Assembly: GCA_002269645.1 (NCBI GenBank)
Contig: NIVC01001475.1
Span: 186,001-250,000, forward strand
Origin: Macrostomum lignano
Lineage: Eukaryota
Direction of reading: 5' to 3'
Length of the DNA: 64,000 nucleotides
Below are positions 1 through 64,000 of this stretch, piece by piece. The notes beneath the pieces are model-generated. The model ran no database searches. It saw only the letters and a list, made by a program, of their open reading frames with translations, and was not told the DNA's origin. Within the stretch, counting starts at the first letter, position 1. The number at the start of each line of letters is the position of its first letter. The translations under genes were made by a program, and so were the position numbers.

Positions 1-1185
1 TTTGCATCAATTTTGTTGCATTCTACTTTTTGATCTTGACATTTTTAGCTCAATTTTGTTTAACTTTATATGGACCTACAAGCTACAATACACTAAAAGA
101 CCTGATCCCGATTCCTGGAGCCCAATCCCGAGAAAAAATTATTCCCGATCCCAATCCCACCCAAAGATTTCAATCCCGTCCAACCTCTAAAGACAGACCA
201 AAGCTAAAATTAGTTATATGAATATAATTAAAAGGTTAACATTTTCTTAAATGCATTATTATTATATTCAGTCATTTTATAATCAATATTATGGTATTTG
301 TACTAAATTAGCTAAGTATAAATTCTAAAATATAAAAATGAGTTGAAATGTATATTGGCTTTTATAATTAAAAGTTTGTCTAAAATGTAATTAGAAAGAG
401 CTTGGTTAGAAGAAACAAGATGAATATAATTATATAAGCAATAAAAGAACCCAAAGTAAAGTTATAAATAGTAAATATAGCATTAAAAAAATGGAAACTA
501 GGAAGATATTAGAGAGCTATTTATGTTAGATAAAATTGGTCTTAGCATAAGCTTTATTTAGTTTTTAAAATGGAAAGAATGATTTTTGATTTAAAAAAAA
601 GTTTATTTATAGGTATTTTTTGTTACTATAATCAATTTAAATTGCATAAATTAGGCCTACTCAAATTGCAAATTGCAAATAACAAGGCCTACTATTTGCT
701 TAATGTTCTTTTATCTTTTTGCTATTTGGTATCAAATTGATCTAAATTGATATTTCAATCGGCATATACTTTTATATAAAGAGGGCTTTAGCCAATTTTT
801 GCAAAGCAGTTTTAGCAATGACCATTTCGAAAAAATAAAATTAGAAAAGCCTAGTTTGAAGAAAGTATAAATTTCATATTGGTTTTTCTCAAATTCCATG
901 GTCAAAAAGGTGTGCCATGTGCGCCGCAACAAATCCCTAGTCAATTTTTTTAATTGTGCACCATGTGCCAAGTAAAAAAGTGCATGTATGCCATGAAAAA
1001 AGTTGCACACCTTGTATTGGGCCTAGTAGCTACTAGCAATCTTCGCCCCCGATGGGGGGCATCTAGATAGAATCTCTGGCTCTCTACAAGTATCAAAAAG
1101 ACAGCCAAATAAAGCCTTCACATAGACAATAGAAAAACTGCTCAAATGAAGTGCAATGCAAAAAGAAAACATCCCAGGACAGCAA

Positions 1186-2090
1186 GCACCCCCAGATAGC
1201 AAGCATCCCCCAGATAGCAAGCACCCCCAGATAGCAGGCACCCCAGATAGCAAGCATCCACCTAATAGCAAGCACCCCAAGATAGCAAGCATCCACCTAA
1301 TAGCAAGCACCCTTAGAAAGCAAGCACCCCCAGATAACAAGCATTCACCTAATAGAAAGCACCCTTAGATAGCAAGCATCCCCAGATAGCAAGCACCCCC
1401 AGATAGCAAGCACCTCCAGATAGCAAGCATCTCTAGATAGCAAGCATTCCCAGATAGCAGGCACCCCAGATAGCAAGCATCCACCTAATAGCAAGCACCC
1501 CAAGATAGCAAGCATCCACCTAATAGCAAGCACCCTTAGATAGCAAGCATCCCTAGATAGCAAGCACTCCAAGATAATAGGCACCCCAGATAGCAAGCAT
1601 CCACCTAATAGCAAGCACCCCCAGATAGCTAGAACCTCCAAGATAGCAAGCATCCCCCCAGATAGCAAGCACCCCCAGATAGCACGCATCTCCAGATAGC
1701 AAGCACTCCAAGATAGCAGGCACCCCAGATAGCAAGCATCCACCTAATAGCAAGCACCCAAAGATAGCAAGCATCTACCTAATAGCAAGCACCCCAAGAT
1801 AGCAAACATCTATCTAATAGCAAGCACCCTTAGATAGCAAGCACCCCCAGATAGCAAGCACCCCCAGATAGCAAGCATCCCCAGATAGCAAGCACTCCAA
1901 GATAGTAGGCAGATAACAAGCATTCACCTAATAGAAAGCACCCTTAGATAGCAAGCATCCCCAGATAGCAAGCACCCCCAGATAGCAAGCACCTCCAGAT
2001 AGCAAGCATCTCTAGATAGCAAGCATTCCCAGATAGCAAGCATCCACCTAATAGCAAGCACCCAAAGATAGCAAGCATCTACCATCTACC
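1186..2090. repeat. Minisatellite, ~16-19 bp unit (core GATAGCAAGCACCCC)
   Basis: Dozens of consecutive variant copies of gatagcaagca(c/t)cccca; the ORFs listed here are repeat artefacts. Confidence 0.95.
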
Positions 2091-2689
2091 TAGTTTGACA
2101 TGGTAGCTGTTTTGTGTTTGACATGGTGGCTCTTTAATGTTAGACATGGAGTCACATATATGTTTGACATGGTGGCCTTTAATGTTTGAAATGGTGCCAC
2201 TTTTGTTTGACATTGTGGTTCTTTTATTTTTAGCATTTTGTTTTTAAGATGTTTTAATAAAAAAATTATTTTGCACTATTAAGATTCGAACCCAGGTTGC
2301 TAAATTAGCAGTCCAGTCTGTTTGCATCTATGCTATCTCTTGTCAATTGGAGAACATGAATTGTGGCCCTTATAATTAAATTCTTATAGCAAATTGGTTA
2401 GAGTAAAAAGTCATGACATAATCAATTTCTAAGTCAGCCAGTATCAGTCTCAATTTAAGTTAGCAATATGGTAAATGGTTACGCAATTTAAATCAAGTTG
2501 TGTGTGCATTTCTTTGGCACTGTTTTCAACTTGCTGTGATGCAATCTTTATCAGAATTGAAATTCAGTCAGTCAGTGTTTTCTCTAGCATTCTTACAATG
2601 CATTTCAGGTTGAAAGAGCTGCTTGACCTTTGCAGAAAATCATGTTTTTCGAATATTTAATCCCTTTAATATTGATCAATTTCTTAGCC

Positions 2690-2836
2690 AAGATGCATGC
2701 ACCATCCCAGGAAAATTTCTGATCGAATGGTGCAAGTTTGAAGAGAATCGGTTGAGCCATTCTCAAAAAAATCAATTACACACACGCATGCATGCATGCA
2801 CGCACGAATACAGCGCAAAATTAGTAAATAGATTAT
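2690..2836 (+). mobile_element. Possible non-autonomous Helentron/HINE-like 3' remnant
   Basis: AAGTTTGAAGAGAATCGGTTGAGCCATTCTC, then a short (CA)/(GCAT) microsatellite, then TAAATAGATT; this layout resembles DINE-1/HINE-type ends. Resemblance only. Confidence 0.3.
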
Positions 2837-3109
2837 ATATCAATATAACAAATTATAGGTTCTTTAAAATGCATTAGTTACAATTCTGAATAAAATAAAG
2901 ATATGAAAATAATAATCTTATTTGAATTTTATATATTTTAGAATTTTTTTAAACATTAATAAAATAATGATTGCTAAAATATAATAAAATTTCAGTACAA
3001 TATATATTATATTTATATTCAAAAGAAACTTTTTTGTACTATTTGAATTGAATTACTTTTGAATTTGACTTTACATGTAAACTAAGAAGATTTTATTATA
3101 TAGACTATA

Positions 3110-4345
3110 TGCCAAATGCAGCACATCATTTGCAATATATACCTTGTGTGCCAGAAAATTTAGCAATGGTCAAGTTTTATTTGTTAAATTATTTTGACTC
3201 TAGAAAAGTATTTTATGAACTATTTTAAGTACAAATAAATACTTTTAAGAGACTTAAGCCTGATTAAGCACTAATTCTATGCTTCAAAACTTGTTATAAT
3301 GTATCTGACACTGAAAAGCTGCAATAGTCTATGGCCAGAATGTTTGAACATTTTTAACTTGAAAAAAGGTCTATAGTTGAGTCTAAACATCAATGATCTT
3401 TAACAAGTTGACAAATAACAAATAAATAAAAGTAAAGTCTTAAATTTAGCAAGGCTATACTGCGCACCATTCAGGGGACTTCACAAGCCCTATTTAAAAC
3501 ATAATTAGAGGAATTATTGCATCAACTGAACCCTGTGAAGCCATTTGGGAACATCCTATTATGGATTTCCTACTACTATAGCATGTAAAGCTTTTGCTGT
3601 TCAGTGGCAATTTGACCATAGACAAAAATACTTTTTATTTGTTTATATTAAGACTTGTTCACTTGTTAATATTATGGCCATAGCCTATTGCAGCTTTTCA
3701 GTATTAGATTTATATTAACAAGTTTTGAAACAAAGAATTAGTGCTTAATTAGGCTTAAGTCTCTTAAAAAGTATTTATTTGTACTTAAAATAGTTTGTAC
3801 AGTACTTTTCTAGAGTCCATAGTCGTGATCATGGCAAGCATATGCTGGAATGAAAATTCATGTTTTTTTTTCAATTTTACACCAAGACTAAAATTGTTTA
3901 TATACCATTTTTTAATAAATATATATTTTAGGAAATTCTAAACTTTTACTAAAGTTTAAAACAGCTGTTTTTTGCTAAAAATGATATTCTTTGTTTTAAT
4001 TTTGATTTTCTCATGATTGCATTAATATTTTCTATTTTAGTTTCAAATTATTTTTAGTGTTTTTGACATTGGTTGATATTTAACTACACAATTACATTAG
4101 CCTTGAACTTGACTATTTTTTGTACATTGACTATGTATATTTTATGTTAAACCTGAAAATTCCATCTGCCAAGTGTATGCCAAGATTGTCATTGAGAGCA
4201 AAAATACACTGGAAAATTCTCGCATAAAGGCCACCTTCCAAACTATGGTCTAGAGTCAAAATAATTTAATGAATGGAACTTGACAGCTACCAAAAATTCT
4301 TGTGCATTGCAATTTTGTATGAAATCTACTACTTTCCTAATTGGC
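3110..4345. mobile_element. MITE-like element with long inverted repeats; right arm interrupted by an insertion
   Basis: 3195-3337 is the reverse complement of 3675-3817 (~145 bp, high identity). The right arm resumes at 4249 (TCTAGAGTCAAAATAATTTAA), matching ~3165-3203; the outer limits are degenerate. Confidence 0.75.
3817..4248. mobile_element. Non-autonomous insertion with CCATAGT...ACTATGG ends and 8-bp TSD
   Basis: TCTAGAGT at 3809-3816 and 4249-4256 flanks a 432-bp segment with 7-bp inverted termini. Confidence 0.65.
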
Positions 4346-5548
4346 TCAAATAAAAATTATTTAAACAATATATAGATATAGACTATTATTTATTTGAACT
4401 TGTCTTTGATTATAAAAATTGAAAACATAAAAATTAAAACATATAAATATAATATAAAGTATTGGTAAAGCTTTTTTCTTAGCCTACTTAGGCCTATAAA
4501 AAGGTAGGGGCCTATACAGTTATAAAAAATACAAAGATAACAAAAGCTTTTAGAAACAAACTTTTGTTAAAGACTTATCTGTGCTTAGGCCTATTAAGAT
4601 TTTTGCTTTATTACTATCAATTTCAAAAATTATATCCATAGATAAGATAAGGCTTAGACTAATATTAAGATTAATAGACTAAGAAATATTTATCTATTAA
4701 ACTCTAATAGGGGCCTACTAAATTCTAAAGGCTAGGCCTAACTAGGTATAAAGCTTAAACCAAAGCTAAATAAACCAATATCTAAAATGAAGTTAAAAGA
4801 GAGACTTTAGTTAGTGTGTAATATAGGTCTAACTTTCTGATAGGCTTTATACATAAATATAAAAAAGCAAATTTGAATAAAAGCTATTATATGAAATAAA
4901 AAGCAATATAAATAATTTGGAAGGAAAAAGTAGACCCTAATATGCCTAGGGCCTAGGCCTACTTTTTCATAGGCCCTAGGAAAAAACAATGTATAAATAA
5001 ATATATAATCTAGCTTTAAGTTTAATTGAGATAATAACAAACTATCATCTTTTAAAAATAAAAATAGTTTTTTAAAAATCTGTGAAAAAAAGTAAACACT
5101 GTCAATAATAGAATAAAACATATGAAAATATTTTCTTTTTTTAATCTCATACAGTCATAGGAGTCTTAGGCAGGGTAGCAATATCAGCCTAGGCACTTTT
5201 ACTATAATAAATAAATTTAAAAGGAGATCTATTATTAAAGGCACCAATTAATAGGCCTAATAAAGAATATGAATAATGATGACAATGCAACATACTAGTA
5301 GTAATTAAAACTAAAAGCTAATTCAGCTTTTTCAGCCTCTTAGTCTTTCTTAGTCTTAGAAGTTTTTAGGCCTACAAGCTACAACTACAACTTATATAAA
5401 TCACATTAGTCCTATAGGGCTACTGACTGATTAGGTTTATTTAGTGTCTTAAAATGTCACTTGTCACAGGTCTGTGCCTAGGCGGCTAGGCCTATCCTAT
5501 GGTTATCCTGTGGCTGTGCACATGACACATTATTTTTTATTATAAATT

Positions 5549-5897
5549 ACGTAAGCGACTTTGGTTCCGCGCGGTAAAAACCGCGTCGAATTCCGCGTTG
5601 ATGTGTTGCACATTTCAACGCGGAATTTAATGCGGGATTCAATGCGCGATTTTCCGCGAAAACTAATCGAGCGTTAACGAATACATTCTAAACAAAGTTC
5701 ACCGAATCTTTTTTACTTTAAGTATTGATAATTAATATTCTTCAGCCTATTCAATGCGGAATTCAATGCGAGATTCAATGCGGGATTTCCCGCACTAAAT
5801 TCAACTTGAGTTCTTAAGCTTATTCACTGCGGGATTCAATGCAATTTTTTTATCTATCTATCCATGATTTCCGCGCGGTAACCAAAGTCGCATACGT
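5549..5897. mobile_element. MITE, ~26-bp TIR, 8-bp TSD TATAAATT
   Basis: ACGTAAGCGACTTTGGTTCCGCGCGG / CCGCGCGGTAACCAAAGTCGCATACGT; TATAAATT at 5541-5548 and 5898-5905; internal GCGGGATTCAATGC repeats. Confidence 0.8.
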
Positions 5898-7339
5898 TAT
5901 AAATTTTAGCTTTGCTCTGGCATTTATTCAGTATAAGTGTGCCACTTCTACTTCTTCTAGTCTTAAGAAGTTTGAATAAATAAACCCAATTTTCATATCT
6001 TTTAAAAGTACATTCAGAACCCAATAATCGCATAGCACAAAACACACCATTAATTAAACAAGTGTCCATCGCTGCTGGCTGCCTAGATAAGAGAAATTTT
6101 AAATTTTAAAATAGAAAACGCTCACAAATACGATTTGAACAAACCAAAAATTAAAATTGCGACGAAAAAGAAAAATATTAAAAGAATTGAACTAAGGCTA
6201 CAACAAGATAAAACTGAATTAATGGCAGCATACCCACGGCGTGATTCTGCAGCATCCAGCTCTCGGTACTTCATCCATTTTGTTCGCCTCAGGAAGATTT
6301 GCAATCTGCTGCTTGCTCTAAGAAGAAAAGAAGGGTTGGAATTAGTGGCTGCATTGACCTGGCCATCAGGATCGACATGTCATACATGTGCATTCTATAT
6401 ATGCTATAAGAACGTACAAGTGGCGGGAGTTGTTTATCTTTACATTTACAGTCAACTGATCCTCAGCAGTCGTATCTTCTTCTTCGTAGTACGTAGCAAT
6501 TATTTAGTACCATAAATCGATCTATAACTGAAATTTTATAAAAACTAAGATACATGTACAACGATATCTTCTAGTGGTCCTGTGTTATACGTGCGACGTG
6601 AGCCTCGACAGAGTCCCGGAAGAAACAATCGTATATTATTGTCACTATACTGGGTCTTATGAGACCTGCAGTAAAAACCCGAAGTTATAAAATAGTTCCT
6701 GGGCCTGGTCAACTCAAGGACCACTGGTACTGCAGAGGTCCTTGCTCTGTCCTTCTGCTAGCAACAAGTCCAGCTGCAAGAAGTGCTGGCCAACTGCAAA
6801 ATCAAGACTTAAATTACGATGCCTTGCTGGCCTGCACCGACGGGGATTGCATTTTGATAGCCGAGCTGTCAGACATAGTACATATGCACGTACAGCAATC
6901 CGATTTCGGAAACAGAGGATATGTACTTTTACATTATATCGACGGATAAGAGTAAATATTTGTTAGTGATGTCGATAGAACGTCGGAAACGTCAAAAGAC
7001 GTCGCAGACGTCGAATTGATCTACTATATATATACAAGATGGGGATCCTTAAATGACAAGTCGAGGTCATGCAAAGGAGTATATGCTGATTGCTACTCCA
7101 TGGCAACAACGTCAATCGAGGGAATTACAGCCTAAGGGTGACGGCGGCCTGGATTCTAGCTCTACTCGTACACAGCTTCTGCCGCGTGAGCAAGGGTCAG
7201 GTTTAAGCTGATGACGAAAGGAACTGCGTCATATAACTTTCAGGAATAGCTGGGAGAAGGAGACTGAGAAGCTAGAGCAGTAGCAAGTCAACTTTAAATT
7301 AAAAGGCATGAGTTTTACATTAAAATATCGATCGGAGGC

Positions 7340-7745
7340 TAAGGCTATCACAGACGCTGATGTCACACCAATTGGATCTGAGACGAAGGACGCCAAAGGA
7401 TGCGCGGTGGTGTTGCCATTTTCAGAAACAATGGTAGCAGCACAGCGATTGGCACCTGCTGCACTGCGGCGGGCAAGTTGAATTGTACACCAATATATGC
7501 TGGGAGGTGTAAGCTATGGCTCGAAAAGATCAGGAAAAGTTGCGCTTCTGGTTACGAACAGAATTTTAGCTTGCAAGCACTGACTGAGAGCTGGAAAGGC
7601 ATGGAAACCCGCGTTTGATGCGGCCGCGCCATTTTGGGACATGCTGGACGAGCTTCGAGAAGGTTCATATACTGCTCAATGCTCATGGGTGCCCAACCAC
7701 TGTGGTATCCAGGGCAACGAGGTGGCGGATCGATAATCCTGGCGA
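7340..7745 (+). pseudogene. Decayed RNase H domain of a non-LTR retrotransposon
   Basis: The translation contains SWVPNHCGIQGNEVADR (WVPxHxGIxGNExAD motif), preceded by AAGKL.. and ..SLQAL remnants in shifted frames. Confidence 0.75.
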
Positions 7746-8494
7746 GCAAAAACTAAGCAAGCGAATCAGTGCGCAAGATGATGTGAGAACACTGGCTAGC
7801 GTGGAGGCTGGGCCGGTGTGGGTAGCACTAAGGAGTAGGAGAAGTGCACCAATAAACGCACATATCTACTGCCATGCACCATGCAGTGCACCATGCATGT
7901 ACATGCAGGTATATGGCCATGTAGCAACTGCTGGTCTACCAGTTCATTGATAGAATTGTATGAGGCGACCAGCTTCAGGGCGCAATGTGCTGGCTGGCCT
8001 CCGTGTGGCCTGTAGGTTGAACCAGTTGAGCACGTACATACATGAAGCTGCCGCAGTATGATCACCCCATTTACTTTTTAGAGGATCTGATGACCAATTT
8101 TTTAACTGACACCCACCAGCCTTTCAGAATTAGTTTTTCCGATCGTAATCAGACAAAGAAAGCTGTACATTCTAAATCAATTGCAATTATGGCTATATCT
8201 GTATAGCGTTACATGTACAGTAGTTGCGTGACAGCATGACCACGTTTACGAAATTTCACTGATGATTCGCCAACAATTCACTGCAGCAAATAAAACGAAT
8301 TATCATTCGTCATCCAGACACAGCGAGGCTGCAGCTTCTACATCCCGTGGCCAATGGTAGGTGCCGCATGGTCATCGTGCTTAGACTGTGAGATCCTACT
8401 TAAGGGACTGATCAATTACAGAAATGCTCAGCTGCAGAGTTTTCTAGCGGTCGGAAACACTATTCCGTTGATGAGATTAACAAACAGGTTTCAG

Positions 8495-9420
8495 ATGTCA
8501 ATCAGAGGTGCAGCCGGCCTTATTCTGGCGTTGGCTTGTCTCGGAATTGCTTCGTTCAATCCTGCCGCGGTCGATGCTCTCGAAGGTACACTGCGTAGCT
8601 CCCGATCGTAGTAGCTGCGTTAATATTTTTTTTCGGTAGAATTTCAGAAGCATGAGCATAATATTATATATTATAATCCAAATTTTCAGATACGGAACCA
8701 AATGCGGCCATTCAAAGCTTGGATGGACTCCCATTGAACCAAGTGAAGATTCCTGAAAGCGGAAAGCTGTTTGATCCAGACGAGAAGTCTTCTCTTCAGT
8801 GGGCCAGTGACAGCAAAAGAGGCCAGATCAACAACAAGAACGTGTTCAGGTGGGGCAAGAGAGACCGGACCAACAACAAGAACGTGTTCAGGTGGGGCAA
8901 GAGAGACCGGACCAACAACAAGAACGTGTTCAGGTGGGGCAAGAGAGGCCGGACCAACAACAAGAACGTGTTCAGATGGGGCAAGAGAGGCCGGACCAAC
9001 AACAAGAACGTGTTCAGATGGGGCAAGAGAGGCCGGACCAACAACAAGAACGTGTTCAGGTGGGGCAAGAGAGGCCGGACCAACAACAAGAACGTGTTCA
9101 GATGGGGCAAGAGAGGCCGGACCAACAACAAGAACGTGTTCAGGTGGGGCAAGAGAGGCCGGACCAACAACAAGAACGTGTTCAGGTGGGGCAAGAGAGG
9201 CCGGACCAACAACAAGAACGTGTTCAGGTGGGGCAAGAGAGGCCGGACCAACAACAAGAACGTGTTCAGGTGGGGCAAGAGAGACCGGACCAACAACAAG
9301 AACGTGTTCAGGTGGGGCAAGCGAGACCGGACCAACAACAAGAACGTGTTCAGGTGGGGCAAGAGAGGTCGGACCAACAACAAGAACGTGTTCAAATGGG
9401 GCAAGCGAGGATCTATTTAA
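8495..9420 (+). CDS. Neuropeptide precursor 1 with 14 -NVF(R/K)Wamide peptides; join(8495..8585,8690..9420)
   Basis: Exon 1 encodes a signal peptide (MSIRGAAGLILALACLGIASFNPAAVDA). A phase-1 GT-AG intron (8586-8689) joins it in frame to 14 x 42-bp units: GQINNKNVFRWG x1, DRTNNKNVFRWG x4, GRTNNKNVFRWG x8, GRTNNKNVFKWG x1. Each is flanked by KR and ends in a Gly amide donor. Confidence 0.93.
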
Positions 9421-11021
9421 ATCATAACTTCAGGTTAATATTTCGGTAAATAAATTCCAACGAACTATTGAGTAAATCTAAAGAAGAAAAGCTCCCATGC
9501 AGGATTGATCAAGACGAGAGTAAATCTCGCGCAAAGAATGTACGCCTATGACTTTTCACATTTCATTTCACGCCTAAAAGGATGCTCCTTTAATCAGATG
9601 GCCGTGTAAATCGAGTCTTTAGGGTATATCTTCAAAATATGTTTGCATGTAGTTCAGTATAAGCTATAAAAAGTGATTTCGAGGAAGGAATTAGAAACGA
9701 GTACACAGTAAACTAGCTATCCATCCATTAAATGCCATACACTGTCATATTTCGTCACAAAAACACTGCATAACAATCGAGCATGATGCGATGGAATTTG
9801 ATGAATTCCATATCGCTGAATGGCAATTAACTTCTCGCGTCGCTTTTGAACAGTCGGAAAAAACCCCAACTGTAACGACAGATTTGCATAGAAATCGATA
9901 TTTTACGATGGCAGTTTACATATTTATTGACACACGTGGAGTCTAAAATAGGACTATTTTACTGCTTACAGCCGTTCCTGGATCGTACCAGTTATAAATG
10001 AAAGAAAATATCCGTGATGCAACGCACTATATAGAAGCATCAAAGAAGCAAAATTCATAATTCATCTGGAGTCTTTTTTGTAAAACCTGATATTTGCAAA
10101 CTATGCTACTATTATGAGAACCTATAGATATACATCTAGATGAAGACAGATATAATTTAAAGTTTAATCATCTGCAGAGGGCCTGAGCCTATCTACACAT
10201 GCATGGTCAAAACTCGATTAGCTACGGTACGATACAGCGCCTTACCTCCATGGGTGCGCTCAGCTGGCGTACTAACCGCAGTGAAGTTAGTCTACATTTG
10301 AATTGTTTAGCTACTACACTAGCTACAATGCGGTATTTCGTGTTTAGTAGACAAAATGAAAATCAACTAGCTTATGGCTGCAATGCTATGACAACTGTAA
10401 TTTCAGAATCAATCTTTTTTAATTAAAGAATCCTTGATGCTGTTAGCTCGTACAATTAGGCTATAGCTAAACCTCTCGTTTGTGGTCATAAAAACGTGCG
10501 TGAATTTACAATTACAGGACTTCTGTGTATTCAAGTTACACGAAGTTTCTGGCGCCTATAGCAATTTGATTGCCTACAAACAAAAGCGAAAGGAAATTAA
10601 AATTGCCTACACTATCTATGAAGCTGTGGTTATGATTTTAAGTTTAAAGAGAGACTTTAAGAGAGAGAGAGAGAGAAACAGCCTCAAATAATTGTATGCT
10701 CTGTGTGACCGATTAAAATGCGTACATTAAAACAGAAAACCAAGCATATTGGATGCACGTCGCATGTACGTCGTATATACATGTAGTAAAAATCAATTGT
10801 GATGCAAGCACTAGACAGCAGGCGCCTACAATTCTCCCCAACCAGAGAGATCCCCAGGGGATAAAAAACAAGTTCAGTTACTCAGTTATCAGCTCAAATA
10901 CCCCAGAGCAATCAAAATGGCCCGTCCGCGCACGAAACCCCTAGGATCACAATTTGTAGCTGAGCACTCTGTTACTGGCAGCTCTTGGATGTTCTCGCGT
11001 GGCGATGCTACCGCTGGGTAG

Positions 11022-11340
11022 GCCGGCGGGCTCTCCGGCAGGTTGGCCAGCGGGCTCTCCGGCAGGTTGGCCAGCGGGCTCTCCGGCAGGTTGGCCAGCG
11101 GGCTCTCCGGCAGGTTGGCCAGCGGGCTCTCCGGCAGGTTGGCCAGCGGGCTCTCCGGCAGGTTGGCCAGCGGGCTTTCCGGCAGGGTCGCCGGCGGGCT
11201 CTCCGGCAGGTTGGCCAGCGGGCTTTCCGGCAGGGTCGCCGGCGGGCTCTCCGGCAGGTTGGCCGGTGGCTCTCCGGCAGGTTGGCCGGTGGCTCTCCGG
11301 CAGGTTGGCCGGTGGCTCTCCGGCAGGTTGGCCGGCCGGT
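11022..11340. repeat. 24-bp tandem repeat in the Gypsy integrase tail (PAGEPAGQ)n
   Basis: gccagcgggctctccggcaggttg and variants, ~13 copies. Confidence 0.9.
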
Positions 11341-11450
11341 GCAGCAGCAGCAGGTTCAACCAGGGGCCGCAGCTGTGAGAGGTGCCGCATGCAAGACTGT
11401 TCGCCACCACCTTCGTCACCTTCGCCACCACCACCGTTGTCGTTGACCAC

Positions 11451-13374
11451 CTTCTTCTTCTTCTTCCATTCGGGCGCGCTCGGGGCAGGGCCCATGGCAC
11501 CGGGCGTCAGATGGCGCCCGCCTTCCGAGGAAGTTCAACACCGCGGTGCAGTACTCGAAAACTGCCGCGGGCTCCGGGCTTGGCCCCAAGAGGCGGCAGC
11601 GGTGTAATGTCAGGGCGGGGCAGGAGATCAGCAGATGGGCCGCCGTCTCCTCTCCATCGCCACAAAAGCGGCAGGTGGGGGCCACCTCAACGCCGATGGC
11701 GGCCTGGAAGCCCCGCAGGGCCGGGCTGGCAAATCAGCCGCTCCTGCCGCCGCGTGAGGTCGCTCGTCGGCGGAGGCGGCAGGCGGCCCGCCGTGCAGGC
11801 AAAGTGTCAGGTCAGGCTAGCGAGCTCGTGCTCGCCGCCTCGGTGGCCGCCGCGTTGTAGATCTAGTGTCAGCGGGCGAGGCAGTGGCGGCGGACGGCAC
11901 CCTGCGCAGCAGCCAACGCGACAGCTCTGCAGGGTCTGCGGCCGCGAGCACCCACCGGAGGGCCTCAGCGATGGCCACTAGCTCGGCGTGGAAACTGGAC
12001 GTCACGTGGCCAGCGTGATGTTATGCTCGACCAGGACGCCGCTGCCGCCGTCCAGGACGCCGTCCTTCGCCGCTCCGTCGGTCCAGAGCACGGTGCGGGC
12101 GGGCGGCAGGGCGGCGAGCGTCTGCTCCGCCGCAGCTCTCCGGGCCTCCGGCAGGTTCCCCCGCGAGGTTGGGGACTGTAGCCCGAAGGTGACGGAGTCC
12201 AGGTCAGCCCAGGGAGGTGTCGTCGGGACAGCGTGGACGGGCTCTCGCGAGTAACCGCCTAGGCCCGCAGCGCTGCAGACGCTGCAGACGCTGGCCGCCG
12301 TCTCGCGCTAGCCGCGGGCACTTTGGATGCGGCGCACTTTTTCGGCGCCAGCTCCATCCGCCACTCGCTCGCCCAGTCGGAGACCGCGTCGATCGCAGCC
12401 TGCGCCTTCGTCTCGGCCTCCTCCACGGTCAGGCCTTGCACTGCGATGCACTGCCTTGCAGTCGGACGGAAGGTGGTCAGGCAGGTCGTTGATGTACAGC
12501 GCAAAGAGCAGAGGGGCAAGGACACTCCCCTGTGGCAGGCCCTCGCGGAAGAGCCGCCAGCTGCTCACAGCGCGCCGTCCACCCTGACGGCAGCACGGCG
12601 ATCGGCCAGGAAGCTGCTGAGCCAGCGGACCCTGGCCGCTGGGATGCCGGCGTTGTGCAGCTTGTGGAGCAAGCCCTGCTTCCAGACAGGTCGCCCAGGA
12701 TCACCGTGTTGGCGCCGGACGGGAGGTGCTGGGGGCTGAAGCGCTGCACGCGGTCGTCTCCTTCGGCCGTTCTGATCGGCTGGATGTAGAGGCAGTGGAT
12801 GTCCAGGCTCTCGACGCTCTTTCAGACGGGAAACCCGGACGCCGGCCCACTCCGTGGTGACATCATCGGGGGCGCAGGGTCCCTCCTACAGCACCTCGAA
12901 GCGCAGCTTCTCGCGGATGAGGATTGCAACGCCTCCTCCGCGCGTGGGGCCGCCGGAGCGCCGGCACTCGGTGGCGCCAGATCGCGTTGAACCCCGGCAG
13001 GCGCGGATCCCGTCCCTCGGTGGTGTGGGTATCTTGCAGACACGCCACCTCGACGCGCAGGTCCAGCAGTTCGAGCATCTTCCTTCTGCGTTGAGTTGCA
13101 GGAGGTGCAGGCCACTGGGGGGCCGCGCGCGCGGACCGCCGGGTCGGGGGGCGCCTCGCGCCGCCGGGGGCCCGCCGTTGAGGCTCGGCGGGCTGGTTCA
13201 GGCGTCGGCTAGGCATTTCATCGGTAGGGTGGACGCCAGATGCCAATTGGGCGGCGAAGAGACTGCGTTGCGGTGCTGGGCCTCGGGAAGGGCCTGTTGC
13301 TGGCCTGCATTTCGTAGGCCTTGCGGGTCCTCCGGAGGGCACCTCGGGTAGGCGCAGGCCGTTGCTCTCCCGGA
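11451..13374 (-). mobile_element. Internally deleted LINE (APE-RT-RNase H-zinc knuckle, I-group-like) nested in the Gypsy integrase
   Basis: APE motifs (LHLLQLN, VACLQDTH, RGGGVAILIR, VILGDL) fused directly to RT (GLLHKL, PQGSVLAPLLFALYIND), then RNase H (LWTDG, SSFHAELVAIAEAL), CRFC..ETAAHLLISC and a (GAA)n tail at 11451-11466. TSD GACCAC at 11445-11450 and 13375-13380. Confidence 0.88.
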
Positions 13375-16300
13375 GACCACCTCGATCGGGACGCCGTATC
13401 TGCCGAACAGCCTCCGCAGGAGGGGGATCACGCTCTCCGCCGTCGTAGAGTTGAGGAAATTGACTTCTGGGTACTTGGGATACAAGTTGGTGGTGACCAG
13501 CAGCATCTGGCCCTTGCAATGGGCCGTAGAAATCCATGCCTAGCAGCAGCCAGGCACCGTTCGGAATATCCGTCGGCGTCAGTGGTGTCTGTCGCAATCC
13601 GGTGGCCGCAGCCTGGCACAGTGTGCAGCAGTGGACGAATAGCTCGGAGTCGCTGCACATCCGAAGCCACCACACCTTCGTCTGCAGGCATTTAAAGGTG
13701 CAGTCGGCGCCTAAGATGACCGGTGTGCTCCAGTTGAAAGATCGGCCTGTGCAGCGACTCGAAGATGATGATGAGGTCGCCGCGGAGTAACACTCCGTCG
13801 CTTTCCGACAGCTCGCCGCTGATGGACTTGAAGGAGCGCTGGGCTGCCGCTCGCGTATCCCAGCGGCCGGTTCGAATTGCGTTCATCGCCGGTGCGCGAT
13901 GCTTCCGGAACCTGGTCGAGACTGAAGCCTTTCGGCACGGCCCCGGTCGACACGGGGTTGGCGAAGGCGGCGTCGAGCTCTTCACCGACATTCTGGACGC
14001 CGTTCTCGCAGTGGCTGCCGACTCAGCAGGTCAGCCTGGTTGGTCGAGCCTGGCCGGTAGAGCAGGTTGAAGCGGAGATGCTGAATGCGCAGCGCCATTC
14101 GCTCGATCCGCGGTGGCGGACGGGAGCCAGGCTTAAAAAGCGGCACGAGCTGTCGGTGGTCCGTCACCACGGTGAAGTCTGGGTCGCCAGCCAGATAGTG
14201 CTCAAACTTGAGATACCCAAATTTGATGGCAAGAGCCTCCCGCTCGATCTGCGCGTACCGCTGCCCCACCGGCGAGAGGGCTCTGCTGGCGTAGGCAAAA
14301 GGTCGGCAGCTACCGTCCGGCTGTCACTGTGAGAGGATGGCGCCGACGCCGATCGGAGATGCGTCCACCAGGAGCTCCATGTGCTGCCTGCGGTCGAAAA
14401 AGGCTAGCGTGTCCGCGTCTGAGATCGCCTTCTTGATGCCGTCAAGCGCCGCAGTGTGTTTTTCTGTCCACTCCCAGGCCTGGCCCTTCTTCGTCAGCTG
14501 CCGGAGTGGGGTGGCGAGGACAGCGAAGCTCGGTATGAACTTTGCCAGGAAGTTCGCGGTTCCCAGGAAAGAGCGGACGTCGGCCACGTTGGCGGGCTGT
14601 CGGAAGTTCTGCATGGCGTCAATTTTCTCGGCGGCCGGCTGCATGACCCGGGCGGTCAGGCGCATTCCGAGAAACTCGACAGTAGACGTGGCGAACCTAC
14701 ACTTGTCCTGATTGAGGGTGATACCGACCTCTCGGAGGTGCTGAAGGCAGGCGTCCAGCCTCTCATGGTGCTGCTTCATGTCGGAGGCGTAACCCATCCC
14801 GTCATCGTGCGCCCACCGGACGCCGTCAATGCCGCTGAAGATGCCAAGCGTGACTCGTTGAAGGATTTTCGAGGCATTTGTGAACCCCATACTGAGCCTC
14901 TTGAGCCGCATCAGTCCGAGGGGCGTGCTGAAGGTGAAGAGGTGACGGCTGCTCTCGTGAACTGGGATCTAATAAAAGGCCTTCCGGATATCGAGTTTGC
15001 TGAACAGCTTGGCGTCGGCCATTTCCTCGGTGATTTCATCCAGCGTGGGGATTTGCTTCTTCTCTGGGATGACGACAGTGTTGAGATCGCGGAGGTCCTG
15101 GTATATATTCTGACGCCACCGTCACCCTTGGGCACCACCACCATGTGTGACACCCGGGCGCTAGGACTTTTGACTGCCTCGATGCTGCCCTGCTTCTCCT
15201 AAGCCTTGAGCTCCTTCACTACGACCTCTTTCAGGTGCGCCGCCACACGTGAGGGCTCCTGGAAGACAGGAACAGCATCCTTGGACAGCTGGACCTGGAC
15301 CTCTACACCCTTGATGCAGCCGATGCCGTTGGAGACTTATTTGTGCCTCTTCAGGATGGCCTTGAGCTGCGGGACACTATACTGCTTGAAGGGTATGCTG
15401 TCGACGATGGCATTCTTGTTTTGCGGCTTGATAGCTTCAGGTCACTGGATCTTCAGCACTCCTAGCTTGAATGCGGGCTGGCGCCCAAGTATCGTCAGCC
15501 CGTCGCCGTCCATGATGTGGAAGGTCGCTGTTGTTTTGGCAGCTGTGAGAGGTGTCGGAAACTCATTATGCTGCAGCTGGCTCCGCTGTCAATCATTATA
15601 GGAAGCTGCCGGTTTGCCACCTGCACAGTCAGCGAGACGTCGGATGGTTATTTGTCGTGGTTGTACAGCGCGAACACGTCCGCGTTGACGGAGCTGTCGG
15701 CAGCTGTGAAGACAGCATTGGTGCAGATTCGCTGTTGTGGGGTCCGGCTGCTGTTTGACTGCCGAGGCTGACGGCAGGCAAAGCGAGGTGGTTGTACTTG
15801 CCACAGTTGTGGCAGATCTTGCCTTTTGCTGCGTCGCAGGTGGTGTGGCCTTTCTCGCCGCAGCGGTAGCAGGTTGCGCTGCTGCTGGTTGCTAGGCCAT
15901 CTGCTGGTCATCTGAGCCGGGCCAAGCCTGTCTGTCTACCTTGTCGCCCTTGGCAACGCTGGCCACCTGCGAGTCTGCCTTCTCCATCTCGGTGGCTTGT
16001 TCCTCCGCCTGATGTTTGCCTCCTGCGCAGCTTGTCAGAGCTGCAGGTTGCCACGAGCTGGTCTCTGATGAGCGAGTCCTTCAGCTGCTCAAAGTCGCAC
16101 GGCTCTGCCCAGTGCGCAGTCTGGCGTACCAGTACTCGAAGGACTCTCCAGTGGCCTGTGTGCATAGGCGGAACTGATAACTGGCGAATACTATTCTTTC
16201 TTCTGTCTTCAAAGCGTCCAGGCGTCTACCTGAAGGTGACTTGGCCGTCCTAGCTGTGCTCGCTGCAGGCTTGGCATCCTCGCGTATGATATCGGCGATT

Positions 16301-17373
16301 TACTTGCCTGCTGTGTAGCTACATGTACATGTAAGTACAGTGAGACAAAGTTGGCTGCCATAATTTGTTTACTGATCGGTAGGTGGCTTGCGACGCCACG
16401 GTAGAAAGCGAAGCCGAGAGAGAGATCGTATGTTGTGTGTAGCCGAAAAAGCTTACGGGGGATCGGAATTGTTGAGATGGCAAGACTTGGGGAGGATTGC
16501 TTAACTTACTGAGGTAAGATGCTACATGTAGTTTATTTCATTTTTGATTACATTCTTTATAATAAGAATAAGTACGCTCCCCAACAGGCCGGGCGTAAAT
16601 TGCTAGTGCATTCATATCTAGTCAGCAACGTGGATATACGCCGTGAATATTTTCGATTCGTTTTCCCCTTATTCTTTGTTCCAGCTCTCCCGAGTTTGGA
16701 CTCATTTTTTATCAGCTTTTTGCTAGCTTTCAGTCAATGCAGTAATCAATTTTTTGTTAGCCATTTCTCCAAAGCTGCTGAGGGTCGTTTGTAGGTGTCT
16801 GCCTGACGGATTGGTGCGTGTAAAGTGCAGCCTTCGTGCTTATTTATTTGCACCGTCTTGACTATATACCCCTTATTATCCAGGACATTGTGTGTGTCAG
16901 ACGGGCGTCGATTCCGCCGGTGATTCTCGCGAATAAAGGTCGTATCCAACTATTGAAGAGCAAATGCAGGAATAGGAAGTTATACTATATATCCTGTATA
17001 TAGCTCAACTCCATATATATATAACGTAAATGGCACCTGATTCCCCGATTCAATCAAGCAGGCGATCCTTAAGTCCAAGCCGTTGCATCGCAGCTAGTGC
17101 GGGGAGAGGCGCGTTCTTGAAATGGAAGAGACACTATATAAAGCTCGTAGTATCGTGGCTATCGAGAACAGACTCGGGTGCCGGTTTTAACGAACTGATC
17201 ACAACGCATAAGAACTATAACGATTGAATTTTACCCTTCGGCGGGCAATTCGTCTGCGGGAAATTCTCGTGCTCCCAATTTCTGTGTAGTTGGTATTGTT
17301 GTCAACGTATTGCTCCTGTCTAACAAAATCCCAACCGTTAGACACCAATTTGTTGTAGATGTTTGTTCACTCT

Positions 17374-19452
17374 TGATGGGTTCGGCCTTTTAAGCCTGTA
17401 GCTTCGGGCCTCAGAACTCAGAAATGAATCGCTAAGAGCTCTGGCCTCTCACTCCTGTCAGATGGTCAGCCTCATGGTAGCTAGATTGTGGGCGAGCAGC
17501 AAGGTCCTATAGCTAGGAGAAGACAGCGAGAGACAAGCAGGGAGAATTTGAAAGGTAGAAATTAGCTAATCCGCAGATTAACTAACTCGCTGCCACCAGT
17601 CCGTGCGCCCCGGCTCACCAAACCGGAGCTATCGAAATCGGACTTCCGACTAGAGGGGCACTGCACTTACCTGCCATCTAGTGTCTTTTAGCTGTCTAAA
17701 TCTCGAAGTCATAGCCGAATAGAAGGGACGCTGCTGGGACTAAGATCGCATTGGCCATGCAGGGACAGAGAGGACTTTTGCAGGGGGTTCTTGCGCTGGC
17801 AAGCCTTCATACACTACTAAATGTACTATTTCATGACCGAATTCCCAGAAGTACATGTATAAGTACACGTAACTGCACGCTCTTGGCACTAAATGTGTTA
17901 ACCCTTCGACAGATAGCGATGATGTAGATGCATTGTCACTTTCGGAGATCTTTAGACTAATATTTAACTTACTTTAGCCGCTTAACTGCCTGTGACCGCG
18001 CCAAAGCGCCAGTCTGGCTCTTAATTTGCATGCTTAACATAATGATTTCTTAGATTGACTGGTTGACTGGGAACTGTGCCGCTTCCGGTCCACCGTGACC
18101 TCTGCCTCTAGATTTAGCCGCTCATCTCAGCTGGCATTGCGAAAAAGAAAGAAAACGCTAAGTCTTTAACTTTCAAATTTAACTTTCTCACTTAATCCGC
18201 AATCCTAAACACTTTAGATTGAGTTAGAGCAAATGGCTACTTTTAATATTAACTGACACTGCTGCCTCGAGATTGGCACACAAAAGCAAGTAAGCAAAAG
18301 TGCAAATCCTATCAGACTACCTAGGAAGGGGTCAGACAAAGGGTGCACCCAGTTAAGCAGGTCAAGAGAGCCTCTCACCAAACCAATCAGAGGACCTATC
18401 TGCCGGTAGCCAAGGAATCCACAGAGACCGAAGCGCTCAGATGGGATGCTGCTGCTGATCTTGACTGACGATTGCCGCCGCTGCTCTTCGCTTGCCTAGT
18501 CGTTGCTGCTCTTAGATGACTGCCGGGAGATGTTAATGATGCCTCTCAGGGGAACTTAGCTGTTGAAGCCGAAACTGCCGGGGAAAGGGGGATCAGGACG
18601 GCAGGACCAGAAGGGGAGGACCAGGGTCCGATCTCCAGTATGGCCGGGGAAAAGGCCAGGTAAAACCGCCAGGGGAAAACCGAGCGCGGGTCGAGTTGCC
18701 GCCTTATATAGATCTCACGCGGCCGATTTGTTATAACGCACGCCGAATTTTCCGATTGGCTGAGAGCTTTTGTTAAAATAGGCGCCGAATTTTCTGATTG
18801 GTCGAGCCGGGGGCAGTCAGGTCGACTCTGATTGGCTGAGCTCAAGACCCCAAAACCCACCCCACCAGGTGGCCTTCAGACCCGGTTGCATTCATAACAT
18901 AATAAACGACAGGCCCATTCAGCAAAACGCCGGGGAATTTTCCAGACGAGAATGCTAGAATCTGAAAAAAAACATAGACGGCCATCACTGAGACTTGTAA
19001 GCTCAAATCCAAAACCCAACCAAGGTACATTGACTATTTACAGTGTGCATATAGTATAATTATAGCAATGTAAGAAAGTAGTCTACTGACATAGGAAAAT
19101 CAGCAAAACGTAACTCAAATAAACAACACCAAGAAAGCTAAAGACCTCTTTGACCCAGACACTGTTTCCAAAAGTGACAGCTAGACGGCATAATCACTGA
19201 AACAAAAAAAGCACAAATTGCAGAACGATTTCTAAAACGTTCCTTATTTAGACTTTAGGTAATCCGTTCAAACGACAGCTGACCTTTCACGTAAACAATA
19301 AAATTGAAAAAGTACATTCGACTATTTATCATAATTATAGCATGGCACTTATTTAGCTGAAGAGAATGGAAAAAATCCTAAGCTACCTACTGACAGTAGG
19401 AAAAGCTAAAGAAAAAACGTTAGTTTAAAAAGATTAAACTTTGCGTGGATCA
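17374..19452 (-). mobile_element. Solo LTR A (~2.08 kb), CTCT TSD
   Basis: Begins TGATGGG and ends ATCA; CTCT at 17370-17373 and 19453-19456; blocks of homology to the element at 20978-22890. The right boundary is less certain than for LTR B. Confidence 0.7.
18700..18842 (-). promoter_or_regulatory. LTR promoter: three CCAAT boxes plus TATA, firing leftward
   Basis: The minus strand has three CCAATC motifs spaced ~35-40 bp apart, followed by CTATATAAGG near 18705-18712; the same layout occurs in LTR B. Confidence 0.55.
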
Positions 19453-20977
19453 CTCTGTTATATTTGCGTTGTTGTATGCAAAAATCCTTCTAAATTATCT
19501 CTATTTATCGTTTCCTTAGAATAACCTCTCTTGTAGGATCAGCTAATGCAGCGTTAAGAACTGTATTAATTAAATCCGGAAAATAGTGGCGTTTACTGGG
19601 ATCAAGGGTGTCCAGCGGTAGGCTCCTAATCTTCTAACACCTTCACGGTTTCTTTTAACGCCTAATGCCTAGCGCCTAATCTTAGCCTTCACGGCTTATG
19701 TACATCGATTCTTCACGACTTCAATCTCCTTCAATCTCTCTATCTGAGTCTGCACGACTTCGATGTCCCTATTCTCCCTCAAGGTCGTGGTCCTTGATTT
19801 CTATTGTGTGTGTGTGTGTTTCACGCACTGAAATTTACTGAGCTTTCACGCCTCTTCGCTTCACGCTTTTTGAAATAACAAAAAGATATATATTAAAATT
19901 GGAGGAAAATTCACCAAGACAAACGGTTATAACGTTTACTTTCTGCCCAGGGGGCCTTTATAAAGATTTCATAGTTCACAGCTATTAGCTGAAGCGAAAA
20001 TTAAAAAAAATTACCAGGTTTATAACAAATGGATGTTTTAACAAATACGAAACGTTTTATACCAAAAAAACTAAAGAAATTCGATCAGTATTAGTATTAC
20101 CCAAAAATGATGTTCTGGCAGCCAAATAACTTTTGCGCGGGTATCTGATTTTTTACTGCCCACCATGGATGACTGTTTTTGAAATTCTATTGACAGGAAC
20201 TTAATTATCACTACGCAAAACGAGCGGCAATTTGCGCAGAATAGGCACTTTTCAAATGATATATAAATTTTCTAGCGTCAGTCAAAAACCGCTTAGCAAT
20301 ATCCAACCACTACAGCTTATAATATACGTGAAAGGATCCTTACGAAAAACAGGCGAATGGAAAATACCTGCAAGTAGCTAAAAATCTTGCAATAGATGTA
20401 GAGCAAGACCTACATGATGTAAATGTGCTACAGCGGAAAGTTCGCTACTGTACGCGCAAGTCGCGTTATGGGGTCGGCCATCATAAACCCGAAAAATCAA
20501 AACTTCCAAAGCACTTCCCTATCATCATTCCTATCAGAAAAGCTCGTTAAATTTTTTCTGGAAAATCAAGTGAGCAAATTTAGCCTTAAGACCTAAATTG
20601 TGTCAAAATTAAAAAATTCCTAGAAATTATTTGCGTTAAAAAACGCAATCTCGCAGGCAGCTAGTAAAATGCACAGGCAGATCAAATCTGATACACATGG
20701 TAATCCAGCGAACGATTTCTGAAGAAAATGTATCGAAAATGCTTAGACAAAAAATCAATCGCAGCGATATAGATCTTAATAAAAGCTGTTGTAGCTTGTT
20801 GAACCAACAATTTCTTAAAACCAAATGATATACGAAGCTGTTTCTACATACTGTGGCCAATGTTAATCTCCAGTACACGGTCATTTTGATGCTTAGACAG
20901 TGCGATCATATATTACGTTGATTAGATTAACAAGCAGCTTTTTCAGATGTCAATCAGAGGTGCAGGCGGCATTATTC

Positions 20978-22890
20978 TGATGGGTTTCGACCTGGGCTCC
21001 TTGTTAGGAAGCCTTCGGGCCTCAGGCCTCAGAAATGAATCAATTAGAGTCCTGGCACTCCTGTCAGATGGTCAGCCCCATGGTAGCTTGATCGTGTGGC
21101 GAGCAGTCTAGGTCCTATAGCTAAGAGAGGGACAGCGAGAGACGAGCAGGGAGAATTGAAGGTAGAAATTAGCTAATCCGCAGACTAAAGCTAACTCGCT
21201 GCCACCAGCCCGTGCGTCCTGACTAGACACCGGCTCTCTCCTGCCAACTAGTGTTTGCTGTCAATCTCGAAGTCATAGCCGATGATAAGGGACACTGCTG
21301 GGACTAGATCGCATTGGCCATGCAGGTACAGAGGGGATTGGCAGCAGGACAGTGGGGAGACATGGGGCTACAGTACTAGCTAAATACGAAATACGGCCTT
21401 CCTTCGCGCCAACTAGCCTCTCATAGCGCTGATGATAGACTAACTCGAACTTCAGAGACCGCATGATTCATTACCCGAGCCGCTTGGCTAACCTAGAGTG
21501 CACAAAGTACATCTCTGGCGCCGATTCTGCACTTCTGGCAGTTTTGCTCACTGATTTGGTAGATTGATCGACTGAGAACCGCCTTGCCATTGGTCCACTG
21601 TGACCGGCGCCTACTAGCTTAGCTACTCATCTGAGCCATCGGCGAACAAAGAAATAAAACCGATAAAAATAACTGTTAGATTTAACCTTCTCCTTAGATC
21701 ACTTCGCACTTCAGATTGAATTGGAGTTTCAGACTACTAGTAGTATTATTAAGTGATTTCTGCCTCAGTAACAGCACTACTGAACAAAATGAGCAAAAGT
21801 GTGCGCCTAATTCAGCTACTGAAACAGGGGACAGATAGGGGATCACCCAATCAAGCAAGTCTAGGTAGCCTCTCACCCAACCAATCAGAAACTCAACAGC
21901 CGGAGACCAGGAAATCCACAATGACCAAATCGGCTTGATGCTTCGCAGCTGTAGACTCGGGATGATGCTGACACAATCTTCGCTGATAGCTAGCAGGTGA
22001 TGATCTTCGCTTGATGTTCGCTGCTGACGACCGGGGGACTCGTCCTTGATGATGATGGGGGGAAGTCGCAATCCGGGGATCAAGAAACGACGGTCGCGCT
22101 CCGGGAACCAGAAGTTGCGTGCTGGACCCGAGCAAGAGTAAGATGCGTCCGAGCGGGCCAAAAACTCCGGTTTAAATAGCCGCCAACTGGACCGCAGTTT
22201 GTTATAACGGAACACGTCGATTCTGATTGGCTGAGCCGTTTTGTTAAAATGAGCGCCGAATTTTCTGATTGGCTAAGCTTGTTGCTACCCAGAATCACGT
22301 GACCAAGAGATCCTATCAGTTCCCACAGGGTCGTAGAAAGATGACAGGTGCGGCCATAAATCACTCAAAATCGCAACAAAATGATTTATGACTTTTCGCG
22401 TAGGATTGACAGAAATTAATGAAAAAATATACATTAGAAAGCTCTTATTAAATAGAAAGTGAAGATAATGAAGAGAAATTGCTAATCACTAATCCCAAAG
22501 TACTTTTAGGGGTAAAACGCATAGCTGTCAAAGCTGTCACACGCTCGAGTGAATCCGAACAATAGGCTCTGACCTCATAAATCTTGATGGCCTGTCAAAA
22601 TGATGAGAAAAAAGCTACCGCCCGCATCCTCTCAGACCATCTGGCGCCCGTCTCAACACTGAGTGAGGCGCAGGTGGCCGTCAGACCAACTTCGGAAGCG
22701 ATGATTTACGACCCAAAAAGCTACGCCTATGTTATTATGACTACTAGTATGGCCAGACATTATATCTAGTATAGATTCTATGACAATTTGCAGAAAAAGG
22801 ATAAAAATGCCCATCGCCCACTGTTAGTAGGCTAGTAAGTTTAGAGCCCATGTGCTAGCGCGGGATTTGGGAAAAAGTGCGTCCTCATCA
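20978..22890 (-). mobile_element. Solo LTR B (1913 bp), TG...CA ends, 4-bp TSD ATTC, inside the signal-peptide exon
   Basis: TGATGGG...CCTCATCA; ATTC at 20974-20977 and 22891-22894; the flanks rejoin into sequence colinear with gene 1 exon 1. Confidence 0.88.
22168..22280 (-). promoter_or_regulatory. LTR B promoter: two CCAAT boxes plus TATTTAA
   Basis: Minus strand GCTTAGCCAATCAGAA, GCTCAGCCAATCAGAA, then CTATTTAAACC; homologous to 18700-18842. Confidence 0.5.
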
Positions 22891-24236
22891 ATTCTGGCGT
22901 TGGTTTGTCTCGGAATTGCTTCAGTCCATTCTGCTTCTGCCCCACGCGATGCTCTGGAAGGTAGGCGCGCTACCGAAACGTTTTTTTAACCTAATTATAC
23001 TTTTGAATAGTTGAAGATCGAAATTCAGTCAAATAAAACCTGTAACTTTATGCACTTACTTTCCGTTAGTGAACTAAGCGAGGCCACTCAAGGCTTGGAT
23101 TGGGCTCCCATTGAACCATGACGAGACACTTGTTGGAAGTGAAAAGCTGTTCGATGCAGATGAGACGTCTTCTCTTCACAGGGCTAGTAACAGCAAGCGA
23201 GGCCGGTCCAGTTCCGGCAACGTGTTCCGATGGGGCAAGCGAGACTACGGCAACGTGTTCCGATGGGGCAAGCGAGACTACGGTAACGTGTTCCGATGGG
23301 GCAAGCGAGACTACGGCAACGTGTTCCGATGGGGCAAGCGAGACTACGGCAACGTGTTCCGATGGGGCAAGCGAGACTACGGCAACGTGTTCCGATGGGG
23401 CAAGCGAGACTACGGTAACGTGTTCCGATGGGGCAAGCGAGACTACGGCAACGTGTTCCGATGGGGCAAGCGAGACTACGGCAACGTGTTCCGATGGGGA
23501 AAGCGAAGCTGAGTTCGGCTGGGGCAAGCAAGGAATCTATTCAAATTATAACTTGGGGACAAATATTTTGTCAAATAAATGCGAATAATCACCGAGATGA
23601 TCGAGTAAAACTTGTGCAAAAAAGGTGCCTGTAAGACTTCCGCTTCTCATTTCAAGCTATACATGCACTTAAGGCTGATTCACTCTGCCAGCGAATGAGC
23701 CATTAAATCACACACGACCTATATTTACAGTCGGGATCCCACCAAATTTGGTCTTATTTGAAGCCGCGCCGATGTGAAGTCCTGATGTTTTTAAAGTTCT
23801 CTCTAATAATAAAACCAGTAATCGATGCAAGAAAATATATACGAAAGGAAACTCACTAGAGGAACGTCAAAGGAGCCGTTCGACGCCAAGTGGCGTACTG
23901 AATAAGCTAATCTGAATTCCAACGTGGCAGTAGCTATAGAAAGGGTTTGCAGTGTGTAAAACTTGACATACGAGCGTAGACATCTTGTGATCACTGTGAA
24001 AATGTATGAATATAATTGAAAGGATTTTTCTTATCTGCAGATGGGCTTTCGATGGTCAAAACTCAATTAATTAATCTTTTGAAATTTTTATCCTGCACAA
24101 CTTCTATAGGTTGTTATTAAAGTCGTTAGATAAACCTACAGCTACTGTTCCTGTTCATGACAAAGTTACTACCAGAGAAACTAACAAGTGTGGTATATTG
24201 AGGTAAATAGGGGTTGAGCCAATAGGAGTTGCAGGA

Positions 24237-24776
24237 CGGCGATTCTCAACAGAGGAATTGGAGGGCGATTCTCAACAGAGGAATTGGAAGGCGATTCTCA
24301 ACAGAGGAATTGGAAGGCGATTCTCAACAGAGGAATTGGAAGGCGATTCTCAACAGAGGAATTGGAGGGCGATTCTCAACAGGGGAATTGAAGGGCGATT
24401 CTCAACAGAGGAATTGGAAGGCGATTCTCAACAGAGGAATTGGAAGGCGATTCTCAACAGAGGAATTGGAAGGCGATTCTCAACAGAGGAATTGGAGGGC
24501 GATTCTCAACAGGGGAATTGAAGGGCGATTCTCAAGAGTTCGGGGGCGATTCTCAATAGGAGTTGGGGGCGATTCTCAACAGGAGTTGGGGGCGATTCTC
24601 AATAGGGGAATTGGAGGGCGATTCTCAACAGAGGAATTGGAGGGCGATTCTCAACAGGGGAATTGGAGGGCGATTCTCAACAGAGGAATTGGAGGGCGAT
24701 TCTCAACAGGAGTTGGGGCGATTCTCAATAGGGATTGGGGCGATTCTCAACAGGAGTTGGAGGGCGATTCTCAATG
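24237..24776. repeat. 26-bp minisatellite (GCGATTCTCAACAGAGGAATTGGAGG)
   Basis: About 20 consecutive copies, degenerating rightward. Confidence 0.95.
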
Positions 24777-25372
24777 GCATTGTTCGGAGCCCATAATGGC
24801 AATCAAATCACAATGCAATTCAAAAATAAGATACCTTAACAGCATATAATTTCTAAGTTTTAATATAAACTAGTAGGCCTAGCTGTGAATGGCATCTTAC
24901 TGATCAGTATATTACAAGTTAAATCGGAGTTTTTGCGTTCACTTTCACAAAGAATAAGATAAACGACAGAATTATACTAATGCAGAATACATGTTGATTT
25001 TTTTATACGATAAACTGAATAATTACATAGAAAATGACAGCATATAAATAAATAACTAGTTCTAAATCTATAAGAAACAACGATTCATGATTAAACTTTA
25101 CAAACAAGCAATATATAGTTTAGCTCATTTAAAAAAGTAAAGCTAATAGGAAAAAATCGCTAAATAAATCCATACTTTAAGTAGGTGTTTCAGCTCTCCA
25201 GTTCAAGCAGTGCTAAGTGATACAAAAAACAATTCACAATGACTATATTTATAATAATGAAAAGCGATATTGATAAAATGGAGAAGGAATAGGTAACACT
25301 ATTGCAGAAGTAAGCTAGAACGAGGGTGAATTTGAAGCCAGATTTAAAAAAGCAAGTTAGTAATTGGAATCG

Positions 25373-25602
25373 GTCTATAAGTCGGTCATTGCGAACTCTT
25401 CCGCCTGATTGTGCTTGGGTCTATAAGTCAATCATTGCGAACTCTTCCGCCTGATTGTGCTTGGGTCTATAAGTCAATCATTGCGAACTCTTCCGCCTGA
25501 TTGTGCTTGGGTCTATAAGTCAATCATTGCGAACTCTTCCGCCTGATTGTGCTTGGGTCTATAAGTCGGTCATTGCGAACTCTTCCGCCTGATTGTGCTT
25601 GG
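25373..25602. repeat. 46-bp tandem repeat x5
   Basis: gtctataagtcaatcattgcgaactcttccgcctgattgtgcttgg repeated head to tail with no spacers. Confidence 0.95.
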
Positions 25603-26204
25603 CTGCAGCAGCTGTTGTTGTAGCCTAAAAATCGAAAACAAATATTAACGAAAATATTTAGATTGAAAGAAGTCTCAAGGCCCATTGGTACTCCATGACA
25701 AGTATTTTTATATTATTTTAGGTCTTTGTCAAAGTCGAAGATTTAAGCTTTTGTTCAGCTAAACTCTGGTCAATACAAATATGATTATTATTCATCATAT
25801 ATATAGCAACTGATCTTTTATAATCCAAGCAACTGGGGTTTATACACGAAAATTCAACTGGAAGGATATCGTGCCATTCACAGCCATGAGACAGAGTGTA
25901 CGTGCCTGCGTACAGTATTGGCGCGCCTGTATGTGCTCAGAACTCAGTGGAATGGGCAGAACTGACTCACAGCTGCATTGATGTGAGAGGTGTTTACAAG
26001 GTGCCCAGGAAGTGTTCCTCTTGCCAAGATATTTTTTTAGCTGAACTTTCTACTTCTTTAAAACAAGTTCTCAGCTTAGATTTAGGTCAAAATACCGGAC
26101 GGAGTTGCCGAACAATAAACAATTTTGTTAAAAAAAACTACACCTCAAAAGATTGAAAACTCTTCTCATTCTACTTCTAGTAGCCAGCTTTAAGTATAGT
26201 ATTT

Positions 26205-26828
26205 TTAGTTTAAACTTGCAGCAGGAGTTGCCGGAGCAACGTAGACTTCAAAAGATCGTCTGGCGCCATCGCCAGGCACTGGGCCGCCAAGTGGAGTGTA
26301 CAACTGCAGCTCCACCCGGTGCCAGCCGGTTGGCGCAGTAGCCGGAGCTTGCAGACGCAACTGGCAGACGGCGCTTAAGCCTGGAAGCAACGGCGGCAGT
26401 AGCAGACGCTCGGGGCCCAGCGCCAGAGCCCGGCCTCGACGGCAGCGCAAATGACAGCCTGGCGGACTGGAACCGCCTAAACCAGACCGACTACCCGTTG
26501 ATAAGCATCGATTCGTCACTCGGCACGTGGCTATGACGTCATCTTGCGCGAACGGCTGCATTGAAAATGAATCCGAATTGGCGCCAGAAATGAATAACTG
26601 CGGCGAACTAAGCGTTACATCGTCGATGACTAAATCAATTGAGTCAGTAAGTCGGTTATTTAGGCCATAATCGAACTGATCAATTGACTGTGCAATATTC
26701 ACTTGTTGATGCTCGTTGTTATGGCGACACTGACAGGCTGAACTACTAGTATATTGAAGTTGCGATTGCTCCGTTGCTAAGCGACTGAACTGACAAGAGA
26801 GCTGACACTCTACCTCGTCAATTTCCAT
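26205..26828 (-). CDS. Divergent ILRUN/C6orf106-like protein (UBA-like N-terminus + NBR1 FW-like domain), intronless, 207 aa
   Basis: ATG in ACCATGG context. MEIDEVECQLSCQFSRLATE resembles the ILRUN N-terminus, and PPGCHLRCRRG...LPPLLPG...LQAP...QLYTPLG resembles the NBR1-FW pattern. Recognised from memory, not searched. Confidence 0.55.
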   Translation of the reverse strand: MEIDEVECQLSCQFSRLATEQSQLQYTSSSACQCRHNNEHQQVNIAQSIDQFDYGLNNRLTDSIDLVIDDVTLSSPQLFISGANSDSFSMQPFAQDDVIATCRVTNRCLSTGSRSGLGGSSPPGCHLRCRRGRALALGPERLLLPPLLPGLSAVCQLRLQAPATAPTGWHRVELQLYTPLGGPVPGDGARRSFEVYVAPATPAASLN

Positions 26829-27105
26829 GGTCTAGTGACTGTAATAAAGTCAAGAAAACTCACTTTCAGTGTAACTATAGAGCAATTGTCACTGGAGACA
26901 GATTGTGCATAGGTCAGCCACAGAGATATTTACTGAAGCCAGGGTCAGATTGATAACTCTGCAGAAATTCATATTAGATAGTTTTAGAATGCAGATGCAG
27001 TTCAGTTTAAAACATTTATATAGGTTGAATCAAAATAGGACAGGACTAAAATTTGGAGATTCTATTAGTCTGAAAGGGTGGCCTGCCTTAGAGAAATCCT
27101 ATCCT

Positions 27106-27260
27106 TCTGACAGGATAGGTTGGGAAATCAATGTCTCACTGACAGGATAGTTTGGGAAATCACTGTCTCACTGACAGGATAGTTTGGGAAATCACTGTCT
27201 CACTGACAGGATAGGTTGGGAAATCAATGTCTCACTGACAGGATAGGTTGGGAAATAAAT
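27106..27260. repeat. 32-bp tandem repeat, ~4-5 copies
   Basis: ctcactgacaggatagtttgggaaatcactgt. Confidence 0.85.
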
Positions 27261-27564
27261 ATCTAATTGACAATATAAGCTAAGAGAGTCACTATGCCAT
27301 GATAAAAGAGCTAAGGGAATCATTAATGTAACTGATTAGATGGGACTAGAGGAGTAACTTTCTCAATGATAGGATAAGCTAGGAGAATCATTATGTTAAT
27401 AATAAGATAGGCTAAGGAAATCAATCTTATTGATCTTATTGATTAGGTATATTATAGAATCATTGTCTCACTGACAAGGTAGGTTAGGGAAATTACTACT
27501 ATACTATTAAGGAAGATTAGGGTCATTATTCCTAAGGGATATTAAAAAGGATAGATAGCTAATA

Positions 27565-29848
27565 CACCATTTTACCCTCGCTTTTGAACAAACTCCGTTT
27601 CACTTTAGACAGTCGGAACTTCAGTTTAGACACTTTTAGACTGGAGCCCCGAATCTACATTCACTATCAACAAACTTTGTTTCAGTATCGACAGCTAAGC
27701 TTTGTGGTGCTACACTTCTATCTATTTACATAGGCAAGTAAGGAAACGCACATCCAGATCTAGGCGAAACTCCCTTTCACTTTCGACAAACGCCACTTCT
27801 TAAACAGTCTATGGTCTAAGCTGCTGAAACTCCGTTTCACTTTAGTCAACCAACATTCAAGATAGACAAGATACATTCACTTTAGACATGAACTCACACG
27901 GGAGGTGTGCAAAGGTTTCTTAAGCATGTTCATGGAAATTTCCAAGGATAAAAACTTTCATTGTAACGGAAGATGGCGTGCAACGAGGATTTTTTTATCA
28001 ATAAACAGTTAGTTTGGCGGCCTAATTTAAAAGGCATTTGAGAATGCAGGACTGTTCCGAAAAAAAATTGTTTAACAGCGTCGTGATTAAAACGGCAAAG
28101 CCAGCAGAAGCGAAACGATAGTTCAGCGATGGGTTCTGATTTCCATTAGCCATCAATTGGCTGAGACGCCAAGCACCGTGGCAGATACCTGAAGCAATGG
28201 CTGAGCCACCGTGCCACCTCTGGAGTGATGCAGTTGGCGGTGCCGTCCACCTCACGGAGTAGAATGTCTCGGCGGTACGCCGCCAGGCTGCGACCAGCAA
28301 GCTGCTGCTCGGTCGGCCTGATGAAGGAATCTTGGATCGCCGACAGTCGACGCTTCAGAGCCGCCTTCCAGCATGATATCGCGTTCTCAACTTGGGTGAG
28401 AAATGGGCTGTAGGGTGGCAGTCGTCTCACTTCCACAGCGTCTTCGACCTCGTAGCTTTCGGCGTCATTGTGGCTGCTGACGTTGTCTATGACAACACTG
28501 ATGCTGCTGTCCGGAAACACGCTGTGGAAGTTGGCGATTGTGATTGTGAGAAACTCGCCGAATCTCTCCTTTGTCATGCCGCTGTCGTATGACTGGAAGT
28601 GCACGATTCCAGCAGCCGGGCTTACTGCCAGGCAGACGGTGATGCGCTGTCCCTTCTGTCCAGAAACCTGTCGGTAACACGCACTGTCCACGAAGAGATC
28701 GTCCATAGGATCGCCGCATCCATGTGTTGAAGACAAACTCGTCAATAAATATCTTCTCTGTGTCAGATGCTTCGGGCGAGCACATCCACTGAGCAAATTG
28801 CTCACGAGCGGCTACAACCCTTGGCGAGTTGCGCTCAGCTGGAAGATCTCGTGCCAGCTTCGTTGTGAACAGTGCACCGTCGAGTTTTATGCTCAGTGTC
28901 TTTTCTGAGACATGCTGCTTCTCAGGAAAAGCTTGTCTGAGCATGGTGTTCATCTCTTTCAGAGTCAGCAATGGATTCTGCTCCACGATTGCGCACAAAT
29001 ATTCTTGCATCTCACCATCCCACTTCACATTCTTGGCTCCGCCGCACGAAAGCTTCTCCACTCGTCCACTCCTCACAATTGAATATGCGGTCGTTCTTTT
29101 GATGTCTGCAAGTTGAGAGGCCAGTAGGATAAAATCTTCACCCTTCTGGTAAGTGGAGAGAAGTCGCTGCATGCCTGTCATGGTTGCTCACTGGCTGTCG
29201 CTGTTGCGCTGGAGCCTCGTCTTCAAAGTCGCTTTCACTTTCGTCTTCGTAACCAGGCTCCTCTTCTAGGTACGAATCTTCACTGCCCTCCATCTTTTTC
29301 AGGGCTTGCTTTAGCGAATATCTTTAGCGAATAGGCTTCAGTGTTTGGAGCGAAGGGAGAGTAGGCTGAGACTTTGGTTTGGAACTTTGGTAAGGTCTGG
29401 CCGGCGACCCTGCCACCCCACACTGTTCAAAGGGGTGAAAAGGGTGTCTTAAAAGGTATCTATGGTCAAAACCCCTCTTTCAGCCAACATTAGGCGTAAA
29501 CAAATGACGCATCTAAGAATCTGTCTAAAGTGAATGTATCTTGTCTATCTTGAATGTTGGTTGACTAAAGTGAAACGGAGTTTCAGCAGCTTAGACCATA
29601 GACTGTTTAAGGAGAAGTGGCATTTGTCGAAAGTGAAAGGGAGTTTCGCCTAGATCTGGATGTGCGTTTCCTTACTTGCCTATGTAAATAGATAGAAGTG
29701 TAGCACCACAAAGCTTAGCTGTCGATACTGAAACAAAGTTTGTTGATAGTGAATGTAGATTCGGGGCTCCAGTCTAAAAGTGTCTAAACTGAAGTTCCCA
29801 CTATCTAAAGTGAAACGGAGTTTGTTCAAAAGCGAGGGTAAAATGGTG
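27565..29848 (-). mobile_element. IS630/Tc1-superfamily DNA transposon with ~325-bp TIRs and TA TSD
   Basis: 27565-27888 is nearly the exact reverse complement of 29522-29848; TA at 27563-64 and 29849-50; internal direct repeats AACTCCGTTTCACTTTAG. Confidence 0.95.
28146..29293 (-). pseudogene. DDE transposase with two frameshifts
   Basis: HTH (QRLLSTYQKGEDF...KRTTAYSIVR), FIDE, VIDNVSSH and LPPYSPFLTQVEN motifs; a 4-nt insertion near 29170 and a 1-nt shift near 28680. Confidence 0.88.
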
Positions 29849-30951
29849 TATAAGAATGCTAATATACCTACTAGTATATAGCTACAGTATATATATATTT
29901 AATATTTTTACCTTGTCTAAGCCTAATTAATAATTATATATTTAAATTTGTTTAGTATACTTAAAGAACTATATCTCCAAAGGGCAAATACAAGAGAATC
30001 ATATATCTTTAAAGATAGCTAGATAGGTTGGTTTAGAATCTTATAAATGTAAGTCCCTAGCTTAGGGCCTACTGCTTAGTTAATATTTAATAATATAGGC
30101 CTAGAGTTTATTGTATTAGGCCTAGATCTAGGCCCTATATTTTAAAAACTTGAAAAAATTTAAATTAGGTCTAATAAGTTGTATCAATTGGCCTTAAGCT
30201 ATTTTTGTAAGTATTAGGCCTTGGCCTATGATATCATAATAATAAGCTAAAACAAGTCATAACCATAAGATCGCTAGGCGTAATAATAGTACTATTTGCT
30301 TGAGACTTAAATAAGGCTTTAGATAGATATAGGCCCAGGCCTTAGCCCTTAGGCTTAGTCTTAGAAAAAATAAAAAAGTAGCCTATAAAATTTTGATTAT
30401 AAATTTGCAAAATTCAAAAATAGGTCTAGTCAACTAGCCTATAAGATAGCTGTATTTATATAAGTAAACTAAATGAAATTAAATTAAATGAATCAAAAAG
30501 AAAACAAACAGTAGGCCCCTAAGCCTATATTAAGCCAAGGGCTACCAAAGCCAAAAGGCAAAGTATAATTTTCAAAATTTTTATTGAACAAATAGTCTTG
30601 TCTATAATTTACAACTTTACATTAGCAAATTAAAATTACTAGGTCACTAGGCTAGATAGGCCTAGGCCTACTTGTCTACTAAGTGTCTTACATATACAGT
30701 ATTAGGCCCTGGGAAATTGTTAGGCCTACAATCTACATTATCCTTTTTAAGTAGGGCCTAAAAAACAATGCTCTGTTGTTGCTATAGGGCCTAGTTTAGA
30801 GCTAAGGGCCTAGCTAGGCCCATTTAAGATTTAGCCTTATGATGATTCAGGCTTTCTCTGACTTATAGTTTGCTATACCTATAAATGTCTTATTTAAACC
30901 GAATTTAAATAAGCCTAGGCCTAAATTAGCCTGCCACGAGCGATGCAGCGA

Positions 30952-33309
30952 GGTACCCGGTAAAATGCGGAATCCGCAACGGAATCGGAATGGAATAGTA
31001 CGGTAAAACGCGGAATCCGCAGCGGAATGGTAAACTGCGGAACGAAGTGCGGATTCCGCATATTAAAGTAAAACGCGGAATGCGAAAATAAAAAAAGTAA
31101 AATGCGGAATGAAAACTAACTGAATTATACTTTTATTCATCACCTTATATTTAAAAAAACATCTGAAATTTATGTACATTTTTGCTGAACAAATTGTTTT
31201 TCATTGTCACTAAGACACTCAAATCAAATCTGTTGATCTTCCCTTAGCAAAATCCTCAGCAGAATGGTTAAGATACAGTAATTTTCGGAATGAAGATAGA
31301 GCTTTGGCAACTTATTTAAGGTAAATTCGTACTCTGGAAGCGAAAGTGCATACTACGTACAATTTTTATATTTAATGTATTTCAAAAGTGCCCGCTGACA
31401 TGTGGCGAGAAGTCATCCTACATCCTATTGCTGTAAAAAAAATCGTAGCATTAAATGTGCATTTCTTAAAAAAAATTATATCCGAAACTTTAGGACAAGA
31501 TAGATTTTAGCGAAGCTAAAATTACGATTTGCAAGACGCTTTTACGTTTTTAGTGTCAAGAAAGGCAATAAATAGTACAAGGAAGCATGGAAAGTCAGAT
31601 CAGTCAGATCAGTATGGAAGGTCAGTACCCTCTGGGAAAATCGCCGGCGAATCGCAAGCGAATTGTCAGCGAGACAGCGAAGTAGTGGCGACATTTTTTT
31701 TTCTTCATTTCCCAAATACTGCGCTATCGCACTCAGACAACTGAAGAAAATATGATTGTTCTTTTTATACACAGTAACTTTAATGATGGAGTTATTATTA
31801 TTTTTGTTTCGTATGTGAGAGCATATTTTGCTAAATTTTCCATCTTTTGGTTTCTAAATTTTGTTGTAAAACACTGACGCCTTAATAATTTGATTAGACA
31901 ATTTTGTATGACATTTTTTTTGTTTTGCACAAGCTAAAATCCCTGCGCAACTGTAATGGTGATTATATTGTAAAGATTGTTTGGCTTAGTTTTCATGTAT
32001 TGTATTCATCATCCTTATTGGGTCATTTACTATTTGGTTATGAGAGATTAGAGACTAATATCCGATGGCCATGGCACAATATATTCGACAAATAAGTTTT
32101 TGTTAGTATGTCAAACTACTAAAGGAAACAAAGTGACCTAAGCTAACTGAAAAAAGACAATTAGAATAATCTTTCGAAATAGTAACCAATTCCTTTTTGG
32201 AACGACTACTAAATGACTACTAAAATTATGTTAAATCATGTTCGTGTGCTAAATTTACTGTCCATAATTCCATTTAAATTGTCAAAAAGGATCTAGTCTA
32301 TAAACGTGGCTTGGTCGCTTTCTAGTTTCTTTTAGTTGGACCCTTGTCAGCAGCCTCCTAACTCGTGCACCAATCAAATTTGCAATGCGCTTTTTTATTA
32401 GTTATTTAGTTTTTTGTCGACGTTTAACTAGTAATTACAGACTGCAGTCTTTTAGAGTTGGGTGAGGGAACTGAAATTGAAGCCAAGCTGATTATGCTTG
32501 TGACTGATTAAAGCCTACGGCTGTTGTTCAACTGCTGGGCTGTTGTTTCGGGTCATAGTCACATAGAGGCTCTACCCGCACACCCGTAAAGCGGGTTGTT
32601 GTCGCCTGTAAACCCTCTTCGGAACTTAATCTCGTGGGCTTTGTCCACAGAAAAGTTAATGCATAGATTCAATCAAACAGTACATTTAGAAAATTAGCTG
32701 TTAATAGTTGGTCGCATCAAAAAGGATGTCCAGGAAAGGGTTTTGCTTGTACGTTAGGTTCCCTTGTAGCACATTTTGGCACTTGGAAATCAGGCCAGGT
32801 CCATGCATAAGCACTTTTTAATATCATGATATATTGTGATAAACTGGCGCGGAAGCCTAGCGCAAGTGAGCATCATGGTAACACTTCCGAATGCATTTGC
32901 AAGATAGGCAAATGGAATATTTAAACATTTCTTGCAAAGAAATTTATTTCTGTATTTTTAGCGTATACTTATTTCCGAAAACTGCACAATATGTTGTTAA
33001 TATACATTCCGATGATAGAAACTTTATTTGACACTACAAAAAATCAGCTTCTAAATAAATTAAGCTATTTATACATGTAGCTAGATAGCTATTTGTAGTC
33101 TTTAGTACATGTTGATGTTGATGAATAAAAGTATAATTCAGTTAATTTTCATTCCGCATTTTACTTTTTTCATTTTCGCATTCCGCGTTTTACTTTAATA
33201 TGCGGAATCCGCACTTCGTTCCGCAGTTTACCATTCCGCTGCGGATTCCGCGTTTTACCGTACTATTCCATTCCGATTCCGTTGCGGATTCCGCATTTTA
33301 CCGGGTACC
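30952..33309. mobile_element. Non-autonomous TIR element, 191-bp TIRs, bounded by GGTACC
   Basis: 30952-31142 is the reverse complement of 33119-33309 (ATGCGGAAT-type subrepeats); no long internal ORF. Confidence 0.9.
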
Positions 33310-33818
33310 CAGGCCCTAGGCCTTAAATGCATCATATATGCATTATGCTATTTAACGCAATACACTAGGCACAAGCCTAAAGCAAATTTATTAATCATAC
33401 TCAGGACAGGGCAAGGCACACCGAATGTCCTACCCAGCAGGCAGCAGCCCAGAGTCTGAAAATTTAAGTAAATTCGACTTACTCGAAGGTCTGGCTATTA
33501 ATTGCTTTCGAAGAAAATCAAGGAAATCATGTGATTCAACCTCACCATATACGCGAACTATTTTATCCTACTTAAATCAGTAGTAGCACCAGCATAAGCA
33601 TTGAAAAAATACTAAGAAAAATTTCCCGTGACTTAATTTTTTTATCGAGCCAGAAGATCTGAATCGGTTTTCGTAAACTTTTTTACTACCTAATTCGGAA
33701 AAAAATATCTAAAAATCTTAGCGCTCGACAGTAGCAGTTAATGCGCTCGTGTCGTGCTCGTGACTTTCTGAAATTATTTTGTCTCCCCTTCCCTTTTGAC
33801 TCTGCTGTTATGTATATA

Positions 33819-33951
33819 ATCTTTGTCTGTTCTTTTGGTTCCTATGGCAGAGAAAGGCCGAGGACGCTGTTCTCAGGCCGAGGCGAAGCCGAGGCCTTAG
33901 AATTGCGTCTGAGGTCTTTCTGCCATAGACACCAAAAGAACAGACGAAGAT
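33819..33951. mobile_element. Short hairpin MITE (~40-bp TIR containing CTATGG/CCATAG)
   Basis: ATCTTTGTCTGTTCTTTTGGTTCCTATGGCAGAGAAAGGCC / GGTCTTTCTGCCATAGACACCAAAAGAACAGACGAAGAT. Confidence 0.8.
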
Positions 33952-33964
33952 CGTACTTAATCTA

Positions 33965-34625
33965 CAGATATTGGAAGCGACTGGGAGTGGGAGTGAGGTA
34001 TTCGTCAAAAGCGGGGGTGTGGTGGCGCAGCCCCCCACATTTAACCATAGACATAAAAATTAAAGTAAAAGATTCGATGCTTAAATTAAAAGCGAGAAAG
34101 GAAAGGTTTGGGCAGCTTGGGCACACCCCAGATCATGAGCGCTGCCTTCCGTGCATTTATAAAATCTACGACGGCTACCGACCGGAGCAATGTAAGCACG
34201 ACAACCTCTTTCTGACTTGGTTTCGAAGTGAGTCTGCCATTAAGAGCGACAGATGGTACAAGAATGGACCTATCGGCCGGCATACTCTCGACTCCATTGT
34301 GGCGAATATCACCAAGCCCGTGTCTACGGATGGTAAATTCTCAAACCAGTCTCTAAGGAAGACTTGTGCCAGCACGTTGCATCGGGCTGGACTGGCTAGG
34401 GACGATATAGCCCGCGTCACTGGACATTCGTCCAACGCTATTGAGAGGTACATACGGCTAGACGTCCAGGACCATTCGCGTATGACCTACGCTCTACACG
34501 CCGGAGGAGCCGTGGAGTCCAATGGGCGGACCAATGAGCAAGATGTCGTGTCTGAAGGTACTACCAAGAAGATGCGCATGACTGTCCACGGTGACACCAA
34601 CACCGTAGAAATCATGTTCGAGTGA
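33965..34625 (+). CDS. Tyrosine recombinase catalytic domain, Crypton/DUF3504-like (5' end uncertain, possibly partial)
   Basis: RC..IYKIY...RP...LFL...WYKNGPIGRHTL...FSNQSLRKTCASTL..AG....IARVTGHSS..IERY matches the HxLR / GH / Y box of Crypton-type YRs, with His replaced by Gln. The listed ORF's N-terminus runs through a MITE. Confidence 0.8.
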
Positions 34626-34995
34626 ATCGGCAAGAATGAATTGGTATTTACTGCTGTTGATAGTTTATACTTCTAATGGACTAACTGACAAATTATAGTC
34701 GTTCTAAAATGTCCTCAGGCCTTGTTCTTAGGCCTGTTAACCGGTTAACAGGCCTCGTTTTGAGTTCTCAGGCTTCGTTTTTTAGTGAGGTTTGGCCATA
34801 GACTATCGTTCCACTAGAAAAGAAGGAGCCTAGGAATTTAGTGTGAACCGTCATATCTGTAGGTTAAATGTCATTAACTGCCCGCTAATTTGCATTAAAG
34901 TAAGTGTGACTCCTGCAAGCGGGCTTAAATGTAGTCTATGGCATTGAAAGGCAAGAGTAAGTGCCCAGCGGGCACAAAGGTCATGGTACAATATA

Positions 34996-35992
34996 CACTC
35001 AGCAACATTGAAAGTTTCCACCTTAGCGCGAGAAGGGTCAACGTTTTAGTGGGTGGAGATATTCGTGGTTTGAGCCATAGACAAATATATAATCCGGATT
35101 CAAACGAAGCAAAGGAACAGCAAAGAAACAAAGTACGCGAGCATGGGTGACAACTTGCCCAGAACAGGGTCAGTAACCCGTATAGCAGCCACGTGCGTAC
35201 AGCAGAGTGCTCACTCTCCGGGGCATCCCCAGAAAATCTTGCGGTAGTTGTTGCCATGCAGTAGACAGTGATTCGCGCAGTTGGGCAACGTTTTGCGGCG
35301 GATTGTCGCGCCGAATCGAGCACCGCCACTGCTGCTGCCTCCAGTGGATCCTTTGCATGCCCATTGTTCCCAGCTGGCCACATGATGGCATAGGTTGGGG
35401 TCAGGCGTGGCCGTTTGCGCATCTTACGACTATCGTCGTCGGATGGTTTGGGCGCTCAGGATATTCCCTCGCCTGCTCCTTTCAGCCCACATCAGCCGTA
35501 GCTGCAGGGTGGCTGGCAATGTGGGGCTTCCCTTCACCATTCGCAGCAATCGCCGGTCCGCCCTCCTAGTTGTGTTGCGCATATTGAGCCGCCGGCCGCG
35601 CGTGGCGTGCGCCACGCTGCCTGTTTCTCTGCACTTGATCTACAGTTTGCGGACTGCTGTGTGCGACCGCCCAATTTGGCGAGCAACAGCTCGGATGGAC
35701 ATCCCGGCGTCCAACACATGCCAATGGCGCGCGCTCGTTCCAGGTCGGTCATTTGGCGAACCATTGCGTGGAACGTGGATTTTAGACTCCTGTAAGCTGC
35801 TGCTGTCTGCTCCGTGTAACTGTTTCCTTCGACCTGTCTGGCGTCTATGATCCAAGTTTCTTTCTATGGCCCAAGTGCGTGTTGACGAAATCATCAATCG
35901 TCTATGGCACAAGTCTGGCGACAAAACCAGTTTTGAAACTCTAAATATACACGGCTGGCGCGAGGGTGGAAAATTTTCAATTTTGCTGAGTG
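34996..35992 (-). mobile_element. Internally deleted Tc1 element (TA TSD)
   Basis: TIR CACTCAGCAACATTGAAAGTTTCCACC at both ends; paired-like HTH (ERARAIGMLDAGMSIRAVARQIGRSH) and C-terminal (AWQQLPQ..MPRRV....GCYTGY) remnants. Confidence 0.88.
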
Positions 35993-36328
35993 TATATTCG
36001 ATGCATTTAATTCCCTATAGTCCGCTTCAATATGCACATAAATCATATAATATATAGCTATATGTATTCTAACTCAATGCTCATAATTCGCATAGCTACT
36101 GTGAATAGCACGTGTATAGCTCTAGCTCGTAGTTTAATCGACTTGGTAGTGATGGAGCGCATAAACTATACCTCTATTATTTTCTTTATTCTCAAACCCC
36201 CTTACGCAACTTTTAGTCCCCTTTAGACAGGTAAAATTCTCCTCGTAGCCATGTGTTCTCATTAATAATCATCACGCATGTACTCCTCTCTCTCTCTCTC
36301 GATCTCTCCTGCCTGACCTGCAGCTCAG

Positions 36329-37762
36329 GGGGGTGTTTCTCGAAACTCACGTAAGTTCTATGGTAAGTTAGATCGTAAGAAAGAAATTTACGTGTAGCGT
36401 AAGTTTGCTCGTAAGACGCTTTCTCAAAACTCACTTAGACTTTGCGTGGCTTACGCTGTTCGTAAGTAATATCTGAAACGAAAAGTTGCATGTCTATGGT
36501 CATAAATCTGTAAATATCTTTACTTTGTCTATCGTAAGTTGCTTGGGTACCTCTCATTTCGCCGATTCTCGTTTCGCCGATTCTCGTTTCGCCGAATCTC
36601 ATTTCGCCGATTCTCGGTTCCCCGACATTCTCATTTCGCCGATTCTCGGTTCCCCGACATTCTCATTTCGCCGATTCTCATTTCGCCGACATTTTAATTT
36701 CGCCGATTCTCGTTTCGCCGACATTCTCATTTCGCCGATTCTCGTTTCGCCGACATTCTCATTTCGCCGATTCTCGGTTCGCCGAAATTAGTTTCATAAC
36801 CATCTGGACATTAGACCATATACAACTACACTAATGCAAGTGTGATTTAGATGTCTATGGCTTGAAAAATAAAGTTAAAATTAGGAATTCTTCCTTCTGT
36901 ATAGTCGATGGTAATCCTTCTGCATAGTCTATGGTAAAAAGTCTATAGCCAGTGGTATATATGTATGGTAGGAGGTTGAGGAATAACATCCAACTTTCAA
37001 GCAAACGCACCATGGCTCAAGCAGCACTACAATTAGCTACTTTTGTCCCAAGTTCGCGTGGAGGGCAGCTGCTTCACATTATGGGATATTTGTACCGGCT
37101 CGATAAGAAGACTGAAGCAAAAGCATTTTACAAGTGTCGCCGCGAAGGTTGCAATGCCAGGGCCATCGTCGAGGGTGGATAGGTGTCGCACACGAGTGGA
37201 GAGCATCGTCATGCAATTGATGAAACTGAAGCCCAGAGAATGGCAAACGTATCTTGGATTAAATTAAATGCCCGTAAGCCCAAATGGGCTGCAAAAAGCT
37301 ATATTACCAATACAATACTTTATTTTTCAAGCCATAGACATCTAAATCACACTTGCATTAGTGTAGTTTTCTATGGTCTAATGTCCAGATGGTTATGAAA
37401 CTAATTTCGGCGAACCGAGAATCGGCGAAATGAGAATGTCGGCGAAACGAGAATCGGCGAAATGAGAATGTCGGCGAACCGAGAATCGGCGAAATGAGAT
37501 TCGGCGAAACGAGAATCGGCGAAACGAGAATCGGCGAAACGAGAATCGGCGAAATGAGAGGTACCCGTTAAGATCAACCTTACGAAAGACCATAGACATA
37601 CGAACGTTTCGAGAAACAGTCTTTTGCGCAAAGTTACGAACTCGTAAAGTTGCGATCAATCTTACGCATAGCTAACTTGCGAGCCCTTCGAGCAACCCGT
37701 AAGTGTAGCTTACCCAACTTACGTCTATGGTCGATCGTAAGTTGCTTTCGAGAAAGACCCCC
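36329..37762. mobile_element. PIF/Harbinger-type MITE with CAG TSD, carrying a nested element
   Basis: GGGGGTGTTTCTCGAAA...TTTCGAGAAAGACCCCC flanked by CAG on both sides; CGTAAG/CTTACG subrepeats. Confidence 0.7.
36546..37565 (+). mobile_element. TIR element with a FLYWCH zinc-finger fragment (Mutator-like), bounded by GGTACC
   Basis: Arms 36546-36873 and 37318-37565 built of TTTCGCCGATTCTC repeats; interior SSRGGQLLHIMGYLYRLDK....FYKCRREGCNARA....H.H. Confidence 0.8.
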
Positions 37763-37859
37763 CAGATCCTCCGATTACGTCCTCCGCCGCGCGCTCGAGA
37801 AAGAAGACGGTTTTGTCGTCGCACGCCGCAGGAGCTGACGTTTCCCCGGTGTCACGATC

Positions 37860-38480
37860 GCTGCCCTCGCTTTTGCTGACTACATCGTCCTCTCCTGCCG
37901 AGACCCGGAAGCCGCTCAGCGCATCCTCACCCGCCTCTGTCATGAAGGCGAGCGAGTTGGCCTGAGAATCAGGCCCAAAAAACCGAGGTCCTGCACGTCG
38001 GCATCGTGAACGCCCCTGCTCTGATCCTCCCTAGCGGTGACATCATTACAGAGTGCCGGGACTTCCGCTACCTCGGCTCTCTTGTCGCTTCTCCAGATGA
38101 AATCATTGCAAACCGGCGTGGAGAAGTCTGGAGGGCAGCTGACCAGCTCAGTCCTGTTTTTGCCTCATCGATGGACGATCAGCTCAAACTATGCATCTTC
38201 CGAGGTGCGGTCAAGCCCATCTTCCTCTATGGCCTTGAGGCTGTGCCTATCACTGCAAGCCGGGAAGAAATCTTGAATGCGGCCTACAGAGCTCTGCTGC
38301 GCTTCTCGCTCAACATCCGCTACCCGTGCACCCTGTCGAACCGCGCCCTGATGGTGAAAACCGGCATCCCAACGCTAAGCGACATCCTAAGACAACGAAG
38401 ACAGAGACAAAGACAGCCAACCCGCTGGCAGCTGTTGTTACCAACCCACCTCAGGATCGGGATTTCGCCGAGGACCATTC
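37860..38480 (+). pseudogene. 5'-truncated RTE-like LINE reverse transcriptase fragment
   Basis: LAFADYIVL..., GLRI, FRYLGS and IFRGAVKPIFLYGLEA motifs, with frameshifts. Confidence 0.75.
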
Positions 38481-38645
38481 CGGCACCATGACCCTCATTG
38501 ACATTTTAATGACGATAATTAAATTGTGTGGAACGAAACAGCATATTTAGCCATAGACATATCTCTAGTGACGGCGGAATGAATTGGAATTCTCTATTGC
38601 GGATTAAATTGAGTGATTCTAGGACCAAATTGACCGGGAAATGCT

Positions 38646-39251
38646 ATATTAGGAGCAAGCAATTTAATAATCAGTGGGGAACCCAGTGCTAGAAGATAGA
38701 TTTCTCGGTACTCTATGGTCCAAACCATGGGCTTTGGAGCAACCAATTTAATAATCCGAGCACCCATTTAGTCATTTCCAGTGTTATTTGTATCGCATTG
38801 GCTGCAAATAGACGCACGCATTCAACATGGTAGAAGACGAGGAAGCCAGCGAGCTTTTGGAAGAAGACGGAGAGCTTTGTCACTGCTGATGAAGCGCTAA
38901 AAGAGCAAGATCATGCAGCACCGTGGCTCCACTGTTGACGCTAAAAAACATTTCGAAACACCATGGTCTTGAGTAGGCTTGAGTGAAGCCACAATAATCA
39001 AAAGCCTCGACAAGCAGTTATTAATCATTTTGAAGTACTTGGAAGAGATGCGGACATACCGGTGGTTCGAAACTCGCCAGAGAGAATATAGCGTGGAGGG
39101 AGGCAGGAACTCGCCCAGCGACTGTCTGGTTTAACCCCAGATTATTAAATTGGTTGCTCCAAAGCCCATGGATTGGACCATAGAGTACTGAGAAATCTAT
39201 CTTCTAGCACTGGGTTTCCCCACTGATTTTTAAATTGCTTGCTCATAATAT
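38646..39251. mobile_element. MITE with ~110-bp TIRs
   Basis: 38646-38757 is the reverse complement of ~39140-39251. Confidence 0.8.
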
Positions 39252-39745
39252 CAAATGGCTTGCAAAAAGCTATACTACAAGCCCTTGAGGAAACCCCCAT
39301 TCAGCGCGTGTCTATGGAAAAAACCCCTCACCCTACGGGGAGCTCCATATAGGCAAATTGTCTACTGCCAGCGGATTGGTTGATTTTGGAAAATGTTGGA
39401 TTATGGCGCGGTTAGTTATACCATAGAATAATAAAGATCAGTGAGGAGTGATGTCAAAAAATCAGTTGCAAAGCCCAAGGAAGCAATTTATACATAGAAG
39501 AGAGAAGCAGAAGAAAAACGAAAAGCAAAATTAATGCATTCAATCAACTTGAAGAAGCTAAATGATGGAGAACCTATAGCTTAGATGGATTCTCGTCAGC
39601 TGAGTTGGATTTTAGACTACGCCCCCAGCGCGGTGACTGCGACTGGAGATGAAATTTCAAGGTTGAAAACTATCGGATCAAGATGCGTTAGGCCATATAG
39701 ACAGTGAAAACTGACTGAGAGACAAGCAAATCTAACAATCTAAAG

Positions 39746-40509
39746 TAGCATTTTGCAGCCCATTTGGGCCTACGCGCATTGAATTTAACCCAAGATATGT
39801 TTGCCAATGTAACGGAGCTTTGTCTATGGTAGCAAGGCTGGCACTGCGGCATTTAATTTGTTCCAACAAGCATCAATTTGGTCCATAGCTTCATTTGCAA
39901 CTGCTGCGGAGAAGATCTGCCCCACAATTGTGGACCATACGAGTATGCTGGGCAGTCTGGGCAGTCGAACGAATGTGATCGAAGCGCTCGACAGAGGTGA
40001 ACACTCAAAGGACATTGCAAGGCTGCTGAATGTAAAAGAAAAGGTGGTTTACAGCATCCATCAGCGCGTTGAAACCACTGCAAGCAGAGATCGCCTGCGA
40101 AAGGGTAGCAATCACCAAGGCAAGTTGCTGGAGCCTCATGCAGGTCTAACTTCTACTCGACGGAGTTAAGACGAACCCTTTGTTGACGTTGCAGAAAATG
40201 CAGTAGAAGTTAAAGAAACAGTTCCAGCTTTCGACTGTCAGCAAAGCTCTGGAGAAGCAACTGGAAATTGTTGGTAGAGACGCTGAGCGGCACTCAAAAC
40301 AACCACAGACGGTTGCGAGAAGGCAAGAGTTTGTCGAATGGCTTACGAGCGTTTGGACCAATTTAAATCAGCCTTGCTACCATAGACAAAAGCTCCATTA
40401 GGCAACCGTGTTTTGGACATGGATGACGGAATAGATCCTTCCTATTCCTTCATCCATGGTTTTGGATAAAATTCAATACGTGTAAGCCCAAAAGGACTGC
40501 AAAAAGCTA
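39746..40509 (+). mobile_element. TIR element with a Tc1/mariner-like HTH remnant
   Basis: TAGCATTTTGCAGCCCATTTGGGC...GGAGCTTTGTCTATGGTAGCAAGGCTG is mirrored at 40350-40509; interior VIEALDRGEHSKDIARLLNVKEKVVYSIHQR. Confidence 0.65.
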
Positions 40510-40882
40510 TGTTTAATTTTTATCACTTTTAAGTCTAAACATTTTTACTCTAGTTCAGCATGAGCGTGAGTCATGAAATTGAGTATAGTTTCGTACTCAA
40601 AGCTCCAAAAGTAATTCTAGTAAATTTAGTTAACCGAACTTCCATAGCCGTCTTTGGCTGATGTGATAATATTTGCATGAATCATAACTCTTTCTTTGCC
40701 TACAGTATATCGCGCGTAAACATGATAAGATGGAAAACAGGAATCCGACCAAAACAGATGCTAATTTTACTCATCTGTCTTGGCTGCGAGTGTATAAATA
40801 TACAATGCCCAATGCACGACCAATACAAACGCTTCAAAAGTCACCAGCTGGAAGCCCCCACCGCCACTTTTCTGTTGCAACC

Positions 40883-41863
40883 ATGACTCGTCATCGAGAA
40901 ATTGAGCTGATTTTTGCCCTAGTCATCGGGTTGATCCTACATGCACCTGTTCGTAAGTTTCTATTTGTAGCGCTGTCGTATACTCACTGTACCTGCATTC
41001 TACTTTACAATGAAATTTGATCGATTTAACTTTAAAAATTACGTTTAAAAATTTTAGTATCTCAAGAGCCACCGACTGCCACCGCTACGATTGAGACAAG
41101 TAGCATTGACGCTGTAAAATCTTCAGTTGGTGACTCTGCCACCACTTCAGGAGTGGAACTGTCTGGTGGCAGCAGCACAGCTGGTACTGCCACCACTTCA
41201 GGAGTGGAACTGTCTGGTGGCAGCACAGCTGGTACTGCCACCACTTCAGGAGTGGAACTGTCTGGTGGCAGCACAGCTGGTACTGCCACCACTTCAGGAG
41301 TGGAACTGTCTGGTGGCAGCACAGCTGGTACTGCCACCACTTCAGGAGTGGAACTGTCTGGTGGCAGCACAGCTGGTACTGCCACCACTTCAGGAGTGGA
41401 ACTGTCTGGTGGCAGCAGCACAGCTGGTACTGCCACCACTTCAGGAGTGGAACTGTCTGGTGGCAGCAGCACAGCTGGTACTGCCACCACTTCAGGAGTG
41501 GAACTGTCTGGTGGCAGCACAGCTGGTACTGCCACCACTTCAGAAGTGGGCTCATCCAGTAGCACATTGTCTAAAGACAGCACGTCATCACCACCGTGTG
41601 CATCAACAACTCGAAAAGACTGCAACTGCCACAAGATGACACCTGGATCGCTGCGGTTGGAGAATCACAATCTCTGGTCAGCTGTTATCGGCTTGGCCAT
41701 AACCTGCTCTCTACTAGGTGTTGTACTGGTGGCAGCTATCATATTTATTATTCTCATGCGTCGAAGATTTGCCAATCAAATGCCGATTCGCCGGGGCAAG
41801 AACAAGTACGGATTTCGATTCGCAACTCCGGCGACTATGGACTTTTCGCATGGACAAGTTTAA
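40883..41863 (+). CDS. Type-I membrane mucin/proteoglycan-like protein; join(40883..40952,41058..41863)
   Basis: Signal peptide MTRHREIELIFALVIGLILHAPVLS; phase-1 GT-AG intron; 8 copies of ATTSGVELSGGS(S)TAGT; a short Cys cluster; TM helix (VIGLAITCSLLGVVLVAAIIFIILM) followed by RRR; short cytoplasmic tail. Confidence 0.8.
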
Positions 41864-44242
41864 CAAATTTTATTTTGTGCTGGTTGTTGCGGTCATTGTA
41901 AACCAAGTCAGTGTGCCTTATTGTTTGTTTATAATTTTTTACGCTTTGTTTTAACAAAAATTATTGACTAAAGCTTCAAAAAATTTAACAGCTATAGTTA
42001 GAACCGTATTTTGTAACACCGGGCCAGTTCTGAAGCTTATTAATCGGTAAAATAATTACGTCGAATGTTTTATAGCTCGTACGTTCATCGCTTTGAAACT
42101 GAAATCTTGGCAGATGTTGTATACATTATTGTACATTTGTATTTGCATCGTATTTAATGGTAGTTTCCTCTGGCTTACTACTCAAGGGCTACAAATGTAC
42201 TATATTTGTACACCAGCACTCTAGAGAAAGAAAGAAAGAACTAAATATAAGAAATTGTCTATGGGCAAAAACTCCTCATTTTGTAAATTGAAAAAAACAG
42301 TAACTGATAATATACTACTATTTTTAGGGGTACGACAATATGCCCCGAGTCCTGAGAAAACAAAAAAGCACTCCCCAAAAAAGATTCGTCATTGGACTGC
42401 AGTTTCGCGTGTTAGACCCTTTCTTTTAGTGGATGTGAATATATATATGAAAGAAAAACGACTAAAAATAGAAACAAAAATACCGCGAGCCGAAACACTG
42501 AAGTGTGAGTAAATAAAAAATATGTGAGTACGCCCCCTTGACCCCGCTGTCTTCTGACTTTGCCATAGACATTTACAGCGGGCCGTGAAGCCTACTGAAT
42601 GCATTGGAGTAAATGGGATTTTACCATAGACAGTCTCATCAGCGGGCCGTGAAGCGCGGTTTCTCGCCCGCTAACTATAACACTAATATGATCGTTCTAC
42701 TCGTATGTCGTTTCTGTTCTTGTTGTTTGATAAAAAATAAGAATGATAAATGAACTCGTCTATGACAATAATCGAATATTTAGCTCATCTCGTGATATTA
42801 ATACACAAGCTGAAAACGATTCAATCGCCATTCTTCAACCTCTCGGTGTAATTCCGACACATCAGATCAGTATAGCGAATAGGAGAGAGAGAGAGATACG
42901 GAGAGTACAGTGGCAGTTGAAAGCGCTGTTCTGCGCTGAAAGTCGAGGGAACTGAAGGTGAGTCCGGGCCCCATCAAAGATAACCACCGAATCAGCCTCC
43001 ACCAGAACGTCCAGCATTACTCTGGACGTTAAACTGTTCTCACAACAGGCTGATCTCGATGAGTCCATCCTTGAGTTCTCGCCGTCCAAATTTTCAATCC
43101 AAACTCTTTGAAGTTTAGAAGTAAGCTTATAAAGTCACCAATTACTGTCTCTAGTCTAGGGGACGAAATGCTTTGCAAACTGGACAACGAAACTGTCTAT
43201 GGCATTATCTATAAATTTAGCTCCCATAAAGAACAGTAGCGGTAGAAAAAGGTAGTTATATGTCACGAAAGCTGGCAGGGGACAAGTGTCCTATATTTAA
43301 CTACCGTTATTTACTTTTGAGTTTTTGCCATTTGTCCCGTTGTTATATTGTCATTACCAAATCATCAGTATTACATGTACTTATAAATGACAAAGTATCT
43401 ATTTACTGAGGGAAGAAAGAATCAAATAAACATATTGCTTTCTTGTCGCATCTTCGTAACCTGTACGAGTGTATATTGAGCATCGTTTTATTGTCGGATT
43501 TGATTAATTCTATTAGAAAGCAAAAACGGCATTCGATGTTCGATCTACGCAGACTATTCTACAGACTATTAAATACTTCATAAAAACGAGATGTAAGCAT
43601 AAAGATTATCTCTTCTTATCAAAAATAAAAGATCAACATAAAATTATCAAATTAATTTCTCTCAGAGGTCAAATTTGGTTAGTTCAATGCGAAGTTGAAA
43701 ATGTGTTTTTTTTCAGTGAAAACATATTCAGTTTTAAGTAAAATGAGTATTCTAATACTTTTAGTCGGATCACAGCAAGACGAAAAATTTATATAGCAAA
43801 AAGTTATCATTGATACATTGATATAATAACACGAATAATACATACAGCTACATCATTATATTGTTAGTTATGTGAATGTTATAACAGGTCGCAACAAAGG
43901 ACAGTAATGTTAAAGATAAATGTCTTTAATTGGCAGTTTCATATTGTGTAGCTCATCAAATAATCACGAATAAACAAAATAGCTTTGTTTTTTTACTGGA
44001 TTTGGTTTGTTTAGTTTTTAGTAGTTTAACGCCAACTTGCTACTAAAAGTACTGCCTGCCCTCTGCCGAGTTGACAGGCGATGACTGGCCCTGCAAAATC
44101 AAGGGAGGAAAAGGTTCATGTTTGAAATTCAAGCCTTTCTTCTTTTCGTTTCTCTATTCAAATACTGTAATATTTGTCGTGCAGCACATATTTGTTTATC
44201 TCTAGTCATTGTTAATACTGCAGTAGCCACACAATGCCATTA

Positions 44243-50463
<6,221 letters not shown>

Positions 50464-51429
50464 TGTTAGCACAAAATAACAGTGAATTCTTGTGATCTTA
50501 ACTAATTGTAGCGATATAAAATGTTGATTTAAAAAATCTCAAATCAAGTTTTGTCCTCCCTTAACGGGCTTATATAAATGATTTTGTTTCCACAAATAGA
50601 AACAACTCAACTGCGCCGTGGCCCAAACAGCTCGCCCACTAAAGTGGCCCATCGGTGTTTTGAGGTGTAGTGGCCATCTTTTGTCTCTCATTCATTGTTC
50701 ATCGTTCATTCATTCGAGCGAGTAAGCAATTGGATAGGGCCGCAGGGCCCTCAGCTGCCGACACACCAAAAATGGTAGCCTAGCTTAGCCAGATCAGTTT
50801 TCCTACATCATGCCCTCACCTACTCGTAGAAAACAATATATGAATCGGGGAGTTGGGGTTGGGCGACCGTTGACGTAAACTGGCCCTGTTTTTCTTCATC
50901 TGAAGCTCTTCTCTCTTTAACAGAATTCAAAGTGGGTTGTTGATTGTGTGTTATTAGTCCACCGCCCCCCACCCTGTTTACCTGCCAGAATTAACTGGGT
51001 GGGTCACTGTAGTCTCTCCAGTTTTTTCAAAGAGGTGAAGAAGCAGTTGAACCCACCCTTCCACCCAATTGTGCTTTTGATCTTGGCCTATAAATTCTCA
51101 AATAGTAGCTAGATAGATAACTGCATGTTCTTAGCCATGGAGAGCTTAAATGAGCCTTCTGGAAAGGAAATATTCTCTTTTTCTAAAAACAAATTTTAGT
51201 ATTAATTTGGCATGAAAATTTTCATCAGACCTGTATATTGTATAATCATGAGCTTATAGAGACACATCTACACATTCCTATCGATTACAAAGTCATGATT
51301 AATGACTTTACAACGGCCATTTTCTAGGGCCGTTGTTCACCCTGTGTGGGCGTGTGTATGGGTGCTCAGGATTCATCGGAATGAGCGACTGATTGCTTCC
51401 CTGTTGGCTGCAACTTTTTTTAACCTTGA

Positions 51430-51830
51430 TTTAAGAATCTGCATTTTCTAGGAATCTTCATTTTCTAGGAATCTCAATTTTCTAGGAATCTGAGTTTTTA
51501 GGCAGCTGAATTTTCTAGGAATCAGCATTTTCTAGGAATCTCAATTTTCTAGGAATCTGAGTTTTTATGCAGCTGCATTTTCTAGGAATCAGCATTTTCT
51601 AGGAATCTCAATTTTCTAGGAATCTGAGTTTTTAGGCAGCTGCATTTTCTAGGAATCTGCATTTTCTAGGAATCTCAATTTTCTAAGAAACTGAGTTTTT
51701 TAGGCAGCTGCATTTTCTAGGAATCTGCATTTTTTAGGAATCTGTATTTTCTAGGAATTTGCACTTTCTAGGAATTAGAATTTTCTAGAAACATTTACTT
51801 TCTATAGGAAGCTGCATTTTCTATCAATCT
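51430..51830. repeat. ~18-19 bp minisatellite (TTTTCTAGGAATCT core)
   Basis: Repeated core with a higher-order pattern. Confidence 0.9.
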
Positions 51831-52417
51831 GAATCATTTGTAACTAGCAAATGCCAAATTCACCAAGCCGCACAGTTTCCAATCCGGATAGCTAATTAAT
51901 TTTAGAACTCCATGACTGAAGACTTGTCGTCGAGACTCTTCGCCCGAGAATTCAAGGGCCGCACTAACTGCGGCAGCACACACCCAGCAGAGGCACGTGC
52001 GCACAATGGGGGTCTTGACCTGTCTAAGAGCTACGAAAATAATACAGATTATCCCTTTCCTATGAGAATCTTTTACAGAAAAAGAAAAACGATGGCTAAA
52101 CTTGCCAAAACAAGCGTTTTCTGCCTAACTTCAATTCTTCTCATTTTTTCATAGCTAGCCAAAGTTTCTCATTAGCGATAGTCAAAGTTTTTCATCGTTG
52201 TACGAGCTATTTCGGCTATTTAACTGCCAACTGCGCACTAAGAATTGTACTTGTAGGCGCGCTAGCTCCAGATTTCAGAAAAGATAAGCACTCCCTTCGT
52301 GTGTCAATCCGATATGAAGCCACGCAGTAAAATTGCATCATTACCTCTGCTCATTAAAGTTGTTGAAAAAAACGCCAAAAATGATTTTGACGCAAAAATT
52401 AAGACTTGGACAGCTCA

Positions 52418-52930
52418 CCCGAAATAGAACTTAGCTCATGTACGCCGAAATAGAACTTAGCTCATGTACACCGAAATAGAACTTAGCTCATGTACACCGA
52501 AATAGAACTTAGCTCATGTACACCGAAATAGAACTTAGCTCATGTACACCGAAATAGAACTTAGCTCATGTACACCGAAATAGAACTTAGCTCATGTACG
52601 CCGAAATAGAACTTAGCTCATGTACGCCGAAATAGATGCTTGGAGAGCTCATGGACGCCAAAATAGGTACTTTGACAGCTCATAGACGCCGAAATAGGAC
52701 TGAGCTCATGGACGCCGAAATAGATACTTGGAGAGCTCATAGAGATAGATACTTGGACAGTTCCTGGACGCCAAAATAGAACTTGAATCATGGAAGCCGA
52801 AATAGATATCTGAGCAACTCATGGACGCCGAAGTGACTACTTGGACAACTCATGGATACCAAAATAGAACTTAGATCATGGACGTCAAAGAAGATATATA
52901 GGCAGTTCAAGGACGCCGAAACACGGAGTT
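52418..52930. repeat. 26-bp minisatellite (CCGAAATAGAACTTAGCTCATGTACA)
   Basis: ~8 near-perfect copies, then degenerate copies. Confidence 0.9.
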
Positions 52931-53214
52931 TTTAAGTGTAGTTCTTAAGTACTTCTGTAGTGTATGCGCCAAAATAAAGTTTCTACAGCTCATAGACGCA
53001 AAAGTACATTAAAAACAAAGTAAAATCATGGTTTCACTGAGTTATAGCGCTTTACAAAACTGTTTAGCCTTACAATTATATCTACTAGCACAGTAAGTAG
53101 TATGGCAAGAGCTGCTTTGTTGAGCAGACAGACAATTATTATTTTTTTTTTCACGATTAAGCGACTAAACTCACGACTGATATTTCATCTTATGTACGTG
53201 TAATTCATCAAAAC

Positions 53215-53655
53215 TGTTCACTGAGCTGTTCACGGTACTGCAACTCATCAGAACAGCTGTTCACGGTACTGTAACTCATCAGAACAGCCGTTCACGGTAC
53301 TGTAACTCATCAGAACAGCCGTTCACGGTACTGTAACTCATCAGAACAGCCGTTCACGGTACTGTAACTCATCAGAACAGCCGTTCACGGTACTGTAACT
53401 CATCAGAACAGCCGTTCACGGTACTGTAACTCATCAGAACAGCCGTTCACGGTACTGTAACTCATCAGAACAGCCGTTTACGGTACTGTAACTCATCAGA
53501 ACAGCCGTTCACGGTACTGTAACTCATCAGAACAGCCGTTCACGGTACTGTAACTCATCAGAACAGCCGTTTACGGTACTGTAACTCATCAGAACAGCCG
53601 TTCACGGTACTGTAACTCATCAGAACAGCCGTTCACGGAACTGTAACTCACCAGC
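53215..53655. repeat. 31-bp minisatellite (CGTTCACGGTACTGTAACTCATCAGAACAGC)
   Basis: ~13 head-to-tail copies. Confidence 0.95.
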
Positions 53656-54214
53656 ACTGCTCATGATGGTGTAACTAGTTGCAGAAAATTACATTCCTGA
53701 ACTATAATAACCTAAAGCAAGTTGCACTTTTTAACTGCACGGAATTACAAGGAACCTACAAATCATTTCGATTAATAGTGAAACACAGTGAGCCCGTTGC
53801 CCAGCTCCAGCCCAAAAAAATCGATGAGGATGCTCTCGAGCAGCACTTAGTAACTTTGAGCAACTGTGTGCGACTCGGGAAGATGAATAATTGCTTTTTG
53901 TGGGAGGAGAATATTGTGGGGCTTGGGACTCGCGACTCTCGTCATTAGGACTGAGGATCGTGAGCTGGGGAATTATTCCATAGTTAATTAACAAACGTAG
54001 CTCGCCGTAACTACTAAAACCCAAAGGGGATTGCGCTCGTGTGTCGCTCGTATATTCCCACTGAGATGACGGTATTGACTTTATTGAGCTTGGCTGTTGC
54101 AGAGACAGCTGCCGCACTTCCTTGGTTTTTTAAAATAGATTAATTGTCTGATCCTATTAATTTTTGATAGTCAATTTTCGTTCATTCCGTGTTAATATTT
54201 ATCTTTCCCGTCGA

Positions 54215-54490
54215 ATCCTCTGATCCCATAATCACTTATTGGGGATCAAATCCTCTGATCCCATAATCAGTTATTGTGGATCAAATCCTCTGATCCCATA
54301 TTCCCTTATTGTGGATCAAATCCTCTGATTCCATAATCCCTTATTGGGGATCAAATCCTCTGATTCCATAATCCCTTATTGGGGATCAAATCCTCTGATC
54401 CCATAATCCCTTATTGGGGATCAAATCCTCTGATCCCATAATCCCTTATTGGGGATCGAATCCTCTGATCCCATGTTCCCTTATTCGGCA
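54215..54490. repeat. 36-bp minisatellite (GATCAAATCCTCTGATCCCATAATCCCTTATTGGGG)
   Basis: ~7 copies. Confidence 0.92.
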
Positions 54491-55064
54491 ATAAATGCTC
54501 TTATCCCGTATTCCGTATTTCGATTAAAATCCCCTATCCCAGATCCCATATTTCGGGAAGATTCCCAGCTTTCAACATTCATCCAAAAATTAATCTTGAT
54601 TCCGGACACAGATTTCGAAATTTTTGTTGAAATCTTTGCTACTCTACATGTACCCGTATGTAATTGAGTCTAGAATCTAGAAATCTAGAATCTCGCGTCA
54701 AATATTTGAGCTCAAAGTCAGAAATATGAGCTTACTGCGAGCACTGCAAACAAGATTTCATCTCAATTTTTCTCAGTCGAAAATATTCTTAACCCGCTCC
54801 CTTTGCGTAGCGACGCTCGCTTCTAAAATCCATCTCAAGTAGTGTCAAGTAACCCGTACGTGCTCCCTAATCAGCCTCACTTGTGCCCGAGAACTCTCTG
54901 CTAAACACCAATCATTTCTCAACATTTTCCCCCTTAGATGGGCCGGGCTTCACAATCAGGATGGTTACTGGCGACAACTGCTTTTTTCCTGGAAATGTCG
55001 CAACTTTCAACTTTTTTCTCTTAGTAGGAATCGAGAGAATAAGTTTATTAGCATAGCGTGGTCT

Positions 55065-55492
55065 CTGGTGCTGGCGCCCCTGGTGCTGGCGCCCCTGGTG
55101 CTGGCGCCCCTGGTGCTGGCGCCCCTGGTGCTGGCGCCCCTGGTGCTGGCGCCCCTGGTGCTGGCGCCCCTGGTGCTGGCGCCCCTGGTGCTGGCGCCCC
55201 TGGTGCTGGCGCCCCTGGTGCTGGCGCCCCTGGTGCTGGCGCCCCTGGTGCTGGCGCCCCTGGTGCTGGCGCCCCTGGTGCTGGCGCCCCTGGTGCTGGC
55301 GCCCCTGGTGCTGGCGCCCCTGGTGCTGGCGCCCCTGGTGCTGGCGCCCCTGGTGCTGGCGCCCCTGGTGCTGGCGCCCCTGGTGCTGGCGCCCCTGGTG
55401 CTGGCGCCCCTGGTGCTGGCGCCCCTGGTGCTGGCGCCCCTGGTGCTGGCGCCCCTGGTTCTGCGCCCCTGGTTCTGGCGCCCCTGGTGCTC
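55065..55492. repeat. 15-bp GC-rich minisatellite (TGGTGCTGGCGCCCC)
   Basis: ~28 copies, almost all perfect. Confidence 0.97.
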
Positions 55493-55494
55493 TA

Positions 55495-55760
55495 CAGAAT
55501 GAAGAACATAAACTTTAGAATGAAGAACACAAACTGTAGAATGAAGGACACAAACGGTAGGATGAAGGACACAAGCGGTAGAATGAAGACACAAAATTTA
55601 GAATGAAGGACACAAACTGTAGAATGAAGGACACAAACTGTAGAATGAAGGACACAAACTGTAGAATGAAGGACACAAACGGTAGAATGAAGACACAAAA
55701 TTCAGAATAAAGGACACAAAATTTTGAATAAAGGACACAAACTGTAGAATGAAGGACACC
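55495..55760. repeat. 21-bp minisatellite (TAGAATGAAGGACACAAACTG)
   Basis: ~12 variant copies. Confidence 0.9.
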
Positions 55761-56147
55761 AATTCCTCTTCAAAAGTGTTTTTCAGAAACATCCCAGTAA
55801 AGTGCGTTGGGTTGAGAAGCTCGAACTATGGGCTTCATCAGATAGGTTTGTGACGCCAGCTAATGCGTTTCTCTTTGCCACCCCATTAGTTCTAATGAGA
55901 GGCGTGTAGAAAAATATCGATGCAGTCGGTTGTGTCCCAGTCTCACAGCTTCATCTTTTTCACACTTTCATCCCGTTGACAGGCCCCCGCAAGATGTAGC
56001 TTAGAACAGGCACGGGTACAAAGTCCCTAGACTGCAAAGTGCTTTTAAACCTCTGTTGTAACATTTTTTTAATTCAGAAATGTTGCAATATGTCCTGAAA
56101 ATTGTCTGGAACCTGCTAAAGAACAGATTGAATACAAATTGAAAGCA

Positions 56148-56524
<377 letters not shown>

Positions 56525-57028
56525 GCTACAGCTGTAAAGAGAATAACCAACCGACCCGGTGTTCACTAAAAATCGAACATTTTACTCTTTGCACTTGTTT
56601 TCAAAGGCGTAGAAGTATTGTTGGCTACACCGAAATTCGATTAGTCAAATGCAGGGAACTAACGAGAAAACTGCAGCACAAAGTCCAGTAAAAGTGCATG
56701 CTATACGAGGCGCGCGCTGGGCGGAAGACAATCAGGCAGCGCTCGCTCCCAAAAAAAACTGTGCAAAACCCGTTTGCGAAGTTTTTGCTGATTCTATTAG
56801 CACCCGTCAGCTCTATTTTCGCAGCTTGTCACGGGCTAAGCAAGGGGAGCTCAGACTCATTAAATCAGCGAGTTCTGTACCTATCTATCCCCTTCTTCTC
56901 ACCCATTCTTCATCGCGAAGCCCCACCCTCCCTGCAGCCTCCGCAATCTCTGCGTCGTCCACCCCCGCGGCGGTGCCTTATTCTCCAGAGGGTCTAATTA
57001 ATGTGATTTGCATTCCGATGGGGTGGGG

Positions 57029-57411
<383 letters not shown>

Positions 57412-57650
57412 CGATGTTTAGCGAAAAAAATTACTTCACAAATAGTTGAAAATTTTGTGTTCTTGAAAAAATTATAACCTTAAAATTCAAACTTTTTGCG
57501 CAGTTTATTTTGTTGGTCTTGCATTTGGAAAAACAATGTTTGCAAAATATGTGCTTAGAAAAATACTTTGTGCAGATTGGTGCGTATTAAAAATGCTGCT
57601 ACAGTTCCATGGAAAACATTCGCAAGATCCGTTTGTGTCCCAACCATAAC

Positions 57651-59152
57651 CCCAGTCAGTTTGTGTCTCAACCCCCCCCCAACCCCAGTCAGTTTGTGTC
57701 TCAACCCCTCCCCCCAACCCCAGTCAGTTTGTGTCTCAACCCCCCCCCAACCCCAGTCAGTTTGAGCCCCAACCCCCCAACCCCAGTCAGTTTATTCCCC
57801 AACCCCTCAACCCCAGTCAGTTAGTGCCACAACCTTAGTCAGTTTGAGCCCCAACCCCAGTCAGTTTGAGCCCCAACCCCAGTCAGTTTGAGGCCCAACC
57901 CCAGTCAGTTTGAGGCCCAACCCCAGTCAGTTAGTGCCCCAACCTCCCAACCTCAGTCAGTTAGTGCCCCAACCCCAGTCAGTTAGTGCCCCAACCCCAG
58001 TCAGTTAGTGCCCCAACCCCAGTCAGTTAGTGCCCCAACCCCAGTCAGTTAGTGCCCCAACCCCTAACCCCAGTCAGTTAGTGCCCCAAGCCCAGTCAGT
58101 TAGTGCCCCAACCCCTAACCCCAGTCAGTTAGTGCCCCAACCCCTAACCCCAGTCAGTTAGTGCCCCAACCCCAGTCAGTTAGTGCCCCAACCCCTAACC
58201 CCAGTCAGTTAGTGCCCCAACCCCCAACTCCAGTCAGTTTGAGCCCCAAGCCCAGTCAGTTAGTGCCCCAACCCCTAACCCCAGTCAGTTAGTGCCCCAA
58301 CCCCTAACCCCAGTCAGTTAGTGCCCCAACCCCCAACCCCAGTCAGTTTGAGCCCCAACCCCAGTCAGTTTGAGGCCCAACCCCAGTCAGTTAGTGCCCC
58401 AACCCCCAACCCCAGTCAGTTTGAGCCCCAACCCCAGTCAGTTTGAGGCCCAACCCCAGTCAGTTTGAGGCCCAACCCCAGTCAGTTAGTGCCCCAACCT
58501 CCCAACCCGAGTCAGTTAGTGCCCCAACCCCAGTCAGTTAGTGCCCCAACCCCTAACCCCAGTCAGTTTGAGCCCCAACCCCAGTCAGTTTGAGGCCCAA
58601 CCCCAGTCAGTTAGTGCCCCAACCCCCCAACCTTAGTCAGTTTGAGCCCCAACCCCAGTCAGTTAGTGCCCTAACCCCAGTCAGTTTGAGGCCCAACCCC
58701 AGTCAGTTTGAGGCCCAACCCCAGTCAGTTTGAGGCCCAACCCCAGTCAGTTTGAGCCCCAACCCCAGTCAGTTAGTGCCCCAACCTCCCAACCCCAGTC
58801 AGTTAGTGCCCCAACCCCAGTCAGTTAGTGCCCCAACCCCAGTCAGTTAGTGCCCCAACCCCCCAACCCCAGTCAGTTAGTGCCCCAACCCCAGTCAGTT
58901 AGTGCCCCAACCCCAGTCAGTTAGTGCCCCAACCCCAGTCAGTTAGTGCCCCAACCCCCCAACCCCAGTCAGTTAGTGCCCCAACCCCCCAACCCCAGTC
59001 AGTTAGTGCCCCAACAACCCCCCAACCCCAGTCAGTTAGTGCCCCAACCCCCAACCCCAGTCAGTTAGTGCCCCAACCCCCCAACCCCAGTCAGTTAGTG
59101 CCCCAACCCCCAACCCCAGTCAGATTGAGCCCCAACCCCCAACCATAGTCAG
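57651..59152. repeat. C-rich minisatellite (CCCCAACCCCAGTCAGTTAGTG and variants, 22-30 bp)
   Basis: About 60 variant copies; G-run-rich on the minus strand. Confidence 0.95.
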
Positions 59153-59724
59153 TTGGTGCTCTTAATTATAATGCTTATAAAGATAAACGATCGATAGTCT
59201 ATATAGCTAGATAATCTGGCAGGATCTACTCGTATATACGAACTTCAAGCAGTTTGTCTAGCAGTTTGTCATAGCAATGTATACATGCAAGCATGCATTC
59301 AGAAATTGGCATTGAGAAAATGCAGTGCGGAGAGTCTTCCATAGCTTACAGTGCTTTCACATCCGGCAGCTACCACCAGGATTTGAACACGTCGCCCATA
59401 GCCAGAATTATAAATATTGTTATGGCCATGGCTATGCAGGTAATTATAGCGATGAAGATTTGAAATTTTGTCTCGCAGCAGCACTTCACCCAGGCCATTG
59501 TTTGTGTTTATTTGGTTAGCAACTACAGGTGTAGCTATATTCGGTAACAAGAGAACAGGGGGATGGCAGATTTGCAAAGTTTACTCATATATGTTTCTTC
59601 CCATCCAATCTGAGCTCAGCAATTCGGCTGACCAATCGAAGGGATGCAGAGTAGCAGCTTAGCGATTGACACTCGTGCTGCTGTAGCACGGGTGCCACAG
59701 TACCCGGATCACATTAATTTGGGG

Positions 59725-60030
<306 letters not shown>

Positions 60031-60586
60031 GTAATAGCAATCTCTGTATCAATTACGAGTATTTTATTGACTTCTATAACTTGGCAAAAGTATGGGAGAA
60101 AAAGCGTATACATCACAGGAGAAGCTATTTGCTTGAACGGGATGGGCTGTGAAGCAAGCGAGGGAAACCTCGGAGAAGCATTGAGATTGAGACTAATGGC
60201 GTTCTGGACAGCAGGAAAGAAACCGTAGCCATGCAGGATGTAAAATTGATCCTGGGAAGTGAGTTGGCAAGAAAATCCCCTACTGCACTATTGCTGCTGC
60301 TGCTGCTGTCTTAGTCAATACTTTTCTCTTACCTTAGCAGCTAGCTACGAACGATAGCTAAATACGATTAATACTTTTTCTATAGTCACTATTTTTCATG
60401 TCAGCCTCTATCAGCTGATCAGCTTCCGCCGCACCTAAGGTCTAATCGAATAGGCTATGTTACTATTAGCTACAGTGTATTAATCAGCAAACCATTCCAT
60501 AAATACATAGTTTTAGCTCATTTCTAAATTGGAAGACAATGACTTTTTATCTATTAGCCTTGGTCACTTCCAGTCCTTAGTCAAAT

Positions 60587-61455
60587 AATCATCCTTATCA
60601 GTGTTCGTCACTCCCTTATCACTCCCCAGTTAACTAAATCATCCTTATCAGTGTTCGTCACTCCCTTATCACTCCCCAGTTAACTAAATCATCCTTATCA
60701 GTGTTCGTCACTCCCTTATCACTCCCCAGTTAACTAAATCATCCTTATCAGTGTTCGTCACTCCCTTATCCCTCCCCAGTTAACTAAATCATCCTTATCA
60801 GTGTTCGTCACTCCCTTATCACTCCCTAATTAACTAATCATCCTTATCAGTGTTCGTCACTCCTTTATCACTCCCCAGTTAACTAATCATCCTTATCAGT
60901 GTTCGTCACTCCTTCATCACTCCCTAATTAACTAATCATCCTTATCAGTGTTCGTCACTCCCTTATCACTCCCTAATTAACTAATCATGCTTATCAGTGT
61001 TCGTCACTCCCTTATCACTCCCCAGTTAACTAAATCATCCTTATCAGTGTTCGTCACTCCTTTATCACTCCCTAATTAACTAATCATGCTTATCAGTGTT
61101 CGTCACTCCCTTATCACTCCCTAATTAACTAATCATCCTTATCAGTGTTCGTCACTCCCTTATCACTCCCTAATTAACTAATCATGCTTATCAGTGTTCG
61201 TCACTCCCTTATCACTCCCTAATTATCTAATCATCCTTATCAGTGTTCGTCACTCCCTTATCACTCCCTAATTAACTAATCATGCTTATCAGTGTTCGTC
61301 ACTCCCTTATCACTCCCTAATTAACTAATCATGCTTATCAGTGTTCGTCACTCCCTTATCACTCCCTAATTAACTAATCATCCTTATCAGTGTTCGTCAC
61401 TCCCTTATCACTCCCTAATTAACTAATCATGCTTATCAGTGTTCGTCACTCCCAC
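60587..61455. repeat. 49-50 bp minisatellite
   Basis: atcatccttatcagtgttcgtcactcccttatcactccccagttaactaa, ~17 copies. Confidence 0.95.
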
Positions 61456-61817
61456 TCCATGATTAATTATCTAATTACCGGATAAGTCCCGAATAATCTT
61501 CATCACTTCAAGTCTCGTGCCCCCGTCTTCGGGCCCAGCCTCAACAGCAGCTATAGCTAACCCATCTTGCGCATAGTCGGCAAACTTAGTCGCTTGCAAT
61601 GTAGCAGAGTTTTAAGAGAGAAAAGACCAGATTCTAGCTATGGAGGCAAGAAAAAGGCAGACTCCCAAAGCCTGCACTCTGTCAGCTCGCTACCGAACTG
61701 CGCATTGTAGGGCACAGCCTACATGTATATAAATTCGATACCAAGGATAGAAAGCTTTGCAGCTAAGAGAATTCAACCCTTTAATAATAAACTCCAATTC
61801 TATTATCTCCAACCACA

Positions 61818-63282
61818 ATGCTAGGCTTAGATTTTGTCGATTTTGTGCAGAAATGGCAGATTTCGAATTACGTAAGCGTTGAAGATTTCGCGGACAAGTT
61901 TAATTCGCTGTTCAGCACCCTGCTGCTGATCCTGTGCGCGCTGGTCATCTCCGCTAAGCAGTACGTCATGCAAGCCCTCAGCTGCAACTGTCCCAAAACT
62001 AATGCCGGAAAAACTATTGAGTACGTTGAGAACTTCTGCTGGGTCACCGGGACTTACGCGATTGGCGAGCACGAGGAACTGCCAGTAAAGGAAGCTGGTT
62101 GGAAGCTGTTCGAGTCCAGGCGGATCAGTGAGGAGTTCTTATATTTTTTTGCGCGTTTCTTTCAAAAATATTAGCATGAGAAACATGAGAGCAAGTCTCG
62201 GTAGAGCATGAGAAACGTCAGAGTAAGTCTCGATAGAGTATGAGAAACGTCAGAGCAAGTCTCGGTAGAGCATGAGAAATATGAGAGCAAGTCTCGGTAG
62301 AGCATGAGAAATATGAGAGCAAGTCTCGATAGAGCATGAGAAATATGAGAGCAAGTCTCGATAGAGCATGAGAAACGTAAGAGCAAGTCTCGATAGAGCA
62401 TGAGAAACATGAGAGAAAGTCTCGATAGAGCATGAGAAACATGAGAGAAAGTCTCGATAGAGCATGAGAAACATGAGAGAAAGTCTCGATAGAGCATGAT
62501 AAACGTGAGAGAAAGTCTCGATAGAGCATGAGAAACGTGGGAGCGTACACAACCGCCCCGAGCAAGACACTGCTCAGATTCTACTCAGCAAGTATTTTAA
62601 CAAAAATGTAACAAAGACACAATCACACGCCAAATAAAACATTTCAGATTACTACCAATGGGTGCCGTTCATGCTAGGCCTACAATGTGTCATGTTCTAT
62701 CTGCCGCATCTAATCTGGGTTGCTATGGTAACAAATCGACTTGGTTCAGACGCACAATACCTAGTAACGGAAGCCGCTTCGGTTGCTAAGGAAACCAGCA
62801 TTGATCGCCGCGATCAGGTGTTGAATCACCTGGCTAATTCGGTGCTGCACATGCAGACCGTACACCGGGAGTACAGCGATGGCCGATTGGCCAAATTCCG
62901 TAGCAAGCTGGTCCGCCTAGCCGGAGTCTGCTTTCCCAGCAAGCGACTTGGCACGGCGCTAGTGTTTGCCTACCTGCTTGTCAAGCTGCTGTACCTGGCT
63001 AACTGCTTCGGTCAGCTGTTCCTAATGCACAGCTTCCTCGGCCTTGGCGGGCATCATTTGGCGGTTACTAACCGTACCGCTGGAAGCTTGAATACCGCTG
63101 CCCGTCCCGGCTTGCTCGCCGAGATGCTGGGCTGGGACCTGGTGGCTGCCGTAGCCAGCGGGCGCGACTGGCACTCTGGCATGTTCCCGAGGTCCACCCT
63201 GTGCCGAGTCAGACTGCTCAGCGTCGGTCACGAGGTTCTGGTGTGCCAGTGCGCACTGCCGGTCAATATGCTCAATGAAAAG
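61818..63282 (+). CDS. inx: Innexin (gap-junction family), partial; join(61818..62127,62648..63282,...) continues beyond the window
   Basis: EDFADKFNS, KQY...C.CP, YVENFCWVTGTY, YYQWVPF created across a phase-1 intron, YLLVKLLYLAN, FPRSTLC and QCALPVNMLNEK are hallmark innexin motifs. Confidence 0.95.
62172..62540. repeat. 32-bp minisatellite in innexin intron 1
   Basis: gatagagcatgagaaacatgagagaaagtctc, ~11 copies. Confidence 0.95.
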
Positions 63283-63329
63283 GTAGAGCAAGGGGGATTG
63301 TGGAGTGGATGTTTTTACATTGAGCCCTT

Positions 63330-63900
63330 CTAGAGACCCTGACACTCTTTAGGAAGACCCTGACACTCTTCAGGAGACCCTGACACTCTTTAGGGAGACC
63401 CTGACACTCTTCTAGAGACCCTGACACTCTTCAGGAGACCCTGACACTCTTCAGGGGACCCTGACAGTCTTCAAAAGACCCTGACACCCTTCTAGAGACC
63501 CTGACACTCTTCAGGAGACCCTGACAGTCTTCAAGAGACCCTGACACCATTCTAGAGACCCTGACACTCTTTAGAAAGACCCTGATACTCTTCAGAAGAC
63601 CCTGACACTCTTCTAGAGACCCTGACACTCTTCAAGAGACCCTGACACTCTTCAGGAGACCCTGACAATCTTCTAGAGACCCTGACACTCTTCAAGAGAC
63701 CCTGACACTCTTCAGGGGACCCTGACACTCTTCAGGAGACCCTGACACTCTTCAGGGGATCCTGACAGTCTTCAAGAGACCCTGACACTCTTCAGGAGAC
63801 CTTGACACTCTTCTAGAGACCCTGACACACTAGACAGCCTGACACCCTAGAGAGCCCGACAGCCTAGAGACCCTGACACCCTAAAGACCCTGACACGCTT
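63330..63900. repeat. 21-bp minisatellite in innexin intron 2
   Basis: gagaccctgacactcttcagg, ~27 copies. Confidence 0.95.
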
Positions 63901-64000
63901 AGGGACCAAAAAAGACCTACAAGAGTTCCTGACACATTTCTGACTGAATTTGAGCATGAATAAGCACACAGCAACCCTGCAGAACTTATATAAATTAATC

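What the first reader, a model, noticed from the sequence alone, without database searches (positions are those of the whole stretch)
8495..9420. Intact multi-copy -NVFRWamide neuropeptide precursor
Seen: a signal peptide, an acidic/neutral pro-region, and 14 KR-flanked, Gly-extended peptides ([G/D]RTNNKNVFRW-NH2 plus variants). Established: KR cleavage with Gly amidation is the prohormone convertase/PAM pathway; the cestode FaRP GNFFRFamide and sea-anemone Antho-RWamides are known. Inference: NVFRWamide looks like a flatworm FaRP (xxFRFamide) whose terminal Phe became Trp, possibly an uncharacterised RWamide family. Internal R and K could yield shorter forms such as NVFRWa.
Basis: partly seen in the sequence, partly recalled or inferred. 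Interest (0 to 1): 0.75.

Follow-up and report, generated by a model that had tools for sequence, protein, structure and literature searches.

The report
Flatworm NVFRWamide neuropeptide precursor gene
This is a real, intact two-exon gene for a secreted precursor carrying 14 copies of a short amidated peptide ending in NVFRW; it belongs to the flatworm Macrostomum lignano, and its main peptide was already named, synthesised and tested in a 2022 paper, so it is genuine but not new.

Summary
ATG 8495, exon 1 8495-8585, GT-AG intron 8586-8689 (phase 1), exon 2 8690-9420 give a 273-aa protein. It has a hydrophobic N-terminus, an acidic spacer (pI 4.05) and 14 contiguous KR-flanked, Gly-extended copies: 8 GRTNNKNVFRW, 4 DRTNNKNVFRW, 1 GQINNKNVFRW and 1 GRTNNKNVFKW.

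The peptide GRTNNKNVFRWa is printed in Dandamudi et al. 2022 (PMC9234716) as a product of Macrostomum lignano propeptide Mlig032062.g1. It was applied there to three M. lignano DEG/ENaC channels without response. So the flatworm guess was right and the novelty is largely gone.

New here:
- A tandem paralog 12.5 kb downstream (DYGNVFRWamide x8) is split by a 1911-bp insertion in its signal-peptide exon.
- A third M. lignano gene elsewhere (Mlig026077.g1, xSGVFRWamide) has its intron at the same place and phase.
- The only other FRWamide-type precursors found are annelid ('FRWamide' of Urechis, Capitella, Paralvinella). They carry a four-Cys motif that the flatworm genes lack.
- Annelid sNPF/RYamide precursors also carry one or two xFRWamide copies.

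Receptor and function remain unknown. Interest is modest.

The parts
8489..8494 (+). TTTCAG directly before the ATG; matches the M. lignano spliced-leader trans-splice acceptor motif [T/C]TNCAG. Possible trans- or cis-splice acceptor (inferred).
   Evidence: Sequence. The motif and the 35-nt SL ending in ATG are from PMC8629364. The same TTTCAG|ATG is found in gene B.
8495..8585 (+). Gene A exon 1 (91 nt, ends in phase 1): MSIRGAAGLILALACLGIASFNPAAVDALE plus the first base of an Asp codon; signal peptide.
   Evidence: Homologous exon 1 in gene B and in Mlig026077.g1.
8586..8689 (+). Intron, 104 nt, GT...AG, phase 1, splitting a G|AT Asp codon.
   Evidence: Same position and phase in gene B (donor GT at 22961) and in L003/L004 (intron 110 nt, G|AC).
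8690..9420 (+). Gene A exon 2: acidic spacer, first KR at 8815-8820, 14 peptide units, then GSI and the TAA stop.
8821..9408 (+). 14 x 42-bp units, each encoding an 11-residue peptide plus G-K-R.
9449..9454 (+). AATAAA polyadenylation signal 29 nt after the stop.
   Evidence: Conserved in gene B at 23574-23579.
20947..20979 (+). Gene B exon 1, 5' piece (ATG TCA ATC AGA GGT GCA GGC GGC ATT ATT CTG), preceded by TTTCAG at 20941-20946.
   Evidence: 88% identical to 8461-8527.
20980..22890 (.). 1911-bp insertion splitting gene B exon 1. It is flanked by a 6-bp direct duplication ATTCTG (20974-20979 and 22891-22896) and related to 17402-18801.
22891..22960 (+). Gene B exon 1, 3' piece (starts with the second ATTCTG copy); donor GT at 22961.
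23079..23512 (+). Gene B exon 2 if the TAAG|CG acceptor is used. It encodes a spacer, GRSSSGNVFRW-GKR (23201-23242), 8 x DYGNVFRW-GKR (23243-23506), then Ser and TGA. A's CAG acceptor is CCG in B, and the TAG acceptor at 23069 gives an in-frame TAA.

Best explanation
Gene A (8495-9420) is a functional neuropeptide or peptide-hormone precursor of Macrostomum lignano. It is the same gene as, or a near-identical copy of, gene model Mlig032062.g1.

Inferred pathway:
1. The N-terminal signal peptide takes the protein into the secretory pathway.
2. A PC2/PC1-type prohormone convertase cuts after each of the 15 Lys-Arg pairs.
3. A carboxypeptidase E-type enzyme trims the K and R.
4. Peptidylglycine alpha-amidating monooxygenase (PAM) turns the exposed Gly into a C-terminal amide.

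One translation therefore yields 13 copies of x-x-x-NNKNVFRW-NH2 (8 with G-R-T, 4 with D-R-T, 1 with G-Q-I) and one GRTNNKNVFKW-NH2. The invariant C-terminal NNKNVFRW-amide is the likely receptor-binding part.

The receptor is unknown. A rhodopsin-type GPCR of the RFamide/Wamide-activated groups is the most likely kind.

Shown: the sequence architecture, the splice logic, conservation in paralogs, and identity with a published peptide. Inferred: processing, amidation, neuronal expression and receptor class.
For: - Architecture and counts.
- Frame, between genes: gene A and gene B keep NVFRWGKR although both Arg codons differ (AGG/AGA against CGA). These changes are synonymous only in this frame.
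- Frame, within gene B: all 3 variable sites are synonymous in this frame and non-synonymous in the other two.
- Frame, within gene A: residues 4-9 and 11-14 of the unit never change. Variation sits in residues 1-3 plus one R to K.
- Unit length: the units are 42, 33 and 27 bp in the three M. lignano genes, always multiples of 3.
- Splicing is obligatory and the phase-1 intron splitting an Asp codon is shared by all three genes.
- An AATAAA follows the stop in both A and B.
- Literature: GRTNNKNVFRWa 'from Macrostomum propeptide Mlig032062.g1' (PMC9234716).
- Precursors with xFRWGKR copies exist in M. lignano (P0167) and in annelids, including Urechis FRWamide. [quoted passage not shown]
Against: - No transcript, peptide mass-spectrometry or expression data for this gene could be examined here.
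- The signal peptide was judged only by hydropathy and the -3/-1 rule.
- Upstream in-frame ATGs (8354, 8471) leave the start uncertain.
- The one functional test in the literature was negative: no response of three M. lignano DEG/ENaC channels.
- The paper says AYGSMPWa comes from the same propeptide, but no ...MPWG[KR] coding sequence exists anywhere in the window. Either the gene model is not this locus or the statement is loose.
Confidence: 0.85

Rival explanations
1. Ancestry variant 1. The M. lignano xVFRWamide genes are orthologs of the annelid 'FRWamide' precursor, so FRWamide is an old spiralian family.
For: - The only other precursors dominated by (V/I/L)FRWGKR copies are annelid-type: Urechis FRWamide P0004, Capitella P0005, Paralvinella P0168, and the unnamed P0001-3, P0006 and P0157.
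- Some copies are literally ...NVFRWGKR (P0002, P0003, P0168).
- An FKW variant copy occurs in both groups.
Against: - Six aligned annelid-type members (P0001-P0006) share an invariant C-x3-C...C-x-C motif in the pro-region. Gene A has one Cys, inside the signal peptide, and P0167 likewise.
- P0001 and P0002 are encoded without an intron, whereas the flatworm genes have a phase-1 intron.
- Similarity is limited to a 4-7 residue repeated motif.
- E-values for such periodic queries are inflated. Unrelated proteins score 1e-63, and FMRFa, LRFa and myomodulin precursors score 1e-8 to 1e-13.
Confidence: 0.25
2. Ancestry variant 2. They are derived sNPF-type (spiralian RYamide/LFRFamide) or flatworm FaRP-type peptides in which the C-terminal Tyr/Phe became Trp. 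This is.
For: - Annelid RYamide precursors carry one or two (L/I/V)FRWGKR copies among xFRYGKR and xFRFGKR copies. These include Platynereis F8UKT9 (P0161), Owenia P0173, Paralvinella P0124, and P0007, P0008, P0087 and P0099.
- These RYamide precursors are now regarded as sNPF (PMC8557429).
- So W, Y and F interchange in this motif.
Against: - No copy in genes A, B or Mlig026077.g1 ends in F or Y.
- The conserved C-terminal ...PHVPFRFG(D/E) peptide of those precursors is absent.
- M. lignano has a separate FMRFa/YMRFa propeptide, Mlig001796.g3.
Confidence: 0.2
3. The product is a secreted peptide that is not neuronal, for example from gland cells (defence, adhesion, reproduction, pheromone). 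It would use the same convertase and amidation machinery.
For: The sequence alone cannot tell the cell type. Multi-copy KR/G precursors also make non-neuronal secretory peptides in other animals (general knowledge).
Against: - Short, basic, aromatic-amide peptides of 8-11 residues with an invariant C-terminus are typical receptor ligands.
Confidence: 0.07
4. It is a non-coding 42-bp minisatellite that happens to be open in several frames.
For: - Three forward frames and one reverse frame of the array are open.
- The window is full of mini- and microsatellites.
- Within gene A, the synonymous/non-synonymous count does not separate frame 0 from frame 2 (7/7 each).
Against: - An in-phase signal-peptide exon and a canonical intron.
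- KR and Gly at every unit.
- Synonymous-only differences between paralogs in this frame alone.
- Three paralogs with different unit lengths but the same peptide core.
- A published gene model.
Confidence: 0.02

Closest known systems
Macrostomum lignano propeptide Mlig032062.g1 and its peptide GRTNNKNVFRWa (Dandamudi, Hausen & Lynagh, J Biol Chem 2022, PMC9234716)
   Same: The commonest unit of gene A (8 of 14) is letter for letter the published 11-mer.
   Different: - The paper gives no description of the gene, its copy number or its paralogs.
- It groups the propeptide loosely with 'Wamide' propeptides.
- It attributes AYGSMPWa to the same propeptide, which this window does not encode.
- I could not confirm that this locus carries that gene ID.
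M. lignano BOX15_Mlig026077g1/g2 (PAA47094.1, PAA62704.1, UniProt A0A267ENZ8), annotated only as a hypothetical protein
   Same: - Signal peptide, acidic spacer, KR, then contiguous xSGVFRW-GKR copies.
- Exon 1 of 88 nt against 91 nt in gene A.
- A phase-1 intron of 110 nt against 104 nt, splitting an Asp codon.
- ATGTCAA start.
   Different: - Shorter peptides (7 residues).
- 27-bp unit.
- Unrelated spacer sequence.
- Located on other contigs.
Annelid FRWamide precursor (Urechis unicinctus, GenBank MT162138; PMC7737342)
   Same: Several (V/I)FRW-G-KR copies on one precursor, with amidation and dibasic sites. Profile and single-sequence searches retrieve each from the other.
   Different: - It has a four-Cys motif in the pro-region, acidic spacers between copies, and heterogeneous N-termini.
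- P0001 and P0002 have no intron.
- It was described as Urechis-specific, which searches show is not so: Capitella and Paralvinella have it.
Spiralian sNPF / RYamide / LFRFamide precursors (e.g. Platynereis F8UKT9)
   Same: Short xFRx-amide peptides, with occasional xFRWamide copies on the same precursor.
   Different: Mostly FRYa or FRFa copies, and a conserved terminal PHVPFRFG peptide. Neither is present here.
Flatworm FMRFamide-like peptides (GNFFRFamide, YIRFamide family), recalled from general knowledge
   Same: Flatworm origin, short, aromatic-Arg-aromatic-amide C-terminus.
   Different: They end in RFamide. The precursors known to me carry few copies. No sequence comparison was made here.
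Cnidarian Antho-RWamides and ambulacrarian luqin-type RWamides
   Same: C-terminal Arg-Trp-amide only.
   Different: - Antho-RWamides are pyroGlu-blocked LRWamide pentapeptides.
- Luqin precursors carry one copy plus a C-terminal Cys pair (PMC5940834 and PMC7041311 were listed but not read in detail).

Membership tests
Amidated multi-copy neuropeptide precursor (convertase/PAM substrate) | N-terminal signal peptide | tested here: met
   basic MSIR, a 15-residue hydrophobic core, and small residues at -3/-1 for sites after A19, S20 or A28. This is a heuristic only; no SignalP.
Amidated multi-copy neuropeptide precursor (convertase/PAM substrate) | Dibasic cleavage sites on both sides of every copy, and Gly before the C-terminal site | tested here: met
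   15 KR pairs; W-G-K-R is invariant in all 14 units.
Amidated multi-copy neuropeptide precursor (convertase/PAM substrate) | Mature amidated peptides present in tissue; expression in neurons or endocrine cells | not testable with these tools
   No transcriptome, peptidome or expression data for M. lignano were reachable.
Annelid FRWamide precursor (Urechis type) | Several copies ending in (V/I/L)FRW-Gly-KR | tested here: met
   13 NVFRWGKR copies plus 1 NVFKWGKR.
Annelid FRWamide precursor (Urechis type) | Invariant C-x3-C ... C-x-C motif in the pro-region | tested here: not met
   invariant in the 6 aligned members; gene A has a single Cys, at position 15 in the signal peptide. P0167 also lacks the motif.
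Annelid FRWamide precursor (Urechis type) | Sequence similarity outside the repeated motif | tested here: not met
   the aligned stretches are the xFRWGKR repeats only. One search shows that periodic GKR alone gives strong E-values.
Spiralian sNPF / RYamide / LFRFamide | Copies ending in FRYamide or FRFamide | tested here: not met
   every copy ends in W.
Spiralian sNPF / RYamide / LFRFamide | Conserved last peptide ...PHVPFRFG(D/E) | tested here: not met
   Searches show it in P0007, P0008, P0066, P0087, P0099, P0124, P0161 and P0173. Gene A ends ...KRGSI*.
Spiralian sNPF / RYamide / LFRFamide | Activation of an sNPF-type receptor | not testable with these tools
   Needs a receptor assay.
Flatworm FMRFamide-like peptides | C-terminal Arg-Phe-amide | tested here: not met
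   Arg-Trp (once Lys-Trp) before the Gly.
Wamide / MIP superfamily | C-terminal Trp-amide | tested here: met
   The JBC paper appears to group this propeptide with the 'Wamide' propeptides; the assignment is my reading.
Wamide / MIP superfamily | Second conserved Trp upstream (W-x5-8-W) or a GLW-type ending (from general knowledge) | tested here: not met
   there is one Trp per peptide, preceded by Phe-Arg.
Luqin-type (RWamide in ambulacrarians) | Single peptide right after the signal peptide and two Cys near the precursor C-terminus (from general knowledge) | tested here: not met
   14 copies and no C-terminal Cys.
Ligand of FaNaC-related DEG/ENaC channels | Gates a peptide-gated sodium channel | not tested
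   Published negative result for Mlig049925.g2, Mlig051885.g1 and Mlig041003.g1 (PMC9234716). Other channels are untested.

The most novel reading that the evidence does not exclude
xVFRWamide is an old spiralian peptide family, shared by flatworms and annelids and distinct from sNPF and FMRFamide. It would have its own still-orphan receptor. M. lignano would have expanded it to at least three genes: NVFRWa x14, DYGNVFRWa x8 (now transposon-split) and SGVFRWa.
Probability: 0.25. Interest if true: 0.45.

Novelty: already known. Interest (0 to 1): 0.27.

Why it matters
Macrostomum lignano is a transgenic, RNAi-amenable flatworm model, and very few flatworm neuropeptides have known receptors or roles. 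A gene that releases 14 near-identical amidated peptides per translation is likely to be an abundant signal, and is an easy target for antibody, in situ, RNAi and GPCR-deorphanisation work.

The small additions made here give a concrete comparative question rather than a new kind of system. They are a three-gene family with a shared intron, a transposon-split tandem copy, and a link to annelid FRWamide and to the FRWamide copies inside annelid sNPF precursors. As a discovery its value is limited, because the peptide is already in the literature.

Tried and rejected
- Rfam and tRNA scans of the window found nothing. The M. lignano SL sequence is not in the window.
- An innexin exon used to place the organism gave only 38-42% hits, one of them a cestode. 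It was uninformative. Proteins of the window's own clusters are probably hidden.
- Exhaustive phmmer with exon 2: the top hits are unrelated long repeat proteins (P0012, 3119 aa, E 1e-63), junk translations of repeats, and other xxxGKR-periodic neuropeptide precursors. I therefore do not treat the E-values as evidence of homology.
- Pfam has no family for the precursor.
- McVeigh et al. 2009 (PMC2749192) and Wasik et al. 2015 are not held. An earlier listing of this peptide among flatworm 'npp' genes cannot be excluded.
- Collins et al. 2010 (planarian peptidome) has no RWamide in its main text.
- The JBC supplement held as text does not contain the propeptide sequence.
- megablast and blastn of the window against two M. 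lignano contig pieces (L003, L004) found no shared repeats, only the FRW repeat itself. Species identity therefore rests on the exact peptide match, not on DNA identity.
- Splicing out the 1911-bp insert of gene B as an intron was considered. No boundary pair keeps the frame, by hand inspection of the sequences.

Full report

Yes, to the base. The window reads ATG at 8495 and a 91-nt first exon to 8585. A GT at 8586 opens a 104-nt intron ending TTTTCAG at 8689, and the second exon runs from 8690 to a TAA at 9418-9420. The joined CDS is 822 nt, or 273 aa.

Tandem Repeats Finder reports one array at 8813-9410: period 42, 14.2 copies, 96% matches, no indels. In the reading frame set by exon 1 the array is 14 units of 11 residues plus Gly-Lys-Arg, occupying 8821-9408. 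They are 8 GRTNNKNVFRW, 4 DRTNNKNVFRW, 1 GQINNKNVFRW (first) and 1 GRTNNKNVFKW (last). A KR precedes the first unit.

The N-terminus is MSIR followed by a 15-residue hydrophobic core, with small residues at -3/-1 after A19, S20 or A28. The spacer is acidic, with pI 4.05. An AATAAA lies 29 nt after the stop.

**2. Is it more than a repeat that happens to be open?**

The caution is needed. All three forward frames and one reverse frame of the array are open, and the window is rich in minisatellites. Four things fix the frame.

- **Splicing is obligatory.** Unspliced, exon 1 runs into a stop at 8609-8611. Exon 2 contains no ATG in frame before the repeats. Only the GT-AG splice in phase 1 joins a start codon and a signal peptide to the array.
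- **A second gene shares the core.** Gene B, 12.5 kb downstream, has 33-bp units encoding DYGNVFRW-GKR (x8), preceded by GRSSSGNVFRW-GKR. Between A and B the core NVFRWGKR is identical. Both Arg codons differ (AGG/AGA against CGA), and these changes are synonymous only in this frame. Within B all three variable sites are synonymous in this frame and non-synonymous in the other two.
- **Variation within A is patterned.** The synonymous/non-synonymous count alone does not separate frames (7/7 in two frames). All amino-acid variation falls in the first three residues of the peptide, plus one conservative R to K. NNKNVF-W-GKR never changes.
- **A third gene keeps the same structure.** An M. lignano gene on other contigs, BOX15_Mlig026077g1 (P0167), has 27-bp units encoding xSGVFRW-GKR. 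Its exon 1 is 88 nt and its 110-nt phase-1 intron splits an Asp codon. In gene A the figures are 91 nt, 104 nt and G|AT.

So there are three unit lengths, all multiples of three, one peptide core, and one intron position.

**3. Whose gene is it, and is it known?**

A full-text search for the peptide letters found one relevant paper. [quoted passage not shown] The oocytes expressed three M. lignano and two Phoronis DEG/ENaC channels of the clade next to the FMRFamide-gated channels. No response was seen.

The 11-mer is identical to the commonest unit of gene A, so the window is almost certainly Macrostomum lignano. The window's 44.8% GC and its heavy repeat load are what I would expect from that genome, though I did not check a published GC figure. 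Innexin exons at 61.8-63.3 kb show it is an invertebrate animal.

I could not confirm the gene ID for this locus. The window also contains no ...MPWG[KR] coding sequence. Either the paper's 'both' is loose or the model lies at a paralogous locus of this recently duplicated genome (PMC10468722).

No paper in the held library describes the gene, its copy number or its relatives. McVeigh et al. 2009 could not be read.

**4. The neighbour, gene B.**

The 5' end of A (8461-8527, including the ATG) matches 20911-20979 at 88%. The rest of exon 1 matches 22891-22963.

Between the two pieces lie 1911 bp (20980-22890) flanked by a 6-bp direct duplication, ATTCTG. This stretch is related to another stretch of the window, 17402-18801. 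Joining the flanks gives MSIRGAGGIILALVCLGIASVHSASAPRDALE, a clear homolog of A's exon 1, with the donor GT in the same place.

In addition, A's CAG acceptor is CCG in B. The next AG gives an in-frame TAA, and an AG nine bases further restores the frame.

B is therefore best read as a recently inactivated tandem duplicate. Its repeat array is still perfectly open. An insertion present in only one haplotype or homeolog cannot be excluded.

In both A and B the ATG is directly preceded by TTTCAG. This is the motif enriched at M. lignano spliced-leader acceptor sites, and the 35-nt leader itself ends in ATG (PMC8629364). Trans-splicing at 8494/8495 is thus plausible but untested. It would also dispose of the upstream in-frame ATGs at 8354 and 8471.

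**5. Relatives elsewhere.**

The word-indexed search with exon 2 found eight proteins. Six are precursors dominated by (V/I/L)FRWGKR copies. Among them are 'FRWamide [Urechis unicinctus]' and a hypothetical protein of Capitella teleta.

The Urechis paper (PMC7737342) named FRWamide in 2020, called it Urechis-specific, and showed expression in the region of the larval apical organ. A profile of the six found further members, in Paralvinella and in unnamed contigs, and also found the M. lignano protein P0167.

All six aligned annelid-type members share an invariant C-x3-C...C-x-C motif in the pro-region. P0001 and P0002 are encoded without an intron. The flatworm genes have neither the cysteines nor the intronless structure.

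A second group of hits is the annelid RYamide precursors: Platynereis F8UKT9, Owenia, Paralvinella and others. These are now regarded as sNPF (PMC8557429). They carry one or two xFRWGKR copies among xFRYGKR and xFRFGKR copies, and they end in ...PHVPFRFG.

The exhaustive phmmer run shows how little the E-values mean for such a query. The best hit is an unrelated 3119-aa repeat protein at 1e-63. FMRFamide, LRFamide and myomodulin-like precursors score 1e-8 to 1e-13, the same range as the FRWamide precursors.

What is specific is the tetrapeptide (V/I)FRW before GKR, and no more. Orthology with annelid FRWamide, derivation from an sNPF- or FaRP-type peptide, and independent origin in Macrostomum all remain open. 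I give them roughly 0.25, 0.2 and the remainder.

**6. How it most likely works.**

The sequence shows a secretory precursor with 15 Lys-Arg sites and a Gly before each C-terminal site. The rest is inferred from the well-established pathway:
1. Signal peptidase removes the signal peptide.
2. A prohormone convertase cuts after each KR.
3. A carboxypeptidase E-type enzyme trims the K and R.
4. PAM amidates at the exposed Gly.

This gives 14 amidated 11-mers per protein, whose invariant part is NNKNVF(R/K)W-NH2. Whether the single R and K inside the peptide are also cut, giving TNNKNVFRWa or NVFRWa, cannot be told from sequence.

The receptor is unknown. The three DEG/ENaC channels tested were silent. 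A rhodopsin-type GPCR of the RFamide/Wamide-activated groups is the obvious candidate class (PMC8557429), but that is inference.

**7. Verdict.**

Its evolutionary guess (FaRP with F to W) is neither shown nor excluded.

Its hope of novelty is mostly removed by its own criterion. The precursor is a catalogued gene model, its main peptide has been synthesised and tested, and the name FRWamide already exists for annelid relatives.

- the gene structure;
- a transposon-split tandem paralog;
- a third family member with the same intron;
- the finding that 'Urechis-specific' FRWamide is in fact present in several annelids;
- the defining four-Cys motif that the flatworm genes lack.

Interest is therefore modest.

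Noticed in passing
window 20947-23512 (+): A second NVFRWamide-type gene (GRSSSGNVFRWa x1, DYGNVFRWa x8, 33-bp units). Its signal-peptide exon is split by a 1911-bp insertion with a 6-bp ATTCTG target duplication, and its CAG splice acceptor is changed to CCG.
   Followed up: yes
L003 and L004, 10001-10560 (GCA_002269645.1, NIVC01004577.1 and NIVC01001908.1): A third M. lignano FRWamide-type gene (BOX15_Mlig026077g1/g2, annotated as a hypothetical protein) encoding GTTFRWa plus (P/Q)SGVFRWa copies. The genomic copy has 8 repeats where the deposited protein has 6. Its intron has the same position and phase as in gene A.
   Followed up: partly
window 17402-18801 and 21013-22277: Two diverged copies (68-83% identity) of an unclassified repeat. 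One of them is the insert in gene B. No terminal inverted or long terminal repeats were seen.
   Followed up: partly
window 61818-62174 and 62662-63333 (+): Two exons of an innexin gene (Pfam PF00876, E 7e-16 and 2e-25). The best database relatives are only about 40% identical, one of them from the cestode Dibothriocephalus latus.
   Followed up: partly
window 12863-15202 (-), GC 59-67%: A GC-rich retroelement remnant with reverse transcriptase and RNase H domains (14324-14911), lying between genes A and B.
   Followed up: partly
window 28146-29181 (-): A Tc1/mariner-like transposase (HTH plus a DDE_3 domain) split over two overlapping frames, so probably frameshifted.
   Followed up: partly
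window 33741-34625 (+): A 294-aa ORF with DUF3504 and phage-integrase-like (tyrosine recombinase) matches, as in Crypton-type elements or their domesticated derivatives.
   Followed up: no
window 45305-45709 and 47474-50371 (-); 41153-41863 (+): Very long Ser/Thr/Pro/Ala-rich repeat ORFs (965 aa) ending in EGF-like Cys patterns. Nearby is an exon with an EGF-like motif followed by what looks by eye like a transmembrane segment. They look like mucin-type single-pass membrane protein genes. A second repeat ORF with a similar hydrophobic segment lies at 41.2-41.9 kb.
   Followed up: no
window 8354 and 8471 (+): Two in-frame ATGs upstream of the proposed start, with no stop before 8495. Use of 8471 would still give a signal peptide. 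Use of 8354 would bury it 47 residues in.
   Followed up: partly
P0176, P0187, P0185 (unnamed NCBI/JGI/Logan proteins): Other precursors with 3-5 copies of GTPFRWGKR, GTLFRWGKR or (V/I)PFRWGKR and no four-Cys motif, from unidentified organisms. FRWamide-type peptides may be wider spread than annelids and Macrostomum.
   Followed up: partly
PMC7737342: The Urechis paper calls FRWamide unique to U. unicinctus. Clear orthologs with the same Cys motif exist in Capitella teleta (CAPTEDRAFT_185359) and Paralvinella palmiformis (LSH36_284g01002).
   Followed up: yes

What the first reader, a model, noticed from the sequence alone, without database searches (positions are those of the whole stretch)
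20947..23512. Tandem paralogue with independently homogenised peptide repeats (DYGNVFRWa versus [G/D]RTNNKNVFRWa)
Seen: the signal peptide, intron position, pro-region, 3'UTR and >0.6 kb of downstream flank are homologous to gene 1. The repeat unit differs (33 bp versus 42 bp) while the NVFRWG-KR core is constant. Within each gene the copies are near-identical. The N-terminal extension flips from basic (RTNNK) to acidic/aromatic (DYG). Inference: ligand diversification by duplication plus concerted evolution, with selection on the C-terminal pharmacophore. DYGNVFRWa is closest to cestode GNFFRFamide.
Basis: partly seen in the sequence, partly recalled or inferred. Interest (0 to 1): 0.7.

Follow-up and report, generated by a model that had tools for sequence, protein, structure and literature searches.

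The report
Tandem FRWamide neuropeptide genes, one disrupted
Two neighbouring genes in an unidentified invertebrate each encode many back-to-back copies of an NVFRW-amide neuropeptide whose repeats were made uniform separately in each gene, but the second gene is split by a 1.9 kb mobile-element insertion and carries an early stop codon, so it is probably a recently broken copy, not a working new ligand.

Summary
Gene 1 (8495-9420) encodes 14 units of 42 bp, [G/D]RTNNKNVFRW-GKR. Gene 2 (20947-23512) encodes GRSSSGNVFRW plus 8 DYGNVFRW-GKR units of 33 bp. They share the start codon, a phase-1 intron, the pro-region, the poly(A) signal, about 165 bp upstream and a degenerate downstream flank. 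Independent homogenisation is supported by fixed synonymous Arg-codon differences between arrays (0/5000 permutations), divergent edge units and a 4-unit block duplication in gene 2. The NVFRWGKR core shows 3 synonymous and 0 replacement differences.

- Exon 1 is split after codon 11 by a 1911-bp dispersed repeat (20980-22890; target duplication; TGATG...CATCA ends; second copy at 17374-18841).
- A -4/+1 frameshift pair puts a TAA two codons after the homologous splice acceptor.
- Its last unit is a frameshifted relic.

Gene 2 is most likely a recently inactivated paralogue. Rescue would need cryptic splicing.

The closest database relatives are annelid FRWamide precursors (Urechis, Capitella), not cestode GNFFRFamide. 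Similarity is confined to the repeats, and their Cys motif is absent here. The source taxon is unresolved. I rate this a new member of a known kind, of moderate interest.

The parts
8331..8494 (+). Gene 1 promoter-proximal block conserved with gene 2. It includes GTGGCCAATG and an acceptor-like TTTCAG directly before the ATG.
   Evidence: about 75-87% identity to 20837-20946. No homology further upstream.
8495..8585 (+). Gene 1 exon 1: start codon and signal peptide MSIRGAAGLILALACLGIASFNPAAVDALE, ending in phase 1 before GT.
8586..8689 (+). Gene 1 intron (GT...AG, 104 nt).
8690..9420 (+). Gene 1 exon 2 coding part: pro-region, 14 peptide units, GSI and stop. The whole precursor is 273 aa.
8821..9408 (+). 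Gene 1 peptide array: 14 x 42 bp, [G/D]RTNNKNVFRW-G-KR. The edge units are divergent (GQINNK... first, ...FKW last).
9449..9454 (+). Gene 1 AATAAA poly(A) signal.
9411..10220 (+). Gene 1 3'UTR and downstream flank carrying collinear homology islands to gene 2.
17374..18841 (+). Second, diverged copy of the repeat family that is inserted in gene 2. It has the same TGATGGGTT 5' end and is collinear over element positions about 34-1300.
   Evidence: Its 3' end could not be determined.
20837..20946 (+). Gene 2 promoter-proximal block homologous to gene 1.
20947..20979 (+). Gene 2 exon 1a: ATG plus 10 codons (MSIRGAGGIIL). The last 6 nt, ATTCTG, are the first copy of the target-site duplication.
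20980..22890 (+). 1911-bp dispersed-repeat insertion splitting the signal-peptide exon. Its termini are TG...CA with the short inverted repeat TGATG/CATCA if it is counted from 20978. The target duplication is ATTC(TG).
   Evidence: No Pfam domain in its longest ORF. Read-through stops at 21109.
22891..22960 (+). Gene 2 exon 1b: second ATTCTG copy, then the rest of the signal peptide (ALVCLGIASVHSASAPRDALE), then a phase-1 GT donor. It has no in-frame ATG of its own.
22961..23069 (+). Gene 2 intron at the homologous position (GT...AG, 109 nt).
23070..23512 (+). Gene 2 exon 2 up to its TGA stop. It has a 4-nt deficit at its start and an extra T at 23100/23101, so the stretch between is read out of the ancestral frame. 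An in-frame TAA lies at 23075-23077.
23201..23506 (+). Gene 2 peptide array: one 42-bp unit (GRSSSGNVFRW-GKR) plus eight 33-bp units (DYGNVFRW-GKR). The GGC/GGT pattern C,T,C,C,C,T,C,C indicates duplication of a 132-bp four-unit block.
23511..23534 (+). Relic of the ancestral terminal unit, homologous to gene 1's last VFKWGKRG. It is frameshifted and lies at and after the stop codon.
23574..23579 (+). Gene 2 AATAAA poly(A) signal.
23535..24069 (+). Gene 2 3'UTR and downstream flank carrying collinear homology islands to gene 1.

Best explanation
The two loci are same-strand tandem paralogues, 12.45 kb apart start to start. They arose by duplication of a segment of about 1.9 kb, running from about -165 to about +800 past the stop. 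The segment carries a two-exon gene for a secreted, multi-copy, C-terminally amidated neuropeptide precursor: signal peptide, short acidic pro-region, then back-to-back X-NVFRW-Gly-Lys-Arg units.

After duplication, the interior of each array was repeatedly overwritten by unequal crossing-over or replication slippage. Gene 1 fixed a 14-codon unit, and gene 2 fixed a shortened 11-codon unit. The first and last units escaped this process and still record the ancestral 14-codon form. Purifying selection kept NVFRWGKR unchanged, that is, the receptor-binding end plus the amidation and cleavage signals.

Gene 1 is intact. In this sequence gene 2 has since been hit by a 1.9-kb repeat-family insertion in codon 11/12 of the signal peptide. 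It also carries a compensated frameshift pair that places a TAA two codons into exon 2. It is therefore most probably a recently inactivated copy whose array still looks perfect only because it was homogenised recently.

Shown: the anatomy, the homology, the homogenisation pattern, the core constraint and the disruptions. Inferred: secretion, cleavage and amidation; the mechanism of homogenisation; and the non-functionality of gene 2.

The confidence given is for the whole statement. Tandem paralogy with independent homogenisation alone is about 0.9, and gene 2 being non-functional in this haplotype is about 0.6.
For: - Arrays and units.
- Gene models with GT-AG introns at the same phase.
- Region-by-region identity.
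- Flank tests against shuffles.
- Fixed synonymous differences. The FRW Arg is AGG/AGA in all 13 gene-1 FRW units against CGA in 9/9 gene-2 units. The KR Arg is AGA in 12/14 against CGA in 9/9. Permutation gives 0/5000.
- Edge units keep the ancestral length, and a relic terminal unit survives in gene 2.
- Core: Sd = 3, Nd = 0 over 19 non-synonymous sites, against dN about 0.2 in the pro-region.
- Insert: a direct ATTCTG duplication, a reconstituted exon at 89% identity to gene 1, and a second family copy in the window.
- In-frame TAA and frame shifts.
- No in-frame ATG for exon 1b, and read-through terminates at 21109.
- Database relatives are multi-copy xFRW-GKR neuropeptide precursors, including one named FRWamide in Urechis. 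That precursor is expressed in larval neurons according to PMC7737342.
Against: - Gene 2's array has no stop or frameshift across 306 nt.
- The three differences among its eight short units are all synonymous. About 22% of random changes would be synonymous.
- Its splice sites, poly(A) signal and promoter block are retained.
- In-frame cryptic GT...AG pairs exist that could remove the insert. An AG 9 nt downstream of the canonical acceptor would skip the TAA in frame.
- No transcript, peptide or population data could be obtained, because neither gene's product nor any close relative is in the searched databases.
Confidence: 0.6

Rival explanations
1. Gene 2 is a functional, diverged paralogue. 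Under this reading the inserted repeat has become a new intron or is polymorphic, a shifted acceptor at 23078|23079 avoids the TAA, and DYGNVFRW-amide is produced as a ligand with altered N-terminal chemistry.
For: - The array is intact, and the only within-array differences are synonymous.
- The promoter block, the donor and acceptor sites and AATAAA are conserved.
- In-frame cryptic splice pairs exist. For example 20959|...|22859 would give MSIRARDLGKSASSSILALVCLGIASVHSASAPRDALE, which keeps the hydrophobic core.
- The alternative acceptor restores an open frame of 176 aa.
Against: - The cryptic sites match the consensus no better than 5-6 of 9 donor positions, and they would have to be used almost exclusively.
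- The canonical acceptor is upstream of the rescuing AG and has the better polypyrimidine tract (11/14 against 8/14).
- Two independent lesions each need a separate rescue.
- Array perfection is equally expected from recent homogenisation without selection.
Confidence: 0.3
2. The two copies are an assembly artefact: collapsed or mis-joined haplotypes of a single locus.
For: The window is extremely repeat-rich, with 81 TRF rows, which can mislead assemblers.
Against: - The copies differ in unit length (42 against 33 bp) and in fixed codon choices across every unit.
- They are about 21% diverged in the pro-region, and the intron is unalignable.
- Flank homology ends within about 165 bp upstream and about 0.8 kb downstream.
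- About 11.4 kb of other sequence, including a Gypsy RT fragment, lies between them.
Confidence: 0.03
3. The arrays are ordinary non-coding minisatellites that happen to be open in one frame.
For: Many other minisatellites in the window also give long spurious ORFs.
Against: - Both arrays sit in frame behind a homologous ATG, hydrophobic leader and phase-1 intron.
- Each unit ends in Gly-Lys-Arg.
- All between-array core differences are synonymous.
- Independent annelid precursors share xVFRW-GKR units.
Confidence: 0.02

Closest known systems
Annelid FRWamide precursors: Urechis unicinctus FRWamide (GenBank MT162138, PMC7737342), Capitella teleta CAPTEDRAFT_185359, and unnamed ENA/Logan/metagenome relatives P0001, P0002, P0004, P0006 and L003
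   Same: All have a signal peptide followed by multiple x-[VI]FRW-Gly-Lys-Arg units. Some units are near-identical to those here, for example ...PKNVFRWGKR in P0002...SNVFRWGKR in P0004 and DSARNKVFRWGKR in P0001. These are the best database hits, with E from 1e-16 to 1e-6.
   Different: The annelid precursors have 5-8 heterogeneous units separated by acidic spacers, and an N-terminal C-x(2-3)-C-x(7-10)-C-x-C motif. Where genomic sequence was seen they are intronless ORFs and single-copy within +/-10 kb. The window genes have 9-14 back-to-back homogenised units, no Cys motif, an intron and a tandem paralogue. No similarity was found outside the repeats.
Lophotrochozoan LFRFamide / RYamide-LFRWamide (sNPF-type) precursors (PMC6389622, PMC4208409; P0007, P0008, P0063, P0083, P0103, P0119, L008, L009)
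   Same: They contain one or two [LI]FRW-GKR units and share the x-F-R-aromatic-amide theme. In oyster, LFRFamides act on an sNPF-type receptor (PMC4208409).
   Different: These precursors are dominated by xFRY and xFRF units, and they end in a conserved PHVPFRFG[DE][EK] peptide. The window genes have neither.
Flatworm FMRFamide-like peptides such as cestode GNFFRFamide
   Same: They are short amidated peptides with the pattern hydrophobic, Phe, Arg, aromatic-amide. The only named innexin hit for this window is a cestode protein, so a flatworm source is not excluded.
   Different: The C-terminal residue is Phe, not Trp. No sequence-level link was found in any search. The resemblance covers 3-4 residues only.
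Multi-copy neuropeptide genes with homogenised repeats and paralogues carrying variant units (mollusc FMRFamide and LFRFamide genes, PMC4208409; cnidarian RFamide and GLWamide preprohormones, from general knowledge)
   Same: The architecture is the same: many identical amidated copies flanked by processing sites, with copy-number and variant differences between paralogues.
   Different: The peptide families are different. Here the two paralogues are adjacent, and one is transposon-disrupted.
CCK/sulfakinin-type peptides, for example oyster Cragi-CCK2 pEFDYGGGRWamide (PMC6219549)
   Same: Gene 2's unit shares Asp-Tyr-Gly ... Arg-Trp-amide with it. An Asp next to a Tyr is the usual context of tyrosine sulfation.
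   Different: The oyster CCK precursor encodes two peptides, not a long tandem array. Gene 1 and the first unit of gene 2 lack DY, so the motif is derived here. This is a resemblance only.

Membership tests
Annelid FRWamide precursor family | Multiple x-FRW-Gly units flanked by dibasic sites behind a signal peptide | tested here: met
   gene 1 has 13 FRW-GKR units plus 1 FKW-GKR unit, and gene 2 has 9 FRW-GKR units. The N-terminal hydrophobic leader was judged by inspection only, because no signal-peptide predictor was available.
Annelid FRWamide precursor family | Significant sequence similarity to named members | tested here: inconclusive
   E = 6e-10 to Urechis FRWamide and 8e-16 to P0001. 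All matched stretches lie in the repeat part, and nothing matches the signal peptide (residues 1-30). Repeat-driven scores cannot separate homology from convergence.
Annelid FRWamide precursor family | N-terminal Cys motif C-x(2-3)-C-x(7-10)-C-x-C in the pro-region. It is present in P0001-P0006 and in L003. | tested here: not met
   there is no Cys in either window pro-region.
LFRFamide / RYamide-LFRWamide (sNPF-type) precursors | Mixed xFRF/xFRY/LFRW units and a C-terminal PHVPFRFG peptide | tested here: not met
   the window precursors end ...KRGSI* and ...KRS*, and they contain only NVFRW or NVFKW units.
LFRFamide / RYamide-LFRWamide (sNPF-type) precursors | Peptides activate an sNPF-type GPCR | not testable with these tools
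   This needs a receptor assay.
Luqin / RYamide / ambulacrarian RWamide family | One or two peptide copies plus a C-terminal two-Cys, Pro-rich peptide (PMC4208409) | tested here: not met
   there are 9-14 copies and no C-terminal Cys peptide.
CCK/sulfakinin family | A conserved, often sulfated Tyr in one or two peptides per precursor, with the motif ancestral to the gene | tested here: not met
   DY occurs only in the derived short units of gene 2. It is absent from gene 1 and from gene 2's first unit.
LTR / solo-LTR insertion (for the 20980-22890 insert) | TG...CA termini with a short inverted repeat, and a 4-6 bp target-site duplication | tested here: met
   TGATGGG...CCTCATCA flanked by ATTC/ATTC (or ATTCTG). 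The empty site is given by gene 1.
LTR / solo-LTR insertion (for the 20980-22890 insert) | Full-length family members in which two such repeats flank gag-pol | tested here: inconclusive
   one further copy exists, sharing only the 5' 1.3 kb. It is not paired around the nearby Gypsy RT. No external copies were retrievable.
Concerted evolution of tandem coding repeats | Units are more alike within an array than between paralogous arrays, fixed differences include synonymous sites, and edge units are less homogenised | tested here: met
   core identity is 0.965/0.991 within arrays against 0.885 between them (0/5000 permutations). The first and last units are divergent, and gene 2 shows a 132-bp block duplication.

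The most novel reading that the evidence does not exclude
Gene 2 is alive. Under this reading the 1.9-kb repeat has been converted into a new intron inside the signal-peptide exon, and the gene delivers eight copies of DYGNVFRW-amide. The newly acquired Asp-Tyr-Gly head would create a tyrosine-sulfation site and a sulfakinin/CCK-like shape (compare oyster pEFDYGGGRWamide). That would be a captured example of an FRWamide ligand being re-tuned towards a different receptor by concerted evolution of a single variant unit.
Probability: 0.08. Interest if true: 0.65.

Novelty: new member of a known kind. Interest (0 to 1): 0.35.

Why it matters
The pair is a clean, small-scale illustration of how multi-copy neuropeptide genes evolve. 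Array interiors are overwritten independently in each paralogue, while the edge units and flanks keep the record of common ancestry, and the amidated C-terminal core is held fixed.

It extends FRWamide-type precursors, which the Urechis paper reported as having no recognisable orthologue outside Urechis, to a lineage that is barely represented in public protein data.

It also gives a practical caution. A perfectly uniform repeat array is not evidence that a paralogue is functional, because here the same gene carries a transposon in its signal peptide and an early stop codon. If gene 2 proves to be expressed, it would be a useful natural experiment in ligand re-tuning and in turning a transposable element into an intron.

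Tried and rejected
- **Strict local alignment of the flanks** stopped at the poly(A) signal.
- **A permissive Smith-Waterman alignment** gave an off-register, non-significant downstream alignment (z = 2.4). I replaced it with short-word BLAST plus a chained-score shuffle test.
- **Taxon identification failed.**
  - The innexin exon finds nothing above 41% identity, and the only named hit is a cestode.
  - The Gypsy RT finds nothing above 39% identity and nothing named.
  - Cluster look-up returned no names.
  - Rfam and tRNA scans were empty.
- **No same-species DNA was found.** The metagenome protein-guided scan found nothing. The degenerate two-unit DNA pattern found only annelid-type FRWamide and RYamide genes plus noise.
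- **The exhaustive HMMER search** was dominated by compositional and periodic hits, such as a 3119-aa repeat protein and spurious ORFs over satellites. It added no relative of the pro-region.
- **Classifying the insert was only partly successful.** Its longest ORF has no Pfam domain. The 3' 600 nt has no counterpart in the second copy. A candidate 3' end with a CTCT duplication for copy 2 is no better than chance.
- **The idea that the two repeat copies are the LTR pair of one element was rejected**, because gene 2's promoter and exon 1a lie between them.
- **Structure prediction was not attempted**, because these precursors are repetitive processing substrates, not folded domains.
Full report
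**What is there.** Tandem Repeats Finder reports a 42-bp array at 8813-9410 (14.2 copies, 96% matches) and a 33-bp array at 23215-23506 (8.8 copies, 98% matches), both on the + strand. Reading the sequence and the ORFs and building spliced models gives two genes.

Gene 1:
- ATG at 8495.
- Exon 1 at 8495-8585, encoding MSIRGAAGLILALACLGIASFNPAAVDALE.
- A GT...AG intron at 8586-8689, in phase 1.
- Exon 2 at 8690-9420.
- AATAAA at 9449-9454.
- The 273-aa product carries 14 units: GQINNKNVFRW, four DRTNNKNVFRW, eight GRTNNKNVFRW and GRTNNKNVFKW. Each unit is followed by Gly-Lys-Arg.

Gene 2:
- ATG at 20947.
- A phase-1 donor at 22960|22961 and an acceptor at 23069|23070.
- Stop at 23510-23512 and AATAAA at 23574-23579.
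- One 14-codon unit (GRSSSGNVFRW-GKR) followed by eight 11-codon units (DYGNVFRW-GKR).

A degenerate core pattern hits exactly these 23 units and nothing else in the 64 kb, against 0 expected by chance.

**Homology of the two loci.** BLAST and global alignments give these identities:
- Exon 1: 89%.
- In-frame pro-region: 79%.
- 3'UTR up to the poly(A) signal: 78%.
- A promoter-proximal block of about 165 bp: about 75% (8331-8494 against 20837-20946). It contains GTGGCCAATG.

The intron has the same position and phase in both genes, but its sequence is essentially unalignable. Downstream of the poly(A) signal there are only short collinear islands: 9518-9573 with 23603-23657, 9987-10049 with 23814-23876, and 10203-10220 with 24052-24069. 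Their chained score is 151.7 bits, which exceeds all 200 dinucleotide shuffles (maximum 123.3). Upstream of -165 there is no signal.

The haplotype-artefact alternative is rejected for three reasons. The copies are 20-35% diverged outside the core. They differ in unit length and in fixed codon choices. They are separated by other sequence that includes a Gypsy RT/RNase H fragment.

**Independent homogenisation.** In codon register, the Arg of FRW is AGG or AGA in all 13 gene-1 FRW units (the 14th reads FKW, AAA) and CGA in all 9 gene-2 units. The Arg of the KR site is AGA in 12 of 14 gene-1 units and CGA in all 9 gene-2 units. Core identity is 0.965 within gene 1, 0.991 within gene 2 and 0.885 between them. 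No label permutation out of 5000 reaches the observed contrast.

Three further details fit unequal crossing-over or slippage acting on array interiors:
- The first unit of each gene is divergent, and in gene 2 it keeps the 14-codon length of gene 1. The ancestor therefore had 14-codon units, and the 11-codon DYG unit is derived.
- Gene 1's last unit is the most divergent (GGT, FKW, CGA). Gene 2's last ancestral unit survives only as a frameshifted relic at 23511-23534 (GAGTTCGGCTGGGGCAAGCAAGGA), followed by the homologue of gene 1's GSI-stop tail.
- The GGC/GGT pattern in gene 2 (C,T,C,C,C,T,C,C) shows duplication of a 132-bp four-unit block.

**Selection.** Between the genes, the NVFRWGKR core has 3 synonymous and 0 replacement differences over 19 non-synonymous sites. 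The in-frame pro-region has dN about 0.20 and dS about 0.50, and the signal peptide has dN about 0.15 and dS about 0.13. At the pro-region rate, about 3.8 replacements would be expected in the core, so zero is unlikely (roughly e^-3.8). Constraint on the C-terminal core plus its amidation and cleavage signals is therefore supported for most of the time since duplication. All counts are small.

The first lesion is in exon 1. Homology to gene 1 runs 20911-20979 and resumes at 22891. The 1911 bp between (20980-22890) are flanked by a direct ATTCTG duplication. Removing them together with one ATTCTG copy restores an exon that aligns codon for codon with gene 1.
- The insert is a member of a dispersed repeat family. 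A diverged, collinear copy lies at 17374-18841 and starts with the same TGATGGGTT.
- Counted from 20978, the insert has TG...CA ends with a TGATG/CATCA inverted repeat and a 4-bp duplication, which is LTR-like.
- Its longest ORF has no Pfam domain, and its 3' third has no counterpart in the other copy. Its class is therefore left open.
- Read-through from the ATG ends at a TAG at 21109. Exon 1b has no in-frame ATG.

The second lesion is in exon 2. Relative to gene 1, exon 2 of gene 2 begins 4 nt short and has an extra T at 23100/23101. The ancestral reading ELSEATQGLD (compare gene 1 EPNAAIQSLD) now lies in another frame, and the frame dictated by exon 1 reads Val-Asn-TAA, with the TAA at 23075-23077.

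Each lesion has a conceivable rescue. Weak in-frame cryptic GT...AG pairs could remove the insert, and an AG 9 nt downstream of the acceptor would skip the TAA. However, the canonical acceptor is the upstream of the two AGs and has the better pyrimidine tract.

The uniformity of the array does not prove function, because recent homogenisation gives the same picture. Its three internal differences are all synonymous, which is only weak evidence for selection, since 22% of random changes would be synonymous. I therefore put about 0.6 on gene 2 being a recently inactivated paralogue in this haplotype and about 0.3 on it being functional through non-canonical splicing.

**Relatives.** A word-indexed search of 5.8 billion proteins with the gene-1 precursor returns eight hits. 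They include:
- Urechis unicinctus 'FRWamide' (P0003).
- Capitella teleta CAPTEDRAFT_185359 (P0005).
- Four unnamed ENA/Logan proteins (P0001, P0002, P0004, P0006).
- More weakly, two proteins of the mixed FRY/FRF/FRW type that end in PHVPFRFG or a close variant (P0007, P0008).

The exhaustive HMMER search of 1.84 billion representatives adds only compositional or periodic matches and other multi-copy amidated-peptide precursors. Nothing there aligns to the signal peptide, and almost nothing to the pro-region. A metagenome pattern scan adds one more annelid-type FRWamide gene (L003) and two RYamide/LFRWamide genes.

The annelid FRWamide precursors contain units such as PKNVFRWGKR, SNVFRWGKR and DSARNKVFRWGKR. 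They are therefore much closer to the window peptides than GNFFRFamide is. They differ from the window genes in several ways:
- They have heterogeneous units with acidic spacers.
- They have an N-terminal C..C....C.C motif that is absent here.
- Where genomic DNA was retrieved, they are single intronless ORFs with no second array within +/-10 kb.

According to the literature read here, FRWamide was reported as having no recognisable orthologue outside Urechis, and it is expressed in larval apical-organ and ciliary-band cells (PMC7737342). Annelid RYamide genes encode LFRWamides related to mollusc LFRFamides, which act on an sNPF-type receptor (PMC6389622 and PMC4208409).

So the window genes work like FRWamide precursors, but membership of that family by descent is unproven. 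The shared feature is the short peptide motif, and one consistent family feature, the Cys motif, was tested and not met.

**Source organism.** It is unresolved.
- The window carries an innexin exon (Pfam E = 1.6e-25), so it comes from an innexin-bearing invertebrate.
- The best innexin relatives are 38-42% identical, and the only named one is from the cestode Dibothriocephalus latus.
- A Gypsy RT finds nothing named and nothing above 39% identity.
- Neither gene's product nor any close relative of it is in the searched protein databases, so no transcript or population evidence could be brought to bear.

**A resemblance worth recording.** DYGNVFRW-amide shares Asp-Tyr-Gly...Arg-Trp-amide with the oyster CCK/sulfakinin-type peptide pEFDYGGGRWamide (PMC6219549). 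Asp-Tyr is the usual sulfation context. Because gene 1 and gene 2's own first unit lack DY, this would be convergence at most. It is the basis of the low-probability novel case.

**Verdict.** The functional inference of ligand diversification is undercut by two disabling features in gene 2, and the cestode comparison is replaced by annelid FRWamide precursors. This is a new member of a known kind of gene architecture. Its interest is moderate, and it would rise if gene 2 proves to be expressed.

Noticed in passing
window 8489-8494 and 20941-20946: Both FRW genes have an acceptor-like TTTCAG immediately before the ATG. This suggests either a 5'UTR intron or a trans-splice acceptor. The conserved upstream block also carries GTGGCCAATG (8345-8354 and 20851-20860).
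   Followed up: no
window 27615-29798: A Tc1-like DNA transposon. Its DDE_3 and HTH ORFs (28146-29181, minus strand) are frameshifted. It is bounded by long terminal inverted repeats of about 275 nt that are 99% complementary (27615-27888 and 29522-29798), so it looks like a young insertion. The arms reach the edges of the scanned region and may extend further.
   Followed up: partly
window 36545-37566: A large near-palindrome. Arms of up to 179 nt are 95-98% complementary, and they are built largely from 15/32-nt tandem units (TCTCGTTTCGCCGA and its complement), around a spacer of about 440 nt. It could be the ends of a foldback-type element.
   Followed up: partly
window 12863-15202 (minus strand): A Gypsy-type RT/RNase H fragment (Pfam RVT_1 and RT_RNaseH_2) lies between the two FRW genes. 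Its best database relatives are only 31-39% identical and unnamed, so this is a poorly sampled lineage.
   Followed up: partly
window 33741-34625: An ORF with DUF3504 and a weak Phage_integrase (tyrosine recombinase) match, possibly Crypton-like (my reading, not tested).
   Followed up: no
window 47474-50371 (minus strand) and 45305-45709 (minus strand): A 965-aa open frame built of 21-bp and 42-bp Ser/Thr/Pro/Ala-rich repeats, ending in a Cys-rich stretch that looks EGF-like by eye. The nearby ORF has weak EGF matches and a hydrophobic stretch that may be a transmembrane segment. They look like exons of mucin-like surface proteins.
   Followed up: no
window 62662-63333: An innexin exon (Pfam PF00876, E = 1.6e-25). 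Its nearest relatives are only about 40% identical, and the sole named hit is from the cestode Dibothriocephalus latus.
   Followed up: partly
window 45885-47256, 56146-57411 and 59725-60034: The window has an unusual density of long tetranucleotide microsatellites: (GTCA)n, (GATA)n, (CAGA)n, (TAGA)n and (AACT)n, each 0.3-0.6 kb. It also has dozens of minisatellites, for 81 TRF rows in 64 kb.
   Followed up: no
L003 about 1000-1700; L008; L009: Metagenome contigs carry one further annelid-type FRWamide precursor with the N-terminal Cys motif (L003) and two RYamide/LFRWamide-type precursors (L008, L009). The FRWamide family is therefore wider than the single species in which it was named.
   Followed up: partly

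What the first reader, a model, noticed from the sequence alone, without database searches (positions are those of the whole stretch)
33840..43202. Swarm of CCATAGAC/GTCTATGG octamers shared by unrelated elements around a tyrosine recombinase
Seen: by manual count ~22 exact copies in the window, ~19 of them within 33.9-43.2 kb, where chance predicts well under one. The motif or a 1-nt variant sits in the arms of at least seven different TIR elements (3327/3677, 27807/29596, 33842/33923, 36492/37590, 36853/37332, 38711/39179, 39822/40380), always GTCTATGG on the left and CCATAGAC on the right. It also forms outward pairs with short extended IRs (34796-34941, 38551-39317, 42624-43202). Mirroring in TIRs roughly doubles the count but does not explain sharing across superfamilies. 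Inference: (a) a recombination or target site of the adjacent Crypton-like YR building a cassette-like nest, (b) a host DNA-binding-protein site convergently kept in transposon ends, or (c) termini of small P/hAT-like elements that insert into other elements.
Basis: partly seen in the sequence, partly recalled or inferred. Interest (0 to 1): 0.75.

Follow-up and report, generated by a model that had tools for sequence, protein, structure and literature searches.

The report
Shared protein-binding site in flatworm transposons
A 15-base DNA word recurs, far more often than chance allows, inside several unrelated kinds of jumping genes in a Macrostomum-like flatworm genome; it is most likely a docking site for one DNA-binding protein that these elements all exploit, not the point where DNA is cut or recombined.

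Summary
There are 24 exact CCATAGAC/GTCTATGG copies in the window, 20 of them in 33.84-43.2 kb where 0.17 is expected. About 20 are independent, and their flanks are unrelated. The full motif is an asymmetric TTTnKR-CCATAGAC-W with no partner half-site.

The window resembles Macrostomum lignano. The adjacent recombinase fragment belongs to a roughly 1.8-kb Crypton-like unit whose ends I defined from two independent M. lignano insertions. The window copy is 33812-34865. The octamers lie 28-167 bp inside the 5' end and about 64 bp inside the 3' end, so they are subterminal, not terminal.

The same site flanks a second recombinase subfamily (29-31% identical). It also sits in the inverted repeats of three unrelated Tc1/mariner-like elements, a FLYWCH-bearing fragment, a foldback composite and an M. 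lignano satellite. Closer recombinase relatives from other sources lack it, and one carries a different word at equivalent positions.

Best reading: a genome-specific binding site for one trans-acting protein, kept convergently in transposon subterminal regions. The crossover/cassette and small-element-terminus readings are not supported. Which protein binds, and whether it drives transcription or helps transposition, is unresolved.

The parts
33812..34865 (+). Internally deleted copy of a ~1.8-kb Crypton-like (type A) tyrosine-recombinase unit; holds 3 exact octamers and 1 variant
   Evidence: Its termini, GTATATAATCT... and ...TCTGTAGGTT, match the ends of the 1,823-bp unit shared at 99% by two independent M. 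lignano insertions, L001 9733-11555 and L016.
33819..33951 (+). 5'-terminal hairpin of the type-A unit; the stem pairs CCATAGAC (33923) with the 2-nt variant TCCTATGG (33840)
   Evidence: Inverted repeat I23. DNA fold -49.3 kcal/mol, z = -12.4. In the consensus fold, 19 pairs keep pairing with both sides changed relative to the M. lignano copies.
34122..34625 (+). 3' part of the recombinase gene (residues 264-441 of the M. lignano protein P0004); it lacks the first catalytic Arg region, so it is non-functional
   Evidence: tblastn gives 55% identity, E = 1e-62, and finds no N-terminal remnant elsewhere in the window. Pfam finds DUF3504 and Phage_integrase. Alignment A1.
34712..34803 (+). 3' subterminal module of the type-A unit: a ctcaggcc...ggcctg hairpin followed by CCATAGAC (34796), 62 bp inside the 3' end
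   Evidence: It aligns with L001/L016 11410-11491, where the word is CCATAGAA.
3327..3334 (-). Octamer (GTCTATGG on the + strand) in the left arm of palindrome pal3
   Evidence: Its mirror copy is GGCTATGG.
3616..3623 (+). Octamer in the right arm of pal3; it has no mirror copy
27807..27814 (-). Octamer in the left 333-bp TIR of Tc1/mariner element A, 249 bp from the end, between two of the element's own direct repeats
29596..29603 (+). Mirror copy in the right TIR of element A
33923..33930 (+). Octamer in the 5' hairpin of the type-A unit; orthologous to L001/L016 9820
34045..34052 (+). Octamer about 70 bp before the point where recombinase homology resumes
34796..34803 (+). 3' subterminal octamer of the type-A unit, 171 bp after the stop codon
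34934..34941 (-). Octamer 69 bp outside the type-A 3' end; element unassigned
35075..35082 (+). Octamer in the left TIR of Tc1-like T35, about 85 bp inside the end
35900..35907 (-). Mirror copy in the right TIR of T35. The surrounding TIR sequence has diverged, but TTGnGCCATAGAC is kept
   Evidence: One-mismatch copies lie at 35843 and 35862.
36492..36499 (-). Octamer in the left subterminal region of the composite TIR element
36853..36860 (-). Octamer near the inner end of the left foldback arm
36927..36934 (-). Octamer 86 bp upstream of the ATG of the FLYWCH ORF; 1-mismatch copies lie at 36904 and 36941
37332..37339 (+). Mirror of 36853 in the right foldback arm
37590..37597 (+). Mirror of 36492; the arms are only 72% identical but the word is exact
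37723..37730 (-). Octamer in the right subterminal region of the composite; its mirror at 36356 is TTCTATGG
38551..38558 (+). Octamer; element unassigned
39310..39317 (-). Octamer; element unassigned
39822..39829 (-). Octamer in the left TIR of Tc1-like E2, 81 bp from the end and 115 bp upstream of the ATG of the HTH ORF
40380..40387 (+). Mirror copy in the right TIR of E2
42257..42264 (-). Octamer; element unassigned
42563..42570 (+). Octamer; first of two 61-bp-spaced units (CCATAGAC ... cagcgggccgtgaagc)
42624..42631 (+). Octamer; second of the two units
43195..43202 (-). Octamer; element unassigned
27559..29854 (-). Element A: a Tc1/mariner-type DNA transposon with 333-bp TIRs (98% identical) and a frameshifted transposase. 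It has its own repeats, AAACTCCGTTTCACTTTAGAC, 3-4 per TIR
   Evidence: Self-BLAST. DDE_3 E = 4.7e-11; HTH_32 below cut-off. ORFs and TIR sequence.
34990..35998 (-). T35: a degraded Tc1-like element with diverged TIRs (coordinates approximate)
   Evidence: TIR alignment A2. HTH ORF with weak Pfam HTH hits.
36325..37775 (.). Unclassified composite TIR/foldback element. It has outer TIRs CAGGGGGGTG..TTTCGAGAAA, CGTAAG subterminal repeats, and inverted 15-17-bp tandem arrays (36552-36789 and 37406-37559)
36949..37179 (+). FLYWCH zinc-finger ORF fragment at the centre of the foldback
   Evidence: Pfam FLYWCH E = 1e-8, 35.6 bits, above cut-off.
38646..39251 (.). M38: a palindromic MITE-like element with CAGTG-type inner TIRs and 1-mismatch copies of the word (CTCTATGG at 38711, CCATAGAG at 39178)
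   Evidence: Inverted repeats I5 and I14..
39741..40513 (+). E2: a Tc1-like remnant with ~90-130-bp TIRs and an HTH ORF
   Evidence: (D6, I9).
3196..3817 (.). pal3: a 620-bp palindrome; the outer ~150 bp of the arms are about 90% identical

Best explanation
The octamer is the core of a ~15-bp asymmetric site, TTTnKR-CCATAGAC-W. I propose that this site is bound by a single sequence-specific DNA-binding protein that is present in this flatworm lineage but is not the recombinase of the neighbouring element.

Several unrelated mobile-element families carry one to three copies, in either orientation. They are two Crypton-like recombinase subfamilies, at least three Tc1/mariner-like families, a FLYWCH-bearing fragment, an unclassified foldback composite and palindromic MITE-like pieces. 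The copies lie in subterminal regions 30-250 bp inside the element ends, usually between the end and the start of the element's ORF. The local 'swarm' arises because these elements are nested together in one transposon graveyard.

Shown: the enrichment; the independence of the copies; the full extent of the motif; the subterminal position; the superfamily diversity; and the mismatch with recombinase phylogeny.

Inferred: that a protein binds the site; that the factor is host-encoded or supplied in trans by one element family; and its role. I commit to promoter-proximal activation of element transcription as the most likely role (about 0.35-0.4 of total probability). Next most likely is an architectural cofactor for assembling transposition complexes at element ends (about 0.2).
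For: Enrichment and independence.

The motif is monopartite with a T-rich 5' extension. There is no inverted or direct partner at fixed spacing and no other signal within +/-100 bp.

The site is subterminal, not terminal. Two independent M. lignano insertions share exactly 1,823 bp, with octamers or variants at +28, +87 and +167 from the 5' end and 64 bp inside the 3' end. The window copy has the same termini.

The carriers are unrelated. Pfam finds DDE_3 in element A, FLYWCH, and DUF3504/Phage_integrase. Element A has its own TIR repeats, and the octamer lies between them.

There are signs of constraint. The exact word is kept in both arms although the arms are 72% identical (36492/37590) or almost fully diverged (T35). 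All three type-B flank copies are exact between proteins that are 67% identical.

The word follows the genome, not the recombinase. Type A is 49-51% identical to the L008, L015 and L005 proteins, which lack the octamer, and 29-31% identical to type B, which has it.

The position suits a 5' regulatory role. Copies lie 77-221 bp upstream of the ATG in type A, type B, L006, E2 and the FLYWCH ORF. In the young 99%-identical M. lignano type-A family, both exact copies are 5' of the ORF and the 3' copy is degenerate (CCATAGAA).

The site is absent from about 10 host-like genes in L001, L016 and the window.
Against: No binding or expression data exist here, so the factor is hypothetical.

The conserved 3'-flank copies have the same orientation as the 5' copies in both recombinase subfamilies (type B +114 and +150; type A +158 to +209). 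A different word sits at equivalent 5' and 3' positions in a distant relative (L008). Both facts fit a role in transposition, or the recombinase's own accessory site, better than a pure promoter role.

Both clusters seen (window and L001) contain recombinase genes, although L001 was fetched through that gene.

The organisms behind the Logan/ENA contigs are unknown, and some flanks are short (L005: 170 and 136 bp). The 'tracks the genome' argument is therefore not airtight.

Ten window copies lie in sequence I could not assign to any element.
Confidence: 0.5

Rival explanations
1. The site is the accessory ('arm-type') binding site of the Crypton-like recombinases themselves. It would be read by their N-terminal QRICH1-like/core-binding region and needed at both ends to assemble the recombination complex. 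Its presence in Tc1-like TIRs, the FLYWCH fragment and the satellite would reflect hitch-hiking non-autonomous derivatives or captured fragments.
For: Copies flank both recombinase subfamilies on the 5' and 3' sides with co-varying orientation. A distant relative has its own word, GAGTCCCATTR, at -333, -115, +142 and inverted at +111. Another has a 13-mer at -207/+177; the chance expectation for a shared 13-mer is about 0.007. Both octamer clusters contain recombinase genes. There are at least 9 near-identical type-A copies in M. lignano.
Against: Types A and B are only 29-31% identical yet share the identical 15-mer, while proteins 49-51% identical to A lack it. The recently active M. lignano type-A family has a degenerate 3' copy. 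Element A is a bona fide Tc1/mariner element with its own repeats, and the octamer is integral to both TIRs. The same is true of T35 and E2. No additional Crypton termini occur in the nest.
Confidence: 0.17
2. The octamer is the strand-exchange (crossover) core of the recombinase. Segments between octamers would then be cassettes that are excised, inverted and re-integrated, building an integron- or shufflon-like nest.
For: An exactly conserved asymmetric 8-mer with degenerate flanks is what an overlap region that must match between partners would look like. The copies cluster in both orientations next to recombinase genes. CryptonS elements mostly end in TATGG, which is contained in GTCTATGG (PMC3212892).
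Against: Homology between two independent insertions runs well past the octamers on both sides. There are no inverted binding arms and no partner half-site. Hairpins are not generally associated with the word: the 5' side, the 3' side and background fold equally. Inside the TIRs of Tc1-like elements the flanks on both sides of the word are mirrored, so the word is not a junction. The window recombinase is a dead fragment.
Confidence: 0.06
3. The inverted octamers are the termini of small cut-and-paste (P/hAT-like or MITE) elements that insert into other elements.
For: There are several short inward-facing pairs spanning 60-314 bp: W 34934/35075 and 42257/42563; L001 4056/4153 and 9616/9668; L006 2043/2150.
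Against: No target-site duplication of any consistent length flanks these pairs at offsets 0-3. The interiors are unrelated to each other. Wherever element ends are defined, the word is internal. Outward-facing and direct pairs are equally common.
Confidence: 0.03
4. All copies descend from one ancestral repeat family, or the excess is compositional or an artefact.
For: The region is extremely repeat-rich: 29% of the window matches itself, and there are many tandem arrays.
Against: Flanks are at random identity apart from known mirror or orthologous pairs. After masking all self-similar DNA, CCATAGACA is still among the top non-low-complexity 9-mers. Shuffles never approach the observed count. 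The same word recurs in an independent NCBI assembly and in Illumina-based Logan contigs.
Confidence: 0.02

Closest known systems
Host-factor sites (for example IHF) in the subterminal regions of many unrelated bacterial insertion sequences, transposons and phage att sites (from my own knowledge, not tested here)
   Same: A short asymmetric site for one trans-acting protein, found in either orientation tens to hundreds of bp inside the ends of mechanistically unrelated mobile elements. It is not the cleavage or crossover point.
   Different: This is a eukaryote, the factor is unidentified, no binding data exist, and a transcriptional role is at least as likely as an architectural one.
Transcription-factor motifs recruited by transposon promoters, for example heat-shock elements in M. 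lignano LTR retrotransposons (PMC12801592, seen; abstract only read)
   Same: Transposons of the same genus carry a host-factor motif in their 5' regulatory region. Convergence across families is expected under selection for expression.
   Different: Here the motif also sits 3' of the ORF in non-TIR elements, spans DNA-transposon superfamilies, and was not seen at about 10 host genes.
Crypton DNA transposons, CryptonA/DUF3504 group (Kojima & Jurka 2011, PMC3212892; Glomhopper paper, PMC13465315)
   Same: The neighbouring element is a single-ORF unit encoding a DUF3504/tyrosine-recombinase protein. It is multi-copy, has discrete ends, and has no TIRs, LTRs or reverse transcriptase. As reported for animal Cryptons, it has no terminal repeats.
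   Different: The 5'-terminal ~140-nt hairpin and the subterminal short repeats are not features described for animal Cryptons in those papers. Short terminal direct repeats, the proposed recombination substrate, were not found.
Arm-type sites of lambda-family integrases (from my own knowledge)
   Same: Multiple ~10-bp sites in both orientations, distal to the crossover point on both arms of the element's attachment region.
   Different: Here the word does not co-vary with the recombinase lineage, and it is also present in DDE transposons.
CENP-B box in satellites, bound by a pogo-transposase-derived protein (from my own knowledge)
   Same: One protein-binding box per satellite unit. The 83-bp array at L016 13340-14336 carries one octamer per unit.
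   Different: There is no evidence of a centromeric role or of the binding protein.

Membership tests
Crypton (tyrosine-recombinase DNA transposon), applied to the unit next to the swarm | Encodes a tyrosine recombinase with the R...HxxR...H/W...Y catalytic signature | tested here: met
   Type B has ALRGG, NHSLRAT, TGHRS and AYKR, with Phage_integrase at 39.6 bits (above cut-off) and DUF3504 at 86 bits. Type A has Q in place of the first His and only a weak integrase hit. The window copy is a 3' fragment.
Crypton | No TIRs, no LTRs and no reverse transcriptase; a discrete multi-copy unit | tested here: met
   A 1,823-bp unit is shared at 99% by L001 and L016 with unrelated flanks. The ends, GTATACATT... 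and ...CTGTAGGTT, are not inverted repeats. At least 9 copies lie on different contigs.
Crypton | Short (4-6 bp) direct repeats at both termini as the recombination substrate | tested here: inconclusive
   No shared flanking or terminal repeat is seen in three insertions (L001, L016, window). Kojima & Jurka also found none in animal Cryptons. Three copies are too few to exclude 2-3-bp microhomology.
Recombinase crossover site / integron attC or shufflon sfx-like site | The site lies at the boundary of the mobilised segment | tested here: not met
   Homology between independent insertions extends 28-87 bp (5') and 64 bp (3') beyond the octamers.
Recombinase crossover site / integron attC or shufflon sfx-like site | Two inverted binding arms around a 6-8-bp spacer, or a folded hairpin that brings inverse core sites together | tested here: not met
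   There is no partner half-site at any offset within +/-52 bp. Folding energies 5' and 3' of the word equal background. Hairpins occur only in the recombinase-flank modules.
Termini of cut-and-paste elements (hAT/P/MITE) | The motif is at the extreme end and is flanked by a target-site duplication of fixed length | tested here: not met
   No consistent duplication in 9 inward-facing pairs. The word is internal in A (249 bp), E2 (81 bp), T35 (~85 bp) and type A (28-167 bp).
Tc1/mariner transposase-binding repeat (IR-DR type) | The repeated site within each TIR is the element's own family-specific sequence | tested here: not met
   Element A's repeated TIR unit is AAACTCCGTTTCACTTTAGAC, and the octamer lies between two such units. 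The same octamer occurs in TIRs that are otherwise unrelated.
Promoter-proximal transcription-factor site | Located upstream of transcription units, works in either orientation, often in multiple copies | tested here: inconclusive
   There are 1-3 copies 77-415 bp upstream of the ATG in seven element types, in both orientations. However, there are also conserved 3' copies, no transcription-start data, and no TATA or initiator at fixed distance.
Promoter-proximal transcription-factor site | Occupied by a protein and required for expression | not testable with these tools
   This needs pull-down/EMSA, footprinting or reporter assays.
Nematode-type small-RNA (piRNA) upstream motif units | A motif followed at a fixed distance by a conserved initiation position | tested here: not met
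   No position outside -6..+8 exceeds noise (maximum IC 0.24) within +/-100 bp.

The most novel reading that the evidence does not exclude
The octamer could be the shared overlap (strand-exchange) core of an animal site-specific recombination network. Active Crypton-type recombinases (type B keeps the full catalytic signature) would excise, invert and re-insert any DNA bounded by the word. They would capture pieces of Tc1-like and other elements and build cassette nests next to recombinase genes, making a eukaryotic counterpart of integrons or shufflons. The longer homology seen between the two M. lignano copies would then reflect a composite unit rather than the minimal mobile segment.
Probability: 0.06. 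Interest if true: 0.9.

Novelty: new variant of a known kind. Interest (0 to 1): 0.6.

Why it matters
If one protein docks on the subterminal regions of Crypton-like, Tc1/mariner-like and other elements in Macrostomum, that would point to a common dependency of otherwise unrelated transposons. It could be a shared activator or a shared assembly factor. It would also be a handle for switching many families on or off in a flatworm that already has transgenesis.

The work also gives the first base-level boundaries, terminal hairpin and subterminal repeats for an animal DUF3504/Crypton-like element in the material available to me. The literature I could search reports no terminal features for animal Cryptons (PMC3212892) and nothing on Cryptons in Macrostomum.

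The comparative hint that other lineages carry different words at equivalent positions makes the cis-requirements of animal Cryptons testable.

Tried and rejected
- Literature search for the octamer returned only primer sequences.
- Rfam found no family in the window.
- 'Every octamer sits 3' of a hairpin' (an attC-like idea) was rejected. MFE and z-scores 5' and 3' of 39 sites equal each other and the background.
- A partner half-site at fixed spacing, direct or inverted: none.
- A fixed-distance TATA, initiator or other signal within +/-100 bp: none.
- Target-site duplications around inward-facing pairs: none.
- More Crypton termini in the nest, which would mark non-autonomous Crypton units: only the one unit.
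- An N-terminal remnant of the recombinase elsewhere in the window, or a pseudo-site in the gene that would explain the truncation next to 34045: none.
- A pure 'sense GTCTATGG about 100 bp upstream of the ATG' rule was abandoned once type A and L006 showed the opposite orientation.
- 'Octamers are the terminal direct repeats of the Crypton' looked attractive after (1.6-1.8-kb spacing, co-varying orientation). It was overturned by the two-copy boundary comparison.
- Identifying the organisms behind the Logan/NCBI accessions from the literature: no hits.
- The innexin search only placed the window among invertebrates, with a cestode as best named hit. The recombinase search gave the Macrostomum link.
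- One look-up (P0016) found no contig.

Full report
**1. The observation**

CCATAGAC/GTCTATGG occurs 24 times in the window, against 1.56 expected from dinucleotide-preserving shuffles. Twenty copies lie in 33840-43202, where 500 shuffles give a mean of 0.17 and a maximum of 2. No single-mismatch variant exceeds five copies in the window. In the cluster there are 20 exact and 19 one-mismatch copies, against 0.28 and 6.8 expected. The exact word is therefore enriched about 70-fold and its neighbours about 3-fold.

Self-BLAST puts 14 copies in mirrored arms of inverted repeats and 10 in sequence with no other copy in the window, giving about 20 independent origins. With all self-similar DNA masked, CCATAGACA is still among the top non-low-complexity 9-mers. 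Across 56 copies from the window and related loci, the 40 flanking positions match at 10.8 on average. That is random, apart from known mirror or orthologous pairs. The copies therefore do not descend from one repeat.

The 33842 partner differs at two positions. One Tc1-like element has the opposite left/right orientation.

**2. Which genome**

An innexin exon (62662-63333) marks an invertebrate. ORF 33741-34625 ends in a DUF3504/Phage_integrase domain. Its closest relative, at 55% identity, is a Macrostomum lignano protein. Transposon fragments in the window match M. lignano DNA at 83-90%. The window has the very high tandem-repeat load reported for that species (PMC5730564). The source is therefore M. 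lignano or a close relative.

**3. The word recurs in related loci**

The M. lignano locus L001 has 11 exact copies in 21 kb. All lie in the 6 kb around two divergent recombinase genes, and none lies in 11 kb of host-like genes.

- Contigs L006/L007 (type A) carry 4 and 3 copies.
- L010 (type A) carries 1.
- L011-L014 (type B) carry 3 each.
- All of these lie in the few hundred bp flanking the ORF.

In type B the copies read GTCTATGG in the gene's sense, at -221, -112 and +114 in L001 and at -195, -123 and +150 in L011. The two proteins are only 67% identical and the flanks have otherwise diverged. In type A the flanking copies read CCATAGAC in the gene's sense.

**4. The neighbouring element and where the word sits in it**

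The M. lignano type-A protein has at least nine copies that are at least 90% identical, on different contigs. A second copy (L016) aligns with L001 at 99% over exactly 1,823 bp, from 5'-GTATACATTCTCC... to ...CTTTCTGTAGGTT-3'. The DNA outside is unrelated, and there are no terminal inverted repeats and no obvious duplication. These are the properties of a Crypton-type unit. They agree with the report that animal Cryptons show no terminal repeats (PMC3212892).

The window holds an internally deleted copy at 33812-34865 with the same termini. Its recombinase homology starts at residue 264.

Within the unit the octamers are subterminal:

- A ~140-nt hairpin starts 7 nt from the 5' end. It pairs CCATAGAC (+87) with an imperfect partner (+28).
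- This hairpin folds with z = -11 to -12. Between the window and M. lignano copies, 19 pairs keep pairing with both sides changed.
- A further GTCTATGG lies at +167, and the ATG at +268.
- A 3' copy lies 64 bp inside the end. It is exact in the window and is CCATAGAA in M. lignano.

The word is therefore neither the terminus nor the junction of the mobile unit.

**5. The motif itself**

Thirty-nine independent sites give T-T-T-n-K-R-CCATAGAC-W. Information falls to noise beyond -6 and +8. No direct or inverted partner is preferred at any offset up to 52 bp, and no other position within +/-100 bp is conserved. Hairpins are not generally associated with the word. This is the signature of a single asymmetric protein-binding site. 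It is not that of a two-armed recombinase core, an attC-like folded site or a small-RNA promoter unit.

**6. Other carriers**

- Element A (27559-29854) encodes a frameshifted DDE_3 transposase (E = 5e-11). It has 333-bp TIRs with its own three or four 21-bp repeats, and the octamer lies between two of them, 249 bp from each end.
- T35 (~34990-35998) is a second Tc1-like remnant. Its TIRs have diverged almost completely in the 45 nt next to the word, yet both keep TTGnGCCATAGAC.
- E2 (39741-40513) is a third. The word is 81 bp from the end and 115 bp upstream of the HTH ORF.
- A FLYWCH zinc-finger fragment (E = 1e-8) has one exact and two degenerate copies just upstream of its ATG.
- An unclassified TIR/foldback composite (36325-37775) carries five exact copies.
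- In M. lignano, an 83-bp satellite carries one copy per unit.

The sharing across superfamilies is therefore real.

**7. Who reads the site?**

Two lines of evidence pull in different directions.

*For a role tied to the recombinase elements.* Both subfamilies keep copies on both sides of the ORF in matching orientation. More distant relatives have their own short words at equivalent positions:

- L008 has GAGTCCCATTR at -333, -115 and +142, with an inverted copy at +111.
- L003 has a 13-mer at -207 and +177.

It is only 29-31% identical to type B, which has the identical 15-mer. The recently active M. lignano type-A family has a degenerate 3' copy. Three Tc1-like families carry the word as an integral part of their TIRs.

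The reading that covers most facts is a factor specific to this genome lineage. It could be host-encoded or supplied by one element family, and several transposon families have converged on its site.

The preferred position is between the element end and the ORF start, 77-415 bp upstream of the ATG, in 1-3 copies and either orientation. Because of this, I rate promoter-proximal activation as the most likely role. An architectural cofactor for transposition comes next. The conserved 3' copies are the main argument for the latter.

**8. Rejected readings**

- Termini of small cut-and-paste elements: no target-site duplications, and the word is never terminal.
- One ancestral repeat, or compositional bias.
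- Crossover core of a cassette system: boundaries, site architecture and phylogeny all argue against it. I keep it at about 6% because only three unit copies could be compared, and because an exactly conserved asymmetric 8-mer is what an overlap region would look like. CryptonS elements mostly end in TATGG. I treat that as a coincidence worth remembering, not as evidence.

**9. Limits**

- Only about 130 kb of related sequence could be fetched, all of it through recombinase genes, so genome-wide density and association with other families are unmeasured.
- The organisms behind the Logan/ENA contigs are unknown.
- Ten window copies sit in DNA I could not assign to any element.
- No transcription-start, binding or polymorphism data were available.

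**10. Verdict**

The feature is a new variant of a known kind: a trans-factor site shared by unrelated mobile elements. It comes with a newly delimited Crypton-like element as a by-product. Interest is moderate to high, chiefly because the question is now directly testable in an organism with transgenesis.

Noticed in passing
window 4489-5487 and 30096-30916 (also 652, 24874, 62675): A second, separate swarm. The palindromic octamer TAGGCCTA occurs 15 times (about 1 expected), mostly as isolated words in two AT-rich blocks with unrelated flanks, often near related words such as taggccc or aggcctac. It is absent from L001 and L016.
   Followed up: partly
L016 13340-14336: An 83-bp satellite in M. 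lignano, about 2 kb downstream of a type-A unit, with one CCATAGAC per repeat unit (11 exact copies).
   Followed up: partly
window 33959-33968; L001 9857-9866: An inverted near-copy of the unit's 3'-terminal decamer (TCTGTAGGTT) lies just after the 5' hairpin in both the window and M. lignano copies. It may be an internal complementary region or a vestigial inverted repeat.
   Followed up: no
L001 6650-6800 and 4700-4910; L011 1-250 and 1950-1986: Type-B units from two sources share palindromes next to the octamers (ctccgggat...atcccggag and catgcc-ttttgagggag...) and a variant word (tataaaCCATAGATa). The boundaries of the type-B unit could not be defined.
   Followed up: partly
L001 9760-9800 versus L016 9750-9830: The loop of the 5' hairpin is partly deleted and inverted in one of two otherwise 99%-identical copies. 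This looks like flip-flop or palindrome instability.
   Followed up: no
L008 13, 231, 2009, 2040; L003 9429, 11656, 9471, 11718: More distant recombinase elements from other sources carry their own short words in both flanks, at positions equivalent to the Macrostomum octamers (GAGTCCCATTR; AACAGGGCCTTAC inverted; AATCTACTCC direct).
   Followed up: partly
alignment A1; L001 10001-11326 versus 5034-6425: Type-A proteins have Gln where type B has the first catalytic His (NQSLRKT versus NHSLRAT), and they reach the Pfam integrase cut-off only in type B. Type A may be catalytically impaired although it is multi-copy.
   Followed up: partly
L001 9138-9500 (minus strand): A 120-aa acidic ORF lies divergent from type-A gene 2, with a sense GTCTATGG 167 nt upstream. 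It is outside the 1,823-bp unit and has no significant Pfam hit.
   Followed up: no
window 41062-41863: A 48-bp tandem array (8.4 copies, 97% matches) lies inside an ORF that encodes Ser/Thr/Gly-rich repeats and ends in a hydrophobic, membrane-anchor-like segment. It may be a host mucin-like exon in the middle of the nest.
   Followed up: no
window 47661-50316: Long 21-, 42-, 189- and 342-bp nested tandem arrays with strong GC and AT skew, which create ORFs of 900-965 aa on both strands. No Pfam hit.
   Followed up: no
window 45885-46448, 46718-47256, 56146-56524, 57029-57411, 59725-60034: Five long tetranucleotide microsatellites, (GTCA)n, (GATA)n, (CAGA)n, (TAGA)n and (AACT)n, each of 300-560 bp.
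   Followed up: no
window 38006-38491: An ORF that looks by eye like the C-terminal tail of a LINE reverse transcriptase, but it has no Pfam hit at E <= 0.05.
   Followed up: partly
window 10000-16000: A GC-rich block (55-67% GC) in an otherwise 30-50% GC window. It has overlapping ORFs on both strands and a 24-bp array at 11017-11333. Not examined.
   Followed up: no
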